Part shown: one piece after another, positions 1 through 64,000 of the stretch
Position numbering within the stretch: position 1 is the stretch's first letter
Layout of the letters: each line of letters starts with the position of its first letter
Assembly: GCA_965217775.1 (NCBI GenBank)
Contig: CBDCJH010000002.1
Location: 3,456,001-3,520,000 of the forward strand
Source: Acidobacteriota bacterium
GTDB lineage: Bacteria; Acidobacteriota; UBA6911; RPQK01; JAJDTT01
DNA: 64,000 nt
Reading direction: 5' to 3'
Made by a program: the position numbers and the translations under genes
The notes under the pieces: model-generated
The model's input: only the letters and a program-made list of their open reading frames with translations
Database searches by the model: none
What the model was told of the DNA's origin: nothing

Positions 1-64
1 CATCTGGGACCGGCCTTCCTCCATCTGCGCGGCCATGGAGGGCGGCGCAACGGCCCGGTGGGAA

Positions 65-529
65 ATGCGGGATAGCCAGGTCCTTCGCTCCGGCAGCGAA
101 GAGGAGACACGGCGCATCGGCCTCAGTTTGGGTGAGACGCTGCACGCTCCGCGGGTGGTCCTCCTCTCGGGAGAGCTGGGCGCCGGCAAGACGGTGTTCA
201 CCCAGGCCTTGGCAGCCGGTTTGGAGGTCGAAGATCTCTCCCTGGTCCGAAGCCCCTCCTTCACCCTGATCAACGAGTACCCGTCGGCTCGCGGTCGCAT
301 CTACCACGTCGACCTGTACCGCCTGGAGGGAGCGGACGACTTCCATTCCATCGGTCTCGAAGAAATCCTGGAGCAGGAAGCCGTCGTCATCATCGAATGG
401 GGCGAAAAGCTCGACTTGCCCGTGGACGACCCCCTCCGTATCCGCATCCTGGTGGACCCGGCGAGCGACGACCGCCTGCTGGAAATCGACTTCGGAGAGG
501 AAAGAGAAGAGCGATTGATGGATCGGTAG
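65..529 (+). CDS. tsaE: tRNA threonylcarbamoyladenosine biosynthesis ATPase TsaE
   Basis: LSGELGAGKT P-loop, SPSFTLINEY, YHVDLYRL and IIEW motifs. Start could be 35 or 65. Confidence 0.93.
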   Translation: MRDSQVLRSGSEEETRRIGLSLGETLHAPRVVLLSGELGAGKTVFTQALAAGLEVEDLSLVRSPSFTLINEYPSARGRIYHVDLYRLEGADDFHSIGLEEILEQEAVVIIEWGEKLDLPVDDPLRIRILVDPASDDRLLEIDFGEEREERLMDR

Positions 530-615
530 TCATCGAACCTGGGGGAGAGTGAGAATCGGCAAAGAGGACCGGAGGCGGGTTCGCAGTTTTCTGAACCGCG
601 GCGTTTGGTGGGAGT

Positions 616-1194
616 GTGAAACCAACACAGGAAACGAGGGAGACCATCGCTGCCGACGACGCTGTTCCGCTGACTCGTTTGTCAGAGTTTTCCGCAATCC
701 TGCCACCATCTCAATTCTCGGGGTCGACCGCCAGAAACCGATCCGGCCGATCACGGCCCCCCGCATGGGGAAACGCATTCGGCTATCAGCTCCTGGAAGT
801 CACCTTGACCTGCCTGCTCATCGGCTTCCTGGCCTCGCTGGCCTGGCCGGCCTATCAGCAGGTGCGGGATCATTGGAGACTGTCGCAGGGGTCTCATCTC
901 TTTCTCTCCCTCCTGGAGCAGGGGCGTGCCGCGGCCATCGGGCGGAATCTGACGGTACAGATCCGAGTCTCAGACGAGGGGGGACGAGCCACGATCGCAC
1001 CGGTAGGGGAAGAGACCGGACATTGGCTGACCCTCCCCAGGGGAGTTCTGGTCGTCCGGAAACCAAACCGCGAAATATCCTTCTATTCCCGAGGGACCGC
1101 CGCTCCGGGCGGGACGTTTGTCCTGGGCAACTCTGCCGGCGAGATCCGCATCGTGATCTCGCCGGCCGGGAGGATTCGATGGCAGAGAGGATAG
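616..1194 (+). CDS. GspH/FimT-like minor pilin
   Basis: Class III signal G|YQLLE followed by a hydrophobic helix. C-terminal ISFYSRG...IVISPAGRIR is typical of GspH/FimT. True start uncertain. Confidence 0.75.
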   Translation: MKPTQETRETIAADDAVPLTRLSEFSAILPPSQFSGSTARNRSGRSRPPAWGNAFGYQLLEVTLTCLLIGFLASLAWPAYQQVRDHWRLSQGSHLFLSLLEQGRAAAIGRNLTVQIRVSDEGGRATIAPVGEETGHWLTLPRGVLVVRKPNREISFYSRGTAAPGGTFVLGNSAGEIRIVISPAGRIRWQRG

Positions 1195-1499
1195 CCGGGG
1201 ACAGCGCCCAGGAGGGGTTCGCCCTGCTGGAGCACCTGATGGCCACAACGATTTTGACCGTCGCCGTCCTTTCCCTGATCCAGACCTTGGCTCTGAACCT
1301 GGGCAACTACGCCGTCATGGAAAAACGGCGCCAGGAAGTTCTTCAACGGTGGAACCGGAGCGAAGAGGCCCGCTCCCGGGAGCCGGAAGGGGAGAGGATC
1401 ATCCTGGTGCCGGACGGACCCTCGTTGTGGCGCCTGAACGTCTCCGGCGCCGAGGACGAGAACGCCTCGAGCTGGGAGGTGCTCCGATCACTACCCTGA
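1179..1499 (+). CDS. PilV-like minor pilin
   Basis: EG|FALLE prepilin cleavage/methylation motif; overlaps the upstream gene. Confidence 0.7.
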   Translation: MAERIAGDSAQEGFALLEHLMATTILTVAVLSLIQTLALNLGNYAVMEKRRQEVLQRWNRSEEARSREPEGERIILVPDGPSLWRLNVSGAEDENASSWEVLRSLP

Positions 1500-1513
1500 A
1501 AGGAGGCGTCCGA

Positions 1514-2116
1514 ATGAGCCCGATTGATTCGCTGGCGGGACCCCGCGGGGTCGAGACGAAAGAGGGGGAATGGGGATTCAGCCTGATCGAGATGCTTCTG
1601 GCCACCGCCGCCTCTGCGCTCCTTTTCTCTCTGTTTCTGGGAGTGTTCGACCAGGCTCAGACCACCGTCACCAATCTCACACGTTTGATGGAGCGGGACC
1701 GGAACCTGATCCTGGCCCCGGTCCTGCTGGGTGGGTGGATCCTGGGAGCGGGCAACCGGGAGTGGGACCGGGCCGGGGACGGAATCCTGATCCAGTCCGG
1801 AATCCTCCGGATCGAGTCCGACCTGGACGGGAAAGACGGGTTTCCCGACGGGCGAGTGGACGGCAATTTCGAGAGCCTGTCGCTCCGCTGCCGGACGGAC
1901 CATTTGCAGCTCAAAAGCGGAGGGGGGAGCTTTCAAGCCGTCCTGAAACACATCCGGCAGTGGGAAATTCTGATGGAAGGACGGTTGCTGACCCTTCGCC
2001 TCACCGGCGCCGTCAGCCCAAACCTGATGCATTGGAAAGGGGACGGAGAGACCGTTGAAACGATCCGATACACGCTTCGGAACTACCGGCCCAACCTCTT
2101 CCCTCCCCGGGATTGA
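1514..2116 (+). CDS. PilW/PulJ-like minor pilin
   Basis: AGGAGG RBS; WG|FSLIE prepilin motif plus hydrophobic helix. Confidence 0.75.
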   Translation: MSPIDSLAGPRGVETKEGEWGFSLIEMLLATAASALLFSLFLGVFDQAQTTVTNLTRLMERDRNLILAPVLLGGWILGAGNREWDRAGDGILIQSGILRIESDLDGKDGFPDGRVDGNFESLSLRCRTDHLQLKSGGGSFQAVLKHIRQWEILMEGRLLTLRLTGAVSPNLMHWKGDGETVETIRYTLRNYRPNLFPPRD

Positions 2117-3350
2117 TGAACTCCGGAAAGCGGAATCGGAGGCAGGACTTGCCCTGCTGGCCGCCCTGCTCACGACGGCTCTGGTCGCGACCCTGGTCTG
2201 GGCCCTGAGTGTGCAGAACCTGATCCAGTGGAGGATGCTCCAAGGGGTCGAGGCGCGACTCTACAGCCTGGTCCTGGCCCAGAACGGAATCGAATTCGCG
2301 CGCGGTCTTCTTCCTCTGGTCGATGTCGACGAACTCCTTGCCGGTCCCGACGGTTCCTTCTCCGGAACCGATCTTCCCGAATGGAGAAATCCTCTCCCCT
2401 TTTCGGAGGCTCGCCGTATGGACCCGGAAAGTTGGACACCCGACCGCGACGACGGACTTCCGGCTCGTGACCGGGACCAACTGCTGCCAAACGGTTACTC
2501 GGACCCCGGAGGGGGCCATTTCTACTTGAGGTTTTCCAACAACCCCGAGGAGCCGGCCCACCAGGACCGGGACGGAGTGGTCCTGGTCCGGAGCATGGGG
2601 GTCGCTCCTCTCAAACTGCAGAACCCATTCCTGGCTTCGACCCGCAACAGCGTGACTCTGATCGAATCCCGCCTTCTGCAGGAGACTGCATTTCGACTCC
2701 GGAGCGCGCTCACCCTGGCGGGAGACGACGGAGACTTCCATTGGGCGGGAAGCCAATTTCTCCTGGACGGCGGACACCGGGAGCCGGCCGTTCGGCTCCT
2801 TTCCCTGGGAGGCGATGGACTCGGCACCGAGTTTCTGCGGAACCTCAGTCCGGCCCAAGCCGGCCGGATCCGGGGTGCCGGACCGGAACCTTCTCTCCGG
2901 GACTCGACAGACGCATACCGTGAGGACCCTCGTCATCGTTCCCTTTTCCAAGCTGTCTTCTGGAGACATTTCCAGGATCACCTGCCAGCCCTTTCGGCGG
3001 ACACCGGAATAGTCCATCTACCGGAGGGAGGAACCCTGTCGGGAGCGGTGTCGGGCGTCGTCATCGCCCGAGGGAACCTGATCCTGCAGGGAGACGTCCG
3101 GTTCCGGGGGATCCTGCTTCATCTGGGTGGGGGAGGCGTCATTCTGAAAGACCGTGCCCAGATCGTAGGGGGACTCTGGCTTTCCAACCTGAGTGTGGAC
3201 GGAGAAACGATCCGCGGCGGCTCCTTGAGCCTTCATTTATCGGACATGGCCAGCGTCCGATACGACGCGGATGCCATCCGGTTGGGACTGCGCAGCTTTC
3301 CGCCGACTCAACTGGGCTGGCGGCTCCTCTTTCCGGAGATGAAACTGTGA
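2055..3350 (+). CDS. PilX/GspK-like minor pilin
   Basis: EAG|LALLAALL lacks Glu5, as in PilX; A..AQNGIEFA motif; last gene of the pilin cluster. Start uncertain. Confidence 0.65.
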   Translation: MKRSDTRFGTTGPTSSLPGIDELRKAESEAGLALLAALLTTALVATLVWALSVQNLIQWRMLQGVEARLYSLVLAQNGIEFARGLLPLVDVDELLAGPDGSFSGTDLPEWRNPLPFSEARRMDPESWTPDRDDGLPARDRDQLLPNGYSDPGGGHFYLRFSNNPEEPAHQDRDGVVLVRSMGVAPLKLQNPFLASTRNSVTLIESRLLQETAFRLRSALTLAGDDGDFHWAGSQFLLDGGHREPAVRLLSLGGDGLGTEFLRNLSPAQAGRIRGAGPEPSLRDSTDAYREDPRHRSLFQAVFWRHFQDHLPALSADTGIVHLPEGGTLSGAVSGVVIARGNLILQGDVRFRGILLHLGGGGVILKDRAQIVGGLWLSNLSVDGETIRGGSLSLHLSDMASVRYDADAIRLGLRSFPPTQLGWRLLFPEMKL

Positions 3351-3360
3351 CGGACCGTCT

Positions 3361-4080
3361 TTACCGGCAACTGCCCGAACTCGGTTTTCGGCCCAGGTGA
3401 AGACACGCGATTCCGGCCGAGAGGTTTCGGTGGTGGATCTCCTGGAACCCCGCCCTCTCCAGCAACCGGTCCAGATCCTCGGGCGCGAGGAACTGTCGCA
3501 CCGACCGGGAGAGATAATCGTAGGCTTGACCGTGCCCCGAGATCCAACCGCCCAGTCGAGGCAGCATCCGCACGAAATAGAACAGGTACAGCGACCTGAA
3601 CAGCGGCAAAGTGGGGAGCGTAAACTCCAGGATAGCCAATACGCCCCGGGGCCGGAGGACCCGATGCATTTCGGCCAGACCCCGGCGATAGCTCTCCAGA
3701 TTCCTCAATCCGAAGGCGATGCTGACGGCGTCGAAGGACCGGTCCGGAAAGGGGAGTCTCAGCGCGTCCCCTTCGGTGAATGCAATGCGGCGGCCGCTGG
3801 CGGAACGGGACGCTTTCTGCTTGCCCAAAACCAGCATGGGATGAGAGAAGTCACACGCCACCACCGAACCCACGCCGGAGAGCTCCAGGGCCAGGTCCCC
3901 GGTTCCCGTGCACAGGTCCAATATCCGGGGACCCGAAGGCAGCCGGCCTTCCAGCTCGCGCCTCGTCACCCGCCTCCAACGCCGGTCCACGGACAGGGAG
4001 AGGAGACGGTTCGCCCGGTCGTATCGGGGGGCAATCCGGCCGAACATCCGGCGGATCCGCCCCGATTCCTTGTCCTCCAT
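3361..4080 (-). CDS. ubiE: Ubiquinone/menaquinone C-methyltransferase UbiE/MenG
   Basis: MFGRIAPRYDRANRLLS, LDLCTGTGD, GDALRLPF, IAFGLRN, AYDYL motifs. Confidence 0.92.
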   Translation of the reverse strand: MEDKESGRIRRMFGRIAPRYDRANRLLSLSVDRRWRRVTRRELEGRLPSGPRILDLCTGTGDLALELSGVGSVVACDFSHPMLVLGKQKASRSASGRRIAFTEGDALRLPFPDRSFDAVSIAFGLRNLESYRRGLAEMHRVLRPRGVLAILEFTLPTLPLFRSLYLFYFVRMLPRLGGWISGHGQAYDYLSRSVRQFLAPEDLDRLLERAGFQEIHHRNLSAGIACLHLGRKPSSGSCR

Positions 4081-4120
4081 CTGTATCCCTGGAACCCCCG
4101 ACGGCAATCCCCGGCGACCG

Positions 4121-5212
4121 CTATTTCACTTGCTTCACTTGGTCCCAGGCCCGCGCCAGGTCCTGGTCTGGAATGTCGTCCCGGATCCGGGTGATCCCGA
4201 TCGCCGCCAGCAACACCACGACCGTGCGTTGATTCCGGCGTTTCTTGTCCCGCTTCATGGCCTCCACGACGCGGCTCGTGGGCACCGTATCGATCGTTGG
4301 CAGAGGCCCGATCTCCCGGATCGACTGCACTGCCCGGTCCCGTGACGCCCGGGACAGGCCGGTGCGCCAATGCGAGAGATGGGCGGCAGCCATCATTCCG
4401 TAGGCCACCGCTTCCCCGTGGGTCACCCCCCGGAATCGGACGGCAGATTCCAGTCCGTGACCGAAGGTGTGTCCCAGGTTCAATATTCGCCGCAGATCGG
4501 ATTCGCGTTCGTCCTGAGCGGTGACCTCAGCCTTGATCCGGCAGCAACGCCGGATCAACTGCTGCATCACCGGGGCCTTCCGGGCTTGAATCTCTTCCAG
4601 CGACGCGTTCAGCCAATCGAAGAATTCGGCGTCCCGGATGAGGCCGTACTTGAACACTTCATAGAGTCCGGACTGATACTCCCGTTGAGGCAAGGAGAGG
4701 AGGGTTTCCGGATCGATGCAGACCAGGCTCGGCTGCCAGAAGGAACCGACCATGTTCTTGGACAGACCGTGATTGACTCCGGTCTTGCCTCCGACTGAAC
4801 TGTCTACCTGAGCCACCACCGTCGTCGGGATCTGGATATGCGGAATTCCCCGCATGAAGGTGGCGGCGGCAAATCCCGCGATGTCCCCGGTCACGCCGCC
4901 GCCCAGGGCCAACAAGGCCGACGAGCGATCCGCGCCCCCGCTCACGAGCTGTCCGTAGATCTGTTCGACGGTTCGAAGCGTCTTGTGGGATTCTCCGTCC
5001 GGTATCAGAATCTCCGACACCCGGAACCCGGAGTCCGCGAGACCCTGCATCAGCCTCTCGCCGTAGAGTTCGTGGACCGTGGGATTGGAGACCAGGAAAA
5101 GCCTCCGGGTCGTCTTGCGGGCGCTCAGCAGCCTGGGGACCTCGGCCAGGAGACCGGGACCGATCAGGATGTCATAGCTGCGGCCGGGAAGGCTGACCTG
5201 AACCGTGTTCAC
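4121..5212 (-). CDS. aroB: 3-dehydroquinate synthase
   Basis: ALGGGVTGD, QVDSSVGGKTGVN, LNLGHTFGH, HGEAVA, DKK motifs. Confidence 0.96.
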   Translation of the reverse strand: MNTVQVSLPGRSYDILIGPGLLAEVPRLLSARKTTRRLFLVSNPTVHELYGERLMQGLADSGFRVSEILIPDGESHKTLRTVEQIYGQLVSGGADRSSALLALGGGVTGDIAGFAAATFMRGIPHIQIPTTVVAQVDSSVGGKTGVNHGLSKNMVGSFWQPSLVCIDPETLLSLPQREYQSGLYEVFKYGLIRDAEFFDWLNASLEEIQARKAPVMQQLIRRCCRIKAEVTAQDERESDLRRILNLGHTFGHGLESAVRFRGVTHGEAVAYGMMAAAHLSHWRTGLSRASRDRAVQSIREIGPLPTIDTVPTSRVVEAMKRDKKRRNQRTVVVLLAAIGITRIRDDIPDQDLARAWDQVKQVK

Positions 5213-5297
5213 CGGATTCCATTCCTGGTATACGCCGCTTTGGAAAATCGAGCGGGCGTCAAATCGGCTGGTGAGATCTTGGAAAATTGGTCGCGAT

Positions 5298-6281
5298 CTA
5301 ACTCAGCACGCCTTCCAGAGGACTGCTGGCCGTGGCGTAGAGCTTGCGGGGAATCCGCCCCGCTTTGTAGGCCAGACGACCCGACTCCACGGCCAGCTTC
5401 ATGCTCCTGGCCATGGACACCGGATCCTTGGCGCCGGCAATGCCGGTGTTCATGAGGACTCCGTCGATCCCCAGCTCCATGGCCAGAGTGGCGTCGGAAG
5501 CGGTCCCGACGCCGGCATCGACGATGACCGGAACCGAGGCGAACTCCAGGATGATGCGGATATTGTTGGGGTTCTGGATGCCGAGGCCCGAACCGATGGG
5601 GGCTCCCAGCGGCATCACGGCGGCGGCTCCCGCATCCTCCAGCCGCTTGCAGACGATGGGGTCGTCGTTGGTGTAGGGGAGCACCACGAATCCTTCCTTG
5701 ACCAGCACGTGCGTGGCTTCCAGCAAGGCTTCGTTGTCGGGGAAAAGCGTGCGCTCGTCTCCGATCACCTCCAGCTTGACCAGATTCGACAGGCCCGCCT
5801 CCCGGCCCAACCGGGCGTATCGGATTGCTTCGGCCGCCGTGTAGCAGCCGGCCGTGTTGGGCAACAGCCGGTAGCGGTTGGGGTCGATGTAGTCCAGGAG
5901 GGATTCCCGGCTTCGGTCGGATATATTGACGCGCCGCACGGCCACCGTCACCAACTCGGCTCCACTGGCCTCCAGCGCCTGCTCCATCTGGCCGAAGGTC
6001 GCGTATTTTCCCGTTCCCACCAGCAAACGGGAGCGATACTCACGTCCGGCTATGGTCAACGTGTCTTCCACGGCCCCTCCTCCCACGAAATGGACGATTT
6101 CGATCCGATCGCCGCTTTGAATCTCGTGCCCGGCCCACCGGGTCCGGCGGACGATCTGCTCGTTGATTTCGACCGCGACCCGACCCCCGTCCAGCTCCAG
6201 GTCCTGAACCAGATCATGCACGCTTCGGCCCCCGTCCAGCTGGTGCCGGCGGCCATTCAGAACGACGTGGATCTTACTCAT
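5298..6281 (-). CDS. thiG: ThiS-ThiG fusion (sulfur carrier + thiazole synthase)
   Basis: N-terminal ~69 aa ThiS ending [12 protein letters not shown] reads in frame into ThiG ([41 protein letters not shown]). Confidence 0.93.
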
Positions 6282-6527
6282 TTGCCCGTCGATTTCGCTC
6301 CCAGTCTACTACGACGCCGCGCCCATCTGCCAGCCGGACGGAGCCACCGGCGGCAGGAGATCGGCAACTGCGGGAACCACCGTTCGGCTTCGATGCAACC
6401 GCTATCGGTGCCGCTCATTTGCCAGTCGATGTCCACAGCGGATCTTGCCGACTGCCGTTAACTTCGAAGGTAGTCTGTACGACTTGTCTGATTGTTGAAG
6501 ACCTCTTCTCGTTTGAAGAGTTCGTAT

Positions 6528-6685
6528 CAGTCCGTGGTGAAAGTCGCGCGAGCACCGAGACCGTTCCTGCGCCCGCCGGACAAGGCGCGATGAGGGAGCA
6601 TACCGGGAGTATGTGACCGAGTCGCAACGCAGTCCGCCGGGATGCAGGGACGGTCGAATGCCGTGACGACTTTTGCCACGGGCTG
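6528..6685. mobile_element. 158-bp MITE copy 1
   Basis: TIRs CAGTCCGTGGTGAAAGTC / GACTTTTGCCACGGGCTG; 4-bp TSD GTAT at 6524-6527 and 6686-6689. Confidence 0.9.
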
Positions 6686-6909
6686 GTATGCTTCGGGGAG
6701 GAAAATCCGGGCGGATATGATCTCCGCCATGGGGATTACAACTCGAAAATCCTCATACGCCAATCCGGATGACCCTTCAAGGGATTTCCAGATCACAGGA
6801 GCATACGTGGTGGTGATTTCCAACTCCTGCTTGTCTTTATCGCGAAAGCCGCCAGCCATTGGTACGAGTTCGATGTCACCCTCACCCTGGCTTCCGATTC
6901 CGCTCTTGA

Positions 6910-7067
6910 CAGTCCGTGGTGAAAGTCCCGCGAGCACCGAGACCGTTCCTGCGCCCGCCGGACAAGGCGCGATTCGGGTGCATACCGGGAGTATGTGCCC
7001 GAATCGCAACGCCGTCCGCCGGGATGCAGGGACGGTCGAATGCCGTGATGACTTTTGCCACGGGCTG
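6910..7067. mobile_element. 158-bp MITE copy 2 (in-frame insertion)
   Basis: Near-identical to copy 1; 4-bp TSD TTGA at 6906-6909 and 7068-7071. Confidence 0.9.
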
Positions 7068-7557
7068 TTGAGGGCAAAGCCAATGTAGACCTTCCTGCTA
7101 TTCAGGGCGATCTCAACCAGCTTCTGATCCTCGATAGATTCCGCGACCAGTAGCTCGATGAGGTCTCCATCTCTTTCCGCTGCACGTCGAGCCGCCTTTT
7201 CTTCGTTGTAGAAACGGTTGCCGGCAAACGGTAGCGCGATTCCTAAAAAGGCACTCAGAAAAATGGCCGTAGAAGAGTAAGGGATTGAATCGTACGACTT
7301 CCACGCCAAGTCTATCCAGGGCAGAAAGTAGTTCAGAGGAAGAACGACCAAGTGTGCAATAGCCGCCAGGATGCCGCCGGAAACCGTGGCCCGGAAGAAG
7401 ACATGGTAACCGGAATCACGCAGAGCGTCGTAACGTGTGAAGTGGAGATGGGTCAGAAACCAGTATCCACCAAGAGTCGAGATGAGAAACAGGCCAAGAC
7501 CCAAGGGAAACAGTTGGGGATTATATACGTAAGTGCCGAGAATTCAGGCTGATGGGT

Positions 7558-7563
7558 TACAAT
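7558..7563 (+). promoter_or_regulatory. Putative -10 box (TACAAT) for a leaderless tnpB transcript
   Basis: TACAAT lies 7 nt before ATG 7571; no SD sequence visible. Confidence 0.5.
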
Positions 7564-7570
7564 TCCGACC

Positions 7571-8746
7571 ATGAAAGGCCACGCAACTATCCAGTGCAGA
7601 GCCAAGCTGTCCAAGGGTGGAATCCGGCGGTTGGACGGGGTGAGGTCCATCCTGAATCGGCTGTACAACGCTGCGCTGGAGGAACGCAGGACGGCCTGGG
7701 AATCCGAGCAACGCGGCGTGACCCTGTACGATCAGATGAAGGGGTTGACCTCCCGGAGGAAGGACGATCCGGAGGGGCTCGGGTCGGTGGCGGTCAAGGC
7801 GGAGCGTGGGATGTTGATGCGGTTGGACCGGGCCTTCAAGGCGTTCTTCCGTCGCTGCAAGGTGGGGGAGAAGCCGGGGTATCCTCGATTCCGGCCCATT
7901 GCGAGGATGGAGACCATCGACGTCGTCGACCCCAAAGCGACCCTGGTGAAGAAGCGCGCTCGGGGCTACGCCATCCGGCCCAAGGGCTTCCCGACGATCC
8001 GGATCTTTCCGTCCCGGCCGTTGCCGGACGGATGCCCGTTGAAAGCGTTGCGGATTGTCCGCAAGCCGAACCGGGTGTATGTGGACCTGACCTACGAGGT
8101 GGAGAAGCCGCCGCTACCGAAATGCGAGTCTTCGGTAGGGATCGACCTGGGCGTCCGCAAGCGAGCGGTGCTGTCCACGGGTGAGAGGATCGAACGGAAT
8201 AGACGGGACTGGGCGGGGATCCGAAAGCAGCAGAGAAAGGTCTCCAGGTGCAAGAAGATTTCCAAGACCAGACGGAAGCGGATCGTACAGCTATCTCGGC
8301 TCCGTCACCGGGAATCGGTCCGAAACCGTAATGCCTGCCATCGTCTCTCCAGCAGGATCATTCGTGAGCATGGTCTGATCGCTGTGGAGAAGCTGAACAT
8401 CCAAGGGATGGTAACGAAGGGCTCGAAGAAGAAGGGGCTGAATCGAGAAATAATGACGCAATCCTGGGGGCTTCTGCGGAATCAACTCCAGTACAAGGCA
8501 GAATGGGCCGGTCGGGAGTTCGTAGAAGTGAATCCCGCATATACATCGCAGGACTGCCACCGGTGCGGCGCCCGCCACGATCCAGGGCGGAGCGAAACCT
8601 TCCGGTGCAGGGCCTGCGGACTTGGAATGGACAGGGACCACAATGCCGCCCTGAACATTCTCAGGGCTGGGGTTCTTGCCCTGGGCACCGGAACGTATCT
8701 CGTTGGGGAAAGCGTGGTGCCAGAACTGTATGCCAAGGGCACTTAG
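7571..8746 (+). CDS. tnpB: RNA-guided endonuclease TnpB
   Basis: N-terminal LYNAALEER and KPGYPRF; RuvC-I VGIDLG; RuvC-II IAVEKL; VNPAYTSQ; Zn finger CHRC..CRAC; RuvC-III DRDHNAALNI. D-E-D triad intact. Confidence 0.95.
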   Translation: MKGHATIQCRAKLSKGGIRRLDGVRSILNRLYNAALEERRTAWESEQRGVTLYDQMKGLTSRRKDDPEGLGSVAVKAERGMLMRLDRAFKAFFRRCKVGEKPGYPRFRPIARMETIDVVDPKATLVKKRARGYAIRPKGFPTIRIFPSRPLPDGCPLKALRIVRKPNRVYVDLTYEVEKPPLPKCESSVGIDLGVRKRAVLSTGERIERNRRDWAGIRKQQRKVSRCKKISKTRRKRIVQLSRLRHRESVRNRNACHRLSSRIIREHGLIAVEKLNIQGMVTKGSKKKGLNREIMTQSWGLLRNQLQYKAEWAGREFVEVNPAYTSQDCHRCGARHDPGRSETFRCRACGLGMDRDHNAALNILRAGVLALGTGTYLVGESVVPELYAKGT

Positions 8747-8780
8747 GTATATAAGCCCCAAACAGTTCCTGACGGGTGAA
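8660..8780 (+). ncRNA. Putative TnpB reRNA/omegaRNA 3' scaffold and guide
   Basis: Hairpins CAGGGC/GCCCTG (8662-8683) and GGCACC/GGTGCC (8684-8721) overlap the tnpB 3' end, where TnpB guide RNAs are normally encoded. Boundaries are inferred. Confidence 0.45.
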
Positions 8781-8791
8781 CCCGCCGATCC

Positions 8792-8989
8792 TTACGGACG
8801 TTTTTTCGGAGGTCGGCCAGACGATTTTATTCCAAAGTCGAGTTTCGCCATCTGTTCGATGACTGCGCGCGCCCTTTTACTGCGGAGCAACTCATCTGCC
8901 TTGACGTACAGCCGGCCTTTTGGCGTCACGTACACGGGGGGACGCTCCCGCTCAGTTGACGGACGTTTTTTCGGCGACACATTCTTCAT
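8792..8989 (-). CDS. Small basic hypothetical protein
   Basis: AAGGAG RBS upstream of ATG; 65-aa ORF directly upstream of the disrupted membrane gene. Confidence 0.6.
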   Translation of the reverse strand: MKNVSPKKRPSTERERPPVYVTPKGRLYVKADELLRSKRARAVIEQMAKLDFGIKSSGRPPKKRP

Positions 8990-9172
8990 GGTGTCTCCTT
9001 TACTTGTAACGCGTGGAACTCAGCATACACGACTATGTCGCTTCCGCATTTGGGGCGGACCATGCGCATCCGAGAGAAAAACGGGCAACAGAGGGAGGGC
9101 TCCGACATCACCAGGCGTCGAAGAGAGTGCATCCCCGGACCCGGTACGATACGGGATCTTGGCCCCGAACCG

Positions 9173-10099
9173 TCACCGTAACAGATAGGCCATGGCCAAG
9201 CCGACCTGGGCCATCACGGTCAGGAGATACATCTGCCGCCAACTGGGATGGTTCTCCCAGTCCATTGTCCCTTCCCGCTCCCGAGAGGACCGGACGAGCA
9301 GGAGGATGATGCGGCCGCCCCAACCGGCGAGAAACAGCCCCAGGCCGACCAGCAGCGACGGTTGTCCGGACAGGAGGCCGAAGACTGCGCCGGGGACGAT
9401 GGCCAGAAAGGGCAGGACGAAGAAAGGCGCAATGATCCGGATCGACCGGTGCACGCCATAGATGACGGGAAGCGTCCGGCAGCCGCCCCGGCGGTCCCCC
9501 TCCACGTCGGAGAAGTCCTTGGTGGTGACGGCCCCCAGGAAATAGACTCCCAGGATCGCACCGAGAACCCAGGGCTCCGGCTGCAGCACATGTTTCACGG
9601 TGGACCAACCGGCCACCGGGAGCAGCGTTCCCCGGACCACGGCGATGGTGAGATTGGCCCAGATGCCGCGGGACTTGGTCCGAATCGGAGGCACCGAGTA
9701 AAGAAAGGTTCCCAGGGTGCCTCCCAGAACGACGAGAAAGCACTGAAAATTGATCCAGACGGCCAGCAGCAGGGCGATGACCAGGAAGGCCAGACTGAGG
9801 CACCAGGCTTCCGGCTTGGAGATGCGGCCCGACGGCAGCAGGCGGCGAGGCTTGTTGATCCGGTCGATCTCCAGGTCGAAGATCTGGTTGAGTCCGTTGG
9901 AAAAGGCGTTCAGCGCGGCCGCCAGAACGGCTCCGGCCAAGATCCGCAGAAAGATTCCCTCGCTCCCCGGACTCCAGTCGGAAACCCCTTTCGGATCTGC
10001 AGAGAGTCCCATGAGGGCGCCGCAGACCATTCCCAGCGCCGGCACCAGCAGGGTGAAGGGACGAATGAACCGGAAGTAACGGACGATAGGTTCAGGCAT
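9173..10099 (-). CDS. UbiA-family prenyltransferase (DGGGP synthase/chlorophyll synthase-like clade)
   Basis: NQIFDLEIDRINKPRRLLPSG and KDFSDVEGDRRGGCRTLP Asp-rich motifs; multiple TM helices. Confidence 0.9.
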   Translation of the reverse strand: MPEPIVRYFRFIRPFTLLVPALGMVCGALMGLSADPKGVSDWSPGSEGIFLRILAGAVLAAALNAFSNGLNQIFDLEIDRINKPRRLLPSGRISKPEAWCLSLAFLVIALLLAVWINFQCFLVVLGGTLGTFLYSVPPIRTKSRGIWANLTIAVVRGTLLPVAGWSTVKHVLQPEPWVLGAILGVYFLGAVTTKDFSDVEGDRRGGCRTLPVIYGVHRSIRIIAPFFVLPFLAIVPGAVFGLLSGQPSLLVGLGLFLAGWGGRIILLLVRSSREREGTMDWENHPSWRQMYLLTVMAQVGLAMAYLLR

Positions 10100-10192
10100 G
10101 ACGCGGCGGGTGCTCTACTTCGAAGCCCGGATGGCACGGGCAACCGGCAGCGATTCCGTGCCGTCGTGAGTCCATCCGCGCCGATCCATTTC

Positions 10193-11524
10193 TCAAGGAG
10201 TCGCCGGGGAACACAAAACGATCCAGATTCCGCCGCTGGCGCAGGCTCCCGCCAACGTATTGTACAAGTTGAGCACCTGGTGCCGGCCCGGGGCGTCCCG
10301 CCCGGCGCCGGCCAGCCAGGACTCGACTCCATTCCCCGCAATGGCTCCGGCCGCCAACGCCGGCAGTGCCGACGCGGGGATCCAGCTCCACAGGACCGGA
10401 ACCGACGAGACCGCCAGGGCCGCAACCGATCCGGCCAGCGTGCCCGCAAGTGAAACGGCGCCGGGAGTCCCCACCGGAACCGGATTGAAGGAGCGGAGAT
10501 CCCTGGGAGCCTTTCCCAACCACTGCCCGATCTCGGTGGCGACCGTGTCCAGGGTGGCGGCGGCCAGGGCGCCGGTGTAGGCCACCCGCGCCACCGTGCT
10601 GTCGGTCCAGAAAAACAGCAGCGCCAGGATGCCCGCGACCAGTCCCTTGGACAGAACATTGGCCACGCCTCTCCGTCCGAGATTCTCTTCCGCGACTCCC
10701 AGAGCCTCCTTCCGTCCCTTCCCCAACCAGGTGCTGAACCCGCCCAGGAAGAAAAAGAGGCAGAGGACGGCATAGCCCGCGGGTCCCGCCGACAGATAGA
10801 CGCCGATCCCCAGGACCAGGCCGGCGGCGGCGCCGCGCCAGGAGATCCAACCCACCATCACGCTGAGGCCGGCCAGGAGGAAGTTGATTCCAACCGCGTG
10901 GGACCAGGGCCCGGCCAGCTCGGGAATCAGATCGGGCGCGCCCATTAGCAGCGGGAAGATCCCGGCGCCGACCACCACGATGACCAGATTGTCGTCCACC
11001 AGGTTCGGCAGCGACTCGGCCAAGGCGCAGACCAGAGCACCCAAAAGACAGCAGGCTGCCAGCTTGAGATTGGAACTTCCGTCCGATTCCGGCAGGTTCC
11101 AGACCAGGAGTGCCCAGGACCCCACGGCCGCCGCCAGGAAGAAGCCGATGGAGCCGCCCAGGCTCTTCTCACGATTGTAGGGGAGTGGGACCCAGGGCCA
11201 CCGCCGTCCCGCCAAGTTGGAAACCGAGTCTCCCACCGCCAGTACGGCCCAGACCGCCGCCGCGACGTGAAGGCGCTCGCGAAACAGGAGCAGCAGCAGC
11301 ATGATTCCGAAGGCGTAGTAGAGCTTGCCGGGGGAGAATCCCGCTTCCCGTTCCGAATCCCGCGTCGTCACCCGGATCCAACGAGGGGAGATGAACGCAG
11401 CGTAGAAAAACGAAAAGAGACTCAGGAGAAGGATCAGCCCGTAGTCCACGTAGGGAAGGAGAAAGGCGAAGGACAGGGGCAGCACATGTTCCAGTTGCCT
11501 CAGGTCCTCACTTCTTTCCCTCAT
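10193..11524 (-). CDS. Phytol/dolichol kinase-like domain fused to DUF92 (TMEM19/VTE6-like)
   Basis: N-terminal EDLRQLEH, LAVGDSVSNLAGRRW, KSLGGS, AESL...DDNL; C-terminal RRGVANVLS, DTVATEIG, VPVGTPGAVSLAGTLAG, ESWL, LNLYNT. Confidence 0.85.
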   Translation of the reverse strand: MRERSEDLRQLEHVLPLSFAFLLPYVDYGLILLLSLFSFFYAAFISPRWIRVTTRDSEREAGFSPGKLYYAFGIMLLLLLFRERLHVAAAVWAVLAVGDSVSNLAGRRWPWVPLPYNREKSLGGSIGFFLAAAVGSWALLVWNLPESDGSSNLKLAACCLLGALVCALAESLPNLVDDNLVIVVVGAGIFPLLMGAPDLIPELAGPWSHAVGINFLLAGLSVMVGWISWRGAAAGLVLGIGVYLSAGPAGYAVLCLFFFLGGFSTWLGKGRKEALGVAEENLGRRGVANVLSKGLVAGILALLFFWTDSTVARVAYTGALAAATLDTVATEIGQWLGKAPRDLRSFNPVPVGTPGAVSLAGTLAGSVAALAVSSVPVLWSWIPASALPALAAGAIAGNGVESWLAGAGRDAPGRHQVLNLYNTLAGACASGGIWIVLCSPATP

Positions 11525-12444
11525 GACCCCAGCCACCGGTTCGTGCGGCTCAGGCCCTCCTCCAGGGAGCGGGCCGAGTAGCCCAGATGGGTGCGGGCCT
11601 TGCCCGAGGAGAACCGCCAGTTCCGGAGAAAGAACTCGGCGGTCGAGGGGACCAGCAACGGCGACGTCCCCCGCAGTCGCGCGCTCCAATCCTCCAAGCG
11701 GGCACCGGCGCGAAACAGCCGATCCGGGAGACCCAGGGGAACGATCGGTACGTCTGCGACCCTCCGGAAGGTCGCATATAGATCCCGGAGCGTCCGGTTT
11801 TCGCCTCCCAGGACGAAGTCCTCTCCGGGGTCGGCACCCAGACATCGAACCAGGCCCTCGGCGACGTCGTCCACGTAGACGAAGTTCCAGCAGGGGGCCC
11901 CGCGACCGGGCAGTGCCGCCACGCGCAGTTTCTTCCACCGCCGAAGGAGACGCACCAGCAGGTTTCCTTCCGTCATCGGCCCGGGGCCGTACACGACGGT
12001 GGGAAAGACCGTGTTCATGGGAAGCCGTTCCTTCCACCGGCTGGCCAGTCGAAAAGCCTCGTATTTGCTCTGGTCGTACCCGTGGAAGAATCGGGTCCTG
12101 TCCGGTATCCGTTCCTCGGTATGGGGCCCGTCGCCGCTGGGGCCGAAAATGGTGAACGAGGAGACATGGACCATCCTGGCAACCCGGTGGCGCCGAGCCA
12201 GCTCCAGGACGTTTCTCAACCCGTCCACGTTGACCCGAAGGAAGGGGCCGGGCCGGGACTGGACCAGGGCGGCCAGATGGAATACGGCCTCAGCGTCCCG
12301 GAAGCTGGGTTCCAAGGTCCGGATGCGGGTCACGTCCTGGCCCCGGGAGCGCGAAGCGACGGTGACATCGTGCCCTCGCTCCCGGAGCCGGCGCACCAGG
12401 ACACTCCCCAGGAAGCCTGTCCCGCCCGTGACCAGGCATCTCAT
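11521..12444 (-). CDS. NAD-dependent epimerase/dehydratase (extended SDR)
   Basis: LVTGGTGFLG, FHLAA, YDQSK catalytic motif, VYGPG, NFVYVDDVA. Confidence 0.9.
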   Translation of the reverse strand: MRCLVTGGTGFLGSVLVRRLRERGHDVTVASRSRGQDVTRIRTLEPSFRDAEAVFHLAALVQSRPGPFLRVNVDGLRNVLELARRHRVARMVHVSSFTIFGPSGDGPHTEERIPDRTRFFHGYDQSKYEAFRLASRWKERLPMNTVFPTVVYGPGPMTEGNLLVRLLRRWKKLRVAALPGRGAPCWNFVYVDDVAEGLVRCLGADPGEDFVLGGENRTLRDLYATFRRVADVPIVPLGLPDRLFRAGARLEDWSARLRGTSPLLVPSTAEFFLRNWRFSSGKARTHLGYSARSLEEGLSRTNRWLGS

Positions 12445-14423
12445 GGCGATTCGAATGACCAGGCCCGGCCGTCCAGGGGCTCAGGATCTTCGACCTGAAA
12501 CAACCGGTACAGCGTCGGCGCCACGTCCATGATGTGCGGATTCTCCGTAACGATAGTGCGATTTGAGACCGCGAAACCCGCGGTGTCCGAAAAATCGGAA
12601 GCACAGTGGTCGCCGCTCCATTTCCTGAGGTTGGCGACGAGGACGTGTTCCGGCACCGCACCCAGGGCCGTCTGCCACGAAGTCCGGTAACCGGAGCGGA
12701 AGCTGAGCTGGATGTCTCCGGCATGCTCGATTTCTTCACCCGAGTAGATCTCGTCCCTGAAATAAGCGTTCTGCAGCACCGGTTCTCCGGTTTCAGGGTC
12801 CCGATACTCGAGAATATCCCGAGAGATTTCCCGTACCAGATCCATATAATCGCGGCCGGGTTCGACGATTCCCTGACCCTCCCGCCCCTTCAGGTTCACG
12901 TAGATATGGCCGAGACCCAGGGCATATGCTTGGGTCCGGTTCCAGTCCACGTTGGGGAAGAAGCTCCCGCCGCGATAGACCTGCTCCATCCGCTTGAGAT
13001 CAGTGTCGGCCCGCACGCCTTTGAGAACCAGGAAACCATTCTCCAGGAGCCAGGTGTTGGTATTGAATTCCTTGCGCCAGGAGTGAAACCCATGATCGGA
13101 AACGACCAGCAGCAGATCCTGGGGATCCAGGTGCTTCAAGACTCGGGAGAGGATGGAGTCCATTTTCCGGTAGACATTCAACAGGGATCTGCCGTAGCCC
13201 TGAGCGGCCTCCGGGTCGTAACGGGGATGATGGGGGTCGATGAAGCGGTAGAACATGTGGGCGGCGCTGTCGGTGGCCGTGAAGACGGCCGTGAACAGGG
13301 ACGCCTTACCGCGTTCCAGCTCGTGCATCAGGAGCCGCTCCAAATGGTTCATGTTGCGGAAGAGGTCCTCCAGAAAGACCTGCTCGTTGATCTGCTCCTC
13401 GTTGAGGCCCCAGGTTTCATGGATCCAACCCAGGGTCTTGAACGGGGCGAGCCGGGCAACCAGGTCTTCCGAGTAATCGGCCGGACTCGATAGCGGCAGG
13501 ATCGGACCGGCCGGATCGAGGCCGATGGGCATCAGGTAGAGCCTCACTTCGGGAAACGTCTCCAGCACGTAGAAGCGGCTGATTCCGCGGATCTTGACCA
13601 GGGGCCCCGCGGAGAAGACGAAGCGGAACCAGTCGCTCCACTGTCCCTCGTCGATCTCCTCTTCCTGATCCTGGAGCCTGAGCGTCACGGTAGTCGACTG
13701 GGGGTCCAACTCCACGGACAGCGGGATCGTCAGCCGAACCAGTTCTTCCTCTCTGGGGTCGCCGGGTCCGTCGATCTGCGCTTGAAAACGGCCGTCTTCC
13801 CCTTCCAGGCGGATCACCCGGCCGCCGAACTCCGTATCCTGCAGATCCCAGCGGCTGACGTCCGTGGAAAAATAGAAGTAGGTGCCCCAGGTTCCCCGAA
13901 CGTCGGGCACACCCAGCCCCGAAAGTGTGGTCCCGTGAACCAGAGGACGCGCCGGGAACTCCAGGGGAAGCCGGAGATTGGCGGTGACGATGCCGGCCCG
14001 GTCCAGTTGCTCCCAGAAGGGGACGCCCTTGCGGTTGTTGGTCAATCGGGGCCCGCGGATGGGGATGGTCTTGAACAGGAAACGAGGTTTTTCCACCTTC
14101 ACCAGTCCGATGTCGGGCATGTAGGTGGCGGGGTCACGCCGGAGGAAGTCGAAGATTCCGTGCCGTCCCGGATTGAGTCCGGTGGCGAAGCTGGCCCAGG
14201 CCACGGGGGATTCCGGGGGGTTGGTGGTGCCCAGGGTCGATCGGGTCCCCTGTTCTCCGAGGCGGCGGATGGTGGGAAGCTCTTCGATCCATCGATCCAC
14301 CAGATCGGGGTCCACGCCGTCGAAGCCCAAGACCACGACCTTGAAGCCGGGACGCCTGGGGGCGGGCGCACAAAAGGAGCCCAGCAGGACGATCAGAGTG
14401 AGTACCAGCCGAGGTAAGATCAC
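12441..14423 (-). CDS. Alkaline phosphatase superfamily phosphodiesterase, secreted
   Basis: VVVLGFDG, TTNPPESPVAWASFATGLNPGRHGIFDF, VSDHGF, WSGDH motifs; signal peptide. GTG start inferred. Confidence 0.85.
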   Translation of the reverse strand: MILPRLVLTLIVLLGSFCAPAPRRPGFKVVVLGFDGVDPDLVDRWIEELPTIRRLGEQGTRSTLGTTNPPESPVAWASFATGLNPGRHGIFDFLRRDPATYMPDIGLVKVEKPRFLFKTIPIRGPRLTNNRKGVPFWEQLDRAGIVTANLRLPLEFPARPLVHGTTLSGLGVPDVRGTWGTYFYFSTDVSRWDLQDTEFGGRVIRLEGEDGRFQAQIDGPGDPREEELVRLTIPLSVELDPQSTTVTLRLQDQEEEIDEGQWSDWFRFVFSAGPLVKIRGISRFYVLETFPEVRLYLMPIGLDPAGPILPLSSPADYSEDLVARLAPFKTLGWIHETWGLNEEQINEQVFLEDLFRNMNHLERLLMHELERGKASLFTAVFTATDSAAHMFYRFIDPHHPRYDPEAAQGYGRSLLNVYRKMDSILSRVLKHLDPQDLLLVVSDHGFHSWRKEFNTNTWLLENGFLVLKGVRADTDLKRMEQVYRGGSFFPNVDWNRTQAYALGLGHIYVNLKGREGQGIVEPGRDYMDLVREISRDILEYRDPETGEPVLQNAYFRDEIYSGEEIEHAGDIQLSFRSGYRTSWQTALGAVPEHVLVANLRKWSGDHCASDFSDTAGFAVSNRTIVTENPHIMDVAPTLYRLFQVEDPEPLDGRAWSFESP

Positions 14424-14746
14424 TCCCGATTCTCCAGACTGCCGTGGATGACCCCCAAGTCTCGTTTCAGATCGTCGAGGTCGTATTGGGCCGATACCTT
14501 CCTGGCACGGGCATACTCGATCATTTCCCACAACGAGACTCCGGCATCCCGAGCAGCTCGTGCCAGCGTGACCCTCCCCTCACCGTACTGACGGACGTAG
14601 TGCTCCAGCTTCCAGTGCCGGATGCCTCTCGACAGCAGCCGGCGCACTGTCGTCGAGCGATCAGACTGTTCGACGTCTTCGATGATTTCCAGTTCGCGGA
14701 CCAACTCCGAGGGAAGTCGGGCACCCACCATGTATTCCTTTCTCAT
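14420..14746 (-). CDS. Antitoxin, RHH + UPF0175-like domain
   Basis: VGARLPSELVRELE...DRSTTVRRLL followed by YGEGRVTLARAARDAGVS. Confidence 0.75.
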   Translation of the reverse strand: MRKEYMVGARLPSELVRELEIIEDVEQSDRSTTVRRLLSRGIRHWKLEHYVRQYGEGRVTLARAARDAGVSLWEMIEYARARKVSAQYDLDDLKRDLGVIHGSLENRE

Positions 14747-15288
14747 CTCGTCGCCTCCCGGTGGCGTCGCGCAAGCACCAGCAACTCCGCTACAACGGCT
14801 GGGGAAAGCCAAATAATCTGGCTGAGATCCCGCAGCATGGACTCCAATTCATCCAGATCGACCAGGTTTTGCAAGTACGCTTCCAACAAAACGGCGGCCG
14901 TGCCCAAGTGTTCCACCCCGGCAGTCGCTGCGACGCCGCGAGCCGCCTTGTCGTCCACGATCAGTCGTACGCACCGGACACTCGCCAGAGCGATGGACTC
15001 AGCCTCGCCCGAGTCCAGCCGAGATCGTTCCGTAAGGCGTTGCATCAGGTCACGCTCTTGACCCGTCAACTGAACCACCTGCAAAAAACCGTTTTCCAAG
15101 GCGGCCTCAAGCTGTTCCACACCCGACGCACGAATCGCTATGCCCGCATCGACTGTTTCCTCCTTCACGACAGGCCCGATCAGCACCTTAACGTAGAGGC
15201 GGTTCAGAAGCCTCAATTGCCGCAGTTTGGCGAAAGCAATCAACGGAGACGCATCCGCGATGATTGACCGGTCCCCCTCAGTCACCAT
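14743..15288 (-). CDS. PIN-domain toxin (DUF3368-like)
   Basis: IIADASPLIA, LDSGEAESIALA, IVDDKAAR, LGTAAVL motifs. Confidence 0.85.
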   Translation of the reverse strand: MVTEGDRSIIADASPLIAFAKLRQLRLLNRLYVKVLIGPVVKEETVDAGIAIRASGVEQLEAALENGFLQVVQLTGQERDLMQRLTERSRLDSGEAESIALASVRCVRLIVDDKAARGVAATAGVEHLGTAAVLLEAYLQNLVDLDELESMLRDLSQIIWLSPAVVAELLVLARRHREATR

Positions 15289-15442
15289 TCGATCACCTCT
15301 ACGTTAACAAAATATTCTATTGTTATCAGTATGATCTCGAACACTGGAGGCATCACCCAAACGGGAGCCGGGACGCGATTTTCCGCTGCTCTTCAAGAGG
15401 AAAATGAGGAACTCGCCATGGCCCCGATATCGGGTCCGTTCG

Positions 15443-15471
15443 TTGACACCATTCGGGCCCTTCACTAAGAT
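15443..15471 (+). promoter_or_regulatory. Sigma70 promoter for nuoJ-N
   Basis: TTGACA-N17-TAAGAT. Confidence 0.65.
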
Positions 15472-15499
15472 TCATTCTCCGCAAACGGGGGAGCCAAGT

Positions 15500-15997
15500 G
15501 TGGAGCAGATCGTCTTTTACGTTTTTGCAGCCGTAGCCGTCGGCTCCGCTCTCCTGGTGGTTCTCCAGCAGCGCGCCGTGTACAGCGCATTCTCCCTGAT
15601 CGTCTGCTTCGGTGCATTGGCCGTCCTCTACTTTCAGTTGGGAGCCGCCCTCGTCGCCGCTCTGCAGGTCATCGTCTACGCCGGCGCCATCATGGTCCTG
15701 TTCCTGTTCGTGATCATGCTTCTGGACCCGAAGTCGGAGAGGTTCGGTCCCGACCGGTTCAAGAAGACGGCCTTGGCCGCGTTGCCCGCGGCCGCCTTTC
15801 TGGCGTTTGTTCTGCTTCGCGTCTTCCCGGCGTGGACTCCCCGCGGATCAGGCGACCCGCTCGGATCAGGCGATGGTCCGAAGAGGATCGCCCAGATTCT
15901 CTTCCAGGACTATCTGCTGCCCTTCGAGGTCACGTCCATCCTGATTCTGGTGGCCATTCTGGGCGCCGTCGTCCTGGTCAAGCATCGCCCCGAATGA
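15500..15997 (+). CDS. nuoJ: NADH-quinone oxidoreductase subunit J
   Basis: ALQVIVYAGAIMVLFLFVIML, YLLPFEVTSILILVAILGAVVL. Confidence 0.95.
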   Translation: MEQIVFYVFAAVAVGSALLVVLQQRAVYSAFSLIVCFGALAVLYFQLGAALVAALQVIVYAGAIMVLFLFVIMLLDPKSERFGPDRFKKTALAALPAAAFLAFVLLRVFPAWTPRGSGDPLGSGDGPKRIAQILFQDYLLPFEVTSILILVAILGAVVLVKHRPE

Positions 15998-16305
15998 TGG
16001 GTATGGTCCCTGCCACTCACTACCTGGCGCTGGGCGCGGTTCTCTTCGTCATCGGCGTCGCCGGCTTCATCGTCAGACGCAACGTCATCACCATGTTCAT
16101 GTCGGTGGAACTGATGCTCAACGCCGTCAACCTCACGTTTCTGGCCTACGCGCGGACCTGGAGCCAAGTGGACGCCCACATCTTCGTCTTCTTCGTCATG
16201 ACCGTGGCCGCGGCGGAGGCGGCGGTGGGTCTGGCGCTGATCCTGGGTCTCGACCGGCACTCCCAGACCCTGGACATCGACTCCGTCAACAGGCTTCAGG
16301 GCTGA
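15994..16305 (+). CDS. nuoK: NADH-quinone oxidoreductase subunit K
   Basis: RRNVITMFMSVELMLNAVN, VAAAEAAVGLA. Confidence 0.95.
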   Translation: MMGMVPATHYLALGAVLFVIGVAGFIVRRNVITMFMSVELMLNAVNLTFLAYARTWSQVDAHIFVFFVMTVAAAEAAVGLALILGLDRHSQTLDIDSVNRLQG

Positions 16306-16307
16306 CC

Positions 16308-18251
16308 ATGATCGAGTATTTCTGGCTGGCCCTGGTCCCACCCCTCGCCGGATTCCTGTTCAACGGCCTGGTGGGGAAGCGGCTGCCGGCTCGCATCGTC
16401 TCCGGCCTCGGCTGCGCGGCCACTGGTGCCAGCTTCCTGTTTCTGCTGTCCGTCTTCGCCGAGTTCATCCGGCTGCCGGCACAGGAGCAGCAGATCGTCC
16501 ACCGTCTCTTCACCTGGATTCAGGCGGGGACCTTCACCGCCGAGTGCAGCTTCCTGCTGGACCCCCTCTCCATGATCATGCTCCTGGTCATCACGGGAGT
16601 CGGATTCCTGATTCACGTCTACTCCACGGCCTACATGAAGGGCGAGGCGGGTCTCTACCGCTATTTCTCCTATCTCAACCTCTTCGTGTTCATGATGTCC
16701 CTGCTGGTGATGGCGGGGAACTACCTGTTGCTGTTCGTGGGCTGGGAGGGGGTGGGCCTCTGCTCCTATCTCCTGATCGGCTACTACATTGAACGGAAGA
16801 GCGCCGGCGATGCGGCCAAGAAGGCCTTCGTGGTGAATCGGGTGGGGGACGCCTGTTTTCTCCTGGGCGTCTTTCTCATCTTCAAGACCTTCGGGACCCT
16901 GGAGTTCGGACCCCTCTTCGAAACCGTGAGCCGGACCCATCCCCAACCCGAGAGCGGCTTCACCGTTCTGGCGGCAATCACTCTGCTCCTGTTTCTGGGG
17001 GCGACGGGCAAGAGCGCCCAGATCCCGCTTCAGGTCTGGCTGCCGGACGCCATGGAGGGACCCACTCCGGTGAGCGCCCTGATCCACGCCGCCACCATGG
17101 TGACCGCCGGCGTCTACCTGGTGGTGCGTTCGGCTGCGCTCTACAGCCGGGCGCCCGACGTACTTCTGCTGGTGGCCGTCGTCGGAGTCTTGACGGCGCT
17201 CCTGGCGGCCCTGACGGCGCTGGTCCAGCGGGACATCAAGAAGGTCCTGGCCTACTCCACCATCAGCCAACTGGGCTACATGTTCATGGCGCTGGGCGTG
17301 GGCGCCTTCAGCACCGGGATCTTTCATCTGTTCACCCACGCCTTCTTCAAGGCCCTGCTCTTCCTGGGGGCGGGCAGCGTCCTGCTCCGGCTTCATCACG
17401 AGTTGGACCTGTTCCGCATGGGAGGGCTGAAGAACTCCCTGAGGGTGACTTGTTGGACCATGTGGGTGGGGACCGCGGCCCTGGCCGGAATTTTTCCCCT
17501 GTCCGGGTTCTTCTCCAAAGACGAGATTCTGTGGAGAGCGCTCGACAGTCCCTTGGGGCATCCGGTCTTCTGGGTAGCGGGCCTGGTGGTGGCCGGGCTC
17601 ACCGCCTTCTACATGTGCCGGCTCATGTTCCTGGCCTTCTACGGTTCGCCCTCCCACGGCCACGGTGAATCCGGCGCGGAAGCGGGAACCTCCGTCACTG
17701 CGCCCCTGGCCATCCTGGCCGGAGCGGCGGCGGTCGCCGGAGTCGCCGGTCTGCCGGCCTACCTGAACCTGGGCGATCACTGGTTGGACCACTTTCTGGC
17801 GCCTGTGTTCCGGTTCTCCTACGACCACGGCGTCTCGGCGGGCCACGGGGCCTCCCACAGCCTGGAGATGCTGGCGGGTGGCGCGGCCCTGGCCGTCAGT
17901 CTGTTGGGCGCCGCCTTGGCCTACCGTCTCTACGCGGGAGACCGGTCTCTCCCCCGGCGGCTGGCGGACCGGTTGCCGGGACTCCACGGCACGCTCCTGC
18001 AGCAGTTCCGGATCGATCAGGCCTATTCCCTGTTCGTGGTCGGCGGCCTCAAGGCACTGTCCAGGCGGGTGTTGTGGAGAGTCGTCGACGTGGGCGTCGT
18101 GGACGGGGCGGTCAACGGCACCGCCTCCCTGTTCCGGCGATGGAGCGGCGTGGCGAGCCGGATGCAGAGTGGGAACACCCGCACCTACGCGGCCTGGATC
18201 GTGACCGGAGCCGCACTCGTCTTCCTCTATCTCTATAGCGTGATCGGCTGA
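16308..18251 (+). CDS. nuoL: NADH-quinone oxidoreductase subunit L
   Basis: GWEGVGLCSYLLIG, GKSAQIPLQVWLPDAMEGPTPVSALIHAATMV, HAFFKALLFL. Confidence 0.97.
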   Translation: MIEYFWLALVPPLAGFLFNGLVGKRLPARIVSGLGCAATGASFLFLLSVFAEFIRLPAQEQQIVHRLFTWIQAGTFTAECSFLLDPLSMIMLLVITGVGFLIHVYSTAYMKGEAGLYRYFSYLNLFVFMMSLLVMAGNYLLLFVGWEGVGLCSYLLIGYYIERKSAGDAAKKAFVVNRVGDACFLLGVFLIFKTFGTLEFGPLFETVSRTHPQPESGFTVLAAITLLLFLGATGKSAQIPLQVWLPDAMEGPTPVSALIHAATMVTAGVYLVVRSAALYSRAPDVLLLVAVVGVLTALLAALTALVQRDIKKVLAYSTISQLGYMFMALGVGAFSTGIFHLFTHAFFKALLFLGAGSVLLRLHHELDLFRMGGLKNSLRVTCWTMWVGTAALAGIFPLSGFFSKDEILWRALDSPLGHPVFWVAGLVVAGLTAFYMCRLMFLAFYGSPSHGHGESGAEAGTSVTAPLAILAGAAAVAGVAGLPAYLNLGDHWLDHFLAPVFRFSYDHGVSAGHGASHSLEMLAGGAALAVSLLGAALAYRLYAGDRSLPRRLADRLPGLHGTLLQQFRIDQAYSLFVVGGLKALSRRVLWRVVDVGVVDGAVNGTASLFRRWSGVASRMQSGNTRTYAAWIVTGAALVFLYLYSVIG

Positions 18252-19783
18252 TGCCCTTAGCTGCGTATCCTCTGAGTCTGTTGCTGCTGATTCCCGCGAT
18301 CGGAGCGGCCGTGGTCTGCCTGCTCCCGTCCGGACGGGAACGACTCCTGAAATGGGCCGCGCTGATCGCATCCCTGGCGACGTTTCTCTGGTCGGCCGTT
18401 CTCTTCAGCGATTTCGACGACCAGACCGGATCCTTCCAGATGGTGGAGCAGGCCGACTGGTTCCATGCTGCCGGTTTTCGAGTCCAGTACCACCTGGGTC
18501 TGGACGGGATCAGCCTGCTCCTGGTGCTCCTGACCACGGTCCTGATCCCCTTGGCGCTGTTGTCGAGCTGGAATCTCAAGGACAAGCTCAAGCTCTACCT
18601 GGCCTCCATCCTGCTGCTGGAGGTGGGGATCCTGGGCGTCTTCCTGGCTCTGGACCTGATCCTCTTCTACGTCTTCTGGGAGGTCTCCCTGATTCCCATG
18701 TACTTCCTGATCGGAATCTGGGGGTCGAGCCGGCGGATCTACGCCGCGGTGAAGTTCTTCATCTACACCATGGGCGGTTCGCTGCTGATGTTGGCGGGGA
18801 TCGTAATTCTCTATTTCCTGCTGGGAACCGGCAACTTCGATCTGGTGGAAATGATCGGGATCCTGAAAGGGGGCGAGGCGGTTCTTTCCCCGGGAGTCGA
18901 GTACCTTCTCTTTGGTCTGTTCTTCGTGGCGTTCGCCGTCAAGGTGCCCGTCTTTCCCCTGCACACCTGGCTGCCGGACGCCCACACCGAAGCTCCCACG
19001 GCGGCTTCCGTGATCCTGGCCGGAGTCCTGCTCAAGATGGGAGCCTACGGGCTCCTCCGCTTCTGCCTGCCCCTCTTCCCTTGGGCGTCGGCACAGTTGG
19101 CGCCGGCGATCTGCATCCTGGCGCTGATCGGAATCATCTACGGCGCCCTGGTGGCCATGGTGCAGCCCGACCTGAAGCGGCTCGTGGCCTACTCTTCCGT
19201 CAGCCATCTGGGCTTCGTAGTGCTGGGAATTTTCTCTTTCAGCTTTCAGTCCATGGAGGGTGCGGCCTACCAGATGCTCAATCATGGAGTCTCCACCGGA
19301 GCCCTTTTTCTGCTGGTAGGCATCCTTTACGATCGCCGCCACACCCGCCGGATCGACGAGTTCGGAGGGCTGGCTCATTCCATGCCGCGCTACTCGGCCT
19401 GCTTCTTCATCGTCCTGCTGGGAAGCATCGGGCTGCCCGGCCTCGGCGGGTTCGTAGGCGAGTTTCTCATTCTCCAGGGGACCTTTCTCACCAGTGTCCC
19501 GTCCGCCGCCGTCGCGGTCTGCGGAGTGGTCCTTTCGGCGGCCTACATGCTCTGGATGTACCAGCGGGTCTTCCTGGGACGGGTTGAGAAGGAAGCGAAC
19601 CGCCGGCTCCCGGACCTGAGCTTCCGCGAGGGGGCGATGCTGATTCCGGCTATCGCGCTTTCGCTCTGGATGGGGATCGGCTCCGGCACCTTTCTGAGAA
19701 CCATGGACGGCAGCATTCAACTGCTGGTGGACCGGCTGGACCAGGTACAGCACGCACAGGTAGTCCGAAGCGATGTCCCTTAA
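18251..19783 (+). CDS. nuoM: NADH-quinone oxidoreductase subunit M
   Basis: FYVFWE, KVPVFPLHTWLPDAHTEAPT, LKRLVAYSSVSHLG, GFVGEF. Confidence 0.97.
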   Translation: MPLAAYPLSLLLLIPAIGAAVVCLLPSGRERLLKWAALIASLATFLWSAVLFSDFDDQTGSFQMVEQADWFHAAGFRVQYHLGLDGISLLLVLLTTVLIPLALLSSWNLKDKLKLYLASILLLEVGILGVFLALDLILFYVFWEVSLIPMYFLIGIWGSSRRIYAAVKFFIYTMGGSLLMLAGIVILYFLLGTGNFDLVEMIGILKGGEAVLSPGVEYLLFGLFFVAFAVKVPVFPLHTWLPDAHTEAPTAASVILAGVLLKMGAYGLLRFCLPLFPWASAQLAPAICILALIGIIYGALVAMVQPDLKRLVAYSSVSHLGFVVLGIFSFSFQSMEGAAYQMLNHGVSTGALFLLVGILYDRRHTRRIDEFGGLAHSMPRYSACFFIVLLGSIGLPGLGGFVGEFLILQGTFLTSVPSAAVAVCGVVLSAAYMLWMYQRVFLGRVEKEANRRLPDLSFREGAMLIPAIALSLWMGIGSGTFLRTMDGSIQLLVDRLDQVQHAQVVRSDVP

Positions 19784-21203
19784 CACCTCCGCCCTGCTCC
19801 CGGAGATCCTTCTGGCCGTGGCCGGCATTCTGCTCATGTTGGCTATCCCCGTCCTTCCGTCTCGCCACCAGGTTCGACTGGGATACGCCGCCTCGTCGAT
19901 CCTGGCGGTAGCGCTGGGGGTCGTCCTGCTCCAGTGGGGCAACCATGGTCCCGCCTTCTTCGGCATGGTGTCCATGGACCCGTTGGGAGGGGCCGCCAGG
20001 ATCCTGTTTCTGGTCTCCAGCGCAACGGTCGCCCTGATTTCGGTCTCCTACCTGAAGCGGGAGCAGTTGCGGCACGGCGAATACTTTCCCCTCCTGCTGA
20101 TGGCGACGGTGGGGATGTCGCTCATGGCCGTGAGCGCCAACCTCATCATGACCTTCCTGGGACTGGAGATCCTGTCCATCTCCGGCTACGTCCTGGCCGG
20201 TTATCGCCGGGGCGACCCCAGGTCGAACGAGTCGGCGCTCAAGTACTTCCTACTGGGGGCGTTCTCCACGGCGTTCATGCTCTACGGGATCGCCCTCCTT
20301 TACGGCGCGACGGGGTCCACGCAATATTCCAGGATCGCCGAGTCGGCGACTCAGGGACAGGCGGACCAGGCTACTTTCCTCGTGGGGCTCGGACTGCTTC
20401 TGGTGGGATTCGGCTTCAAGGCGGCCCTGGCGCCTTTGCACGTCTGGACTCCGGACGTCTATCAAGGGGCCCCCGTGCCCATCACCGCCCACTTGGCGGT
20501 GGGCTCCAAAGCGGCGGTCCTGATCACGCTGTTGCGCCTGCTGCACCAGGTCTTCCCGGAGAGTGCGGACCAATGGCAGACTCTCCTCTGGATCGCCAGC
20601 GCCGCGACCATGATCATCGGCAACCTGGCGGCCCTGACCCAGACCGACGTCAAACGGCTCCTGGCCTATTCCTCCATCGCCCACGCCGGCTACATCCTGC
20701 TCGGTGTCATCGCCAACAGTCCTCGAGGCGCCCAGGGGGTGCTCTTCTATCTGGCAGCCTACTCTCTTATGACGCTGGGAGCGTTCGCCGTGGTGCAGGT
20801 CTTCTCCCGCCGGGACGAGCAGTTCACCTCGCTCGAGGACTACCGGGGGATCGGCTACCGCCATCCGCTCCTGAGCGTCTCCCTGACCATCTTTCTCCTC
20901 TCCCTGATCGGCATCCCGCTGACGGCGGGATTCTATGGAAAGCTCTTCCTCTTCTCGGCCGCCGTCGAGGCGGACATGGTCGCCCTGGTGATTCTGGCGG
21001 TGCTGGCCTCGGCCGTGGGCCTTTACTACTACCTGCAGCTCATCGTCCTGATGTTCATGAAGGAGGCATCCTCGCCGCCCGAGCCCGTTCCGATACCCTT
21101 GGCGGCACGGATCGTGATACTACTAATGGCCGCCGGCACCCTCTACCTGGGAGTTTATCCGGCGCAGGTTCTCTCGATTGCCGGGGAGGCGGCAGGGTTG
21201 TGA
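19773..21203 (+). CDS. nuoN: NADH-quinone oxidoreductase subunit N
   Basis: ESALKYFLLG, PLHVWTPDVYQGAP, KRLLAYSSIAHAGY, GIPLTAGFYGK. Confidence 0.97.
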   Translation: MSLNTSALLPEILLAVAGILLMLAIPVLPSRHQVRLGYAASSILAVALGVVLLQWGNHGPAFFGMVSMDPLGGAARILFLVSSATVALISVSYLKREQLRHGEYFPLLLMATVGMSLMAVSANLIMTFLGLEILSISGYVLAGYRRGDPRSNESALKYFLLGAFSTAFMLYGIALLYGATGSTQYSRIAESATQGQADQATFLVGLGLLLVGFGFKAALAPLHVWTPDVYQGAPVPITAHLAVGSKAAVLITLLRLLHQVFPESADQWQTLLWIASAATMIIGNLAALTQTDVKRLLAYSSIAHAGYILLGVIANSPRGAQGVLFYLAAYSLMTLGAFAVVQVFSRRDEQFTSLEDYRGIGYRHPLLSVSLTIFLLSLIGIPLTAGFYGKLFLFSAAVEADMVALVILAVLASAVGLYYYLQLIVLMFMKEASSPPEPVPIPLAARIVILLMAAGTLYLGVYPAQVLSIAGEAAGL

Positions 21204-21664
21204 AGCAGGCCAAGGCCAAGCTGGAAGCAGAGGTCCGGAAGCTGGAGCGGGAGTTGCGGGAGGAACTGCCGGCGGCGCTCAAGAAAGCGTTGCAGATGGG
21301 CGATCTCCGGGAGAACGCCGAGTACCAGACCGCCAAGGAGCGGCAATCCTACGTTCAAGCTCAACTGTCCCATCTGCAACACAGACTGGCCAAACTCTCC
21401 CTCATCAATTTAAGCAAGATCCCCACAGACCGCATCTCATACGGCTCCACCGTGGTCCTGTTCGACCTGGACACCAAAGTCGAGGTGACCTACCGACTGG
21501 TCACCAGCGAGGAGTCGGACGTCAAGGCCGGCAAGATCTCCACCACCTCTCCCATCGGGCGTAGCCTGATGAATCGTGAAGAGGGGGACGAGGTTCAGAT
21601 CCGGACCCCCGGCGGGACCAAGAACTACGAGATCATGGAACTGACCACCATCCACGACAGGTAG
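21200..21664 (+). CDS. greA: Transcription elongation factor GreA
   Basis: GDLRENAEYQTAKE, GKISTTSPIGRSL; GTGA overlap with the nuoN stop. Confidence 0.93.
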   Translation: MKQAKAKLEAEVRKLERELREELPAALKKALQMGDLRENAEYQTAKERQSYVQAQLSHLQHRLAKLSLINLSKIPTDRISYGSTVVLFDLDTKVEVTYRLVTSEESDVKAGKISTTSPIGRSLMNREEGDEVQIRTPGGTKNYEIMELTTIHDR

Positions 21665-21717
21665 TTCCGAGAAAGCGGCATGCGCAGTGATTGCGCCGTA
21701 CCCGCTGGCCCGGTCTT

Positions 21718-23277
21718 TCAGGTCATCATGACCCGTTCGTGGATCGCGGTCATTGCAGCCTGGGCCGCCAGGGCAGCCCCTTCTTGCCAACCGGGCAAGG
21801 CGCTCAATTGGTCGCCGGCGAAATAGATCCTCCCATCGGGCTCTCGTAGTTGCTCCGGCGGCTCGTAGCTCTCCGGCCAGCCCCCCCGCTGGAACCGGAC
21901 CTTGGGCCAGGCGCGGCTCACGCCGGATTCCAGCTCTGTGGCATAGCCAGGGTGGATGAGCTCGCCCTCGGCGATGGCGGCCTGCAAGCGATCGGACGGC
22001 GCCATGTCCGAGTACCGCAGCCCGGGATCGGGATCCCAGATATAGGCCCCGACGATGATCCCCTTTTCACGATGATAGCCGTAGGCCGGATACCAGATCT
22101 GCGTAATGTCCTGGCCGGTCCACGAGATGCCGCCATAGATGGCGTGGTCTTCCTCCCAGAAACGGCGCTGAGCCTGGAATCCGATTTTGACCGCCTTGGA
22201 GAACTCGATCGACTCGATCGCCGTTTGCGTCTCAGGCGAGAAGTCGTTGCGGATATCCCTCAGGACCGGAGCCGGTATGGTGCAGATTGCGAAATCCGCC
22301 TCCAGTACTCTTCTTCTGCCGCGTCGACGCCGGTAGACGATACGAACGCCGTCAGACGTTTTCCGAATCGACGTGACGATGCACCGATATGCGATGAGAG
22401 GCTCCACCCGCTCCTCGAAGGCGGCCACAATGGCGTCCATCCCGCCGACAGGCTGCAACAAGGTAGGGTTCTGATCGAGGAACTGGCTGAAATGGAGCTT
22501 GTACTGCCAGAAGTCCGACCTGAGCAGTTGACTCAGATCGAGGGGGTCGTTCACCTCCCCCGGCGCCAGACCGGCATGGACGTGCGGCCCCAGATGGCCG
22601 CCGCGGCTCGAGCCCACGTAGAGATCATCCGGGTCCAAGTCGCCAAAGCTCCGGAGCAGGTCAAGGATCAGTTCCTTGTCCTCTCCTTTCAGCTCACTGT
22701 CCAGGGCGTTGCGGTTCACCGCCTTGGCCAGGAGTTCGGCAATATACCCGCGAGTATCCGTCATCACCTGCCGGGCAACGACCGGCCCATCGAAACGATC
22801 CTGGTTGTGGAAGAAAGCCGCCCGGTTGTCGTTCGTGAAGACCTCGAGGTCGACTCCGAATTCCCGGCAATACCCGAGAATGGTGGTGTGGTGGTAGGGG
22901 AGGCGGGCCGGACCGAGGTTCACGTAGAGATGGTCTTCGGCGTCGAAGTCCACCCATTGCCGGCTGTCCTCCTCTCGGATCACGTCCCCGCTCCGAGCCG
23001 TGAGGTTGCGCCCGCCGGCGCGGCCGGTGGCCTCCAGGACCGTGCAGTCGTAACCCGCCTTCGACAATTCGTAGGCGGCGACAAGACCGGAGACGCCGGC
23101 CCCCAGGATGACGACTCTCGTCCCATATCCCGACGCCGGCCTCAACTGGAACTGCGTTGTCTGAGCCGTAACGGGACTCGCCATGCCCAGCGCGTTCATG
23201 CTCCGATACATGGCGGCAACCCCGGAAACGGCGCCGATGGATTGCAGGAATTTGCGTTTGGTCATTTTGGCTTGCAC
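21718..23277 (-). CDS. Flavin monoamine oxidase / L-amino-acid oxidase, Tat-like signal
   Basis: MTKRKFL Tat-like motif; VVILGAGVSG...EA..RAGGR FAD motif; YFAGD...WQEGA. Confidence 0.88.
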   Translation of the reverse strand: MQAKMTKRKFLQSIGAVSGVAAMYRSMNALGMASPVTAQTTQFQLRPASGYGTRVVILGAGVSGLVAAYELSKAGYDCTVLEATGRAGGRNLTARSGDVIREEDSRQWVDFDAEDHLYVNLGPARLPYHHTTILGYCREFGVDLEVFTNDNRAAFFHNQDRFDGPVVARQVMTDTRGYIAELLAKAVNRNALDSELKGEDKELILDLLRSFGDLDPDDLYVGSSRGGHLGPHVHAGLAPGEVNDPLDLSQLLRSDFWQYKLHFSQFLDQNPTLLQPVGGMDAIVAAFEERVEPLIAYRCIVTSIRKTSDGVRIVYRRRRGRRRVLEADFAICTIPAPVLRDIRNDFSPETQTAIESIEFSKAVKIGFQAQRRFWEEDHAIYGGISWTGQDITQIWYPAYGYHREKGIIVGAYIWDPDPGLRYSDMAPSDRLQAAIAEGELIHPGYATELESGVSRAWPKVRFQRGGWPESYEPPEQLREPDGRIYFAGDQLSALPGWQEGAALAAQAAMTAIHERVMMT

Positions 23278-23472
23278 GGTTTCACCTCCGTCGAGTCTCT
23301 GAAAAACGAGGGCGCACCCACCACATTCCGGGCCGGGGGAGAAGGATGATAAGAGAACGTGTCAATACCTGAATTTTATCGATTTCGCCTTACATTCGGC
23401 GCCCCGCAGAGAGATTTGGACCAATCCGGCGGCGGGGTCGGGTTCGTGACTTATCCTTTTGGAATCAGGGAG

Positions 23473-24027
23473 CTATCTTCTCTCCATGGCTGAAGCTTCA
23501 GCCTGGACCTCGCCGTAGACCTCCGCAAGAGCCTTGTTCTCGACCAGGATGCGGGTGCGGAGCGCCAGTAGGTTCAGCGCGGATGCGATCACTGCGAGTG
23601 TCCATGCGCCGAACATCAGCGGCACCACGGCGATCTCGCCGCAAACGATCAGGTAGTTCGGGTGGTCGACGTAGCGGTACGGCCCGCTCCGAATGCGTCT
23701 GGCGCCGGGCAGGACCATGATGCGAGTCGTCCATCGCGAACCCAGGGTCACGACCACCCACACACGCCCACATTCCAGCATGACGAAGACGGCCAGCAGC
23801 GGGATCGACACGGGCGTCTGCGGATCGATCGTGCCAAGCAGTGCCAGCAGCCAGCCGGCGTGCACCGCGACAAGCACCGGATAGTGCCGCCGGCCGAACT
23901 CGATCGCCCCCCTGGCCGCCAGCGCCCGATGGTTGCGCCGTGCGATGACCAGTTCCACGAGACGCTGAAGAACCAGAAAGCCGACGATCAGGTACAGCGG
24001 GCTCATGGGAAACAAGATAGGCATCAC
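23473..24027 (-). CDS. Isoprenylcysteine carboxyl methyltransferase family (BpsB/SrsB-like)
   Basis: QRLVEL, TLGSRWTTRI, GPYRYVDHPNYLIV, RILVEN; overlaps the PKS stop. Confidence 0.9.
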   Translation of the reverse strand: MMPILFPMSPLYLIVGFLVLQRLVELVIARRNHRALAARGAIEFGRRHYPVLVAVHAGWLLALLGTIDPQTPVSIPLLAVFVMLECGRVWVVVTLGSRWTTRIMVLPGARRIRSGPYRYVDHPNYLIVCGEIAVVPLMFGAWTLAVIASALNLLALRTRILVENKALAEVYGEVQAEASAMERR

Positions 24028-25079
24028 TTCGACTCGAGCAACAGGAACCCAGCCGAAAATCCCGGGCCCAGGCTGGTCAGCAAGTGGCGTTTCGCCGTGT
24101 GGTCCCTGAGGATGCGGTCGAGTACGAACAGCACGGTCGCGGCCGACATGTTGCCGTAGTCACGCAAGACCGCCCGCGACTCTTCGAGATCCCCGGCCGG
24201 GAGACCGAATACCTCTTCGAGGGCGTCCAGCACCTTGGCGCCGCCGGGGTGGCAGACGAAGCTGTCGATATCGCGAACGCCCAGGCTCTGGGAGGAAAGA
24301 AATTCCTCGGTTGCGCTCCGCATGTGCGAGCGCACGAGGTCGGGAATGCTGCGCGAGAACACGACCCCGAACCCGTCATCGGCCACGTCCCAGCCCATGA
24401 CGTCGAGCGAATCGGGCCACGTGTACTCGCCCCACGAAGAGATCGCCGGTCCCGGCCCGTCATCCGTCAGCAATACCGCCGCGGCACCGTCACGGAACAG
24501 CGCCGTGGCGACCAGGTTCCGCACGGATCGATCACGGCCACGGAAAGTGAGCGTGCAGAGTTCTACGACCAGGAACAGAACCCGGCTGCCGCGAGAAGCA
24601 CGCGCGCATGCGGCGGCGCGAGCCAGTCCCAGCACGCCTCCCGCGCATCCCAGACCGAAGATGGGCAGTCTTTGCACGTCGCGGCGAAACGGCAGCTCGG
24701 TCATGAGCCTGGCGTCCAGACTGGGCGTAGCGATGCCGGTCGTCGACACGGTGACGATCAGGTCGATATCGCCCGGGTCGGTGTTGCCGGCGGCCAGGCA
24801 TTCGACGGCCGCGTCTTTCAGCAGGGCCACCGCATTTTCAAGGTAGAGACGGTTCTTCTCCTCGAAGCCATGCCCGGCCTCTCCGTACCAGCTTCTGGGC
24901 ATGCAGCAATATCCTTCTCCGATCGCTGCGTTCTCGTAAACGCCGAGCAGGCGATCCAGACCCGCAACATCGTCGGCAAAGAAGCGGGCACCGAAATCCC
25001 TGACCTCGTCCTGGGTGATTCGGTAGGGCGGAACCGCCGTAGCGATAGATCTGATTCGCGGACCCGATTCTGCCGTCAC
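24024..25079 (-). CDS. Type III polyketide synthase (BpsA/SrsA-like)
   Basis: Cys-His-Asn triad in GLGCAGG, CHPGG, YGNMSA; also VELCTL and LGPGF. Confidence 0.92.
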   Translation of the reverse strand: MTAESGPRIRSIATAVPPYRITQDEVRDFGARFFADDVAGLDRLLGVYENAAIGEGYCCMPRSWYGEAGHGFEEKNRLYLENAVALLKDAAVECLAAGNTDPGDIDLIVTVSTTGIATPSLDARLMTELPFRRDVQRLPIFGLGCAGGVLGLARAAACARASRGSRVLFLVVELCTLTFRGRDRSVRNLVATALFRDGAAAVLLTDDGPGPAISSWGEYTWPDSLDVMGWDVADDGFGVVFSRSIPDLVRSHMRSATEEFLSSQSLGVRDIDSFVCHPGGAKVLDALEEVFGLPAGDLEESRAVLRDYGNMSAATVLFVLDRILRDHTAKRHLLTSLGPGFSAGFLLLESK

Positions 25080-25244
25080 CGGAATTCCTCCTCTAGTCCA
25101 TTTCTCGTCGGGAAATCCACAAGTTATTGAGAAATAAGGAATAAGAAGGTGTTTAAAAGTCCCGATTCTGGCCCAGTCATAGGTTAGGCTATTGGCGACA
25201 GATTAAAGACAACAAACGACTTGCACAAGACCGAGGGTTTGTCC

Positions 25245-26170
25245 TTGCGTCACAACCGAGAAAACCAACTTCCACTCACCAGCGCCTGTCCCGATCACCA
25301 ATTCGCCCGGAGCAGATAGCTGTTTGCCAGGTCCAGGAGGACACCCTATCGATCTCGGATCCGTTCTGCCACGATCTATGTGACAGCATCAGCTCCGACC
25401 ACGGGGCGCGGGATCTCTCGGCAGAGCAGGTGCTGCGCTCGGCCGTTCTCGAGAACTGGCATCAGCTACCCTACACTCCGTTGGCGTCCCACTTGAGCGA
25501 CTCCCAGAGTTTTCGTCGGTTCGCCCATTTGTCCTTGCGCTGGCCCCCTAATGCCTCCTGCCTGCCGGAGAACGTCTGCCGCTCCCAAGCCACCCCCCTG
25601 GCTGCAGATCCACGTGCTCCTGCTCCGCTGGGCCGCCCGCCAAAGTTTGGAACGGGGGCGCAAGCGTCGAACCGATGGCATCGCCGTGGAAAGCCCTATC
25701 CGATTTCCGCTGGATTCCCAGTTGCAGTCCGACGCGATACGAGTCCTCATCCGGAGGAGTCTCCGGCTTGATGTTGGACCGCGAGATCGTGCAGCGGAAC
25801 CCGGCCGATGCCTCTCAAGAGCAGCCCCCGCTGAGAGCGCCAGTTTGACGTTTACGGTCGCTGGACCCGACACGCCAGCTTCGATGGTCGCTTTGCCTGC
25901 CACGCCAATCTGCAGTGGACCAAGGAGCAGAGCATCCAAGATGTCTCCTCCGCCGAGAAAAACGGGCTGATGGTTCACGAGATGGTGCGCTGCAGTTGAG
26001 TCTATCGGCAACTGCGACGCTTCCGGGCCGGTATCGAAGGCTCCATCATGATGCTGAAGCGAGTCTTCGGCGTCGGACGCTACACCTGGAAGAGCTGGCC
26101 TCACTTTCAGCAGTATGCGTAGCTCACGGTCACGAGCTTCAACTTGCTGGTTCTCGCCCGCTTGGCGCTG
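25245..26170 (+). pseudogene. Degenerate ISNCY-type DDE transposase
   Basis: Fragments SAEQVLRSAVL...HLSDSQSFRRFAHL, NPADA, ASFDGRFA, VYRQLRRFRAGIEG...LKRVFG...FNLLVLARL, with frameshifts, stops and an internal deletion. Confidence 0.8.
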
Positions 26171-26456
26171 GGAGCGCGGCTTTGAATCCATTCCAAACGA
26201 GGACGGTCAGGGACCCGTATCTTACAGAATCAGCATCGGCTCCCAAAGGAGTTGATACTCCGGCTACCGGCCCCGGTCGGCCTTTTATTCTCGCACCTTC
26301 TACACCTTCCCTCACTCTATCCAACGCCAAGAACCCGACTCTCCGGGTGAGAACCAATTACAAATCATAGGAACGGGGGCCGCTACGGAAATCCCGGAGG
26401 GGGACTTCCAGGATACAGAGTAGCGGCGCCACGATGGAGTCTGGGAGGTGGCAGGT

Positions 26457-27797
26457 TTACCAGACAGACTCAGTGGAACGGCTGGCAATGTAGAGAGCTT
26501 CTTTGGTCAGGATATCCGTGACCCCGCCTCCCCAGTACGAGGGCTGCGTGTGCATCTTAGCGATACGGCATCGCCCCCACGGCGTTTCCCACCATTGGAA
26601 GTCCCATGTGCGGCTCCCTTTGTCTGCGCGATAGCTTTGCATCGTGCCATCCGGGGCTGCGCCTTTCTCACGAAGAAACTTTTGTACTCGATCGTAACAG
26701 CGTCCTCCGCCCATTTTGGAGGGGGGAGCTATGATTAATGCCGGGCGGCAGATTTCAATTGCTCGCCAGCAGTGTGTTTCCAAGTCCCAGAACTTGGTTC
26801 GTCGGACCGCTTCCGAGCGAGCGTGCTCCGTCGTAAGGTTAATCAAGCCCCAACAGGCAAAACGATCCTTTGAGCGGACACCCGGCAGGGAGACTTCGCT
26901 TAATCTGGCCCGCATGCCCTGCCACATTCCTCTCTTTTTCCGTTCGGAAAGAGGGTAATGGTGCTCGACATAGGATGGGAACTCTGCAAAGTGTCTTGAT
27001 GTTTTCCCAAGCCCTGGTGTCCAGTCGCAATGCTCTTCGGAGGGATCACCCTCCTCGCCTCCAGGACCGGGCAGTATCATCAGCCCCCACGCCGGAACAG
27101 CATAGGCGCAGTGAGGAAAAGACAGCTCTTCTTTGAGCCTTCTGTGGAGTCGGCTCTGGTCTCCATCTGACAACGAGGAGACGTGTTCACGAGTCTTGTC
27201 AAGGCGCTTACCAGGGTGCAGGTCAAAACATTCACTAGGGAGCAGGCTGTTCACTGTGCGTGCCTTTTTGATTCCCAGGGTTGATCCACTTGACCTCCAC
27301 CCGCAAGAATCAAGCTGCGGCGCAGTGACCGGAACGGCAGAGCCATCCACATTCTCCCGAGAATTCAGCAACGTGGTAGCGTTGTCCGAGGGTAGACGAT
27401 CCAGCCAATACGCACCCGCGTGATCGTAAAAGATCTGGTTCACTCCCGCCACAAACACTTCGGACTCGACTTCCGCCAGCCCAAGACACTTCAACTGCCA
27501 GTCATTCCCGGATTTGACAGTTCCCTTCCCCACAAGAAAGTGAAGATCTCCAACAATGTCCGCATCCTCCAGGAGATGCCAATTCGAAGCATCCAGAGGC
27601 TCTCCAAGCAGCTTGCACAGATTGAGGAAGGACCTCATCCGCATTGAGCGGGGATTCCTGCTGCGTTGAGAGCGAAAGAAACCCTTGGCGATTTCTCTCT
27701 CATCCTCGGTGAACTGAGTCTTCACCGGATTCCGAGATACGGGTTTCACATTCTGAGCACCGTAAGCCAATTCTCTCATCTTCGACAGTCCCAGCAT
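26457..27797 (-). CDS. Hypothetical protein, lower GC; C-terminal part weakly UDG-like
   Basis: 446-aa ORF with AAGGAG RBS; no confident family match by eye. Confidence 0.6.
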   Translation of the reverse strand: MLGLSKMRELAYGAQNVKPVSRNPVKTQFTEDEREIAKGFFRSQRSRNPRSMRMRSFLNLCKLLGEPLDASNWHLLEDADIVGDLHFLVGKGTVKSGNDWQLKCLGLAEVESEVFVAGVNQIFYDHAGAYWLDRLPSDNATTLLNSRENVDGSAVPVTAPQLDSCGWRSSGSTLGIKKARTVNSLLPSECFDLHPGKRLDKTREHVSSLSDGDQSRLHRRLKEELSFPHCAYAVPAWGLMILPGPGGEEGDPSEEHCDWTPGLGKTSRHFAEFPSYVEHHYPLSERKKRGMWQGMRARLSEVSLPGVRSKDRFACWGLINLTTEHARSEAVRRTKFWDLETHCWRAIEICRPALIIAPPSKMGGGRCYDRVQKFLREKGAAPDGTMQSYRADKGSRTWDFQWWETPWGRCRIAKMHTQPSYWGGGVTDILTKEALYIASRSTESVW

Positions 27798-27978
27798 CTG
27801 TTCTCTCCTTACTGTTTAGGAGACTATTATCCTGGCTACCACCTGGACAATAGCGAGGATACCGGCAACGGCGCCCACGATGCACCCACCGAGAAGCCAA
27901 AGATGATTTCGCTAACAGTATAGGGACCCACGCCAATCAGCCATTGGGTCCAGGCTGTTAGCGGAATTCAAACATGCT

Positions 27979-28015
27979 CCACCCCCTCCTGAGCGTCTCC
28001 CTGACCATCTTTCTC
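27979..28015 (+). repeat. Relic copy of a nuoN internal segment (20861-20897)
   Basis: 30-nt exact match CTCCTGAGCGTCTCCCTGACCATCTTTCTC, extending to 35/37 with two synonymous differences. Confidence 0.85.
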
Positions 28016-28043
28016 AAGGTTCGGGGGACGGGCAGTATGTCGC

Positions 28044-28467
28044 TCAAAGTCGTTCGATTCTTAGATTCTTGAATCGATCGAAATCCCGATCCTCGGTGAT
28101 CAGCCGAGAGATGCCCCCCTCGCGGCAAAGAGCTACGATCTGAGCATCGAATACAAGATTGCCAATCGCGTTTGACTCACGAAGCCCCTCCGAGAGGAGA
28201 ACGGGATACGCGGAACCGCGGCAAAGCACGACTAAGCTCGGTGAGGCTAGCACCCTTGCCAAGGCTTCACATGCATCTTCGGCCGCGTAGGGAGGTTCGA
28301 ATACTCTGGGGTGAGTGATGATACGGACAAATTCCCCGATACCGAAAACGGGGGTTCCCAGCGGGCAGGAGCCTCACCGAGGGCAACGGCGCGAGCGTGT
28401 GCAATGCGGTGTTAGGCCAGCCGTCGCGGTGCGCGTGGACGAGAACGTTGGTATCGATCACGATCAA
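28044..28467 (-). pseudogene. Frameshifted VapC (PIN) toxin
   Basis: MIVIDTNVLVHAHR in one frame and GNLVFDAQIVALC...LITEDRDFDRF in another. Confidence 0.85.
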
Positions 28468-28706
28468 CTCGGTCCATCCATCCGCTTGTAGAGGGAGACC
28501 CGATCATCCAAATCTATTCCCGGCACGGGCCGTCCTCCCTTGGTCAACAGGCGGGCACGGAAGGTGCGATCCGGAAGACGTGCGGGTTGGAGGCAATTGC
28601 GTAGTGCGCACTCAATCAGGTGGGTGAGCGTTACACCCTCTCTGGCGGCTCGTTGTTTTGCCGTGCGTATCAGCCGACCATCGAAGTTGATTGTCATCTT
28701 CTTCAT
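28464..28706 (-). CDS. VapB-type antitoxin
   Basis: TINFDGRLIRTAKQRAAREGVTLTHLIECALR...PGIDLDDRVSLY; overlaps the vapC start. Confidence 0.8.
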   Translation of the reverse strand: MKKMTINFDGRLIRTAKQRAAREGVTLTHLIECALRNCLQPARLPDRTFRARLLTKGGRPVPGIDLDDRVSLYKRMDGPS

Positions 28707-28843
28707 ACAGATATCTTAATCATTGGCATCAGGTTGCCGTCAATGATGGACTCGCTCCGCCGTGATGATCCGATAGGGGGAGGTGGTTTCACCGCATCCG
28801 TAGCTCCGCCGCCCTGCGGGACGGCGCACGAAGTCCGTCATTT

Positions 28844-30052
28844 TCAATGACCATTGACAGTTGACGATGCCTGCATCCTACCCCGGCGGCGGGCTCCAAA
28901 TCGTCGCTCCGATGTAGCGCTCGCGGCCGAGGCCTCGTCGGTGAAGTAGTAGACCGCGACCACCTTTCCGTCCGGTCTCTGGACGGCCCGGACGTAGCCG
29001 ATGTCGCGGCTGGCACCGTCGTCTCGGAGCGTGATGTGGTCGCCCCAAGTCCGGCCGCCGTCGCTGGTGAGCACCGCGCGAATGCTGTAGGGCTCGGCCC
29101 GGTAGCCGTAGAGCAGGCAGATACGTCCGTCCCGCAACTGGATCATGGCTGGCGGGTTTCCGATACCCGCGTCGGGAACTGCGTCATTGAGGTATTCCCA
29201 CGACAAGCCGTTGTCGGTGGACAAGTACGTGGCGATCCACCGTCGAGGCCCTTCGTGATCGCGGACCGTCACCAGGATGTCCGTGTCGCTGAGCCGCAGG
29301 GACGCGGGCATGATGGAAAAACCCTCCCCCTGTTCGGGGGCGATCCAGGAAAGGAACATCCAGGTCTTTCCGCCGTCGGTTGTGCGGACGCAGAGGGGGC
29401 GGCCCTCCAGTCCGTTCGGCTTTGCCGCCGTGATGAACAGGGTGCACGTTTCTTGGCCGTCGACGATGTAGTCGGTCCGCGGGGCGATTCCGGGAGTATC
29501 GAAGTTGGGCAGCCGGAAGGGGCCGTCCCAGGAACGCCCCCGGTCATTGGAGTAGAACACCCGGCCGATTCCGGCGTGAATGCTGTTGGTGCGGACCGTC
29601 AACGCGAAGTCGGGATGGGTGAAGTCGATGCCGCCCTCGCTCTCCCGCAAGGGAGGGATGGTCACGCCCGGCCGCGTGACTCCGTGCAGATACCCCCCCT
29701 CGGTGAGCAGGTACCCGTTGGCTCCCGGATCCTCCAGCGACCAGGTCTCACCGCCGTCCAGGCTCCTGGCCAGCATGGGAATCTCGGGTTTTTCGCGGTC
29801 GATGTGGTGGCTCAGACCCTGATCCTTGTAGTAGCCCATGCCGAATCCGACGAGAATCTCCTCACCCCAACTCCAGATCCCGTGGTTGGCCGGCCACCCG
29901 CCGAACATCCCCTTCTCGAAATAGACCTTGACGTGGCGAGGCTCGTCCGCCGGATCCGCACCCTCACTGCTCGATCCCGAGTCGTCGGGGACTGTGCAGG
30001 CAACGGCCCCGATCGCCAGGACGCCTGCTGCGGCAAAGTTTCTCCAAGTCAT
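28844..30052 (-). CDS. Sialidase-like BNR/Asp-box lipoprotein (C-terminal frameshift)
   Basis: Lipobox AVAC; Asp boxes SLDGGETW, SNDRGRSW, TTDGGKTW, STDNGLSW, TSDGGRTW. Confidence 0.85.
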   Translation of the reverse strand: MTWRNFAAAGVLAIGAVACTVPDDSGSSSEGADPADEPRHVKVYFEKGMFGGWPANHGIWSWGEEILVGFGMGYYKDQGLSHHIDREKPEIPMLARSLDGGETWSLEDPGANGYLLTEGGYLHGVTRPGVTIPPLRESEGGIDFTHPDFALTVRTNSIHAGIGRVFYSNDRGRSWDGPFRLPNFDTPGIAPRTDYIVDGQETCTLFITAAKPNGLEGRPLCVRTTDGGKTWMFLSWIAPEQGEGFSIMPASLRLSDTDILVTVRDHEGPRRWIATYLSTDNGLSWEYLNDAVPDAGIGNPPAMIQLRDGRICLLYGYRAEPYSIRAVLTSDGGRTWGDHITLRDDGASRDIGYVRAVQRPDGKVVAVYYFTDEASAASATSERRFGARRRGRMQASSTVNGH

Positions 30053-30262
30053 GGGATCCTCCATCTCTGCTTCACAATTCGCCCGAAGGCTATACCGGAA
30101 TACCCGCCGCCGAACATACGGATCGCGGTCCATGTTGACAAGGCGCGGCGGATTCCTGTGTTTGGGGCTGGCCTTAGAACATCCGGGATCAGAGCAGAGA
30201 AAAGGCCCTGATCAACGCTCCATACCCAAGCCCTGCAATCTGCTACATTCAACGGACCCGAC

Positions 30263-32377
30263 ATGAACCACAGCGAGATCACCAGCTTCATCTGGGGTGT
30301 GGCGGACCTGATCCGTGACACCTTCAAGCGCGGAAAGTACCAGGACGTGATCCTCCCGCTCACCGTGCTCCGCCGACTCGATTGCGTGCTGGCCCCTAAG
30401 AAAGCAAAGGTACTGGAGGTCCAGGCCAGGTACGCGGGCAGGATCGAAAACCCCGACGGGCTGCTTCAGGGCGCTTCCGGATTCGCCTTCTACAACACCT
30501 CCCGCTACGACTTCCCGAAGCTGCTCGCCGATGCGCCGCACATCGCTCAGAACCTGCGCAACTACATCGCCGGGTTCAGCCCCAACATGCGCGAGGTGCT
30601 GGAGAAGTTCGACTTCGACAACACCATCTCCAAGCTCGACGAGGGGGGCCTCCTCTTCCTGGTCATGCAGCGCTTCGGCAACCCCAAGAAGGTGAATCTC
30701 CACCCGGACGCCATCGACAACTTCACCATGGGCACGATCTTCGAGGAGCTCATCCGGAAGTTCAACGAGGCGCTGAACGAGAACCCCGGCGAGCACTTCA
30801 CCCCCCGCGACGTGGTCCATCTCATGGTGGACCTGATGCTGGCCGGTGACGGGGAAGAACTGCGCAGGAAGGGCGTTGCGCGGAGCGTCTACGACCCTTG
30901 CTGCGGCTCCGGCGGCATGCTCACCATCGCCAAGGAACACACGGTCCTCGGCGAGCTACGAGAGGGCAAGCGCCTGGGCGACCCCGTGAACCCGGACGCT
31001 GACATCCACCTTTTCGGCCAGGAGGTGAACCCGGAGACCTTCGCCATCTGCAAATCGGACCTCTTCATGAAGTCGAAAGACGGCCGCGACGCGAAGAGGG
31101 TCCTGTTCGGGAGCACGCTCTCGAACGACCGGCACTCCGGAACCGGCTTCGACTACATGATCGCCAATCCGCCCTACGGCAAGGACTGGAAGCGCGACCG
31201 GGACGCGGTTCGGACCGAGCACGACCGGGGCGCCGCCGGCCGTTTCGCACCGGGCCTGCCCCGGATCAGCGACGGCCAGCTCCTGTTCCTGCTGCACATG
31301 CTCGCGCACACGAAGGAGCCGGACCAGGGCGGATCGAGGGTGGCCATCATCATGAACGGCTCACCCCTCTTCACCGGCGATGCCGGCAGCGGCGAGAGCG
31401 AGATCCGGCGCTGGATCCTCGAAAACGACCTGCTCGAGGCGCTCATCGCACTGCCCGAGCAACTCTTCTACAACACCGGGATCGCCACCTACGTCTGGGT
31501 GCTGACGAACCGGAAGCGGCCCGAGCGGCGCGGCAAGGTCCAGCTCATCAACGCCACGTCGTTCTGGGTCCTGCTGCGAAAGAGCCTGGGCGCCAAGCGC
31601 CGCGAGGTCCCGTTCGACCGCAAGGAGGACATCCTGCGGCTACGGGAGGACTTCGAGGACGGTGCGACCCGCAAGGTGGACGATAACGGCGAGGAACGGG
31701 AGGTGGTCGTCAGCCGCATCTACCCCACCACCCACTTCGGCTTCCGCAAGATCACGGTCGAACGGCCGCTCCGGCTCGATTTCCAAGCCAGCCCCGAGCG
31801 GATCGCACGCCTCGACAACCAGCGCGCCTTCATCAACCTGGCCCGATCGCGCAAGCGGGGTGCGGCCAAGGCCAAGGACGAGGCGGCGGGCCGAGAGAAG
31901 CAAGCCGCGATCCGCGCCATCCTCCGTCGTCTGCCCGGCCGGCTCTTTCTGGATCGGGCAGTCTTCGAATCCGAACTCTCCCGTGCAACGCAAACTGCCG
32001 GGCTGAAACTCACCGCGCCTATCAAGAAAGCCGTGCTCTCCGCCGTGTCCGAGCGAAACGCCGAAGCCGAGGTCTGCCGGGACCGGAAGGGCCGTCCTGA
32101 GCCCGATCCAAAGCTCCGCGACACCGAGAACGTACCCCTCCTGGAGGATGTCGAGTCCTTCTTCGAGCGCGAGGTGAGGCCCCACGTTCCCGACGCCTGG
32201 ATCGATTCGAAGCGCCGGGACCCCCAGGACGGAAAGGTCGGGCTCGTGGGCTACGAGATCAACTTCAATCGCTACTTCTACGAATACCGGCCACCCCGTC
32301 CCTTGGAGGAGATCGAGGCCGACATCTGGCGGGTGGAGAAGGAGATCGCGGCGATGCTGCAAGAGATGCGCGTTTGA
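30263..32377 (+). CDS. hsdM: Type I R-M methyltransferase subunit
   Basis: GEHFTPRDVV, YDPCCGSGGML, NPPY, SDGQLLF, FYNTGIATY, GYEINFNRYFY. Confidence 0.96.
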   Translation: MNHSEITSFIWGVADLIRDTFKRGKYQDVILPLTVLRRLDCVLAPKKAKVLEVQARYAGRIENPDGLLQGASGFAFYNTSRYDFPKLLADAPHIAQNLRNYIAGFSPNMREVLEKFDFDNTISKLDEGGLLFLVMQRFGNPKKVNLHPDAIDNFTMGTIFEELIRKFNEALNENPGEHFTPRDVVHLMVDLMLAGDGEELRRKGVARSVYDPCCGSGGMLTIAKEHTVLGELREGKRLGDPVNPDADIHLFGQEVNPETFAICKSDLFMKSKDGRDAKRVLFGSTLSNDRHSGTGFDYMIANPPYGKDWKRDRDAVRTEHDRGAAGRFAPGLPRISDGQLLFLLHMLAHTKEPDQGGSRVAIIMNGSPLFTGDAGSGESEIRRWILENDLLEALIALPEQLFYNTGIATYVWVLTNRKRPERRGKVQLINATSFWVLLRKSLGAKRREVPFDRKEDILRLREDFEDGATRKVDDNGEEREVVVSRIYPTTHFGFRKITVERPLRLDFQASPERIARLDNQRAFINLARSRKRGAAKAKDEAAGREKQAAIRAILRRLPGRLFLDRAVFESELSRATQTAGLKLTAPIKKAVLSAVSERNAEAEVCRDRKGRPEPDPKLRDTENVPLLEDVESFFEREVRPHVPDAWIDSKRRDPQDGKVGLVGYEINFNRYFYEYRPPRPLEEIEADIWRVEKEIAAMLQEMRV

Positions 32378-32510
32378 CGCCGGCCTATCTGCGGCGGCTG
32401 CGGGTCAGGCAGACCGAGCGGAGACTGTCGCCGCTCCCCGTCAGTCTCCTTCATGCACTTCATGGCACTTGACACGCACTCGGCGCCACAAGTCTACCGT
32501 GTCTACCTTC

Positions 32511-32539
32511 TTGACACATACTTGGTGTGGCACTAACAT
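32511..32539 (+). promoter_or_regulatory. Sigma70 promoter of the CopG-VapC cassette
   Basis: TTGACA-N17-TAACAT, 8 nt before ATG 32548. Confidence 0.65.
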
Positions 32540-32547
32540 CACGGTCC

Positions 32548-32853
32548 ATGGGAGACTCGCGGCGAGTCCAAGTGACGCTCGATGCGAGAGCGTACGCGGC
32601 GGTGTCGCGGATTGCACGACGCGAAGGGATGAAGTTGGCCGCAGTCGTGCGGGAGGCCGTCGAGCAGTACTGCGTTCTGCCGGAGGCGCGGCAACGCCGA
32701 TTGGAGGCCATCGACAGGCTGTACGCGACGGGTGCGGTCCCAGCACCGGAATCGCTGCCGGAGTGGGAGCGCCAGTACAGCCGGCGGAAGGTCGGCCTGG
32801 CTACCGGTTGTCTCCACACCACCGAAGGTTCGGGGAGTCACGAGGACAGTTGA
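32548..32853 (+). CDS. CopG/RHH antitoxin
   Basis: RRVQVTLDARAYAAVSRIARREGMKLAAVVREAVE; overlaps the toxin start. Confidence 0.8.
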   Translation: MGDSRRVQVTLDARAYAAVSRIARREGMKLAAVVREAVEQYCVLPEARQRRLEAIDRLYATGAVPAPESLPEWERQYSRRKVGLATGCLHTTEGSGSHEDS

Positions 32854-33278
32854 CGAGCGTGCGTGACTCGCTGTTTGTGGACGCCAACGTGTTCATGTAC
32901 CTCGCGGGCAGTGACGCCCCGTACCGGGAGGCCTGCCGACGGGCTCTGCTGGCCGCGGCTGACAAGGGGGCCAAGCTGATTACCAGCACGGAAGTCCTGC
33001 AGGAGATCCTCCACTACCATGCCGCCCGACGGCGGCCCGATGACGCCCGAACCGTGTACCAGGCGGTGACAGACATCTGCGACGAGATCCTGCCGGTGAC
33101 GGAACACCAAACGGCCCGCGCGCTCGAACTGCTGGTGCGGCATCCCGGGTTGCCGGCGCGAGACGCCCTGCACGTCGCGACGATGGAGGCCCGCGGCGTG
33201 GAGCGGTTGCTGTCGGCAGACCGGCACTTCGATCAGATCGACACCGTCACGCGTGTCGACCCGCTCGCCCCCTCTTGA
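32850..33278 (+). CDS. VapC PIN-domain toxin
   Basis: FVDANVFMY, TSTEVLQEILH, ARDALHVATM, LSADRHFD. Confidence 0.9.
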   Translation: MTSVRDSLFVDANVFMYLAGSDAPYREACRRALLAAADKGAKLITSTEVLQEILHYHAARRRPDDARTVYQAVTDICDEILPVTEHQTARALELLVRHPGLPARDALHVATMEARGVERLLSADRHFDQIDTVTRVDPLAPS

Positions 33279-33279
33279 T

Positions 33280-33354
33280 CCTCCGTCTGCCCTGGACGAC
33301 GAACAGGCGGAGAATGAGACCGTGGTCATACTGCAGGACACGACGGCGAGTTGA
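33280..33354 (+). pseudogene. Relic hsdM 3' end
   Basis: Translates as PPSALDDEQAENETVVILQDTTAS*, versus HsdM end PPRPLEEIEADIWRVEKEIAAMLQEMRV*; 28/39 nt identity in the distal part. Confidence 0.6.
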
Positions 33355-33528
33355 TCTCCAGGCGCGAGCGCCTCGGGCACGCGAGATTCGAGCCAAGCGA
33401 TTAGAGTCAGCCTGAACCTGCAGATCTTCGACCGCCACGGATCTCCCGCTTGGGTCGCGCCGGTGCAGGGTGCGTTGCCACCAGACCTGTTCTTGGACTA
33501 CATTATGGTCATCGACAGGAGGTAGACC

Positions 33529-33804
33529 ATGTTCCTGTCAGACCGGATCAAGCCGATCAGTTACCTGAAGGCCCACGCATCCGAGGTGATCCGCACGCTC
33601 AAGGACCGGCAGGGCCCTCTGATCGTCACCCAGAACGGCGAAGCCAAGGCGGTCGTGCAAGACATCGACAGCTACGAGCGGATGCAGGAGAGCATCGCCC
33701 TGCTCAAGATGCTTGCGCTTGGCAACCGTCAGATTGAAGCGGGTCAGGTGCAGTCGGCCGCGCGGGTCATGGCGCGGATTCGGGAACGGCAACAGGCCGA
33801 TTGA
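33529..33804 (+). CDS. Phd/YefM antitoxin
   Basis: IKPISYLKAHASEVI, PLIVTQNGEAKAVVQD; AGGAGG RBS. Confidence 0.92.
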   Translation: MFLSDRIKPISYLKAHASEVIRTLKDRQGPLIVTQNGEAKAVVQDIDSYERMQESIALLKMLALGNRQIEAGQVQSAARVMARIRERQQAD

Positions 33805-34130
33805 TGCCGTTCGTGGTGCAGTTGACCGATGACGCCGCAGACGACTTGGAAGAGATAGTCGACTACTTCTCCCGTCAGGATGCGCCGAGGAGAGTGGAAC
33901 CTGTTCTCGAACGCATCGAGCAGGCCTTCCGAACGCTGTCCGCGTTCCCCGAACATGGCAGCTACCCGAGGGAGTTGTCGAACCTCGGAGTTCGGGAGTA
34001 CCGCCAACTGCTCTTCAAGCCATACCGGATGATCTACCGGGTGATTGACGACACCGTTTACGTGCTGGTCAACGCAGACGGGCGACGTGACATGCGGGGG
34101 TTGCTGGAACGGCGCCTGCTGGACGCTTAG
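33804..34130 (+). CDS. RelE/ParE toxin
   Basis: VQLTDDAADDLEEI, LSAFPEHG, YRQLLFKPYRMIYRV, DGRRDM. Confidence 0.9.
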   Translation: MPFVVQLTDDAADDLEEIVDYFSRQDAPRRVEPVLERIEQAFRTLSAFPEHGSYPRELSNLGVREYRQLLFKPYRMIYRVIDDTVYVLVNADGRRDMRGLLERRLLDA

Positions 34131-34326
34131 CCCGAATTTCTCACCAAGTCGCTGAGTATATGAAGAAAACCCTCTTTTATTCATATACCTGCAGTTATTT
34201 CGTGACAGCATCCCAGGCACAGACTGCGCTGGGTACTCCCTCGATAGTTTTTCCGCCGTTTGCTGGCGCCTCGCTGAAGGGGATGGCGGGGTGACGGCTT
34301 CGACGGCCTGATCGAAGCAAGAACAA

Positions 34327-34358
34327 AATGTCGGCATTTGTATTTATGTGCCGACATT
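34327..34358. promoter_or_regulatory. AbiEi operator inverted repeat 1
   Basis: Perfect AATGTCGGCA-N12-TGCCGACATT immediately upstream of -10 TACTAT. Confidence 0.75.
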
Positions 34359-34373
34359 CTTTACTATGCGTCC

Positions 34374-34976
34374 ATGGCTGAACTCACTGCGGCCGCGCTC
34401 GAAGCAGCCGGCATTGGAGCGTTTTTCCGGCCGCGAGATATTGAGACGCTCGGTGTCCCGTACCGTCGCCTCCGCGGACTCGTTGCGGCCGGCGCCGTGG
34501 AGAACCTCGGCGGCGGCCTTTATCGGCTGGCCGAGATTGAGCCGACCGAGCTGGAAACGGTCGCCATGGTGGCCGCTGCCGTCCCGCACGCCATCGTCTG
34601 CCTGATGACCGCGCTCCGCGTTTACGAAATCGGAACCGAATCCCCTCACGAAGTCTGGATCGCCATTAACCGCAAGGCGCGCCGCCCTGCCCGAGTGCCG
34701 GCGCAGATTCGCGTCGTCTGGTTCTCGAAGGCGATGCTCACCTACGGAGTTGTGCGCCGCCCGATGCTCGGCGTGCCGGTTGCCATCACATCGCCGGCCC
34801 GGACGGTCGTCGACTGCTTTCGGTACCGCAACAAACTCGGCCTCGACACCGCGCTGGAGGCGCTCCGGGACGTGCTGCGCCAACGGCTCGCCACCGTGGA
34901 TGAGATCATGCGCGCAGCCAGCGTCTGCCGGGCGCGCACGGTCCTGCAGCCCTACATGGAAGCAGTTCTGTCGTGA
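34374..34976 (+). CDS. Type IV TA antitoxin AbiEi (copy 1)
   Basis: wHTH with GLYRL; AIVCLMTAL, PHEVWIAI, TSPARTVVDCFRYRNKLG. Confidence 0.9.
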   Translation: MAELTAAALEAAGIGAFFRPRDIETLGVPYRRLRGLVAAGAVENLGGGLYRLAEIEPTELETVAMVAAAVPHAIVCLMTALRVYEIGTESPHEVWIAINRKARRPARVPAQIRVVWFSKAMLTYGVVRRPMLGVPVAITSPARTVVDCFRYRNKLGLDTALEALRDVLRQRLATVDEIMRAASVCRARTVLQPYMEAVLS

Positions 34977-35110
34977 CGAGACGCCATCTCAAGAACGTCG
35001 CGGCGTCCGTCCGCGACCGGCTGCTCGCTCGCAGTCGCGAGACCGGTGAGGAGGCCGAGGCTAACATCCTGGAGAAGGAAATTGTGGCCCTGTTTTCCGA
35101 GATAACCGGC
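34973..35110 (+). pseudogene. Truncated AbiEii 5' end fused to a relic hsdM 3' end
   Basis: KNVAASVRDRLLARSRETG (AbiEii N-terminus) joined at ~35048 to EEAEANILEKEIVALFSEITG (HsdM-like C-terminus). Confidence 0.75.
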
Positions 35111-35121
35111 CAACGACTGAT

Positions 35122-35153
35122 AATGTCGTCAAATATTAATGGTTGCCAACATT
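35122..35153. promoter_or_regulatory. AbiEi operator inverted repeat 2
   Basis: AATGTCGTCA-N12-TGCCAACATT, same architecture as repeat 1. Confidence 0.65.
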
Positions 35154-35189
35154 TTGACCTAGACGGCTCACACAGGTTATGTTCATGGC

Positions 35190-35846
35190 ATGCATGAAGC
35201 GAAAGGCAACCAACTGCACACATCTGCCGGCATTTCAGTACGATATTCCGCGACAGGCAACTCTAGCCTGCAGCGGCTCGGCTCCAAAACATTCTTCCGT
35301 TCGCGCGACGCGGCCGCTCTGGGCGTCCACTCACGTGCGCTACGGCGCCTGGTGGATGACGGTTCGATCGAGCGAGTGGCGCGCGGGCTCTACCGCCTCG
35401 CCCACGTGGAACCGACAGAGCACTACACTCGAGCCGCCGTCTGCGCCCGGGTCCCAAGCGCCGTTGTCTGCCTGCTGACGGCCCTGAGCGTCTACGAGAT
35501 CGGCACGCAGCTCCCACACGAGGTCTGGATCGCCATTCCGCACAAGGCCCGCACGCCCCGCCTGCCCGGGCTGCCGGTCCGGGTGGTGCGATTCTCCGGG
35601 GTCAGGCTGCGCTACGGCGTCGTGAACACGACCTTCGAGGGGGTCCCCGTTCGTATCACGAGCCCGGCCCGCACCGTGGTGGACTGCTTCCGCTTCCGGC
35701 GGCTGGTCGGCAAGGACGTCGCGATCGAGGCGCTACGCGACGCCCTGCGCGACCGCAAGGCGAGCGTCGACCAGATCTGGCGGGCCGCCGAGGTGTGCCG
35801 CGCAAAGTCGCTCGTCGGGCCGGCACTCGATGTGCTGACAGCATGA
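35190..35846 (+). CDS. Type IV TA antitoxin AbiEi (copy 2)
   Basis: ERVARGLYRL, AVVCLLTAL, PHEVWIAI, TSPARTVVDCFRFR. Confidence 0.9.
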   Translation: MHEAKGNQLHTSAGISVRYSATGNSSLQRLGSKTFFRSRDAAALGVHSRALRRLVDDGSIERVARGLYRLAHVEPTEHYTRAAVCARVPSAVVCLLTALSVYEIGTQLPHEVWIAIPHKARTPRLPGLPVRVVRFSGVRLRYGVVNTTFEGVPVRITSPARTVVDCFRFRRLVGKDVAIEALRDALRDRKASVDQIWRAAEVCRAKSLVGPALDVLTA

Positions 35847-36814
35847 CTCCTCGAAAGGCGATCCGGGACATACCCGCATCCATCCGGCAGCGCTTGCTGA
35901 ACCTCGCCCGCCGGCAAGTGACCGATTTCGAGCGCGTGCTCCAACGCTACGCGGTCGAGCGTTTCCTCTACCGCCTCTCCGCCTCGGACGAGGTGGACCG
36001 CTTCACGCTGAAGGGAGCCGCGCTTCTCCGCGTGTGGACCGGACAGGAACTGCGCCCCACGCGGGATATCGACTTCCTGGCCCGCGGCGCCCGAGATGAA
36101 GCCGCCATTCGCACCGCCCTGCGGGCCGTCTGCCGCATTTCCTGTCGAGAGGACGGCGTCGTCTTCGACCCGGCCACGATCTCAATCACGAGCATCCGCA
36201 TCGATCAGCCGGACGGCGGCTGCCGGGCGCGGATCCGGGGCAGCCTTGGGCGGATCCGGCTCGCGGTCCCGGTCGACATCGGCTTCGGCGATGTCGTCAC
36301 CCTGGGCCGCAGGGAGGAGAACTACCCCACACTGCTCGACCTGCCCGCTCCCCGACTCTGGACATACCCGCGCGAGACGCTGGTCGCCGAGAAGTTCCAC
36401 GCGATGGCCAGTCTGGGTGACAGGAACTCGCGCGTGAAGGACCTCTGGGACATCGCCTGCCTCGCGCGCCGCTTCAGGTTCGACGGCGACATTCTGCGCA
36501 CCGCCATCGCGGAGACGTTCCGCCACCGCGGGACGCCGTTCACGGGCGGACGGCCGACGGCGCTGCTGGCCGGCTACTACAGCGACCACGAGGCCCCCGG
36601 GCGCGGGCAACGCTGGCGCGAGATGCGACGGCAGATCGGGACCGACATCGATGGGCCGGATCGCCTCGTGGACGTCGGCGAGGAGCTGCGCCGTTTCCTG
36701 GGACCGCTCTGCGACAGCCTGATCGCGGAGAGCCCGTTCACCCAGGCCTGGCCCGCTGGTGGACCGTGGCGGCCGGGGATTCGGGCACGGACGGGAGGCG
36801 GGGGCGGTGACTGA
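35843..36814 (+). CDS. Type IV TA toxin AbiEii (nucleotidyltransferase)
   Basis: ASIRQRLLN, FTLKGAALL, RPTRDIDF, VDIGFGD, ETLVAEKFHAM, NSRVKDLWDI. Confidence 0.92.
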   Translation: MTPRKAIRDIPASIRQRLLNLARRQVTDFERVLQRYAVERFLYRLSASDEVDRFTLKGAALLRVWTGQELRPTRDIDFLARGARDEAAIRTALRAVCRISCREDGVVFDPATISITSIRIDQPDGGCRARIRGSLGRIRLAVPVDIGFGDVVTLGRREENYPTLLDLPAPRLWTYPRETLVAEKFHAMASLGDRNSRVKDLWDIACLARRFRFDGDILRTAIAETFRHRGTPFTGGRPTALLAGYYSDHEAPGRGQRWREMRRQIGTDIDGPDRLVDVGEELRRFLGPLCDSLIAESPFTQAWPAGGPWRPGIRARTGGGGGD

Positions 36815-38207
36815 GGCGACCGACCGCGTGACCGAAGGAAATGATCGGATCGACGAACTTCAACGACGGCCCTTTCCTTCCTACTCGAAGTACAGGGACT
36901 CCGGCGTCGAGTGGCTAGGCGAGATTCCGGCACATTGGAACCCAAAGCCATTTAAGGCGTCTCTGGTTCGCAATGACAGCGGTGTTTGGGGTGAGGACTT
37001 CGATGACGACGGAACCATCGTCTTGCGGTCTACCGACCAAACCAAGCGGGGCAGGTGGAGGATTACAGAACCAGCTCGAAGGCGACTCAGCGCTCGCGAA
37101 GCGACCTACGCCAAGCTTTTGTGGGGAGATCTGCTCGTCACGAAGTCGAGTGGAAGCGTACACCATATCGGGAAGACATCCGTTGTCGATGAGGCAATTG
37201 CAGCCCTGAACTGCTGCTACTCCAACTTCATGCAGCGCCTGAGGGTTTCGACCGAACACGTTCCCCGGTTCTTCTGGTATTTCATGAACTGTCCACCTGC
37301 GCGCGAGCAGCTTATTTTCCTCTCATCGACCACAACCGGGCTCGGGAATCTGAACGGCTCTATTATCGGAGCCATTCGCATACCGATGGCACCGGCAGAA
37401 GAGCAGCGCCTAATTGCCGAATTCCTCGACCGCGAGACGGCGAAGATTGATGCGCTGGTGGCGGGGAAGGAGCGGCTGATCGAGTTGCTTCAGGAGAAAC
37501 GCATCGCCCTCATCACGGTTGCCGTCACCCGGGGTCTCGATCCGAACATCCCCATGAAGGACTCCGGCGTCGAGTGGCTGGGCGCGATCCCGACACACTG
37601 GAAGCTTGAGCCGCTCAAACGCCTTCTAAGCCGAAGTGACTATGGAATATCGGAGAGCTTGAAAGTAGGAGGTGATATCCGAGTTCTAACTATGGCGCAC
37701 ATTCAAGATGGCGAGGTTGTATTGCCCCGTGATGGCAGCATCAATGAAATCGACCGGTCAATGATGCTTGAGTCCGGCGACCTTCTGTTCAACAGAACCA
37801 ACAGCCGTGAACTCGTAGGTAAGGTCGGTATATTTCGTGGCGACCACGATGATTGCGTGACCTTTGCATCGTACCTTGTAAGGTTAACCCCGCGTCAGCA
37901 CGTCGAACCCGAATGGCTTAACTACCTGCTCAACTCCACTGGCGTTCTTGGAATGGCGCGAAGCACGGCATTACTTAGTGTTAACCAAGCCAATCTCAAT
38001 CCAACCAAGCACCAGCAATTCATCATGCCTGTGCCCGCACCTTCTGAACAGCGGACCATCGCAGGTTTCCTACGCGCTGAGACCGCGAAGATCGATTCCC
38101 ACATCGTCAAGATCCGGCAGGCAATTAACTACCTCCACGAATTTCGCACCGCTCTTATCTCCGCGGCGGTCACCGGCAAGATCGACGTCCGGGAGGGAGC
38201 GCGATGA
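36807..38207 (+). CDS. hsdS: Type I R-M specificity subunit
   Basis: Two repeats of DSGVEWLG.IP.HW and EQR.IA.FL..ETAKID flank two lower-GC TRDs; ends ALISAAVTGKIDVR. Confidence 0.95.
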   Translation: MTEATDRVTEGNDRIDELQRRPFPSYSKYRDSGVEWLGEIPAHWNPKPFKASLVRNDSGVWGEDFDDDGTIVLRSTDQTKRGRWRITEPARRRLSAREATYAKLLWGDLLVTKSSGSVHHIGKTSVVDEAIAALNCCYSNFMQRLRVSTEHVPRFFWYFMNCPPAREQLIFLSSTTTGLGNLNGSIIGAIRIPMAPAEEQRLIAEFLDRETAKIDALVAGKERLIELLQEKRIALITVAVTRGLDPNIPMKDSGVEWLGAIPTHWKLEPLKRLLSRSDYGISESLKVGGDIRVLTMAHIQDGEVVLPRDGSINEIDRSMMLESGDLLFNRTNSRELVGKVGIFRGDHDDCVTFASYLVRLTPRQHVEPEWLNYLLNSTGVLGMARSTALLSVNQANLNPTKHQQFIMPVPAPSEQRTIAGFLRAETAKIDSHIVKIRQAINYLHEFRTALISAAVTGKIDVREGAR

Positions 38208-41200
38208 GCCCGGAAATTTCTGAGCGAGCTTTCGAAGAGGCTATCGAGTGCGCGCTGCTCCGGCACGGGCCAGACGCGTGCCCCGGCGATAGGACGACGG
38301 TGCGGGAATCGCCGCCGAGATACGGCGCCGAGCCGTTGCCGGGCGGCTACCACAGACGGCGTGCAGAGGACTACGACCGCGGGCTCTGCCTAATTCGGGC
38401 CGACGTTCTCGACTTCCTCCTGGCCACGCAGCCGAAAGAGTGGGCGAAGCTAAAGCAGCACCACGGCGCTGACGTGAAGCCGCGTTTCCTCAGCCGACTC
38501 TCCCGCGAGATCGCCCGTCGGGGAGCGCTCGACGTGCTGCGCAACGGCGTTAAGGACTCGGGCTGCAAGTTCCGGCTCGCTTACTTCCGGCCAGCAAGCG
38601 GTCTCAACGAGGAATTGCAGCGCCTGCACGGCGCCAACCTCTTCGCGGTCGTCCGCCAGCTCCGCTTCAGCGCGAAGAACCAACAGAGCGTCGATCTCGC
38701 GCTCTTCCTCAACGGCATTCCCATCTTCACGGCCGAGCTCAAGAACCCGCTCAACGGGCAGGACGTGGAGGACGCCATTCGCCAGTACAAGCACGACCGG
38801 GATCCGCGCGAGCCCCTCTTCGCGTACGGACGCTGCCTCGCCCACTTCGCCGTGGACCCGGAACAGGTGTTCGTGACCACGCAACTCATGGGGCCCAAGA
38901 CCCGGTTCCTGCCCTTCAACCAGGGGCGTTTCGGCGGCGCGGGAAACCCGCCGGTCCCGCCCACCCGTTCCGGCTTCCCCACCGCCTACCTGTGGGAGCG
39001 GATCTGGGCCCGCGACAGCGTCCTCGATCTCGTCCGCCAGTTCATCCACGAAGTCGAAGTGGAGGACGATCGCGGGCGCAGAACGGGAAAGCGTTTCCTG
39101 ATCTTCCCGCGCTACCAGCAACTCGACTGCGTCCGCCGTCTCGTGCGCCACGCGCGGAACCACGGCGCCGGCGAACGCTACCTGATCCAGCATTCGGCCG
39201 GCAGCGGTAAGAGCTTCACCATCGCCTGGCTCGCCCATCGGCTCTCGGTGCTGCATGACCACGAGGACCGGCGCGTCTTCGACTCGGTGGTGGTGGTGAC
39301 CGACCGGCGCGTGCTCGACCGCCAGCTCCAGCGGACCATCCGGCAGTTCGAGCAGACCCTGGGCGTGGTGGAGAACATCGATCAGACCTCCCGACAGCTC
39401 CGCCAGGCGCTGGAGGCGGGCCGGACCATCATCGTCACCACCTTGCAGAAGTTTCCGGTCATCGCCGAGGAGATCGGGCAGCTTCCCGGCAAGCGGTTCG
39501 CCGTGATCGTGGACGAGGCGCACTCGTCGCAGTCGGGAGAGAGCTCCAGGAGCCTCAAGGCGGTCCTCGCCGCGGGAAGCCTGGAGGAGGCCGAGCACAC
39601 GGAAGCAGGCGCCGAAACCCCCGAAGAGGAACTCGAAGAGCGCGTCCTGGAAGAGATCCGCCTCCGCGGGCGGCTGCCGAACCTCTCGACGTTCGCCTTC
39701 ACGGCGACTCCGAAGCCCAAGACCCTCGAGCTTTTCGGCCGGAAGCAGCCGGACGGGAAGTTCACACCCTTCCACCTCTACAGCATGCGCCAGGCGATCG
39801 AGGAGGGATTCATTCTCGACGTGCTCCGGAACTACACCACCTACAAGGCCTACTGGCGCCTGCTGAAGAAGATCGAGGACGACCCGCGGTTCGACAAGCG
39901 GAAGGCGGAACACCTCCTCAAGACCTTCGTCGAACTGCACCCCCACGCTATCCGCGAGAAGATCGCCATCTGCGTGGAGCATTTCGCCGCTCAGGCCGCG
40001 GGCGAGATCGGCGGGCGGGCCAAGGCCATGATCGTGACCCGCTCGCGTCTGCACACGGTGCGCACCAGGCTTGCCCTGGATCGCTACCTGCAGGAAAAGG
40101 GCCACCCGTGGAAGGCGCTCGTCGCGTTCTCGGGAACGGTGAAGGACCGCGGGAAGTCCTACACGGAGTCCGGCATGAACTCGGCCGGACAGGAGCGGGT
40201 GATCGGCGAGCGGCAGACGGCCGCCGAGTTCGAGAAGCCCGAGTACCGCTTCCTGGTGGTCGCCAACAAGTTCCAGACCGGCTTCGATCAGCCGCTGCTC
40301 CACACCATGTACGTGGACAAGAAACTGGGCGGCGTGAACGCGGTCCAGACGCTGTCCCGCCTGAACCGCACGCACGCCGGCAAGCGGGGAACGATGGTGC
40401 TCGACTTCGCCAACGAAGCCGAGGAGATCAAGAAGGCCTTCGAGCCTTACTACGAGACCACCCTCCTCTCGGAGGGGACCGATCCCAACCTCCTCTACGA
40501 GGTTCAGGGCAGGCTGCTCGACTTCGGCGTGTTCGGCGAGGACGACGTCGAGAACTTCGCGCGAGCGTTTTTCGATCCGAAGGCGGGCCAGGACAAACTC
40601 TACGCGGCGCTGGAACCGGCGCGGCAACGCTTCACCGAGCTTGCGCCGGACGAGGGACGCGAATTCCGCAGCCAGCTCACCGACTACGCGCGCCTCTACG
40701 CTTTCCTCTCCCAGGTGCTTACGTTCGCCGACACCGACCTGGAGAAACTCTACGTCTTCGCCCGGCATCTCCGCCGCCTGCTGTCGATGGGCCGGGAGGC
40801 GCTGCCCCTCGAGATCCGGGAGAGCATCGACATGGAGTCCTTCCGCATCCAACGGACGAGCCGCGGCCGGATCGCCCTCGAACGGCAGGTGCGGCCGCTG
40901 GATCCCGTAGGCAGCAAGACTCGCCGCGGTCCCGGCGGTGACGAGTTGGAGGCCCTCTCGCGAATCATCGAGGCCTTGAACGATCGCTTCGGCTTGAACC
41001 TGGGCGACGAGCACCGGATCACGCTGGAACAGATCCGATCCGCCCTCGACCGGGACGCGGGCCTCGACGCCAGCGCCCGGGTGAACACCCGCGAGAACGT
41101 GCGGCTGACCTTCGATCCCAAAGTCGAGGACAAGATCCAGGAAATCGTCGACACCAACTTCGATCTCTACAGGCGGATCACCGACGACCCCGACTTCGGC

Positions 41201-41740
41201 CAGGCGCTCAAGAACTTCCTCTTCGACGACTACATCACGCGGCACCAGCGAGCGGAGGAACTGCTCAAACACCAGGAGTCGAAGACGCTGGAGTTCAAGT
41301 CGAGCCTGCGCTGGAACCTGAAGGAGGATCGCAAGGACGTCAAGCAGGTCACCCATGCGGCGCTCAAGACCGTCGCCGCCTTCCTCAACACCGAGGGCGG
41401 CGACCTCCTGATCGGCGTGGACGACGACCGCAAGGTGCTGGGCATCGCCCACGACCGTCTGGAGACCGACGACAAGTTCATGCTGCACCTGGCCCAGGTG
41501 GTGCGAAACGGCCTCGGCGACCGGGCCGGCACCTGCATCGATCCCAAGACCCAGATCGTGGAGGGGAAGACCGTCTGCCTCGTGAGCTGCCAGCGAAGTC
41601 CCGAGCCGGTCTACCTGCGGTGGAAGGGACTGGAAAAGGCAAAGGAGGGCGATCTCTACGTCCGGAGCGGCCCCGGCACGGTTCGACTCGGCAAGAAGGA
41701 TGCCGAGAAGTACGTGGCCACCCGGTTCGCCTCGAATTGA
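38204..41740 (+). CDS. hsdR: Type I R-M restriction subunit with C-terminal Schlafen/AlbA_2 domain
   Basis: D..LFLNGIP...ELKN nuclease motif, HSAGSGKS, DEAH, FTATP, QTGFDQP, QTLSRLNR; then ESKTLEFKSS...VAAFLNTEGGDLLIGVDDD. Confidence 0.95.
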   Translation: MSPEISERAFEEAIECALLRHGPDACPGDRTTVRESPPRYGAEPLPGGYHRRRAEDYDRGLCLIRADVLDFLLATQPKEWAKLKQHHGADVKPRFLSRLSREIARRGALDVLRNGVKDSGCKFRLAYFRPASGLNEELQRLHGANLFAVVRQLRFSAKNQQSVDLALFLNGIPIFTAELKNPLNGQDVEDAIRQYKHDRDPREPLFAYGRCLAHFAVDPEQVFVTTQLMGPKTRFLPFNQGRFGGAGNPPVPPTRSGFPTAYLWERIWARDSVLDLVRQFIHEVEVEDDRGRRTGKRFLIFPRYQQLDCVRRLVRHARNHGAGERYLIQHSAGSGKSFTIAWLAHRLSVLHDHEDRRVFDSVVVVTDRRVLDRQLQRTIRQFEQTLGVVENIDQTSRQLRQALEAGRTIIVTTLQKFPVIAEEIGQLPGKRFAVIVDEAHSSQSGESSRSLKAVLAAGSLEEAEHTEAGAETPEEELEERVLEEIRLRGRLPNLSTFAFTATPKPKTLELFGRKQPDGKFTPFHLYSMRQAIEEGFILDVLRNYTTYKAYWRLLKKIEDDPRFDKRKAEHLLKTFVELHPHAIREKIAICVEHFAAQAAGEIGGRAKAMIVTRSRLHTVRTRLALDRYLQEKGHPWKALVAFSGTVKDRGKSYTESGMNSAGQERVIGERQTAAEFEKPEYRFLVVANKFQTGFDQPLLHTMYVDKKLGGVNAVQTLSRLNRTHAGKRGTMVLDFANEAEEIKKAFEPYYETTLLSEGTDPNLLYEVQGRLLDFGVFGEDDVENFARAFFDPKAGQDKLYAALEPARQRFTELAPDEGREFRSQLTDYARLYAFLSQVLTFADTDLEKLYVFARHLRRLLSMGREALPLEIRESIDMESFRIQRTSRGRIALERQVRPLDPVGSKTRRGPGGDELEALSRIIEALNDRFGLNLGDEHRITLEQIRSALDRDAGLDASARVNTRENVRLTFDPKVEDKIQEIVDTNFDLYRRITDDPDFGQALKNFLFDDYITRHQRAEELLKHQESKTLEFKSSLRWNLKEDRKDVKQVTHAALKTVAAFLNTEGGDLLIGVDDDRKVLGIAHDRLETDDKFMLHLAQVVRNGLGDRAGTCIDPKTQIVEGKTVCLVSCQRSPEPVYLRWKGLEKAKEGDLYVRSGPGTVRLGKKDAEKYVATRFASN

Positions 41741-41989
41741 GACCCGCCCGACTGACCTTGCCCCTTGGGCCGCATTTCCCACTGGGGGGCGCGATCCCCG
41801 GACTCCTGTCGGCCAGGGCGAGCCGACCCTCCCGACCCAGGCAACCGCCGGCCCCAGAACGTATCCTCGGGCAGGCAACGACATTGCCGGACCGGACGCG
41901 CCGGAATGGCCCGGGCACGGCCAGAAGGAGTGGATGCAAACTCGATGACCGCCACCACCCAGGACGGGCCTGCCAGAGCAAAGGACAGT

Positions 41990-42055
41990 TGTGGAACGCC
42001 TGTCGGAATGCTGTTGACAGGGTGTGGGCCGCCTGTTGGAAAGCTGTGAATCAGG
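41990..42055. promoter_or_regulatory. Six 11-bp-phased DnaA-box-like repeats
   Basis: TGT starts at 41990, 42001, 42012, 42023, 42034 and 42045; units loosely resemble TGTGGATAA plus 2 nt. Confidence 0.55.
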
Positions 42056-42138
42056 GTTCCGTCAACTCAATCGTTTCCGAATTCCAGGCCGACTCGACCG
42101 TCCCGCCACTAACAGGGCAAGTCGTGTAGAATGCAACG

Positions 42139-44475
42139 GTGCCCCGTCGAAAGAAACCCGCCGCTCGAAGAAAACCCTCCTCCCGCAAGAAGCCGTCTCC
42201 TCGCCGCCGCCGATTTCTGGTCTGGGTGACGTGCGCCGTTCTGATCATCGCAGCGGCCGTGACCGGATCCCTCACCGGCCTGGTCCTCACCTGGGGAATC
42301 GAACTGGCTCAAGTCGGTGAGCTGCAGCAGACCCGGCCGGATGTCATCTCCGAGGTCTATTCGGCGGACGGGCGGGTTCTGGGCATTTTCGGGGTGGAGA
42401 AGAGGCAGATCGTCACCTACGACAAGATTCCGGACACGGTGAAGAACACGATCCTGGCGGCCGAAGACTCGGACTTCTTCCGGCACGCCGGCATCGACTT
42501 CCGCCGCCTCATCTACACCATCTTCCGGAACATCGTCTACGGAGAACGAAAAGGCGCCTCCACCATCACCATGCAGTTGAGCAAACTGCTGCTGACCAGT
42601 CCCGAGGTGACGATCAAGCGCAAGATTCAGGACATGATCTTCGCCATCCAGATCGAGCGCACCCTGTCCAAGGAGCAGATCCTCACCCGCTACGTCAACC
42701 AGATGTACATGGGGCACGGGAGATACGGACTGGCGGCCGCTTCCGAGTTCTACTTCCAGAAAAACATGAACGAACTGGAGTGGCACGAGGCGGCCCTGCT
42801 GGCAGGCCTGATTCGGACGCCCGCCAGGTATTCTCCCCTGAATCACCCGGACTTGGCCGTGAAGCGAAGAAACTGGGTTCTGGAACGAACTTACGATGAG
42901 GGCTTCATCGACGCGGAGAGGCTGCGAACCAATCTGCAGGAGCCACTGGGTCTGAAGACCTGGGACCGGCAACAGACGCCGGCCCCCTACTTCGTGGAGT
43001 GGGTTCGCCAATATCTGGAGAAACGGTTCCCCGGCGGGGAGATTCACACGAGAGGTCTGAAGATTTACACGACTCTGGACTACGAACTTCAGACGGCGGC
43101 CGAAAGGGCGCTTCGTGACGGATTGAAGGCGTTCGACAAGAAGCGGCGGAGATGGCGCGGCGCCAAAGATAACATCCTCGAGGCCGGGAAAGAGCTGGAG
43201 GGGTACTGGCGTTCCGATTGGGACACCATTTTTTCCCCCGGTCAGATGGTCCACGGCCTCGTTCTGCAATCGGACGAGCGTACGGCAGAGGTGAAGGTCG
43301 GCAGCTACCGGGCCACGGTCCGGCCCAACCACGTGGACTGGACCGGAAAGAAGCGATTGGACCAGGTCCTCAAGGCGGGTGACGTCTGCGCCTTTACCCT
43401 GGAGAGCATCAACCGTGAGGAACGGACCGTCGAAGTGAAGCTGGACCGGGTTCCCGAAGTTCAGGGGTCGCTGATGGCCATCGAGAGCGGGACCGGCGCC
43501 ATTCGAGCCATGGTGGGGGGGTTCGACTTTCGATACAGCAAGTTCAATCGAGCCACCCAGGCTCTGAGACAACCCGGTTCCGTGTTCAAGCCCTTCACCT
43601 ACGTGGCCGCGGTGGAAAGCGGCTATGCGCCCGAGGACACGGTTCTGGACAGCCCGGTGGAGTTTCGGGACGGTCTGGGCCGCCCTTACCGTCCGGTGAA
43701 CGCGGACGGAAAATACAAGGGGCTCATCCCCATCCGTCAGGCCTTGGCGCAGTCCCGAAACGTCCCCACGCTGCGTCTGGCCAACGCGATGGGGGTCGAG
43801 AGAGTCGTCGAAGTGGCGCACCGGTTCGGAATCCAACGGGACATCCCACTCTATCTGCCCACCGCTCTGGGAGCGGGCGAGGTCACCCTGGAGGAGATCA
43901 CGTCCGCGTTCACCGCCTTCCCCAACGGCGGGGTCCGGGTCCATCCCCATTTCATCGACCGGGTGGAAGACGCGAACGGTGTTCTTCTGGAGCGCCATGA
44001 GGCCGGCGTGGACGAGGTCGTCACCCGGGAGACCGCCGAGGCGATGCTGGACCTGTTGAGAAACGTGGTCCTGAGAGGAACCGCCCGCAAGGCCCGGAGT
44101 CTGCCGATTCCGGTCGCCGGGAAGACGGGCACCACCAACGACTGTACCGATAGCTGGTTCGTGGGATTCAGCAAGCTGCTGACGGCCGGCGTCTGGGTGG
44201 GGCACGACACCAAGATTTCGATGGGTGAAAGGGTCTATGGCAGCACCCTGGCCCTTCCCATCTGGATCGATTTCATGAAGGAGACCGTGGGCAAGACTCC
44301 GCCGGGAAACTTCGGGACGGAACTTTACGCCGCCCGTCGAGCCGCTCCAGCTCCTGCACCGGTGGCAGAGGCGGACCCCGATGAGGGAGAGGCCGAACAG
44401 CAGGAGAAACCCGCCGTGAAACCGAAACCGCTACCGAACATCATGGTGGAGGACATCCCCGCACCTTCTTTCTGA
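42139..44475 (+). CDS. Class A penicillin-binding protein 1A
   Basis: TM anchor; transglycosylase AAED..FF.H.GID and GASTITMQL; transpeptidase RQPGSVFK, SRN, GKTGT. Confidence 0.93.
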   Translation: MPRRKKPAARRKPSSRKKPSPRRRRFLVWVTCAVLIIAAAVTGSLTGLVLTWGIELAQVGELQQTRPDVISEVYSADGRVLGIFGVEKRQIVTYDKIPDTVKNTILAAEDSDFFRHAGIDFRRLIYTIFRNIVYGERKGASTITMQLSKLLLTSPEVTIKRKIQDMIFAIQIERTLSKEQILTRYVNQMYMGHGRYGLAAASEFYFQKNMNELEWHEAALLAGLIRTPARYSPLNHPDLAVKRRNWVLERTYDEGFIDAERLRTNLQEPLGLKTWDRQQTPAPYFVEWVRQYLEKRFPGGEIHTRGLKIYTTLDYELQTAAERALRDGLKAFDKKRRRWRGAKDNILEAGKELEGYWRSDWDTIFSPGQMVHGLVLQSDERTAEVKVGSYRATVRPNHVDWTGKKRLDQVLKAGDVCAFTLESINREERTVEVKLDRVPEVQGSLMAIESGTGAIRAMVGGFDFRYSKFNRATQALRQPGSVFKPFTYVAAVESGYAPEDTVLDSPVEFRDGLGRPYRPVNADGKYKGLIPIRQALAQSRNVPTLRLANAMGVERVVEVAHRFGIQRDIPLYLPTALGAGEVTLEEITSAFTAFPNGGVRVHPHFIDRVEDANGVLLERHEAGVDEVVTRETAEAMLDLLRNVVLRGTARKARSLPIPVAGKTGTTNDCTDSWFVGFSKLLTAGVWVGHDTKISMGERVYGSTLALPIWIDFMKETVGKTPPGNFGTELYAARRAAPAPAPVAEADPDEGEAEQQEKPAVKPKPLPNIMVEDIPAPSF

Positions 44476-44684
44476 CGGGCGCCGGAGAGGCTCCCCGTGA
44501 CCTTCGACGGCCTTCGAACCTCATGCGTCCGCTCCGGAAACCGACACTGAAGATTCGGATTCAGGGCGCCGAATCGTAACGGCTTCCGAAAAAGCCAAGC
44601 CAATTCGGAAGACACTCCGAAATAGTTCGACTGCGCAGGCCACTCCACGGAGGTCATTCCCCCAGGTGGAACTCCGGCATATTT

Positions 44685-45683
44685 TCAGTTGTTTCGATTC
44701 AGGACGAAGTCGGGCACCTGGAGGAGGGCGTCCCGGTAGATGGAATCGGGAAAGACCGCAAGTGCATCCCTGGCCTGTTTGGCGTAGGCTTGGGCTCGCA
44801 GCTTCAGTTCATCCAAAGCTCCGTACTTCCAGACCAGGCCCAGAATCTCCTGCTTGTTGGCATCGCTGAAATCGTGCCGGAGAATCACCTGCCGGAGAAA
44901 ATCCCTTTCCGCCGGGCGGGCCCGGCGCAGCATGAAGATGATGGGGAGCGTCATCTTCCCCTCTTCCAGGTCCTTGAGGACCGGCTTGCCCATGTCCTTC
45001 TGGGCGGAGGTGTAGTCGAGCTGGTCGTCCACCAGTTGGAAGGCCATCCCCAGGGACCGGCCGTAGAGGGCGAGACCCTCCTCCCGAGCCCGATCCATAT
45101 TGCCGAGAATCGCTCCCAGACGGCCGCAACCGGAGAAGAGGTAAGCCGTCTTGTAGAGACTGATCTCCAACTGCTGTTGCTCGGTGACGTCCATGCGCCC
45201 CTCCTGCTCCAGTTGCAGGAGCTCCCCCTCCACCATTTTGCGGGTGATGTCGATGAGGATGTCCAAGATCCTCATCGACCGCTCCTTCATGGCGATCTGG
45301 AAGGAGGTCATGTAGAGCCAGTCGCCCATGAGGACCGTGATCTGATTGCCCCACTTGGCGTTGACCGAGGGCCGTCCACGGCGGACATCGCTGTTGTCGA
45401 TGATGTCGTCGTGGACCAGAGTGGCCACGTGGATCAACTCCACCACCACGCTCAGCCGCAACGCCGCTTCGGCAGGCCCCCCACTGAGCTTGGAAGCCAG
45501 CAGCAGGACCGCCGGCCGAAGCCGTTTGCCACCGCTCGTGTGCAGATACCGATTGATGTCGTTGACCAGCGGAATCGCGCTCTGGATCTCCGAATCGAGG
45601 CGGGTCTCCACCTCGGCCAGATCCGATTTCACCAGCAGGAAAATGTCTTTCAGAGTGAGGCGGCGGCTAATCTGCACGTCCAT
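44685..45683 (-). CDS. Polyprenyl diphosphate synthase (IspB-like)
   Basis: GGKRLRP, LVHDDIID..RRG, KTA, FQLVDDQLD, DLEEGKMTLP. Confidence 0.93.
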   Translation of the reverse strand: MDVQISRRLTLKDIFLLVKSDLAEVETRLDSEIQSAIPLVNDINRYLHTSGGKRLRPAVLLLASKLSGGPAEAALRLSVVVELIHVATLVHDDIIDNSDVRRGRPSVNAKWGNQITVLMGDWLYMTSFQIAMKERSMRILDILIDITRKMVEGELLQLEQEGRMDVTEQQQLEISLYKTAYLFSGCGRLGAILGNMDRAREEGLALYGRSLGMAFQLVDDQLDYTSAQKDMGKPVLKDLEEGKMTLPIIFMLRRARPAERDFLRQVILRHDFSDANKQEILGLVWKYGALDELKLRAQAYAKQARDALAVFPDSIYRDALLQVPDFVLNRNN

Positions 45684-45829
45684 ACCTGGGTCTACGGTCC
45701 CGGGATTGCAGGGCCATCGGGAAAGCCCCCTTCTCCGACGATCTTCACGCCCGTCCGACGGACTGAGGCCGTTTCTCCGGTTGTGCTCGCCGCGTCTCCC
45801 CGCAAATAAGCGTGAAAACTATATCAACG

Positions 45830-46648
45830 TCAATTTGAGACTGCCAATCCGCCCGGACCCCGAAGGGAACCGACGCCGAACAATCTCTCGAAGTTCGATC
45901 TGGTGCGCTCACCCACCTGTTCCAGGGTCAGGGCCCGGATTCTCCCCAGTTCCCGCGCGATTTCCACCACCCGGGCAGGCTCGTTGGTCTTGCCCCTGAA
46001 GGGGACCGGGGCCAGGTAAGGGGAGTCGGTTTCGATCAGAATCCGGTCCACCGGCAAACGGCTCGCCACCGCTCGGAGCGAATTCGACTTGCGAAAGGTG
46101 AGAATGCCCCCCAGGCCGATGAAGAACCCCCGATCGAGACAGCGCCGGGCAGTCGGCTCATCGGAGGTAAAGCAATGGACCACACCGTTGAGTCCCTCCC
46201 CACTTGGGTACTTCTCCTCCAGAATCGAGCAGATCTCATCCTCGGCCTTCCTGGAGTGGATCACGATCGGTTTACCGGCAGCCTGAGCCAGCTCGATCTG
46301 TGCCAGGAACGCCTCCCTCTGAGCATCGGCATCGGAGTTCAGGTAGTGGTAGTCGAGACCGATCTCGCCCAAGGCCAGAGCCTTGGGATGGCGCAACAGA
46401 TCGGCCAGCTCGGAGGCGATGCCGTCCGCAAAGAAACGCGCGTCGTGGGGATGGACGCCGAAGGCCGCCCAGAGGAAATCGTAGCGGTCCAACAGTTTCA
46501 GCGTGGTCTCGACGGAATCACGATTCTCTTCCAGGCAACAGATGGTCAGAATCGACTCCACTCCCGCCTGGTGCGCCCGGGACAGAACTCCTTCCAGGTC
46601 GGATTGCAGGGCAGGAGCATCGAGATGGGCGTGGGAGTCAATGAACAC
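45830..46648 (-). CDS. tatD: TatD family hydrolase
   Basis: DSHAHL, GVHPH, GEIGLDY, IHSR, HCF, ETDSPYLAP. Confidence 0.93.
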   Translation of the reverse strand: MFIDSHAHLDAPALQSDLEGVLSRAHQAGVESILTICCLEENRDSVETTLKLLDRYDFLWAAFGVHPHDARFFADGIASELADLLRHPKALALGEIGLDYHYLNSDADAQREAFLAQIELAQAAGKPIVIHSRKAEDEICSILEEKYPSGEGLNGVVHCFTSDEPTARRCLDRGFFIGLGGILTFRKSNSLRAVASRLPVDRILIETDSPYLAPVPFRGKTNEPARVVEIARELGRIRALTLEQVGERTRSNFERLFGVGSLRGPGGLAVSN

Positions 46649-46669
46649 TGGACGATCTCCAGCCGGCGC

Positions 46670-48619
46670 TCAGGTCAGAACCGACCCCAGGCGGACCTCT
46701 TCGGTGAAGGTGGCCAGGACCGGTTTTCCTCCGTCCGAAGCCGCTACGATCATCCCGTTGGATTCCACACCCATGAGCTTGGCTGGTTTGAGATTGGTCA
46801 CGATGACGACCAGACGGCCCGGCAGAGACTCGGGCGAATACTGCTCGGCGATTCCCGCCACCACCTGGCGGACCTCCGACCCCAGGTCCACCTTGAGCTT
46901 GAGCAGGCGGGTCGACTTGGGGATGGACTCGGCGCTCACGATCCGGGCCACCTGCATCCTGACCTTGGCGAACTCCTTGATGTCGATGCGGGCATCTTGC
47001 CGGCCACCGGTCTCGGCGGCCGCAGTCCTCTTCGATTTGGCTCCCCTGGCTGCGGCAGCGGCGCTGGGAGCGCGTCGATTCTTCACTTTCACTCGAAACT
47101 CCTTCTTGTCCAGACGCGGGTAGATGTGACTCAACTTTCCGATGGTGGAACCGCTCTCCAGACCGGCCCACTCCAGAGCGGAAATCCGATGATCCTCCAG
47201 GGGCCGGCGAATTCCGAGCTGGTTCATTATGGAGGCCGCCCCCTCAGGGACGATGGGCCCCAGCATCACCGCGATCAGCCGCAACGCCTCGGCGGCGTGG
47301 TACAGGACACTCCCCAACTGCGCCCGGCGGCTCGGGACCTTGGCCAGAATCCAGGGCTCGTTGACCACCAGGTACTTGTTCACCCGGCTGATCAGCCCCC
47401 AGACCGCCTCCATGGCCTTGTTGATCTGGAGATTTCCGAACCGTTCCCGGTAGAGTCGCGCGGTTTCGCCGCAGAAATCCCGAAGTTCCCGGCCCCGCTC
47501 GTCCGCCGATCCTCCATCCGGAATGACGCCGCCGAAATAGCTTCGGATCATCTTCAGCGTGCGTTGGACCAAATTTCCCAGATCGTTGGCCAGGTCGCTG
47601 TTGACCCGCGTCCGCAGCCCGTCGAAGGAGAAGTTTCCGTCGGAGCCCAACGGAATCTCCCGGAGCAGGAAGTAACGGAAGTAGTCGGTCCGGACCACGT
47701 TCGAGAGCTCGGCGGCGGTGATGAAATTACCCTTGGACTTGGACATCTTCTCCCCTTCGATGGTCCACCATCCGTGGCTCAGAACCCGCTTGGGAGGAGC
47801 CAGCCCGGCCGCCATCAGAAACGCCGGCCAGTAAACGGCGTGAAAACGGAGGATGTCCTTGCCGATGAGATGCACGTCTACGGGCCACCACTTCTCGAAC
47901 CTCTCCTCGTCGGTTCCATAGCCCATTCCGGAGATGTATCCGGTGAGGGCGTCGAACCAGACGTAGAAGATGTGCCTCTCGTCGTCCGGAACGGGGATGC
48001 CCCAGCGAAATGAGGTGCGGCTGATGCTGAGGTCCTGAAGACCGCCCTCGACGAAGCGGACCACCTCGTTCATTCGGGAGCGAGGGACCACGAAGTCCGG
48101 GTTCTCCCGGTAGAACCTGAGCAATTTCTCCTGGAACGCCGACAGCTCGAAGAAGTAGCTGTCCTCGGTCATGAACTCGGTAGGCCGCCCACAGTCGGGA
48201 CAATTCCGGCCTTCCGCCACATAGGCCTCGCAACCCACGCAGTAGTTGCCCTGATACTGACCGAGATAGACGCTTCCGCTCTTCTTGACCGCCCGGAAGA
48301 GCTTGGCGACGGCGCGATAGTGACGCTCCTGGGTGGTACGGATGAACTCGTTGAAGCTCAAACCGAGCCGCTCCCAGGTGTTTCGAAACTTGCCGGCATA
48401 GGTGTCCACCAGCTCCTGGGGCTCGATGCCCTGTTGCCGGGCCGACCGCTCGATCTTGAGACCGTGCTCGTCGGTGCCGGTCAGGAAGGAGACGTCGTCG
48501 CCGCACATTCTCCGGTAGCGGACGATGGCGTCGGCGATAACGGTGGTGTAGGTATGCCCGACGTGGGGCACGTCGTTGACATAGTAGAGAGGAGTCGTGA
48601 GGTAGAAGGTCTTGGCCAT
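46670..48619 (-). CDS. metG: Methionine--tRNA ligase
   Basis: YYVNDVPHVGH, TGTDEHG, YVWFDAL, KMSKSKGN; C-terminal tRNA-binding OB domain. Confidence 0.97.
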   Translation of the reverse strand: MAKTFYLTTPLYYVNDVPHVGHTYTTVIADAIVRYRRMCGDDVSFLTGTDEHGLKIERSARQQGIEPQELVDTYAGKFRNTWERLGLSFNEFIRTTQERHYRAVAKLFRAVKKSGSVYLGQYQGNYCVGCEAYVAEGRNCPDCGRPTEFMTEDSYFFELSAFQEKLLRFYRENPDFVVPRSRMNEVVRFVEGGLQDLSISRTSFRWGIPVPDDERHIFYVWFDALTGYISGMGYGTDEERFEKWWPVDVHLIGKDILRFHAVYWPAFLMAAGLAPPKRVLSHGWWTIEGEKMSKSKGNFITAAELSNVVRTDYFRYFLLREIPLGSDGNFSFDGLRTRVNSDLANDLGNLVQRTLKMIRSYFGGVIPDGGSADERGRELRDFCGETARLYRERFGNLQINKAMEAVWGLISRVNKYLVVNEPWILAKVPSRRAQLGSVLYHAAEALRLIAVMLGPIVPEGAASIMNQLGIRRPLEDHRISALEWAGLESGSTIGKLSHIYPRLDKKEFRVKVKNRRAPSAAAAARGAKSKRTAAAETGGRQDARIDIKEFAKVRMQVARIVSAESIPKSTRLLKLKVDLGSEVRQVVAGIAEQYSPESLPGRLVVIVTNLKPAKLMGVESNGMIVAASDGGKPVLATFTEEVRLGSVLT

Positions 48620-48625
48620 GGCCCC

Positions 48626-49852
48626 CTATTCCGTCTCGGTCGCCTCGCGGATCGCCATCTGTCTCAGATTCTTCAACGGAATACGGGTCCTTGCGGCGAT
48701 CCTTTTCAGGTCTTCGTACTCGGGCCATACGGTGACCGGCTCTCCCCGAAAGCGTCCCACCTTGACTCGAACCGTTCCGTGCCCGGTCTCCACCTCCCGG
48801 AACTCGCGCTCCAGGACCCAGCGCCGCCACGGCTTCCAACGAACCCCCAGGGTTGTCGTCTCGCGGAAGAGGAGGCCCATCATACGGTCACGATCCGGTG
48901 GGCGGCAGAGCAACGAAAGATGGTGTCCGGGCCTTCCTTTCTTCATATGCTGGGGTACGCAACGGACGTCCAGAGCTCCTTCGCCCAGAGCCGTCTCCAT
49001 GACGTAGCCGATGGCTTCGGGATCCAGGTCGTCGATGTCGGCCTCCAGGACCAGGACCTCTTCGTCACGCACTCCTTCGGCGGTCGCCGGGGAGGGTTTT
49101 TCCTCGCCGGCTTCACTGCCGAGCACCAGTCTCAACATGTTGGGGATTCCGGGCAACTCCCGGTCTCCGGCACCGAAGCCCCATCGATCCAGAGTCCAGG
49201 CCGGCGTCGCGGCGCCGGGCGCGGTCAACGTCGTCACGATGGCCGCCCCGGTGGGCGTGGTCATCTCCGCCTGCACCTCCCCCATGACCACGGGATAGCC
49301 GCGGACCAAGTGAGCGGTCGCGGGCGCGGGGACGGGCCAGGTGCCGTGGGAGAAGGTCACGGTGCCGCCGCCCAGGTTCAGGGGACTGGAGAAAAAACGG
49401 CGGGCGCCGAAGTAGTGGAATCCGATGCAGGCCCCAACGATATCCACGATGGCATCCACCGCGCCCACCTCATGAAAGTGGACATGCTCCACCGATTCTC
49501 CGTGGACGGCCGCCTCGGCCCTGGCCAGCCGCCGAAACACCGACAGCGCCATCTCCTTGACCGGATCCTCCAGACCACTCTTTTCGATCAGCCCGTAGAT
49601 CTGCCCGGGCGGGCGTCCATGGGAGTGCCGCCCATTCTCGATCTCGACCCGGAAGTCGGTCCCCGAGAGTCCGTTCCGGTCGATCTTGCGGGCGGTGAGG
49701 CGATACGGCTCCAGCGGCAATGAAGCGAGCCGACGCCGAAGATGATCCAAGGGGAGCCCCAGATCCAGCAACCCCCCCAGGATCATGTCTCCGCTCACGC
49801 CGTTGAAGGCGTCGAAGTAGAGAATGCGATCCCGGCCGCCGTCCGTTCCCAT
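48626..49852 (-). CDS. larC: Nickel pincer cofactor biosynthesis protein LarC
   Basis: YFDAFNGVSGDM, AEAAVHG..HFHEVGAVDAIVD, HGTWPVPAPAT, TTPTGAA, MKKGRPG, PEYED. Confidence 0.93.
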   Translation of the reverse strand: MGTDGGRDRILYFDAFNGVSGDMILGGLLDLGLPLDHLRRRLASLPLEPYRLTARKIDRNGLSGTDFRVEIENGRHSHGRPPGQIYGLIEKSGLEDPVKEMALSVFRRLARAEAAVHGESVEHVHFHEVGAVDAIVDIVGACIGFHYFGARRFFSSPLNLGGGTVTFSHGTWPVPAPATAHLVRGYPVVMGEVQAEMTTPTGAAIVTTLTAPGAATPAWTLDRWGFGAGDRELPGIPNMLRLVLGSEAGEEKPSPATAEGVRDEEVLVLEADIDDLDPEAIGYVMETALGEGALDVRCVPQHMKKGRPGHHLSLLCRPPDRDRMMGLLFRETTTLGVRWKPWRRWVLEREFREVETGHGTVRVKVGRFRGEPVTVWPEYEDLKRIAARTRIPLKNLRQMAIREATETE

Positions 49853-49877
49853 CCCGCACACAATAGCACGGCCGGAG

Positions 49878-50102
49878 AGGAAGACAGGAAAGGAGGAAAG
49901 AGGAAAGAGAGAAGAGGGAATGTTCGGATAGCGGAGATTTGGAGGAAAAACGATTCAGCCGTGGCCACGTCGACCCATCGAACATGAACCGCGGTCCCTC
50001 CCCTGACTTCGCTGGAACCTGACGGGTGGTCGAGTCCCTGAGACCACGTTGCCGCCTCTGACTTCCCACTACTTTTTTCTCTTTTCTCTTTCCTCTTTCC
50101 TC
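49878..50102. repeat. Inverted heptamer-repeat arms (GAGGAAA)n between larC and argS
   Basis: GAGGAAAGAGGAAAGAGAGAAGAG near 49893-49916 and its near-complement near 50079-50102. Confidence 0.65.
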
Positions 50103-50139
50103 GCCCGGACCCCTCTCCGGCGTCTGATATCATTGGCCC

Positions 50140-52098
50140 ATGTTGCTGCGCCGGGCCCGCCAGAGCGAGGCGTTGTTCCGGGAATTCGTGCGCGAACGAT
50201 TTTCCCTGGAGCTGGGGTCCGCCGCCGCCAAATCGCCGCCGAGGATCGAGTTCGGGGACCTGGCCTTCGCCTTTCCCTTCGAGTTGGCCCGAAGCCTGCG
50301 GCGAGCTCCCCGTGACATCGCCCTGGAGATCGCCGGCAACTTCCGGATGCCCCCCTGGATGGAAAGGGTCGAGGCGGCCGGTGGCTACGTCAACGTCTTT
50401 TTGAAGCGGGATCGATTCCTGGCCGATCTCCAAGGCTCACTTTCCGAACCGCCGGAACCGGCACGCGGACCGAAGATCATCGTCGAGCACACCAATATCA
50501 ATCCCAACAAGGCGGCTCACATCGGGCATCTCCGGAACGCGGTCCTGGGCGACACCTTCGGCCGCCTGTTGCGATCCCGGGGCCATTCGGTGGAGATTCA
50601 GAACTACATCGACGACACCGGCGTTCAAGTCGCCGACGTCGTGGTTGGATTCCAGCAGTTGCGGAATTTGAGCTTGGAGCAGGTCCAGGCGATTCCCGAA
50701 CCCTTCGATTACTACTGCTGGGACCTGTACGCCCGAGTCTGCGACTGGTATGGACAGGAGGACTCGCGCCTCGAACATCGCCGCCGCACCCTTCGAGAGA
50801 TCGAGGAGGGAGAGGGCGTGACCGGCCGGATGGCCGAGCACATTTCCCTCCGAATCGTGAACGCCCACCTGCGAACCATGTGGCGCATCGGCGTCCGTTA
50901 CGACGTCCTTCCCCGCGAAAGCCAGATTCTGAGGGAGAAATTCTGGGACGAGGCCTTCGACCGGCTCAAGCAGCGCAAGGCCATCACCCACGTTGCGGAC
51001 GGACCCAATCGAGGTTGCTGGGTGATGCGGCTTCCAGGCGAGAACGGTCAGCCTGCGGAGGAGAAGATCATCGTCCGCAGCGACGGGACCGTCACCTACG
51101 TGGGTAAGGACATCGCCTATCAGCTCTGGAAATTCGGCTTGCTGGAGAAGAGCTTTCGCTACCGGGTCGTGCGCCGTTACCCGGACCGGGGCCAGGTCTG
51201 GATGACCAGTTCCGGCGGAGCCTCCGACGTCGAGAAGGACTTCGGAGGCGGCCAGAGTGTCTACAACGTCATCGACGTTCGCCAATCCTACCTGCAGCGG
51301 GTGGTGGTCCACGGCCTTCGCAGCCTGGGCCACGAAGTCCCCGCCGACCATTCCACCCACTTTTCCTACGAGATGGTGGCTCTCTCCCTCAAGTGCAGCC
51401 GTGAACTGGGGATCGAGCTCTCGGAGGCGGATCGGGCCAGGCCCTACGTAGAGGTCTCCGGACGCAAGGGACTGGGGGTCAAGGCCGACGACCTGGTGGA
51501 CAAGCTCATCGAGAAGTCACTCCTGGAAGTGGCCGGCCGCCAGCCGGACCTGACCCACGAGGCGCGTTTGCGGATCGCCACCCAGATCGCTGTTGGAGCC
51601 CTACGGTATTTCCTCCTCAAATATGCCCGCAACTCGGTCATCGCCTTCGACTTCCGGGAGGCCCTGAGCTTCGAGGGAGAGACCGGCCCCTATCTGCAAT
51701 ATTCGGTGGTGCGCGCCAACAACATCTTCCGCAAGCTGCGGTCCCAGGGGGGCGGCACGGTGGATCGGGGGCAGGAGGATCTGCCGAAGTACCTGCGGGA
51801 GCATCCGGAGCGGTTCGCCGATCTGCTTCAGGACGATCAGATCTGGAAGTTGTTGCTTCAGGCCGGAAGGTCCGAAGGCGCCATCGAACAGTCGCTCAAG
51901 ACCCTGGAAATGTCCTATCTGGCCAAGCACGCCTTCTCGCTGGCCCAGATCTTCAACATCTTCTACCATAGCCATCACATCCTTTCGCAGAAGGACTCGC
52001 GGAAGCAGACCTGTTATCTGGCGGTGGCGGATACGGCGCGCCGGGCCATGACGCGGTCTCTCGCACTCCTGGGTATCGAAGTTCCGGAAAGAATGTAG
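50140..52098 (+). CDS. argS: Arginine--tRNA ligase
   Basis: EHTNINPNKAAHIGHLRNAVLGD, VIDVRQ, SGRKG, FEGETGPYLQY, LGIEVPERM. Confidence 0.97.
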   Translation: MLLRRARQSEALFREFVRERFSLELGSAAAKSPPRIEFGDLAFAFPFELARSLRRAPRDIALEIAGNFRMPPWMERVEAAGGYVNVFLKRDRFLADLQGSLSEPPEPARGPKIIVEHTNINPNKAAHIGHLRNAVLGDTFGRLLRSRGHSVEIQNYIDDTGVQVADVVVGFQQLRNLSLEQVQAIPEPFDYYCWDLYARVCDWYGQEDSRLEHRRRTLREIEEGEGVTGRMAEHISLRIVNAHLRTMWRIGVRYDVLPRESQILREKFWDEAFDRLKQRKAITHVADGPNRGCWVMRLPGENGQPAEEKIIVRSDGTVTYVGKDIAYQLWKFGLLEKSFRYRVVRRYPDRGQVWMTSSGGASDVEKDFGGGQSVYNVIDVRQSYLQRVVVHGLRSLGHEVPADHSTHFSYEMVALSLKCSRELGIELSEADRARPYVEVSGRKGLGVKADDLVDKLIEKSLLEVAGRQPDLTHEARLRIATQIAVGALRYFLLKYARNSVIAFDFREALSFEGETGPYLQYSVVRANNIFRKLRSQGGGTVDRGQEDLPKYLREHPERFADLLQDDQIWKLLLQAGRSEGAIEQSLKTLEMSYLAKHAFSLAQIFNIFYHSHHILSQKDSRKQTCYLAVADTARRAMTRSLALLGIEVPERM

Positions 52099-52100
52099 GC

Positions 52101-53177
52101 ATGTCCTGCGTTTTCCAGATTCCGTTCCTGCTGCTGCTGGCATCGCTTGCTGCCGGGTCAGCCTCCGAGACTCTACCGCCGCTGGAGCAGGTCTTAACCC
52201 TGTACGAGATGCGCCTCTATCGGGGGAAGAACGACTACAAGTCTCACATGAACCTTTTTCGGAAGGCCCTGGAGCGGAACTCCAAGCTTCTGGCAGCCTC
52301 CGGGAAGGAATCGGAACTCAGGTCCGTCCTGAGGGTGCTGGCGGACATGAGAGCCCTCTCCGAACATGCTCTTCTGGAAACCCCCACCCGTGAGAAGGAC
52401 GGCCGCTCCAGGGAAGCGAAACGCCTGGAAATACGGGCGAGGCGCATCGTGGAGGCGATGGAGGACCTCAAGCTCGCCCTGCCCTTTGAATATCGAGACG
52501 ATTTCGACGACTGTATCCGATCTCTGGAAAAGCTGCGCAAGCACCTCCTGGATCAACTCTTTGGCCGGTTGACCCCGGCGGACACCCGGTCTGCGCCCGG
52601 AATCGCTCACGGCCTGCTGCCTTTTACGCCGGCATTCCCGGCGGTCTCCTTTTCCCAGTCGGCAGACGGTTTCACCGACGAGGAATACACCAAGATCCAA
52701 AGGGCGCAGAAACTGGACAGGCGAACCCGTGTTTTCCTGAAGATTGCGGAAGATCGCCTGGAGGCGCTGGAAGAGCGCTGGACCCGACTGACGGGGAAAG
52801 AGCCTCCGGTGACCGGGAAAAAGCGGAAGAAAAAAAAGAACAAGAAGAAGAAAGGCCGGAACGGGGAGGACGAGGGTCCACTGACGTTCCATGCCCACTG
52901 GGAATTGCTCCATGCCTACGAGCGAGCCATCGACGGCGTCATGATCAACATCGACGAGAAGGCAAACCAACGGCGGCTCTCGGAAGAGGAGATCCTGAAG
53001 GTCCTGAAGAGGTTCTGCGAGAACGTCCTCAAGTTCGAGCCGCGCCTGGAGACCATGGAGAAGCTGGCGGTCCAGTTGGATGACGATGACTATTGGCTGA
53101 CCCTGGAGGAGGCCAAGAAGACCACCGAGATCGCCCGCAAAGGATGCCGCCTGGGCCTGGGCGGAGACCTGGAATAG
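52101..53177 (+). CDS. Secreted helical hypothetical protein with two related domains
   Basis: Signal peptide; two helical segments (LTLYEMRLYR.../FTDEEYTKIQRAQ...); Lys-rich insert. Confidence 0.7.
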   Translation: MSCVFQIPFLLLLASLAAGSASETLPPLEQVLTLYEMRLYRGKNDYKSHMNLFRKALERNSKLLAASGKESELRSVLRVLADMRALSEHALLETPTREKDGRSREAKRLEIRARRIVEAMEDLKLALPFEYRDDFDDCIRSLEKLRKHLLDQLFGRLTPADTRSAPGIAHGLLPFTPAFPAVSFSQSADGFTDEEYTKIQRAQKLDRRTRVFLKIAEDRLEALEERWTRLTGKEPPVTGKKRKKKKNKKKKGRNGEDEGPLTFHAHWELLHAYERAIDGVMINIDEKANQRRLSEEEILKVLKRFCENVLKFEPRLETMEKLAVQLDDDDYWLTLEEAKKTTEIARKGCRLGLGGDLE

Positions 53178-53245
53178 CGGCGGGCGCCCAGCGCGCCCCG
53201 CGGAACCCGGTTTCGGTCCATTCCGGGCGAAGTTCAATTCCGGCG

Positions 53246-53887
53246 TCACAGCTCCGAGTTCGGATGCGGCCGCTCGATCGCCCGCTTCAACCACGTGATC
53301 CCTGCCAGGCCGGCGGCCCCGCAGCCCGCGATACGGTTCAGGTCCGACTCCACGACACCTCCCAGGGCGAATACCGGAATTTCCACGGAGAGGGCGATGC
53401 GCTCCAGGGCCGGGAAACCCAGCGCCGGTGCACGCGACTCTTTGGAGAGCGGATCCAGAACGGGGCTCACCAGTACGTAGTCGGCTCCCTCCGCGGCCGC
53501 CCGCAGCACGTCATCACCGCTGTGAGTCGACTTGCCCAGGAGAAACGACGCGTTTCCATACCGATCCCGGAGTCGGATGGCGTGGGACAGCGCCTGCTTC
53601 GAAGTCAGGTGGCTTCCGTCGGCCCCTTCCTGAAGGGCCAGCTCCACATGGGTGTTGACCAGAAACACTTTTCCGCTTCGGCCCGCCAACTCGACACCGT
53701 GCCTTACCCAGGTGCGGCTCTCCGCCGGCGAGAGGTCCTTTTCCCGAAACTGAAGGATGTGCGCTGGACTCCTGAAGATCCGGTCCAGATACTCCTCCGG
53801 CGCCAAACCGGGAAACGCGACGCGATCTGAGATGCCGTAGAGATAGGGTGGCCTATGTCTTCGGAAAATATCGCTGATAATGGACAA
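53246..53887 (-). CDS. thiE: Thiamine-phosphate synthase family (ThiE/TenI)
   Basis: LYGISD, QFREKD, GADGSHL, GKSTHS, GADYVLVSPV, PVFALGG. Confidence 0.8.
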   Translation of the reverse strand: MSIISDIFRRHRPPYLYGISDRVAFPGLAPEEYLDRIFRSPAHILQFREKDLSPAESRTWVRHGVELAGRSGKVFLVNTHVELALQEGADGSHLTSKQALSHAIRLRDRYGNASFLLGKSTHSGDDVLRAAAEGADYVLVSPVLDPLSKESRAPALGFPALERIALSVEIPVFALGGVVESDLNRIAGCGAAGLAGITWLKRAIERPHPNSEL

Positions 53888-54095
53888 CTTCCCACGTCCC
53901 CAAAATCAGGTTGGCCAGCCCCAGACCGGAAACCGCGCCACGAACGAAGTTGTTGAGCATGATCAGCCGGAGCCAGGGGTAGATTTCCAGCAGCGAATTC
54001 TGGCTCCACTGATCCCACCAGGGAAACAGGAGTAGAAAGATCCCGACCTCAAAGCAGTAGAGCACGTAGAGACCAAACAGGACCTTCTGAATCAT
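53853..54095 (-). CDS. Small membrane hypothetical protein
   Basis: 80 aa with two hydrophobic segments (YCFEVGIFLLLFPW...W..N...FVRGAVSGLGLAN). Confidence 0.7.
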   Translation of the reverse strand: MIQKVLFGLYVLYCFEVGIFLLLFPWWDQWSQNSLLEIYPWLRLIMLNNFVRGAVSGLGLANLILGTWEVVHYQRYFPKT

Positions 54096-54463
54096 GAACC
54101 GCCGTTTGACACCGACTGCGGAATGCCCCCGAGAAATGTCGACAGTCCGTGGCCTAGGAGTCTGCGCCGTAGGAATGATCGAAGCGAGAAAGTGGGGAAT
54201 CGAGGCCAGATTTTCTCGATTTGGAGGTGCATAGTCGTTCTATTCGCCGAGAAATCGAGGAAATATGGACCGATTCACCGCTTTCGCAGTAGATCAATTT
54301 CTGCGGCGCAGGCTCCTGGGTCTCCTTCAGCAACGAACCCGGCGACGCGCTCCCGGGACCGGATGCGATGGACGGTCCTGCCAGGCGTCATTTGCCGAGG
54401 AGCAACGGCGTCCACGGGAATTTCGCGCCGGGGGGAGGCCGAGACGAGTCCCGCCACGGGCGG

Positions 54464-54805
54464 TCAGCGTTTTTCCCGGATCCTGGCCTTCTTCCCCTTG
54501 CGCTGGCGCAGATAGTAGAGCTTGGCTCGCCGGACTCGTCCTCTGCGCAAGACCTGCACGCTCTCGATCAACGGGGAGTGAAAGGGAAAAATGCGCTCCA
54601 CGCCGTAGCCGAACGAGATCCTGCGAACCGTGAAGGTGGAACCCAGGCCCCGCCTGCGAATGGCGATGACGACTCCCTCGAAGGGCTGCACGCGAATCTT
54701 GTTGCCTTCCCTGATTTTGAAGTTGACCCGCACCGTATCTCCGGGTCCGAAATCCGGGATCCCATCCCTCAACTGCGGCTGTTCGACCAGTTGTATCGGA
54801 TTCAT
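54464..54805 (-). CDS. rplS: 50S ribosomal protein L19
   Basis: [37 protein letters not shown]. Confidence 0.98.
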
Positions 54806-54815
54806 GACTCCACCC

Positions 54816-55520
54816 TTATCCTTTCGGCCTGCCGGAACGCGATCCGGACGCGAGCAAATCGGGCCTGCGATCCCGAGTACGTCTCAGAGCCTGTTCCTCC
54901 CGCCAGGAACGTATCTCTGCATGGTTCCCCGACAGCAGGACCTCGGGGACGGGCCGATCCCGGTAGGTGGCCGGCCGGGTGTACTGAGGATAGTCCAACA
55001 ACCCGGTGGCAAACGATTCCTGCTCCAATGAAGCCGGCTTGCCCACCACGCCCGGGACCAGTCGCACGATAGCGTCCACCATCAGCAGGGCCGGCAGTTC
55101 GCCTCCCGTGACCACGAAGTCCCCCATCGAGATCTCTTCGTCCACCAGATCATCCAACGCTCGCTGATCCACTCCCTCGTAACGCCCACAAATGAACGTC
55201 AGATGGGATTTCCGGGACAACTCCACCGCCTTCTCCTGCGTGAACCGGCTTCCTTGCGGACTCGGATACACGACCCAAGGCTTCCGCTGACCCTGGCGGC
55301 ACCGTTCCACCGCGCGGAACAGGGGTTCGGGTTTGAACACCATCCCCTCCCCCCCTCCGTAGGGCCGATCGTCCACCGTCCGGCGCCTGTCCGTCGTAAA
55401 TTCCCTGAGGTCGACCAACTCCAGGCGAAACAACCCCTTTCGGATCGCCTGGTGCAGGATACCGTAATCGAAAAATCCCTGACACATCCCAGGGAAAATG
55501 GTGATGACGTCTACCTGCAT
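54816..55520 (-). CDS. trmD: tRNA (guanine-N1)-methyltransferase
   Basis: [47 protein letters not shown]. Confidence 0.97.
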
Positions 55521-55579
55521 TTCAGAAGGAACTCCTGCAAACCGGCCGGGTGGTCCGCAGTCCATTGCGCTACGAGTTG

Positions 55580-56095
55580 CTAACTCGAAGGAGCCAATCC
55601 CGGGGGAAGATCCACCTGGATGACCCCCCGGTCCAGATCCACATCCCGAACGAATGCCCGCGCCATGGGGATCATCAGTTCCCGACCGTTCCCGTCCCGG
55701 ACCACCAGATTCACGCCTTCGGCTCCAGTACGAAACAATTCGAGGACCACCCCCAGCTTGCGCCCCTTCTGCTCGACTCTCAAACCCAGGAGATCAGACT
55801 CGTAGAACGCGCCTTCCGGGAGCGGCATGCGCTCCTCCAAGGGGATCCGGACCTCTCCGCCAATCAACTCCCGGACCTGTTCGGGTCGTTCCCGGCCCCG
55901 AAATTTGAGCAGCACGCGACCCTTGTGAAAACGAGCAGACTCGATGACCTCCCGGTACTGCACGTCGGGAAGGGCCACCCGGACACTGGCCGTGGAGGAG
56001 AATCGCTCCGGGAAGTCCGTCAGAATCTCCGCGGAAACCTCACCACGTATTCCCCTCGCCTTGAGGATGAGGGCTATGGCGATGAATTGACTCAA
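55580..56095 (-). CDS. rimM: Ribosome maturation factor RimM
   Basis: ARGIRGEV, FYESDLLGL, ELMIP..FV..VDL; syntenic position. Confidence 0.92.
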   Translation of the reverse strand: MSQFIAIALILKARGIRGEVSAEILTDFPERFSSTASVRVALPDVQYREVIESARFHKGRVLLKFRGRERPEQVRELIGGEVRIPLEERMPLPEGAFYESDLLGLRVEQKGRKLGVVLELFRTGAEGVNLVVRDGNGRELMIPMARAFVRDVDLDRGVIQVDLPPGLAPSS

Positions 56096-56326
56096 TTACT
56101 CAAGAATTTCCAGGACGAACCTCTTGCGCAGCTTCATCCCTGCCGCGCCCAACAACGTCCGAATGGCCCGGGCGGTTCGTCCCTGCCTGCCGATGACCTT
56201 GCCGAGATCATGCTGCGCGACCCTCAGTTCAAGCACGGTGGTCTGTTCCCCCACCACCTCGTTCACTCGAACTTCTTCCGGATCGTCGACCAGCGTCTTC
56301 GCGATCATCTCGACAAGCTCTCTCAT
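56096..56326 (-). CDS. khpA: KH-domain RNA-binding protein KhpA
   Basis: [20 protein letters not shown]; between rpsP and rimM. Confidence 0.93.
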
Positions 56327-56412
56327 AGTTGCCTCCTGGCAGCGGGACCGGGAGCCCGTGGCTGGATGCCGCTACGGCATGCGCACGAAGCTGCCCGTGA
56401 CCTTCACCCGGC

Positions 56413-56661
56413 TCATGGCTGCTCTTGCTGCCGCACCCTGCTGATCAGGCTGTCGACCCTACCCGAAGGCTGAGCACCCAGTTGCACCCAGTGGTCGATC
56501 CGCTCCAGATTCAGTTTGAGGCGAACCGGTTTGAGAGCCGGATTGTAATACCCCAGGATTTCAATAAAGCGCCCATCCCTGGGACTGGTGCGCTCGGCCA
56601 CCACAACCCGATAATGGGGATCCTTCTTGGCACCGTGTCGACTTAAACGTATTCTCAACAA
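56413..56661 (-). CDS. rpsP: 30S ribosomal protein S16
   Basis: IRLSRHGAKKDPHYRVVV, RDGRFIEILGYYNP, GAQPS. Confidence 0.98.
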   Translation of the reverse strand: MLRIRLSRHGAKKDPHYRVVVAERTSPRDGRFIEILGYYNPALKPVRLKLNLERIDHWVQLGAQPSGRVDSLISRVRQQEQP

Positions 56662-56704
56662 TGGAATACCTCCAACAAAACCTGCATTTTATCAAAAAGA
56701 GACA

Positions 56705-58036
56705 TTAGAAGGGGAAGTTGGTGCGACCCCGCGACCGGCCCGAAAAGCCCCGCTTCATCCGCTTCATCATGGTTCGAGTCTGCAGATACTGTTTGAGGAG
56801 GCGGTTGACGTCGGACACCGTCCGCCCGCTGCCGCGGGCGATCCGGCGGCGGCGGGAACCCTTGATGATCCTGGGGTTTGCCCGCTCCAGGGGAGTCATG
56901 GAGTTGATGATGGCCTCCATGGTGTCCAGTTGCTTTTCTTCGACCTGGACCTGTCCCATCCCCTTGAACAGACCTCCCTGCGGGAGCATGCCCAGAATCT
57001 GTTCCAGTGGTCCGAGCTTGCGGAGCTGACGCAGTTGGGACCTGAAGTCGTCCAGGGTGAACTCATCCCTTTGGATCTTCTCCAGAATCTTCCGGCTGTC
57101 TTGCGGCGTCACCGCCGCCTGAGCCTTCTCGATGAGGCGGAGGACATCCCCCTGGCCCAGGATCCGGCCGGCCATCCGCTCCGGATGAAAGGTTTCGAAG
57201 GCGCCGTAGTCCTCACCGGTACCGATGAATTTGATGGGTTGACCCGTGACGGTGCGGATCGAGAGGGCTGCTCCGCCGCGGGCGTCCCCATCCATCTTGG
57301 TGAGGACCACACCGGAAAGCTCGAGCCGGTCTCCAAAGCTCTTGGCCGACCGGACGGCATCCTGACCGGTCATGGCATCGGCGACCAGAAGAATTTCGTG
57401 CGCTCCCACGCCGCCCACGATCTCCTGCAACTCGGTCATGAGCTCGTCATCCACGTGGAGACGGCCTGCGGTGTCGATGAGCAAGGGGTCGTACCCCATG
57501 TTTCGGGCCCGTTTTTTGGCCATTTGCGCTCGCCGAACCGGGTCTCGGGTCGGGGGGTCCTCCACCTCTATCCCGATGGCCGAGCCCACTACCGAGAGTT
57601 GATGGATGGCCGCCGGCCGGCGGACATCCGTCGACACCATCAGGGGCCGTCGGTCCTTGGCCTTGAGCCATCGCGCCAGTTTACCCGTCGTCGTGGTCTT
57701 GCCGCTCCCTTGCAGACCGGCCAGAACGATAACGGTCGGCCTTCGAGTTCCCTTGGCCAACCCGGCCGCCTCCGATCCAAGGAGACGAGTAAGCTCCTCG
57801 TTGACGATCTTCACGACCTGTTGGCCCGGCGTCAGGCTGCGCATCACTTCCTGCCCCAGGGCCTTTTCCCTGATGCCGGAGATGAACGACTTGACCACGC
57901 CGAAATGGACGTCGGCCTCCAGCAAGGCGATGCGAATCTGGCGCAGAGAGGCATTCAGGTGCGCCTTGGAGACGCGCCCCTCCCCTTTGAGGTCCCTCAG
58001 AATCTTCTGGAGCCGGGAGGACAAATTTTCGAACAT
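56705..58036 (-). CDS. ffh: Signal recognition particle protein Ffh
   Basis: ALLEADV, GLQGSGKTTT, DTAGR, TKMDGDARGGAALS, M domain RRRRIARGSG. Confidence 0.98.
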   Translation of the reverse strand: MFENLSSRLQKILRDLKGEGRVSKAHLNASLRQIRIALLEADVHFGVVKSFISGIREKALGQEVMRSLTPGQQVVKIVNEELTRLLGSEAAGLAKGTRRPTVIVLAGLQGSGKTTTTGKLARWLKAKDRRPLMVSTDVRRPAAIHQLSVVGSAIGIEVEDPPTRDPVRRAQMAKKRARNMGYDPLLIDTAGRLHVDDELMTELQEIVGGVGAHEILLVADAMTGQDAVRSAKSFGDRLELSGVVLTKMDGDARGGAALSIRTVTGQPIKFIGTGEDYGAFETFHPERMAGRILGQGDVLRLIEKAQAAVTPQDSRKILEKIQRDEFTLDDFRSQLRQLRKLGPLEQILGMLPQGGLFKGMGQVQVEEKQLDTMEAIINSMTPLERANPRIIKGSRRRRIARGSGRTVSDVNRLLKQYLQTRTMMKRMKRGFSGRSRGRTNFPF

Positions 58037-58166
58037 GTCGTCAGCCTCGAACGGTCGGCGTCATTCTATCGTGCCTGTCAAACCGAGGCTGCATCCGGTG
58101 GCCGAATGCCGGCGCGCCTGGCGTCCGGACTTGCTAGTCTGGTGGACGAAATTGGAGTCGCCGGGC

Positions 58167-60092
58167 ATGAGAGACTTTCTGGTCGGAACCGCCGGACACA
58201 TCGATCACGGCAAGACCACCCTCCTGAAAGCCTTGACGGGTATCGACGCCGACCGCCTGGAGGAAGAAAAGCGCCGCGGGATCACCATCGACATCGGCTT
58301 CGCCCACCTGTCCCTGGGTTCCTGCCGCATTGGGTTCGTCGACGTGCCGGGTCACGAAAAGCTGGTCAAGAACATGCTAGCCGGGATCGGCGGCATCGAT
58401 CTGGCTCTGCTCATCGTCGCCGCCGACGAATCGATCATGCCGCAGACGCTGGAGCACTTTCAGATCTGCCGGCTCCTGGACATTCCTGGAGGAATCGTCG
58501 CCCTCACCAAGTGCGATTCGGTGGAACCGGAACTTCTGTACCTGGTGCGGGAAGAGATTCGAGCGATGACCCGGGGCAGCTTCCTCGAGAACGGTCCCGT
58601 CATCGCCGTGGACAGCATCACGGGGAGCGGATTGGATTCGCTCAAGAGGATGTTGATCGAGCAGGCCGCCAAATCGGATCGAAACCGTGGTTCCCGGCAG
58701 GAAAGAGTGTTCCGGTTGCCGGTGGACCGGGTCTTCACCAAGCGAGGATTCGGGACGGTGGTGACCGGCACCCTGACCTCGGGAATCATCCGGAAGGAAG
58801 ACGCCGTTGCCGTCTATCCGTCCGGAAAGAGGGGCAGGATCCGGCGCATCGAGATCTTCAACCGGGAGGCCCCCGAGGTCGTGGCAGGACAGCGGACCGC
58901 GTTGAACCTCATGGGCCTGGGCAAGGACGACCTGAAACGGGGGATGGTCCTTTCCCGACCCGGAGGTCTTCGGCCGACTCGTTCTCTGGACGCCTCGATC
59001 AAGGTGCTGACGGGCGCTCCGCGACCGCTGAAACGAAGAACTCCAGTCCGCTTCCACCATGGAAGTGGACAGTGGCAGGGCCAGGTGTATCCGCTGGAAG
59101 GGAAAGCGGTGGCGCCCGGGCAGCGTGCGATGGTTCAGATACGGCTGGAGCAACCCGCGATGTGCTGGATTGGAGACCGATTCATTTTCAGGATGGACTC
59201 TCCGCCCGTCACCGCCGGAGGCGGAGTGGTGTTGGACGACATCCCGCCCAGACACCGGGCCCGGAATCTCCGCGGGGAGCTGCTGGCGTTGAAGGCGCTC
59301 CATTCGGGACTGGAAGCCGGCAGCCGCGACCCGGACCAGACCCGGCTCGAATTCCTGGTTCGATCCAAAGGGGAACGTGGGATTGACATCGACGAGTTGG
59401 CCGCCCGGACCGGCTCGCCGGGGAGGCGATTGCTGGGGCACCTGCAGCGCCTGCCGGAAATCGAGCTGGTGCCCCAGGAACCGTCTCTGGCAGTGACGCG
59501 GGCAGCCCTGCGAAATCTGGAAGAATCGATGCTCTCATACCTGGACGAGTTCCACTCCCGAAACCCGCTGGCCGCGGGCGTCTCCAGGGAGGAGCTTCGG
59601 AACCGTTTCCTGAAGTCCTCCAGTATCGACTACTTCCAGTACCTGCTGCGGCGACTGGAGTGCCGGGACCTGATCCGCATCGCCCGCTCCATCGTCATGC
59701 GGCGAGGTTGGGAGCCCCGTCTGAACCCGGCTCAGGAGGCAGTGGGACAGTCGATCCTGGGTGTTTTCGGGAGAAGCTTTCCCCGGCCTCCGACCCTGAC
59801 GGAGCTGAAGCGCCGGCTGCACCACCCGCCGTCCCGGACCGAAGAGGTCTACTTTTTCCTGATCCAACAAGGCGATCTGGTCCGGATCGGCGGGGAATTT
59901 GTCTTGGTCCCATCTCAAGTCGCCCGTCTCAGGAACGAATTCAAGAGCAAGTTCTCTCCCGGACAGTCGTTTTCGGTCCCCGAGTTCAAGGACTCCCTCG
60001 GGATCAGCCGAAAGTACGCCATCCCGTTCCTCGAGTATCTGGATCGAGAGGGGGTCACCCGGCGCCAGGGCGACGGAAGAGTCGTGCTTTGA
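58167..60092 (+). CDS. selB: Selenocysteine-specific elongation factor SelB
   Basis: [31 protein letters not shown]; C-terminal WH domain [13 protein letters not shown]...T.R.GD.R. Confidence 0.96.
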
Positions 60093-60177
60093 GCTTCCGC
60101 GCAACCAGCGCTGACGCCGGTCCGAAGAAATCCTTCCTGACCCGAATCTGAGGCTCATTTCCCAGCGAGCCTCAAAA

Positions 60178-60556
60178 CTTCATAAACTGACCCGGGGTCA
60201 GGTCATCACCCCGCCGTTGGTCGGGGTCCACGATTCCTCCACCATCCAACAAGGCGATCCGGTCCGGGTCGGCGGGGATTTCGTCTTGACCCCAGTTCGG
60301 CGTAGCCGGAACTAAAACCTCTTCGCCGGAGCGGCGGGTTTCCAACCGCCGACTCTTGGTCTGGCGCCGTCGTGCTCCGCTTTGGACCGAAGAGGGCACC
60401 CACAAGGGGAGCCCCTACGGATTAGTCTTCGTCAATTTTCACGAGAATTCGACGACTCCCTCGGGATCAGCCGCAAGTACGCCATCCCGTTTCTCGAGTA
60501 TCCGGATCGAGAGGGAATCACGCGGCGCCAGGGAGACGGGCGAGTGGTATTTTGAG
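60178..60556 (+). pseudogene. Relic duplication: spondin-gene 5' fragment plus two selB 3' fragments
   Basis: 60178-60243 resembles the spondin N-terminus; 60244-60294 resembles selB 59862-59912; 60454-60556 resembles selB 59991-60093. Confidence 0.8.
60394..60418 (-). repeat. GTAG-type REP-like hairpin
   Basis: Reverse complement reads GTAGGGGCTCCCCTTGTGGGTGCCC. Confidence 0.55.
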
Positions 60557-60649
60557 ACTCGGCGCGGCTGTTTTCCCGGGGACGATTTCGGGTCGGAGCG
60601 GATCCGATCTTCCCGGGATGAAGACCTGTCAACCAACAGGGAGAATCCC

Positions 60650-61336
60650 ATGAGAAAGAAGACGAAACGAATCACCTTGATCAGCGCGGTCGTGTCATTC
60701 AGCGTGGCGGGCGGGACCTCGATTCTCGCTCAGTCCACCTACGTCGTCACGATCCAGAACCTGACTCGGAGTCAGATCATCACTCCTCCGGTCGTCGCAA
60801 TGCACAACGCATCCACTTCTCTTTTTTCGATCGGAGAAGAGTCCGGCCCCGAATTGGCTGCTCTGGCAGAGGACGGCAACCCGGTGCCGCTGCTGGAGGC
60901 GCTGATGACCATGCCGGGAGTCTACGATTCCGCCATAGGATACGGGGTCATCCCTCCTTCCCAGTCCACAACGGCCACGGTGACGAGCGGATACGGCTAC
61001 AGGTTTCTCTCGATCGTCGGCAAACTGGCGACGACCAACGATTCTTTCTTTGCCGTCAGCGGAGTCCAGATTCCGTCGCCCCCCAACCTGTTTTTCTCCC
61101 CGCCCCGATCCAAGACCGTAGATGCTCCCGCCTACGATGCGGGAAGTGAGGCCAATTCCGAATTGTGCGAGTTCATACCGGGTCCACCCTGCGCGAGCCA
61201 CTTCGTCCACGACCCGGCCGAAGCCGAGGGCTTCATCTACGTCAGCAACGGAATTCAGGGGATCGGCGACATCAATGCCGCCGAGTCCGACTGGCGCAAC
61301 CCCGTCGCCCGAGTGACGATCACCCGCGTCGATTGA
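60650..61336 (+). CDS. Secreted spondin-domain protein
   Basis: Signal peptide; YVVTIQNLT..Q..TPP...H, LAALAEDGN, LATTNDSF, YDAGSEANSE, NPVARVTI. Confidence 0.85.
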   Translation: MRKKTKRITLISAVVSFSVAGGTSILAQSTYVVTIQNLTRSQIITPPVVAMHNASTSLFSIGEESGPELAALAEDGNPVPLLEALMTMPGVYDSAIGYGVIPPSQSTTATVTSGYGYRFLSIVGKLATTNDSFFAVSGVQIPSPPNLFFSPPRSKTVDAPAYDAGSEANSELCEFIPGPPCASHFVHDPAEAEGFIYVSNGIQGIGDINAAESDWRNPVARVTITRVD

Positions 61337-61411
61337 ACCTCGACCCTCCCCGGGATAGCCTGGACCCCGAAACGGGGGCAGCGAGTCTCCCTTCTCACCG
61401 GAGGATAGGAC

Positions 61412-62893
61412 ATGAGGACGAAAAGGTCGGTCGCAGTGGCGTTCGCGCTGGGACTCTCGCTGGCGGAAGTTTGGTCCGCCGAACAGAACGAACCCGAAAA
61501 GCCGGTCAATATCGGTTCCCGCCTGGAACTGTTCGTCGACGACTTCCTCATCGAATCCATGGACGGGCTGGAACTTCGACTCCACCGCCCGCGTTCCGCC
61601 GGCAAGATCGTGGTTTTCGACCGGCCGTGGGAAGGCACCACCAGCCTCTACCACACCGTCTTCAAGGACGGAGACGGCTATCGCCTCTACTACCGGGGGA
61701 GCAGCCACCAGGACTATGTCGACAAGTCGCAATTGGGTCCCGAAGAGGTGATCGTCCCCGTCCACGAATCGGTCACCTGCCTGCTGGAGAGCCGGGACGG
61801 GATCGAGTGGACTCGGCCCTCTCTGGGCCTGGTCGAGTTCCAGGGATCCACCGACAACAACATCGTCTGGAAGGGAACGGCCTCCTGCTGTTTCGCTCCT
61901 TTCAAAGACTCCAATCCGGATGCTCCCGCCGAGGAACGGTACAAGGCGTTGGGCAACGCGGGACCGGGATGGCCCAATCACGTCCTGAAGGCGTTCGTCT
62001 CTAACGACGGCAAGCGCTGGCGCCTGGCCAGCGACGAGGCGGCCATCAGCGACGGAAAGTTCGACTCCCTGAACGTTCCGTTCTGGGATCCGGTCCGAAG
62101 CCAATATGCGGCCGTCTACCGCGATGGCGACGGGGTGCGCAGCGTCAAGTACGCGACCTCCAAGGATTTTCGAAACTGGACGCCCGGAACCTGGGCCGAC
62201 TACGGCGGCAGTCCCCGCGAGCATCTCTACACCAACGGCACCCATCCCTATTTCCGGGCGCCCCACATCCTGATCGCGCTCCCCAAGAGGTTCGTCCCCT
62301 GGAGGACCTACCATGCCACCATCTCCATCGCGGGTGTCTCGGAGGCGGTCTTCATGAGCAGCAGGGACGGCGTCCACTGGGACCGGCGTTTCATGGAGGC
62401 CTTCATTCGTCCGGGCCGGGACCCTCGGAACTGGGTTCACCGGTCCAACATGCCCTCCGCCGGCGTGGTCCCTACCTCGGACGACGAAATGTCCCTCTAC
62501 GTGGCGCGCCACTACACCTTTCCCAGCGCTCACCTGGAGCGGATGGTGCTGAGGACCGACGGCTTCGCCTCCATCCACGCGGACCATAGGGGAGGACAAT
62601 GGGTCAGTCGTCCTCTGGTTTTCGAGGGTGGCAATCTGGTTCTGAACTTTGCCACCTCCGCAGCCGGGAGCATCCGCCTGGAGATACAGGACACGGAGGG
62701 CCGTCCTCTTCCCGGATTCGCCCTGGAGGAATCCCCCCTGATCTGGGGAGATGAGATCGAGCACACGGTGAGGTGGGAACGGAGTCACGTCCAGGCGGTC
62801 TCGGACAAACCCCTGAGCAGGATTACCGGAAAGCCGGTTCGACTGAGGTTGGTCATGAAGGACGCGGACCTCTACTCTCTCAGATTCAGGTAG
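61412..62893 (+). CDS. Secreted beta-propeller glycoside-hydrolase-like protein
   Basis: Signal peptide; LELFVDD, Asp-box-like ESRDGIEW, SNDGKRW, SRDGVHW; LRTDGFAS; ends DADLYSLRF. Confidence 0.75.
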   Translation: MRTKRSVAVAFALGLSLAEVWSAEQNEPEKPVNIGSRLELFVDDFLIESMDGLELRLHRPRSAGKIVVFDRPWEGTTSLYHTVFKDGDGYRLYYRGSSHQDYVDKSQLGPEEVIVPVHESVTCLLESRDGIEWTRPSLGLVEFQGSTDNNIVWKGTASCCFAPFKDSNPDAPAEERYKALGNAGPGWPNHVLKAFVSNDGKRWRLASDEAAISDGKFDSLNVPFWDPVRSQYAAVYRDGDGVRSVKYATSKDFRNWTPGTWADYGGSPREHLYTNGTHPYFRAPHILIALPKRFVPWRTYHATISIAGVSEAVFMSSRDGVHWDRRFMEAFIRPGRDPRNWVHRSNMPSAGVVPTSDDEMSLYVARHYTFPSAHLERMVLRTDGFASIHADHRGGQWVSRPLVFEGGNLVLNFATSAAGSIRLEIQDTEGRPLPGFALEESPLIWGDEIEHTVRWERSHVQAVSDKPLSRITGKPVRLRLVMKDADLYSLRFR

Positions 62894-62904
62894 CTGGAAT
62901 TCAG

Positions 62905-64000
62905 GTGAGTGCAAGGAATGCGGATATCCGCGGGAGCTACGGCTGGTTGCTGGCGGGGATTCTGGCGATAGGCTGCTCTGGCGCCTCCGCCAACCCACCA
63001 CAGATCGTCCGGCCGGAGGAACCCGCAAACGGCGCCGCGGCCGGTGGCCCGAAATCGGCTGCGGACGAGTTGCGCCGATCCACGCACACGGTCCTGGCCA
63101 GGGTCAGCGCTCTTCGCAACCTTCCTGCCACAAGCTCCGTCGAGACCGGGCTCCGAAGCCGCGAGGAGATCCGCCGCTACATCCTCGCCCGCATGGCTGA
63201 AGAGTATCCGGCCGAGGAACTCGAGCTCGACCGGCGCCTGCTGGTGAAGCTGGGCCTGATTCCGGACTCTCTGGACTATCGCGGGACCCTGGTCCAACTG
63301 CTGACCGAACAGGTGGCCGGATACTACGACCCCAAGACCGGGACCCTGTATGTCGCCGACTGGGTGCCGATCCAGGAACAGCTCCCGGTGATGGCTCATG
63401 AACTGGCCCATGCGCTTCAAGACCAGCACTTCGATCTCGACCGGCTGTTGGAGGGCGTGAAAGGAAACGAAGACGCCACCCAGGCCCACGTCGCAGTGGT
63501 AGAGGGGGAGGGGCTGGGACTGATGCTGGACTACGTTCTGAAACCCCTGGGGCAGAGCTTTCTGGACATTCCGGACATCGTCCGGATGCAGAAGGACCAG
63601 ATGGAGGACGCACGACAGACTTACGACGTCTTCCGGAAGGTTCCCGCCTTCTTCCAGGAAGCGTTGCTCTTTCCCTACGTCCAGGGAGCACGATTCCTTC
63701 AACACCACGTTCGAAGGCACGGATGGCCGGGTGTGGACCGCATCTATGCCGATCTGCCCCGATCCACGGAACAGATTCTCCACCCGGAGAAGTACGAGTC
63801 TCCGAGGGATGATCCGACCCACGTGGACCCCCCGCCACTTCCGCCCGGTTTCGGGGGGCGCTGGGAGCGAATCTACCGGAACGTCCTGGGTGAATTCATG
63901 CTCCGGCTGGTCCTGGACGAGTTCCTGGAAGAGTATCCGGCCCGGGACGCCGCCAGCGGCTGGGACGGCGACTCGGTCCAGCTCTACCAGGGCGCCGATG
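62905..64000 (+). CDS. Lipoprotein with HExxH metallopeptidase-like motif (partial)
   Basis: Lipobox LAIGC; EQVAGYYDP, AHELAHALQDQHF, VEG, FPY..G, PRSTEQILHPEKY, GWDGD; runs off the window end. Confidence 0.75.
   Translation, partial: MSARNADIRGSYGWLLAGILAIGCSGASANPPQIVRPEEPANGAAAGGPKSAADELRRSTHTVLARVSALRNLPATSSVETGLRSREEIRRYILARMAEEYPAEELELDRRLLVKLGLIPDSLDYRGTLVQLLTEQVAGYYDPKTGTLYVADWVPIQEQLPVMAHELAHALQDQHFDLDRLLEGVKGNEDATQAHVAVVEGEGLGLMLDYVLKPLGQSFLDIPDIVRMQKDQMEDARQTYDVFRKVPAFFQEALLFPYVQGARFLQHHVRRHGWPGVDRIYADLPRSTEQILHPEKYESPRDDPTHVDPPPLPPGFGGRWERIYRNVLGEFMLRLVLDEFLEEYPARDAASGWDGDSVQLYQGAD

Follow-up and report, generated by a model that had tools for sequence, protein, structure and literature searches.

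The usual view of TnpB, the ancestor of Cas12, is that it allows IS200/IS605 and IS607 elements to outlast their own scarless excision. How can such a nuclease serve a DDE transposon, which makes a target-site duplication (TSD)? This question was raised in a 2026 review (PMC13565253), which lists ISL2, IS630 and IS1031 as DDE partners of TnpB. It is also the question posed by a locus in the window analysed here, a stretch of 64,000 nucleotides from an Acidobacteriota bacterium, in which tnpB is the sole gene of a 1244-bp cassette (7516-8759) with IS1595-type ends. We argue that the cassette is very probably a non-autonomous derivative of the IS1595 family that carries an ISDra2-like tnpB and is moved in trans, and that its TnpB and ωRNA may work with a G↓A(W) TAM, where the arrow marks the insertion junction.

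DDE-associated TnpBs with inverted repeats are already published. The main text of Altae-Tran et al. (2023, PNAS; PMC10691335) describes six such branches (DDE-1 to DDE-6), all with inverted terminal repeats, as well as solo TnpBs that lie between such ends and are proposed to be moved in trans; the link to Fanzor is already drawn there. The earlier note on this DNA had proposed an RNA-guided nuclease captured into a DDE-type cassette, as a bacterial parallel to Fanzor. That reading is supported by what follows, although, given the text of PMC10691335, neither this kind of element nor the Fanzor comparison is without precedent. Like the solo TnpBs described there, the TnpB studied here sits between inverted terminal repeats that are near-identical to those of a transposase-bearing element, suggesting mobilisation in trans. 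Its 3' end lies 13 nt from the transposon end, against the figure of within 250 bp given in that text. It differs from what is presented there in its partner, an IS of the IS1595 family with no tnpB of its own. We found no IS1595 partner for TnpB in print; the main text of PMC10691335 names only IS630, and 'IS1595' occurs in it 0 times.

The ends of the cassette are well defined. The left terminal inverted repeat (TIR), GGGGATTATATACGTAAGTGCC, occupies 7516-7537 on the forward strand; the right one occupies 8738-8759 on the reverse strand and reads GGCACTTAGGTATATAAGCCCC on the forward strand (reverse complement GGGGCTTATATACCTAAGTGCC). The two are complementary at 20/22 positions, with the letters that the earlier note had given, and they form the top inverted repeat by length between 7300 and 9000 (I1, 24 nt, 92%). 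The perfect 8-bp direct repeat claimed around them is likewise present, as AAACAGTT at 7508-7515 and again at 8760-8767. The only long open reading frame between the TIRs is tnpB, at 7571-8746.

Could these repeats have arisen by chance? The genome holds 13 full-length copies of the cassette, in which similarity stops exactly at the TIR tips. The TSD is a perfect 8 bp in 11 copies, matches at 7/8 in one and is missing in one. The earlier note had named other tnpB copies with different duplications as a thing to look for, and the 11 perfect TSDs are indeed all distinct. Intact tnpB frames are found in 10 A-type copies and 1 B-type copy. The unoccupied site was recovered too: two genomes of the same genus, G005 and G006, have a single AAACAGTT, or CAACAGTT, at this position (L079 and L078). 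The empty allele foreseen as CCAAGGG-AAACAGTT-CCTGACGG is present with hardly a letter changed in G005 (ccaatggAAACAGTTcctgacgg) and likewise in G006. Furthermore, in a contig of run X9 position 7510 is followed directly by 8763, which is the unoccupied site with a single 8-mer. Because 13 copies end at the TIR tips, 11 perfect TSDs differ from one another, and the empty site is seen in two genomes and in the X9 contig, a chance origin of the TIRs and TSD is excluded.

Sister genomes carry about six subfamilies of cassette with the same architecture. At homologous loci with 72-97% amino acid identity, GGGG[A/C]TTATA TIRs are again present together with TSDs, contrary to the case that the earlier note had set against its proposal, in which homologues lack both and end in IS605-type hairpins. 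Among 12 subfamily representatives the open reading frame ends 5-28 nt from the end of the element.

TnpB is usually found on IS200/IS605 or IS607 elements, which have neither TIRs nor TSDs (PMC13565253), and the cassette protein is ISDra2-like; might a complete IS200/IS605-type (IS1341-like) tnpB element, with its own ends, simply be nested in an older IS1595 MITE, making two separate elements? An element of the IS200/IS605 family (IS1341 group) has no TIRs, makes no TSD and has subterminal hairpins at its ends, whereas the cassette has 22-bp TIRs and an 8-bp TSD. From the left TIR to the tnpB ATG there is a leader of only 33 bp (7538-7570, forward strand), too short for an IS605-type left end, and the stop codon falls within the right TIR. 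As single-stranded DNA the ends fold no better than shuffled sequences (z 0.55 to 1.19; left end 0.55-0.59), and no hairpins are seen. The compact layout is shared by all subfamilies. Nor does the genome hold a MITE with these TIRs and without tnpB: 37 of 38 TIR matches are cassettes or transposase-bearing ISs. There is thus neither room for nor sign of the internal IS605-type ends that the earlier note had named as evidence against its own proposal, and the nested arrangement is highly improbable. The cassette protein is of IS200/IS605 lineage; the cassette element is not.

Outside the cassette families, a metagenome scan with the TnpB alignment returned only distant relatives (80 loci at 31-41% identity). 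Among the 44 of these with enough flank, no locus combined TIRs matching at 13/16 or better with a TSD of at least 7/8, and GGGG[AC]TTATA was absent from all of them. We looked for a Y1 transposase beside the distant relatives; the 29 upstream open reading frames from 32 loci gave no transposase-family match, and therefore this outgroup cannot be called Y1-associated.

If a non-autonomous cassette moves, where is its transposase? Autonomous IS1595 elements with matching TIRs were to be looked for according to the earlier note, and the same genome contains one of 1762 bp in five copies, four intact and one broken (one lies at G000:C2:836929-838690). It has the TIR GGGGATTATATACGAAAGTGCC and 8-bp TSDs. 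Its 334-aa product matches DDE_Tnp_IS1595 (PF12762) at 1.8e-38, with 132 bits against a cut-off of 27, and the NCBIfam model transpos_IS1595 (NF033547) with 177 bits against a cut-off of 75. The N-terminal zinc ribbon PF12760 scores 24.5 bits, just below its cut-off of 25.4; the CxxC...CxxC motifs are seen in the sequence. Identity to the TIR of this IS is 21/22 for the left end of the cassette and 19/22 for the right. The cassette encodes no transposase, its TIRs match those of a resident IS1595-family IS and both elements give 8-bp TSDs, which supports the claim that it is a non-autonomous element of the DDE type.

Element ends read GGGGATTAT or GGGGCTTAT. In the ISfinder classification the ISNwi1 subgroup of the IS1595 family has ends of the form GGnnATTAT, and the helper may be ISNwi1-like. 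It resembles that subgroup in its transposase domains, in TIRs beginning GGGGATTAT and in 8-bp TSDs; the cassette differs in having no transposase. IS1595 elements are not known to excise (cut-and-paste) at all.

Among other genomes, TIRs matching at 14/18 or better together with TSDs of at least 7/8 were found at 33 of the 82 IS loci examined, in addition to the genome's own copies. G006 holds the 1762-bp IS at 98% identity alongside A-type cassettes. In G005, which has five D-type cassettes, the single IS1595-type transposase match is interrupted by a stop codon, and no element was found whose TIRs are D-type; a helper is thus not visible in every cassette-bearing genome. A single element with both transposase and tnpB was absent from the 96 IS loci and 181 TnpB loci searched. 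An Rfam scan of the helper IS gave no matches.

To judge from its sequence, the TnpB is kept functional. The gene (7571-8746, forward strand; stop TAG at 8744-8746) encodes 391 aa of a predicted ISDra2-like RNA-guided endonuclease, identified by profile matches and alignment: OrfB_IS605 at 1.1e-17 and Cas12f1-like_TNB at 4.7e-26 in Pfam, and guided_TnpB (NF040570) in NCBIfam with 213 bits against a cut-off of 100. Residues 31-375 align with ISDra2 TnpB (8bf8/8exa/8h1j) at E about 1e-31. This near full-length alignment shares the RuvC and zinc-finger motifs, GIDLG, AVEKL, DRDHNAALNI and both CxxC pairs, confirming that the D-E-D triad and the zinc finger are intact as the earlier note had read them. 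D192, E273 and D356 are invariant among seven subfamily sequences, and dN/dS between cassette subfamilies is 0.12-0.30, indicating purifying selection on tnpB. The likeness to ISDra2 has limits: the cassette has TIRs and 8-bp TSDs, without hairpin ends or a Y1 transposase, and identity is only about 30%.

A working TnpB would need its RNA. The last ~100 nt of the element form a conserved RNA fold, probably that of the ωRNA, whose likely 3' scaffold (8662-8759, forward strand) overlaps the end of the open reading frame and the right TIR; the ωRNA seems to lie almost wholly inside tnpB. RNAalifold and pair counts give conserved helices on the forward strand at 8662-8683, 8684-8689 with 8716-8721, 8693-8701 with 8706-8715, and 8727-8732 with 8748-8753. 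Helices 11-13 have three compensatory pairs each and are 99-100% paired. Over the candidate as a whole, 16 pairs show compensatory change and 97.3% of cells are paired, values reached by 0/500 shuffles; the structure tested came from the same alignment, and several of the compensatory changes are common within one subfamily, so that the independent events number about four or five, not 49 cells. The minimum free energy of 8662-8759 is -43.3 kcal/mol (z -2.59). Synonymous divergence points to the same region, pS dropping to 0.23 at codons 361-390, the last 30 of tnpB. It is also reduced at codons 301-330 (pS 0.37), and a block at 8484-8522 (forward strand; alignment columns 28-66) is near-invariant in nucleotides in all cassette subfamilies. 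The putative structured RNA resembles that of ISDra2 in its place, at the 3' end of the gene and up to the end of the element. Rfam, scanned over 7300-9000 at E <= 5, yielded just two matches, both at chance level, and no family; on the forward strand a promoter and terminator scan called none, with no sigma-70-like promoter.

The RNA-library data consist of contigs from four runs and carry no strand, ends or level. Some contigs cross 8760 from the element into the flanks of other copies, though contigs cannot prove a transcript; depth over the element is 5- to 6-fold above the flank, which for a multicopy element is no proof of transcription. Short high-depth contigs at 8474-8523 fall on the block that all subfamilies share; they probably represent collapsed variants and not a small RNA. 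By analogy with other TnpB systems (PMC13565253), the predicted guide-encoding flank is 8760-8779 on the forward strand, comprising the TSD and the right flank, provided that the ωRNA continues past the right end.

What, then, would the nuclease recognise? The left flank is GGG (7505-7507, forward strand), and its last G (7507, position -1) makes up, with the A that follows at 7508, a G↓A junction motif that may be the TAM. Across 23 cassette insertion sites with TSDs of at least 7/8, G stands at -1 in 22 and A at TSD position 1 in all 23. G↓A thus marks the junction on the tnpB-5' (left) side in 22 of 23 insertions, and its mirror T↓C marks the right junction in 5 of 23; the helper IS has the motif at 5/16 left and 3/16 right junctions (cassette versus helper, Fisher p 2.6e-5). 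Within cassettes, 17 sites have the motif on the left only and none on the right only (sign test, p 1.5e-5). This one-sided bias holds also in subfamilies C and D, each of which has two alike TIRs. We found no published report of a G↓A junction bias.

Another account is that the IS1595 transposase moves the cassette and TnpB is a mere passenger, whether neutral, useful to the host or a regulator independent of its nuclease; G↓A would then come from asymmetry of the complex on the cassette ends and would not be a TAM. The helper does show a weaker preference of like kind, with G↓A or the mirror T↓C at 8/32 half-sites for the cognate IS and at 21/66 for all resolved ISs, and an OMEGA nuclease may, it has been argued, bring little benefit to DDE transposons (PMC13565253). 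The bias of the cassette, however, is strictly one-sided relative to tnpB, even where the TIRs are alike, whereas autonomous ISs show no bias of orientation (11 versus 6, p 0.33). A passenger also sits poorly with purifying selection across about six subfamilies, with invariant catalytic residues and with a structured RNA, bearing compensatory changes, that overlaps the 3' end of the gene. We consider this account unlikely. We propose tentatively that TnpB recognises the one-sided G↓A(W) motif of the left junction as its TAM and thereby shapes which cassette copies persist, a serious possibility that falls somewhat short of probable.

In its core, G-A-(T/A), the candidate TAM is similar to the GAT within TTGAT, the ISDra2 TAM as quoted in PMC13565253. 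Being essentially G(A/W), the putative TAM has fewer letters than TTGAT and is richer in G.

A mechanism consistent with these observations begins with the transposase of the resident 1762-bp IS, which most likely binds the near-identical 22-bp TIRs of the cassette in trans. An 8-bp staggered cut at insertion would produce the TSD, and the loose, symmetric target preference of a DDE transposase would scatter the cassette. TnpB most likely pairs with an ωRNA whose scaffold would be encoded within the final 100-300 nt of the element, where it overlaps the end of the open reading frame and the right TIR, and whose guide would be read from the flank, that is, from the TSD and the right flank. In the empty site G↓A(W) would stand directly 5' of the sequence matching the guide, and therefore the nuclease could cut unoccupied alleles, favouring the retention, homing or spread of copies that have landed beside a TAM. 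Only for such a copy, with a TAM next to its tnpB-5' end, could the nuclease provide defence or drive, first cutting the empty allele, with restoration by recombination to follow; copies of this kind would persist.

A further parallel is eukaryotic. In Fanzors, as presented in Bao and Jurka (2013; PMC3627910) and in PMC13565253, an RNA-guided TnpB-type nuclease is carried by a TSD-making DDE transposon with TIRs, and the TAM is taken to include the 5' TSD. The conserved junction motif described here similarly takes in TSD positions 1-2. Unlike the Fanzors of those accounts, the present system is bacterial, has a standard short TnpB and an 8-bp TSD that is mostly variable; because of that variability the whole TSD cannot serve as TAM.

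The locus offers an unusually complete natural system, with an active-looking cassette family, empty alleles and a helper transposase that shares the genome with the cassettes. Covariation can be analysed across several diverged subfamilies, the site bias yields a concrete TAM prediction and the locus supplies a compact predicted nuclease. If the TAM reading is true, it would be natural-population evidence of an OMEGA nuclease shaping the insertion-site spectrum of a TSD-making bacterial DDE transposon, in which part of the TSD would double as TAM, as in Fanzors.

A single gene, tnpB, lies between two IS1595-like terminal inverted repeats (TIRs). The left TIR, GGGGATTATATACGTAAGTGCC, occupies positions 7516-7537; the right TIR (8738-8759), read as its reverse complement GGGGCTTATATACCTAAGTGCC, matches it at 20 of 22 positions, and a repeat scan found no longer inverted repeat within 7300-9000. 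The target-site duplication (TSD) AAACAGTT adjoins both ends of the cassette, at 7508-7515 and 8760-8767. The sole long open reading frame between the TIRs (7571-8746, plus strand) encodes 391 amino acids. It matches the Pfam models OrfB_IS605 and Cas12f1-like_TNB and scores 213 bits against NCBIfam guided_TnpB (cut-off 100), and residues 31-375 align with ISDra2 TnpB (E ~1e-31). This alignment recovers the motifs GIDLG, AVEKL and DRDHNAALNI, along with both CxxC pairs. The architecture that the earlier note described at 7508-8767 is thus confirmed, as are its intact RuvC triad and zinc finger.

Could the cassette instead be a complete IS605-type element nested inside IS1595-like ends? We rejected this reading on the compact layout and hairpin-less ends. 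The ATG follows the left TIR by only 33 bp, the TAG stop codon (8744-8746) falls inside the right TIR, and just 5-28 nt separate the end of the frame from the end of the element in 12 subfamily representatives. Folded as single-stranded DNA, both ends were no more stable than shuffled sequence (z 0.55 to 1.19). The internal IS605 ends that the earlier note had named as counterevidence are therefore not seen.

The cassette is a mobile family, and a chance repeat is ruled out. In the source genome (G000; 6.43 Mb, two contigs; the window is G000:C2:3456001-3520000) the cassette occurs at full length 13 times, with 94-100% nucleotide identity for 12 of the copies and 85% for the thirteenth; four partial stretches at 71-77% are also present. 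Similarity between copies stops exactly at the TIR tips. As had been anticipated, other copies carry different 8-bp TSDs: 11 of the 13 have perfect direct repeats, no two alike (AAACAGTT, AAACCGTT, ATAATCTA, ATAAAATA, ATTTGATT, AAAGATTA, AAATACTT, ATTGAATT, ATTGCTTG, ATGAGAAA and AAACAATA), one matches at 7 of 8 positions and one has none. That last copy (G000:C2:1186780-1188023, flanks AATGGATT and AAACATAT) may have arisen by recombination between two copies or by an adjacent deletion. Frames are intact in ten A-type copies and the B-type copy; one copy has a TGA and another is split by a 158-bp insertion. The predicted empty allele exists in two genomes of the same genus, as ...ccaatggAAACAGTTcctgacgg... 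in G005 and ...ccaagggCAACAGTTcctgacag... in G006, with flanks 76-88% identical. The empty allele is found in a natural sample too, where one contig of sequencing run X9 connects 7510 with 8763.

The insertion point (7504-7515) falls on the codons ELF of a minus-strand frame, which in G005 (locus L079) reads open through the empty site; the cassette is thereby placed at the 5' end of a membrane-like frame with no assigned function, either within it or a short way upstream. The neighbouring minus-strand frame (6527-7504) contains two copies of a ~160-bp repeat (6528-6685 and 6904-7073). This repeat has 232 matches in G000 at E <1e-20 and many more in sister genomes, and it resembles a MITE that has spread with great success; a 158-bp copy, 97-98% identical, has landed in a tnpB cassette at G000:C2:4647530-4647687. 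The right flank carries a perfect 16-nt direct repeat, ACGGACGTTTTTTCGG (8794-8809 and 8959-8974, spacing 165 bp). The flank also has a second matching place in L079, so a short duplicated segment adjoins the insertion.

Relatives at 69-97% amino acid identity are confined to genomes labelled Acidobacteriota, the next best match being 45%; six of nine genomes of the genus have a match (E <=1e-40). The relatives form about six nucleotide subfamilies (A-F), and the TnpB clade does share its ends: the TIRs of every subfamily begin GGGG[A/C]TTATA. Their sites include nine perfect 8-bp TSDs, two of 7/8, two with none and two that are decayed or unresolved at the left end. Comparisons among subfamilies give dN/dS of 0.12-0.30, and D192, E273 and D356 are unchanged across seven aligned sequences. 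Among metagenomic relatives at 31-41% identity, the cassette architecture was found in none of the 44 testable loci (of 80).

What moves a cassette that has no transposase? A search of the genome for the TIR, allowing up to five mismatches, returned 38 sites, of which 23 lie in cassettes and 14 in seven further elements, with a single orphan left over. A 1762-bp autonomous element accounts for five of these seven; its TIRs (GGGGATTATATACGAAAGTGCC) are perfect and it is flanked by 8-bp TSDs. Its 334-aa frame, intact in four copies, matches DDE_Tnp_IS1595 (1.8e-38) and transpos_IS1595 (177 bits, cut-off 75); a zinc-ribbon model scored just below its cut-off. Cassette and helper TIRs agree at 21/22 positions on the left and 19/22 on the right, and the similarity fades beyond ~25 nt. 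The helper also occurs in G006 (98% protein identity) alongside A-type cassettes, and none of 96 IS loci or 181 TnpB loci carried transposase and tnpB together. The TIR match, TSDs, copies and empty sites together support the proposal that tnpB was captured in an IS1595-type cassette moved in trans. In the helper, the ~715 bp downstream of the transposase hold a 110-aa frame (L074:1717-2046, plus strand) with weak restriction-endonuclease-like matches (NA-iREase1, 3e-06, 27.6 bits, cut-off 27; Mrr_cat, 0.0017), which may be a passenger gene or remnant. G005 has five D-type cassettes (L029, L031, L032, L034 and one more) with intact 386-aa frames, and its one IS1595-type transposase match contains a stop codon; the cassettes there may no longer have a helper to move them.

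The insertion sites carry a one-sided motif, G|A, on the tnpB-5' side. We used 23 cassette sites with TSDs matching at 7/8 or better, L030 being added by hand; L004, L023, L025 and L027 were left out for want of a TSD, and L004 alone of these has G|A. Immediately 5' of the left TSD, 22/23 sites have a G; within the TSD, every one of the 23 has A at position 1 and either A or T at position 2. At the right junction the mirror motif, T|C, occurs in only five of 23 (left-only 17, right-only 0; sign test p 1.5e-5). The cognate IS (n=16) has left G|A at five sites and right T|C at three, and differs from the cassettes' 22/23 on the left (Fisher's test, p 2.6e-5). Autonomous elements resolved at 33 of 82 loci examined have 13 left and 8 right motifs (left-only 11 vs right-only 6, p 0.33). 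The bias is kept in subfamilies C and D, where both TIRs are alike. In an empty site, G|A would sit immediately 5' of the match to a read-through guide; at the right junction of an occupied site, the equivalent base is the TIR-tip C. The cassette core G-A-(T/A) resembles the GAT in the ISDra2 TAM, TTGAT; a 2026 review (PMC13565253), which quotes this TAM, also treats the 5' TSD of Fanzors as contributing to the TAM. The cassette motif includes TSD positions 1-2. Because the bias is one-sided, the motif lies 5' of the guide match and these likenesses exist, we propose from sequence that it is a candidate TAM of the TnpB.

The 3' end of the cassette appears to encode a conserved RNA. Fourteen cassettes from six subfamilies were aligned over their final 300 nt, and RNAalifold predicted 71 pairs, 16 with compensatory change; changes common to one subfamily are counted repeatedly, so the independent events number about four or five. 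On this structure, derived from the same alignment as the pair counts, 97.3% of cells are paired and none of 500 shuffles reaches any of five measures; slid controls pair at merely 36-46%. Three helices (8662-8683, 8684-8721 and 8693-8715) have three compensatory pairs apiece, and a fourth (8727-8732 with 8748-8753) reaches into the right TIR. Synonymous divergence is 0.23 at codons 361-390 and 0.37 at 301-330, against 0.5-0.7 elsewhere, and the terminal 105 nt have a folding energy of -43.3 kcal/mol (z -2.59). We read the structure as a putative ωRNA scaffold. The window stretch occurs in 20 of 24 listed runs from nine studies; six runs are recorded as RNA. In the contigs of four RNA-library runs, word depth is ~18-26 for the element and ~4 for the flank, a ratio that could come from DNA carry-over, given at least 12 copies in each genome; contigs also continue beyond 8760 into sequence flanking other known copies.

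DDE-associated TnpB cassettes are already known as a kind. Altae-Tran et al. (2023; PMC10691335) describe six such branches, all with inverted terminal repeats, propose movement in trans for solo TnpBs between near-identical ends, and draw the connection to Fanzors. The 2026 review names ISL2, IS630 and IS1031 in this context and calls such cases rare and uncharacterised (PMC13565253). 'IS1595' is absent from the main text of Altae-Tran et al., whose supplements may list transposase families (PMC10691335), and an IS1595 partner for a TnpB cassette appears to be unreported in the literature. The new value of this family lies in the completeness of the natural system and in its oriented junction motif.

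Follow-up and report, generated by a model that had tools for sequence, protein, structure and literature searches.

Integrons are arrays of small modules, toxin–antitoxin (TA) pairs among them, that grow by polar addition at a fixed crossover with an IntI integrase and attC sites. In the T6SS effector–immunity arrays of Vibrio cholerae, an arriving module takes the place of the old toxin and the protective gene is kept, for which homology-facilitated illegitimate recombination (HFIR) has been proposed (Kirchberger 2017, PMC5361080). This process typically yields 3-10 bp of microhomology and a coupled insertion–deletion (PMC3240628). More generally, gene gain at chromosomal defence hotspots without mobile elements is poorly understood, and homologous recombination has been suggested (PMC12829572).

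The window (the whole 64-kb stretch of DNA analysed) contains a type I restriction–modification (R-M) operon in which the frames of hsdM, hsdS and hsdR are all open (Pfam, PADLOC); its genes, promoters and relics lie on the + strand. The hsdM gene (30263..32377) encodes a methyltransferase of 704 aa (Pfam N6_Mtase and HsdM_N; PADLOC MTase_I, E 3e-264), hsdS (36807..38207) the specificity subunit (Pfam Methylase_S; PADLOC Specificity_I, E 1e-107), and hsdR (38204..41740) a protein with a C-terminal SLFN_AlbA_2 domain, as found by domain search. An earlier note on this DNA had placed four TA modules between hsdM and hsdS, and Pfam and PADLOC bear it out. Module 1, preceded by a putative sigma-70-like promoter (32511..32539; 10/12 consensus match), consists of a ribbon-helix-helix (CopG-like) antitoxin (32548..32853; Pfam RHH_1, E 2e-4) and a PIN/VapC toxin (32850..33278; Pfam PIN, E 3e-17). 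Module 2, likewise preceded by a putative sigma-70-like promoter (33475..33504; 9/12 match), consists of a Phd/YefM antitoxin (33529..33804; Pfam Phd_YefM, E 9e-16) and a toxin of the ParE/RelE family (33804..34130; Pfam ParE_toxin, E 2e-15).

The last two modules are, as the same note had read them, an AbiEi with a truncated AbiEii followed by an intact AbiEi–AbiEii pair. The module 3 antitoxin gene abiEi_a (34374..34976; PADLOC AbiEi, E 2e-62; Pfam AbiEi_4) is now an orphan, followed only by an abiEii_a stub of ~26 codons (34973..35052); the full toxin gene is found in two related loci, L005 and L046, and a longer piece in L064. Module 4 comprises the antitoxin gene abiEi_b (35190..35846; PADLOC AbiEi, E 2e-69; Pfam AbiEi_4), whose start codon is uncertain, and the intact toxin gene abiEii_b (35843..36814; Pfam AbiEii, E 2e-41; also AbiEii in PADLOC), the stop of which overlaps the hsdS start. 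A bicistron with upstream inverted repeats is thus present, the layout of AbiE type IV TA systems. The inverted repeat ahead of abiEi_a (34327..34358; repeat search) is a putative AbiEi operator, as is that of module 4 (35122-35156), which adjoins a putative promoter (35154-35183; the two span 35122..35183 in the repeat and promoter scans). AbiEi is described as binding promoter inverted repeats (Dy 2014, PMC3985639), the sequence of which differs from the putative operator here.

Degenerate copies of the last ~70 nt of hsdM, which we call relics, lie among these modules. The earlier note had reported degenerate HsdM C-termini before modules 2 and 4, and the peptides it quoted are present. When both strands of the window were scanned with an nhmmer profile built from 69 hsdM 3' ends, the top two non-self matches were relic 2 (35047-35109, E 2.3e-6) and then relic 1 (33303-33346, E 0.0048). 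Relic 1 (33295..33354) keeps its stop codon and is identical at 44/60 positions to the hsdM end of L024; its alignment is reliable only from ~33295 onward, not from 33280 as first given. Relic 2 (35048..35113) has lost its stop and is joined in frame to the AbiEii stub. An independent repeat search of the window placed 32334, 33308 and 35070 in a single family (71%). A probable third relic (34264..34294; 25/31 identity with the end of L070), overlooked in the earlier reading, is weaker.

Could the relics be chance look-alikes of G+C-rich gene ends? An ungapped peptide/DNA scan with a single HsdM peptide did not raise them above background (relic 2 ranked fourth and relic 1 was unlisted), and profiles were needed to separate them; an unweighted nhmmer model was too sharp and lost power. 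With the profile rebuilt from the 63 ends outside the window's clade, relic 2 scored 22.9 bits and relic 1 11.7 bits, and 10 bits was not reached in any of 500 dinucleotide-shuffled versions of the interval, so the relics stand against the shuffled controls that the note had called for. On a stop-anchored matrix the two main relics scored 32.0 and 31.7 bits, and 0/2,044,818 control positions reached 30. Relic 2 and module 4 are moreover collinear with the real hsdM end and abiEi of L048 across the stop (67%, E 2e-18). Chance resemblance, scarcely credible for the set as a whole, is refuted for relics 1 and 2 and applies only to the third, which scored 22.0 bits on the same matrix (2 of 2.04 million control positions reach 21.5) and is less certain because abiEi 3' ends, which mimic the last 20-30 nt, score 16-23 there. 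As judged by these alignments, the two main relics are 3' ends of hsdM that moved together with the cassettes lying behind them.

At base level the joins are irregular. Relic 2 enters abiEii_a at a 5-nt microhomology (35048-35052) common to the hsdM tail, and the 8-nt gap between it and the abiE operator is the same as in real hsdM–abiE joins; in L045 the same Phd–ParE module directly follows a real hsdM stop. Relic lengths are ~30, 34, 37, 40, 60, 66 and 225 nt, and since lengths and starts vary, there is no fixed crossover. A site-specific recombinase encoded elsewhere, using the hsdM tail as its attachment site as integrases use tRNA 3' ends, could explain why three young relics begin within ~10 nt of one another (model positions 84, 90 and 94), but further relics have other starts, at model position 52 or ~225 nt before the stop, a neighbouring gene is truncated by relic 2, and the deletions between relics do not keep their register. 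Neither the window nor the 39 recurring gene families of the loci yielded such a recombinase, and we regard this explanation as highly improbable. The earlier note had seen neither integrase nor attC sites, and this stands: no integrase family turned up in 45 of the 48 genes called beyond the operon in the window (the other three are 51-65 aa long), and a repeat search found no palindromic attC-like family at the module boundaries, where only the hsdM tail and the abiE operators repeat. The label "integron-like" does not, there being neither a fixed crossover nor strict polarity. The window has no tRNA and positions 25000-45000 no Rfam match; hence there is no tRNA-type attachment site. An Atlas search with the ORF at 26457-27797 gave only matches below 0.9. 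We read the relics as passive scars rather than as attachment sites that could be used again. In L001, L002 and L016 the loss of module 2 fuses two relics out of register, which rules out in-register recombination between relics for the single case seen. That the hsdM tail might be retained as carrier of the abiE promoter was also rejected, because the operator comes before the promoter-like site.

We compared the operon with related loci (75 loci with 10 kb flanks, in which 67 hsdM–hsdS intervals were counted; genes were called by a crude composition-based caller that missed some). Pieces of abiE occur in 62 of the 67 intervals, and in 54 the abiEii end lies at most 130 nt from hsdS, showing that the base layout of the lineage is hsdM-abiEi-abiEii-hsdS. 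An abiEi without a full toxin is found in 16/67 intervals and two abiEi genes in 10/67. The hsdM products share 65-93% amino-acid identity across loci, and hsdR and the hsdS repeats are conserved. The hsdM–hsdS (M-S) and hsdS–hsdR (S-R) gaps also carry Ppl-like, type IIG, E1/E2, kinase, Mrr, Fic, PDC-S06-like and unannotated genes. In all six distant plasmid relatives viewed (771 records matched), hsdM adjoins the gene in the hsdS position, annotated hypothetical in one of them, without cargo; cargo between the two genes looks restricted to the lineage.

The earlier note had proposed a polar, integron-like array in which each new cassette is inserted at the 3' end of hsdM, duplicates that end and pushes older cassettes towards hsdS, the newest lying next to hsdM. 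All three internal boundaries in the window do bear a relic or probable relic, cargo lies between hsdM and a relic in L004, L012, L053 and L069, and the position of Phd–ParE in L045 points the same way; some events may well have had hsdM-side polarity. Independent relics occur in other lineages (L004, L012/L019/L022, L053, L069, L018 and L026). However, identity to the nearest real hsdM end is 73%, 81% and 69% for relic 1, the third relic and relic 2, so the expected rise in divergence with distance from hsdM is missing. Nor is the supposed anchoring of the recombination in the hsdM 3' end supported: the same kind of scar derives from the hsdS 5' end before a kinase cassette (L048, L024), the hsdS 3' end together with a fic start (L018, L021, L026) and the hsdR 5' end (L053, L057, L048, L026). 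A clear relic (at least 15 bits) stands beside 5 of 40 internal abiEi copies; the 35 without one go partly against regular duplication of the hsdM end with each cassette, although erosion may hide old relics.

Turnover within the window's clade likewise argues against growth beside hsdM. Module 1 does not vary among the six clade loci whose hsdM end is intact, and part of it is present in L046, whereas the hsdS-proximal module turns over: in L005 and L046, which occupy the same chromosomal site, the array ends with an intact abiEii_a against hsdS, and L016 has a different distal abiE. At fourfold sites, window versus L006, the core differs at 95/387, module 1 at 26/125 and module 4 at 29/323 (p=0.001), and module 4 is the least diverged in two of three locus pairs. 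The age ordering is uneven, since module 2, too, differs little from its L006 counterpart (5/62) and the L002 pair shows no difference between module 1 (16/130) and module 4 (32/324; p=0.5). The two abiEi genes fall in separate tree clades at 67-75% DNA identity and are therefore not a recent duplication; in the tree module 4 nests within Vicinamibacterales copies, but the AU test does not establish this placement (p 0.083, for a group named after seeing the tree). All told, we consider the polar array improbable; the observation behind it is confirmed and its interpretation partly supported.

We lean instead, with modest confidence, towards incoming foreign hsd alleles that would recombine homologously at one of their ends and illegitimately at the opposite one, the array then being eroded by deletion with its antitoxins kept. 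Related operons with other cargo would enter as linear DNA; one end would recombine homologously in a conserved hsd gene, and the other would be joined at a few bases of microhomology wherever it landed, as in HFIR. A join falling just inside an hsd gene would leave a short gene-end relic on the adjacent cassette, and such relics, attached to neighbouring cassettes, are seen for hsdM, hsdS and hsdR ends. The latest event in the window was most likely the entry of a block of hsdM tail, abiE_b and hsdS from the hsdS side (the junction is plain, the direction we infer), which would have cut the resident abiEii_a after 26 codons and kept its antitoxin. Short deletions would afterwards erode the array; in L016, L017/L026, L050 and L057 the truncation of abiEii_a falls at codons different from that in the window. 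Ordinary double-crossover exchange would spread blocks between lineages and swap hsdS target domains. Retention of antitoxins with toxin loss is probably selected, as losing the antitoxin first would be harmful. The rarity of HFIR in experiments (PMC3240628) counts against this explanation.

Alternatively, a second complete hsd operon could integrate beside the first, by single crossover of a circle or by unequal exchange, and microhomology deletions could later leave hsd gene ends. In L026 there are relics upstream of hsdM and in L018 downstream of hsdR, and these, like the internal hsdM fragments upstream in L025 and L057, fit this route equally well; the long, 90% identical relic of L004 and the frequent deletions in the window's clade also favour it. 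It requires two steps per relic, however, the long repeats would favour clean excision, and no complete tandem operon of the family was present in the 75 loci with their 10 kb flanks. We think this route possible but unlikely.

If one-sided entry of hsd alleles is correct, the joins, which can be read base by base in many lineages, would be natural footprints of additive recombination, whereas homologous recombination alone replaces rather than adds. Because the M-S and S-R gaps carry the genes listed above, unannotated ones among them, these gaps are candidates for defence-gene discovery. A further, doubtful and rather speculative possibility is that the hsd operon is a selected recombinase-free capture platform, drawing in relatives' operons across phyla and coupling new hsdS specificity to new cargo, and that the abiE–hsdS overlap puts hsdS and hsdR under AbiEi autorepression, switching abortive infection with restriction. 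Were this so, the two gaps could be mined for new anti-phage genes, and the order in which these arrived could be read off.

Among known systems, integrons and this locus are both small-module arrays with TA pairs, but the locus lacks an integrase, an attC family, a fixed crossover and strict polarity. PrrC/EcoPrrI and Ronin are also toxins encoded within type I hsd genes or in close linkage with them; they are checked by the Hsd complex (10.1101/2023.04.06.535777), whereas the pairs here are standard TA modules with their own antitoxin genes. AbiE in Dy 2014 (PMC3985639) shares the bicistronic abiEi-abiEii and upstream inverted repeats; here, unlike there, it is fixed lineage-wide between hsdM and hsdS, overlapping the hsdS start. 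HFIR (PMC3240628) shares the features postulated here, namely one-sided homology, short microhomology and coupled insertion and deletion; it has been demonstrated experimentally in other species and is postulated for this lineage. In Rhs/CDI C-terminal displacement (cited in PMC5361080), orphan modules still carry part of the conserved gene, as here, but those relics are long enough to recombine back onto the core gene and ours are scars of 30-70 nt; nor is the cargo part of HsdM. The T6SS arrays (PMC5361080) are similarly integrase-free, keep the old protective gene, leave gene-end remnants and spread whole by ordinary homologous recombination, as we propose here. Their anchor is the upstream T6SS genes and their growth polar, whereas here hsdM, hsdS and hsdR serve as anchors, turnover occurs beside hsdS and the cargo is made up of TA and defence operons that are self-contained and have promoter-like sites of their own. 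The locus nevertheless shows the displacement features of T6SS and Rhs: a conserved anchor, variable microhomology joins, and loss of the toxin with retention of the protective gene. The mechanism thus has precedent in T6SS and Rhs arrays, and by this analogy the process would not be a new integron but one for which toxin clusters already provide examples.

The type I operon of the window comprises hsdM (30263-32377), hsdS (36807-38207) and hsdR (38204-41740), all open frames. The hsdM-hsdS interval (M-S gap) has the content that the earlier note described as four toxin-antitoxin cassettes: RHH-PIN (module 1), Phd-ParE (module 2), AbiEi with a 26-codon AbiEii stub (module 3, abiEi_a and abiEii_a), and an intact AbiEi-AbiEii pair (module 4, abiE_b). 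Labels such as VapC and CopG follow Pfam or common usage. A sigma-70-like site lies upstream of three of the four modules, and a similar inverted repeat precedes both abiEi genes (on AbiE operators, see PMC3985639). At 36807-36814 the end of abiEii, with its stop, overlaps the start of hsdS, and the abiE promoter may drive transcription of hsdS-hsdR. The C-terminus of HsdR is an SLFN_AlbA_2 domain (residues 1025-1161).

Between the modules lie degenerate hsdM 3' ends: relic 1 (33295..33354), relic 2 (35048..35113) and, probably, a weaker third (34264..34294). The relic peptides quoted in the earlier note occur in the window. The window's own HsdM end, used alone as query, does not single them out; a profile of 69 hsdM 3' ends, searched on both strands of the 64 kb, returns relic 2 (E 2.3e-6) and relic 1 (E 0.0048) as its top non-self matches. 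Chance resemblance is an exceedingly improbable source: with the window's clade (its close loci at the same chromosomal site) removed from the profile, relics 2 and 1 score 22.9 and 11.7 bits, while none of 500 shuffles of the interval reaches 10 bits, and a stop-anchored matrix gives both relics about 32 bits, with none of 2,044,818 control positions at 30 bits or more. In a related locus, L048, the stretch from a real hsdM end into abiEi is collinear with relic 2 plus the 250 nt that follow it, and the alignment runs through the stop (67%, E 2e-18). The 8-nt distance from relic 2 to the operator recurs in 12 of 27 loci with abiEi first after hsdM, loci of the kind that seeded the operator model. 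In L045, the same Phd-ParE module stands directly behind a real hsdM stop. The third relic, ending at 34294 (22 bits), is only probably an hsdM end, because abiEi ends score alike. Over its final 20-30 nt, abiEi looks like an hsdM end, at 16-23 bits (e.g. L019:14505, L028:13948, L048:12844); in L061, an IS-split AAA_13/PDC-S06-like gene sits between abiEi and abiEii, at the abiEi 3' end.

Of 541 stretches matched in one GTDB scan, the best 74 loci serve as the relatives here; their record titles are mainly Acidobacteriota MAGs, with Pseudomonadota, Spirochaetota and others among the rest. Counting the window, the hsdM end is visible in 69 of 75 loci and hsdS too in 67. In these 67, the M-S gap spans -27 to 7320 nt (median 1970); 62 gaps contain abiE pieces, and in 54 the end of abiEii lies no further than 130 nt from hsdS, even in gaps that have lost the remainder of abiE. 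The base layout is therefore hsdM-abiE-hsdS. Toxins have been lost: a full toxin is present in 40 of the 67 gaps, an antitoxin without one in 16, and two antitoxins in 10. Selection may have retained the antitoxins. Further cargo includes Ppl-like, type IIG, E1/E2, kinase, Mrr, Schlafen and IS genes, and Fic, HicAB and VapBC occur between hsdS and hsdR; the arrays may serve in defence (for R-M-linked toxins, see 10.1101/2023.04.06.535777; for hotspot context, PMC12707154 and PMC12829572). In distant plasmid relatives, hsdM abuts the next hsd gene in six of six viewed. The M-S gap of L010 (12592-17444) carries ThiF/E1, Prok-E2/multi-ubiquitin and unannotated genes, possibly a ubiquitin-like defence module. 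A short Phd C-terminus-like gene, often accompanied by further small TA-like genes, lies just upstream of hsdM in L004, L007, L008, L009, L014, L019, L030 and L044.

Relic matches of at least 10 bits number six in 156 kb of M-S gaps versus one in 609 kb upstream; all six belong to the window's clade and stem from two events. Independent relics come from junction searches: one in L004, about 225 nt long and with 90% identity to the hsdM of that locus, and others in L012/L019/L022, L053 and L069. The earlier note saw repeated recombination anchored in the hsdM 3' end as the route of gain. A relic of at least 15 bits is found at only 5 of 40 internal abiEi copies (L069 reaches 14.8 bits), a count in which the operator finder mislocated some copies, e.g. 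in L019 and L022; the majority of gains thus show no hsdM relic. Other gene ends scar alike, with an hsdS 5' relic before a kinase cassette in L048 and L024, an hsdS 3' relic plus fic start in L018, L021 and L026, and an hsdR 5' relic in L053, L057, L048 and L026. Two further independent hsdM relics lie outside the M-S gap, downstream of hsdR in L018 and upstream of hsdM in L026. A tandem operon that later suffered deletion would account for these and predicts the same scars; we consider this a tentative, rather unlikely alternative.

Polar insertion, with the newest cassette next to hsdM and relic divergence rising with distance from it, is improbable as the general rule and may cover some events. 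Among seven loci at the common chromosomal site, module 1 is always present, although L046, with a broken hsdM, retains just part of it. Three states occur at the distal end: abiEii_a is intact and adjoins hsdS in L005 and L046, relic 2 is followed by abiE_b in the window, L001, L002 and L006, and L016 has a different abiE. These states cut across flanking-gene trees, an indication of lateral exchange. At fourfold sites, the window and L006 differ at 95/387 in core genes; the figures for modules 1 and 4 are 26/125 and 29/323 (p=0.001), and L002 versus L006 agrees (p=0.004). Two results weigh against a younger module 4: the comparison of window and L002 gives no difference (p=0.5), and module 2 has a low value too (5/62 sites). 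In the tree, module 4 nests among Vicinamibacterales copies, a placement that the AU test leaves without significant support (p 0.083). Relic identities (73%, 81%, 69%) form no gradient, and the predicted order is not borne out for module 4.

Other parts of the clade vary as well. The window shares its first hsdS half with L001 and its second with L005, and neither with L002, L006 or L016. Positions 25130-28800, between a type III PKS and a BNR gene, are missing from most clade relatives; they include an unannotated 446-aa ORF (26457-27797), with no Pfam or PADLOC match and Atlas matches all under 0.9, and a DUF6364 antitoxin and PIN gene in pieces (28044-28706), with similar DNA in L016.

The join at the start of relic 2 is a match of 5 nt within abiEii_a; L005, L046 and L064 still have the sequence that continues this gene. 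Relic starts vary from event to event; therefore there is no fixed crossover. Module 2 is missing from L001, L002 and L016, where relic 1 joins the third relic out of register, so the relics did not serve as matched sites in this loss. A hidden recombinase is highly unlikely, and a scan of 45 of the 48 genes called in the window beyond the operon, and of the 39 gene families that recur among the loci, reveals no integrase family, in agreement with the earlier note. The sole mobile-element gene found in the window encodes an IS605-type TnpB (Cas12f-like; 7571-8746). The simplest account, which we somewhat favor, has incoming hsd alleles recombine on one side: one end would join by homology in a conserved hsd gene, perhaps through RecA, and the other at microhomology, after which the array would erode and undergo ordinary allele exchange.

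The feature is real and well supported, and it is not an integron. Against integron features, the 'integron-like' reading keeps its genuine hsdM-end relics and the lack of an integrase among the genes scanned, and fails on the absence of a fixed crossover and on polarity, unsupported for module 4. A literature search by title or abstract, with most subscription journals outside reach, found no description of hsd gene-end relics bounding cargo. Homology-facilitated illegitimate recombination (HFIR; features in PMC3240628) has been proposed for Vibrio T6SS arrays, where old effectors are lost, old immunity genes are kept and gene ends are retained; the integron comparison was already drawn there (Kirchberger 2017, PMC5361080). 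The window's array is a variant of these known displacement arrays, situated inside an R-M operon and distinctive in that its joins are unusually legible across lineages.
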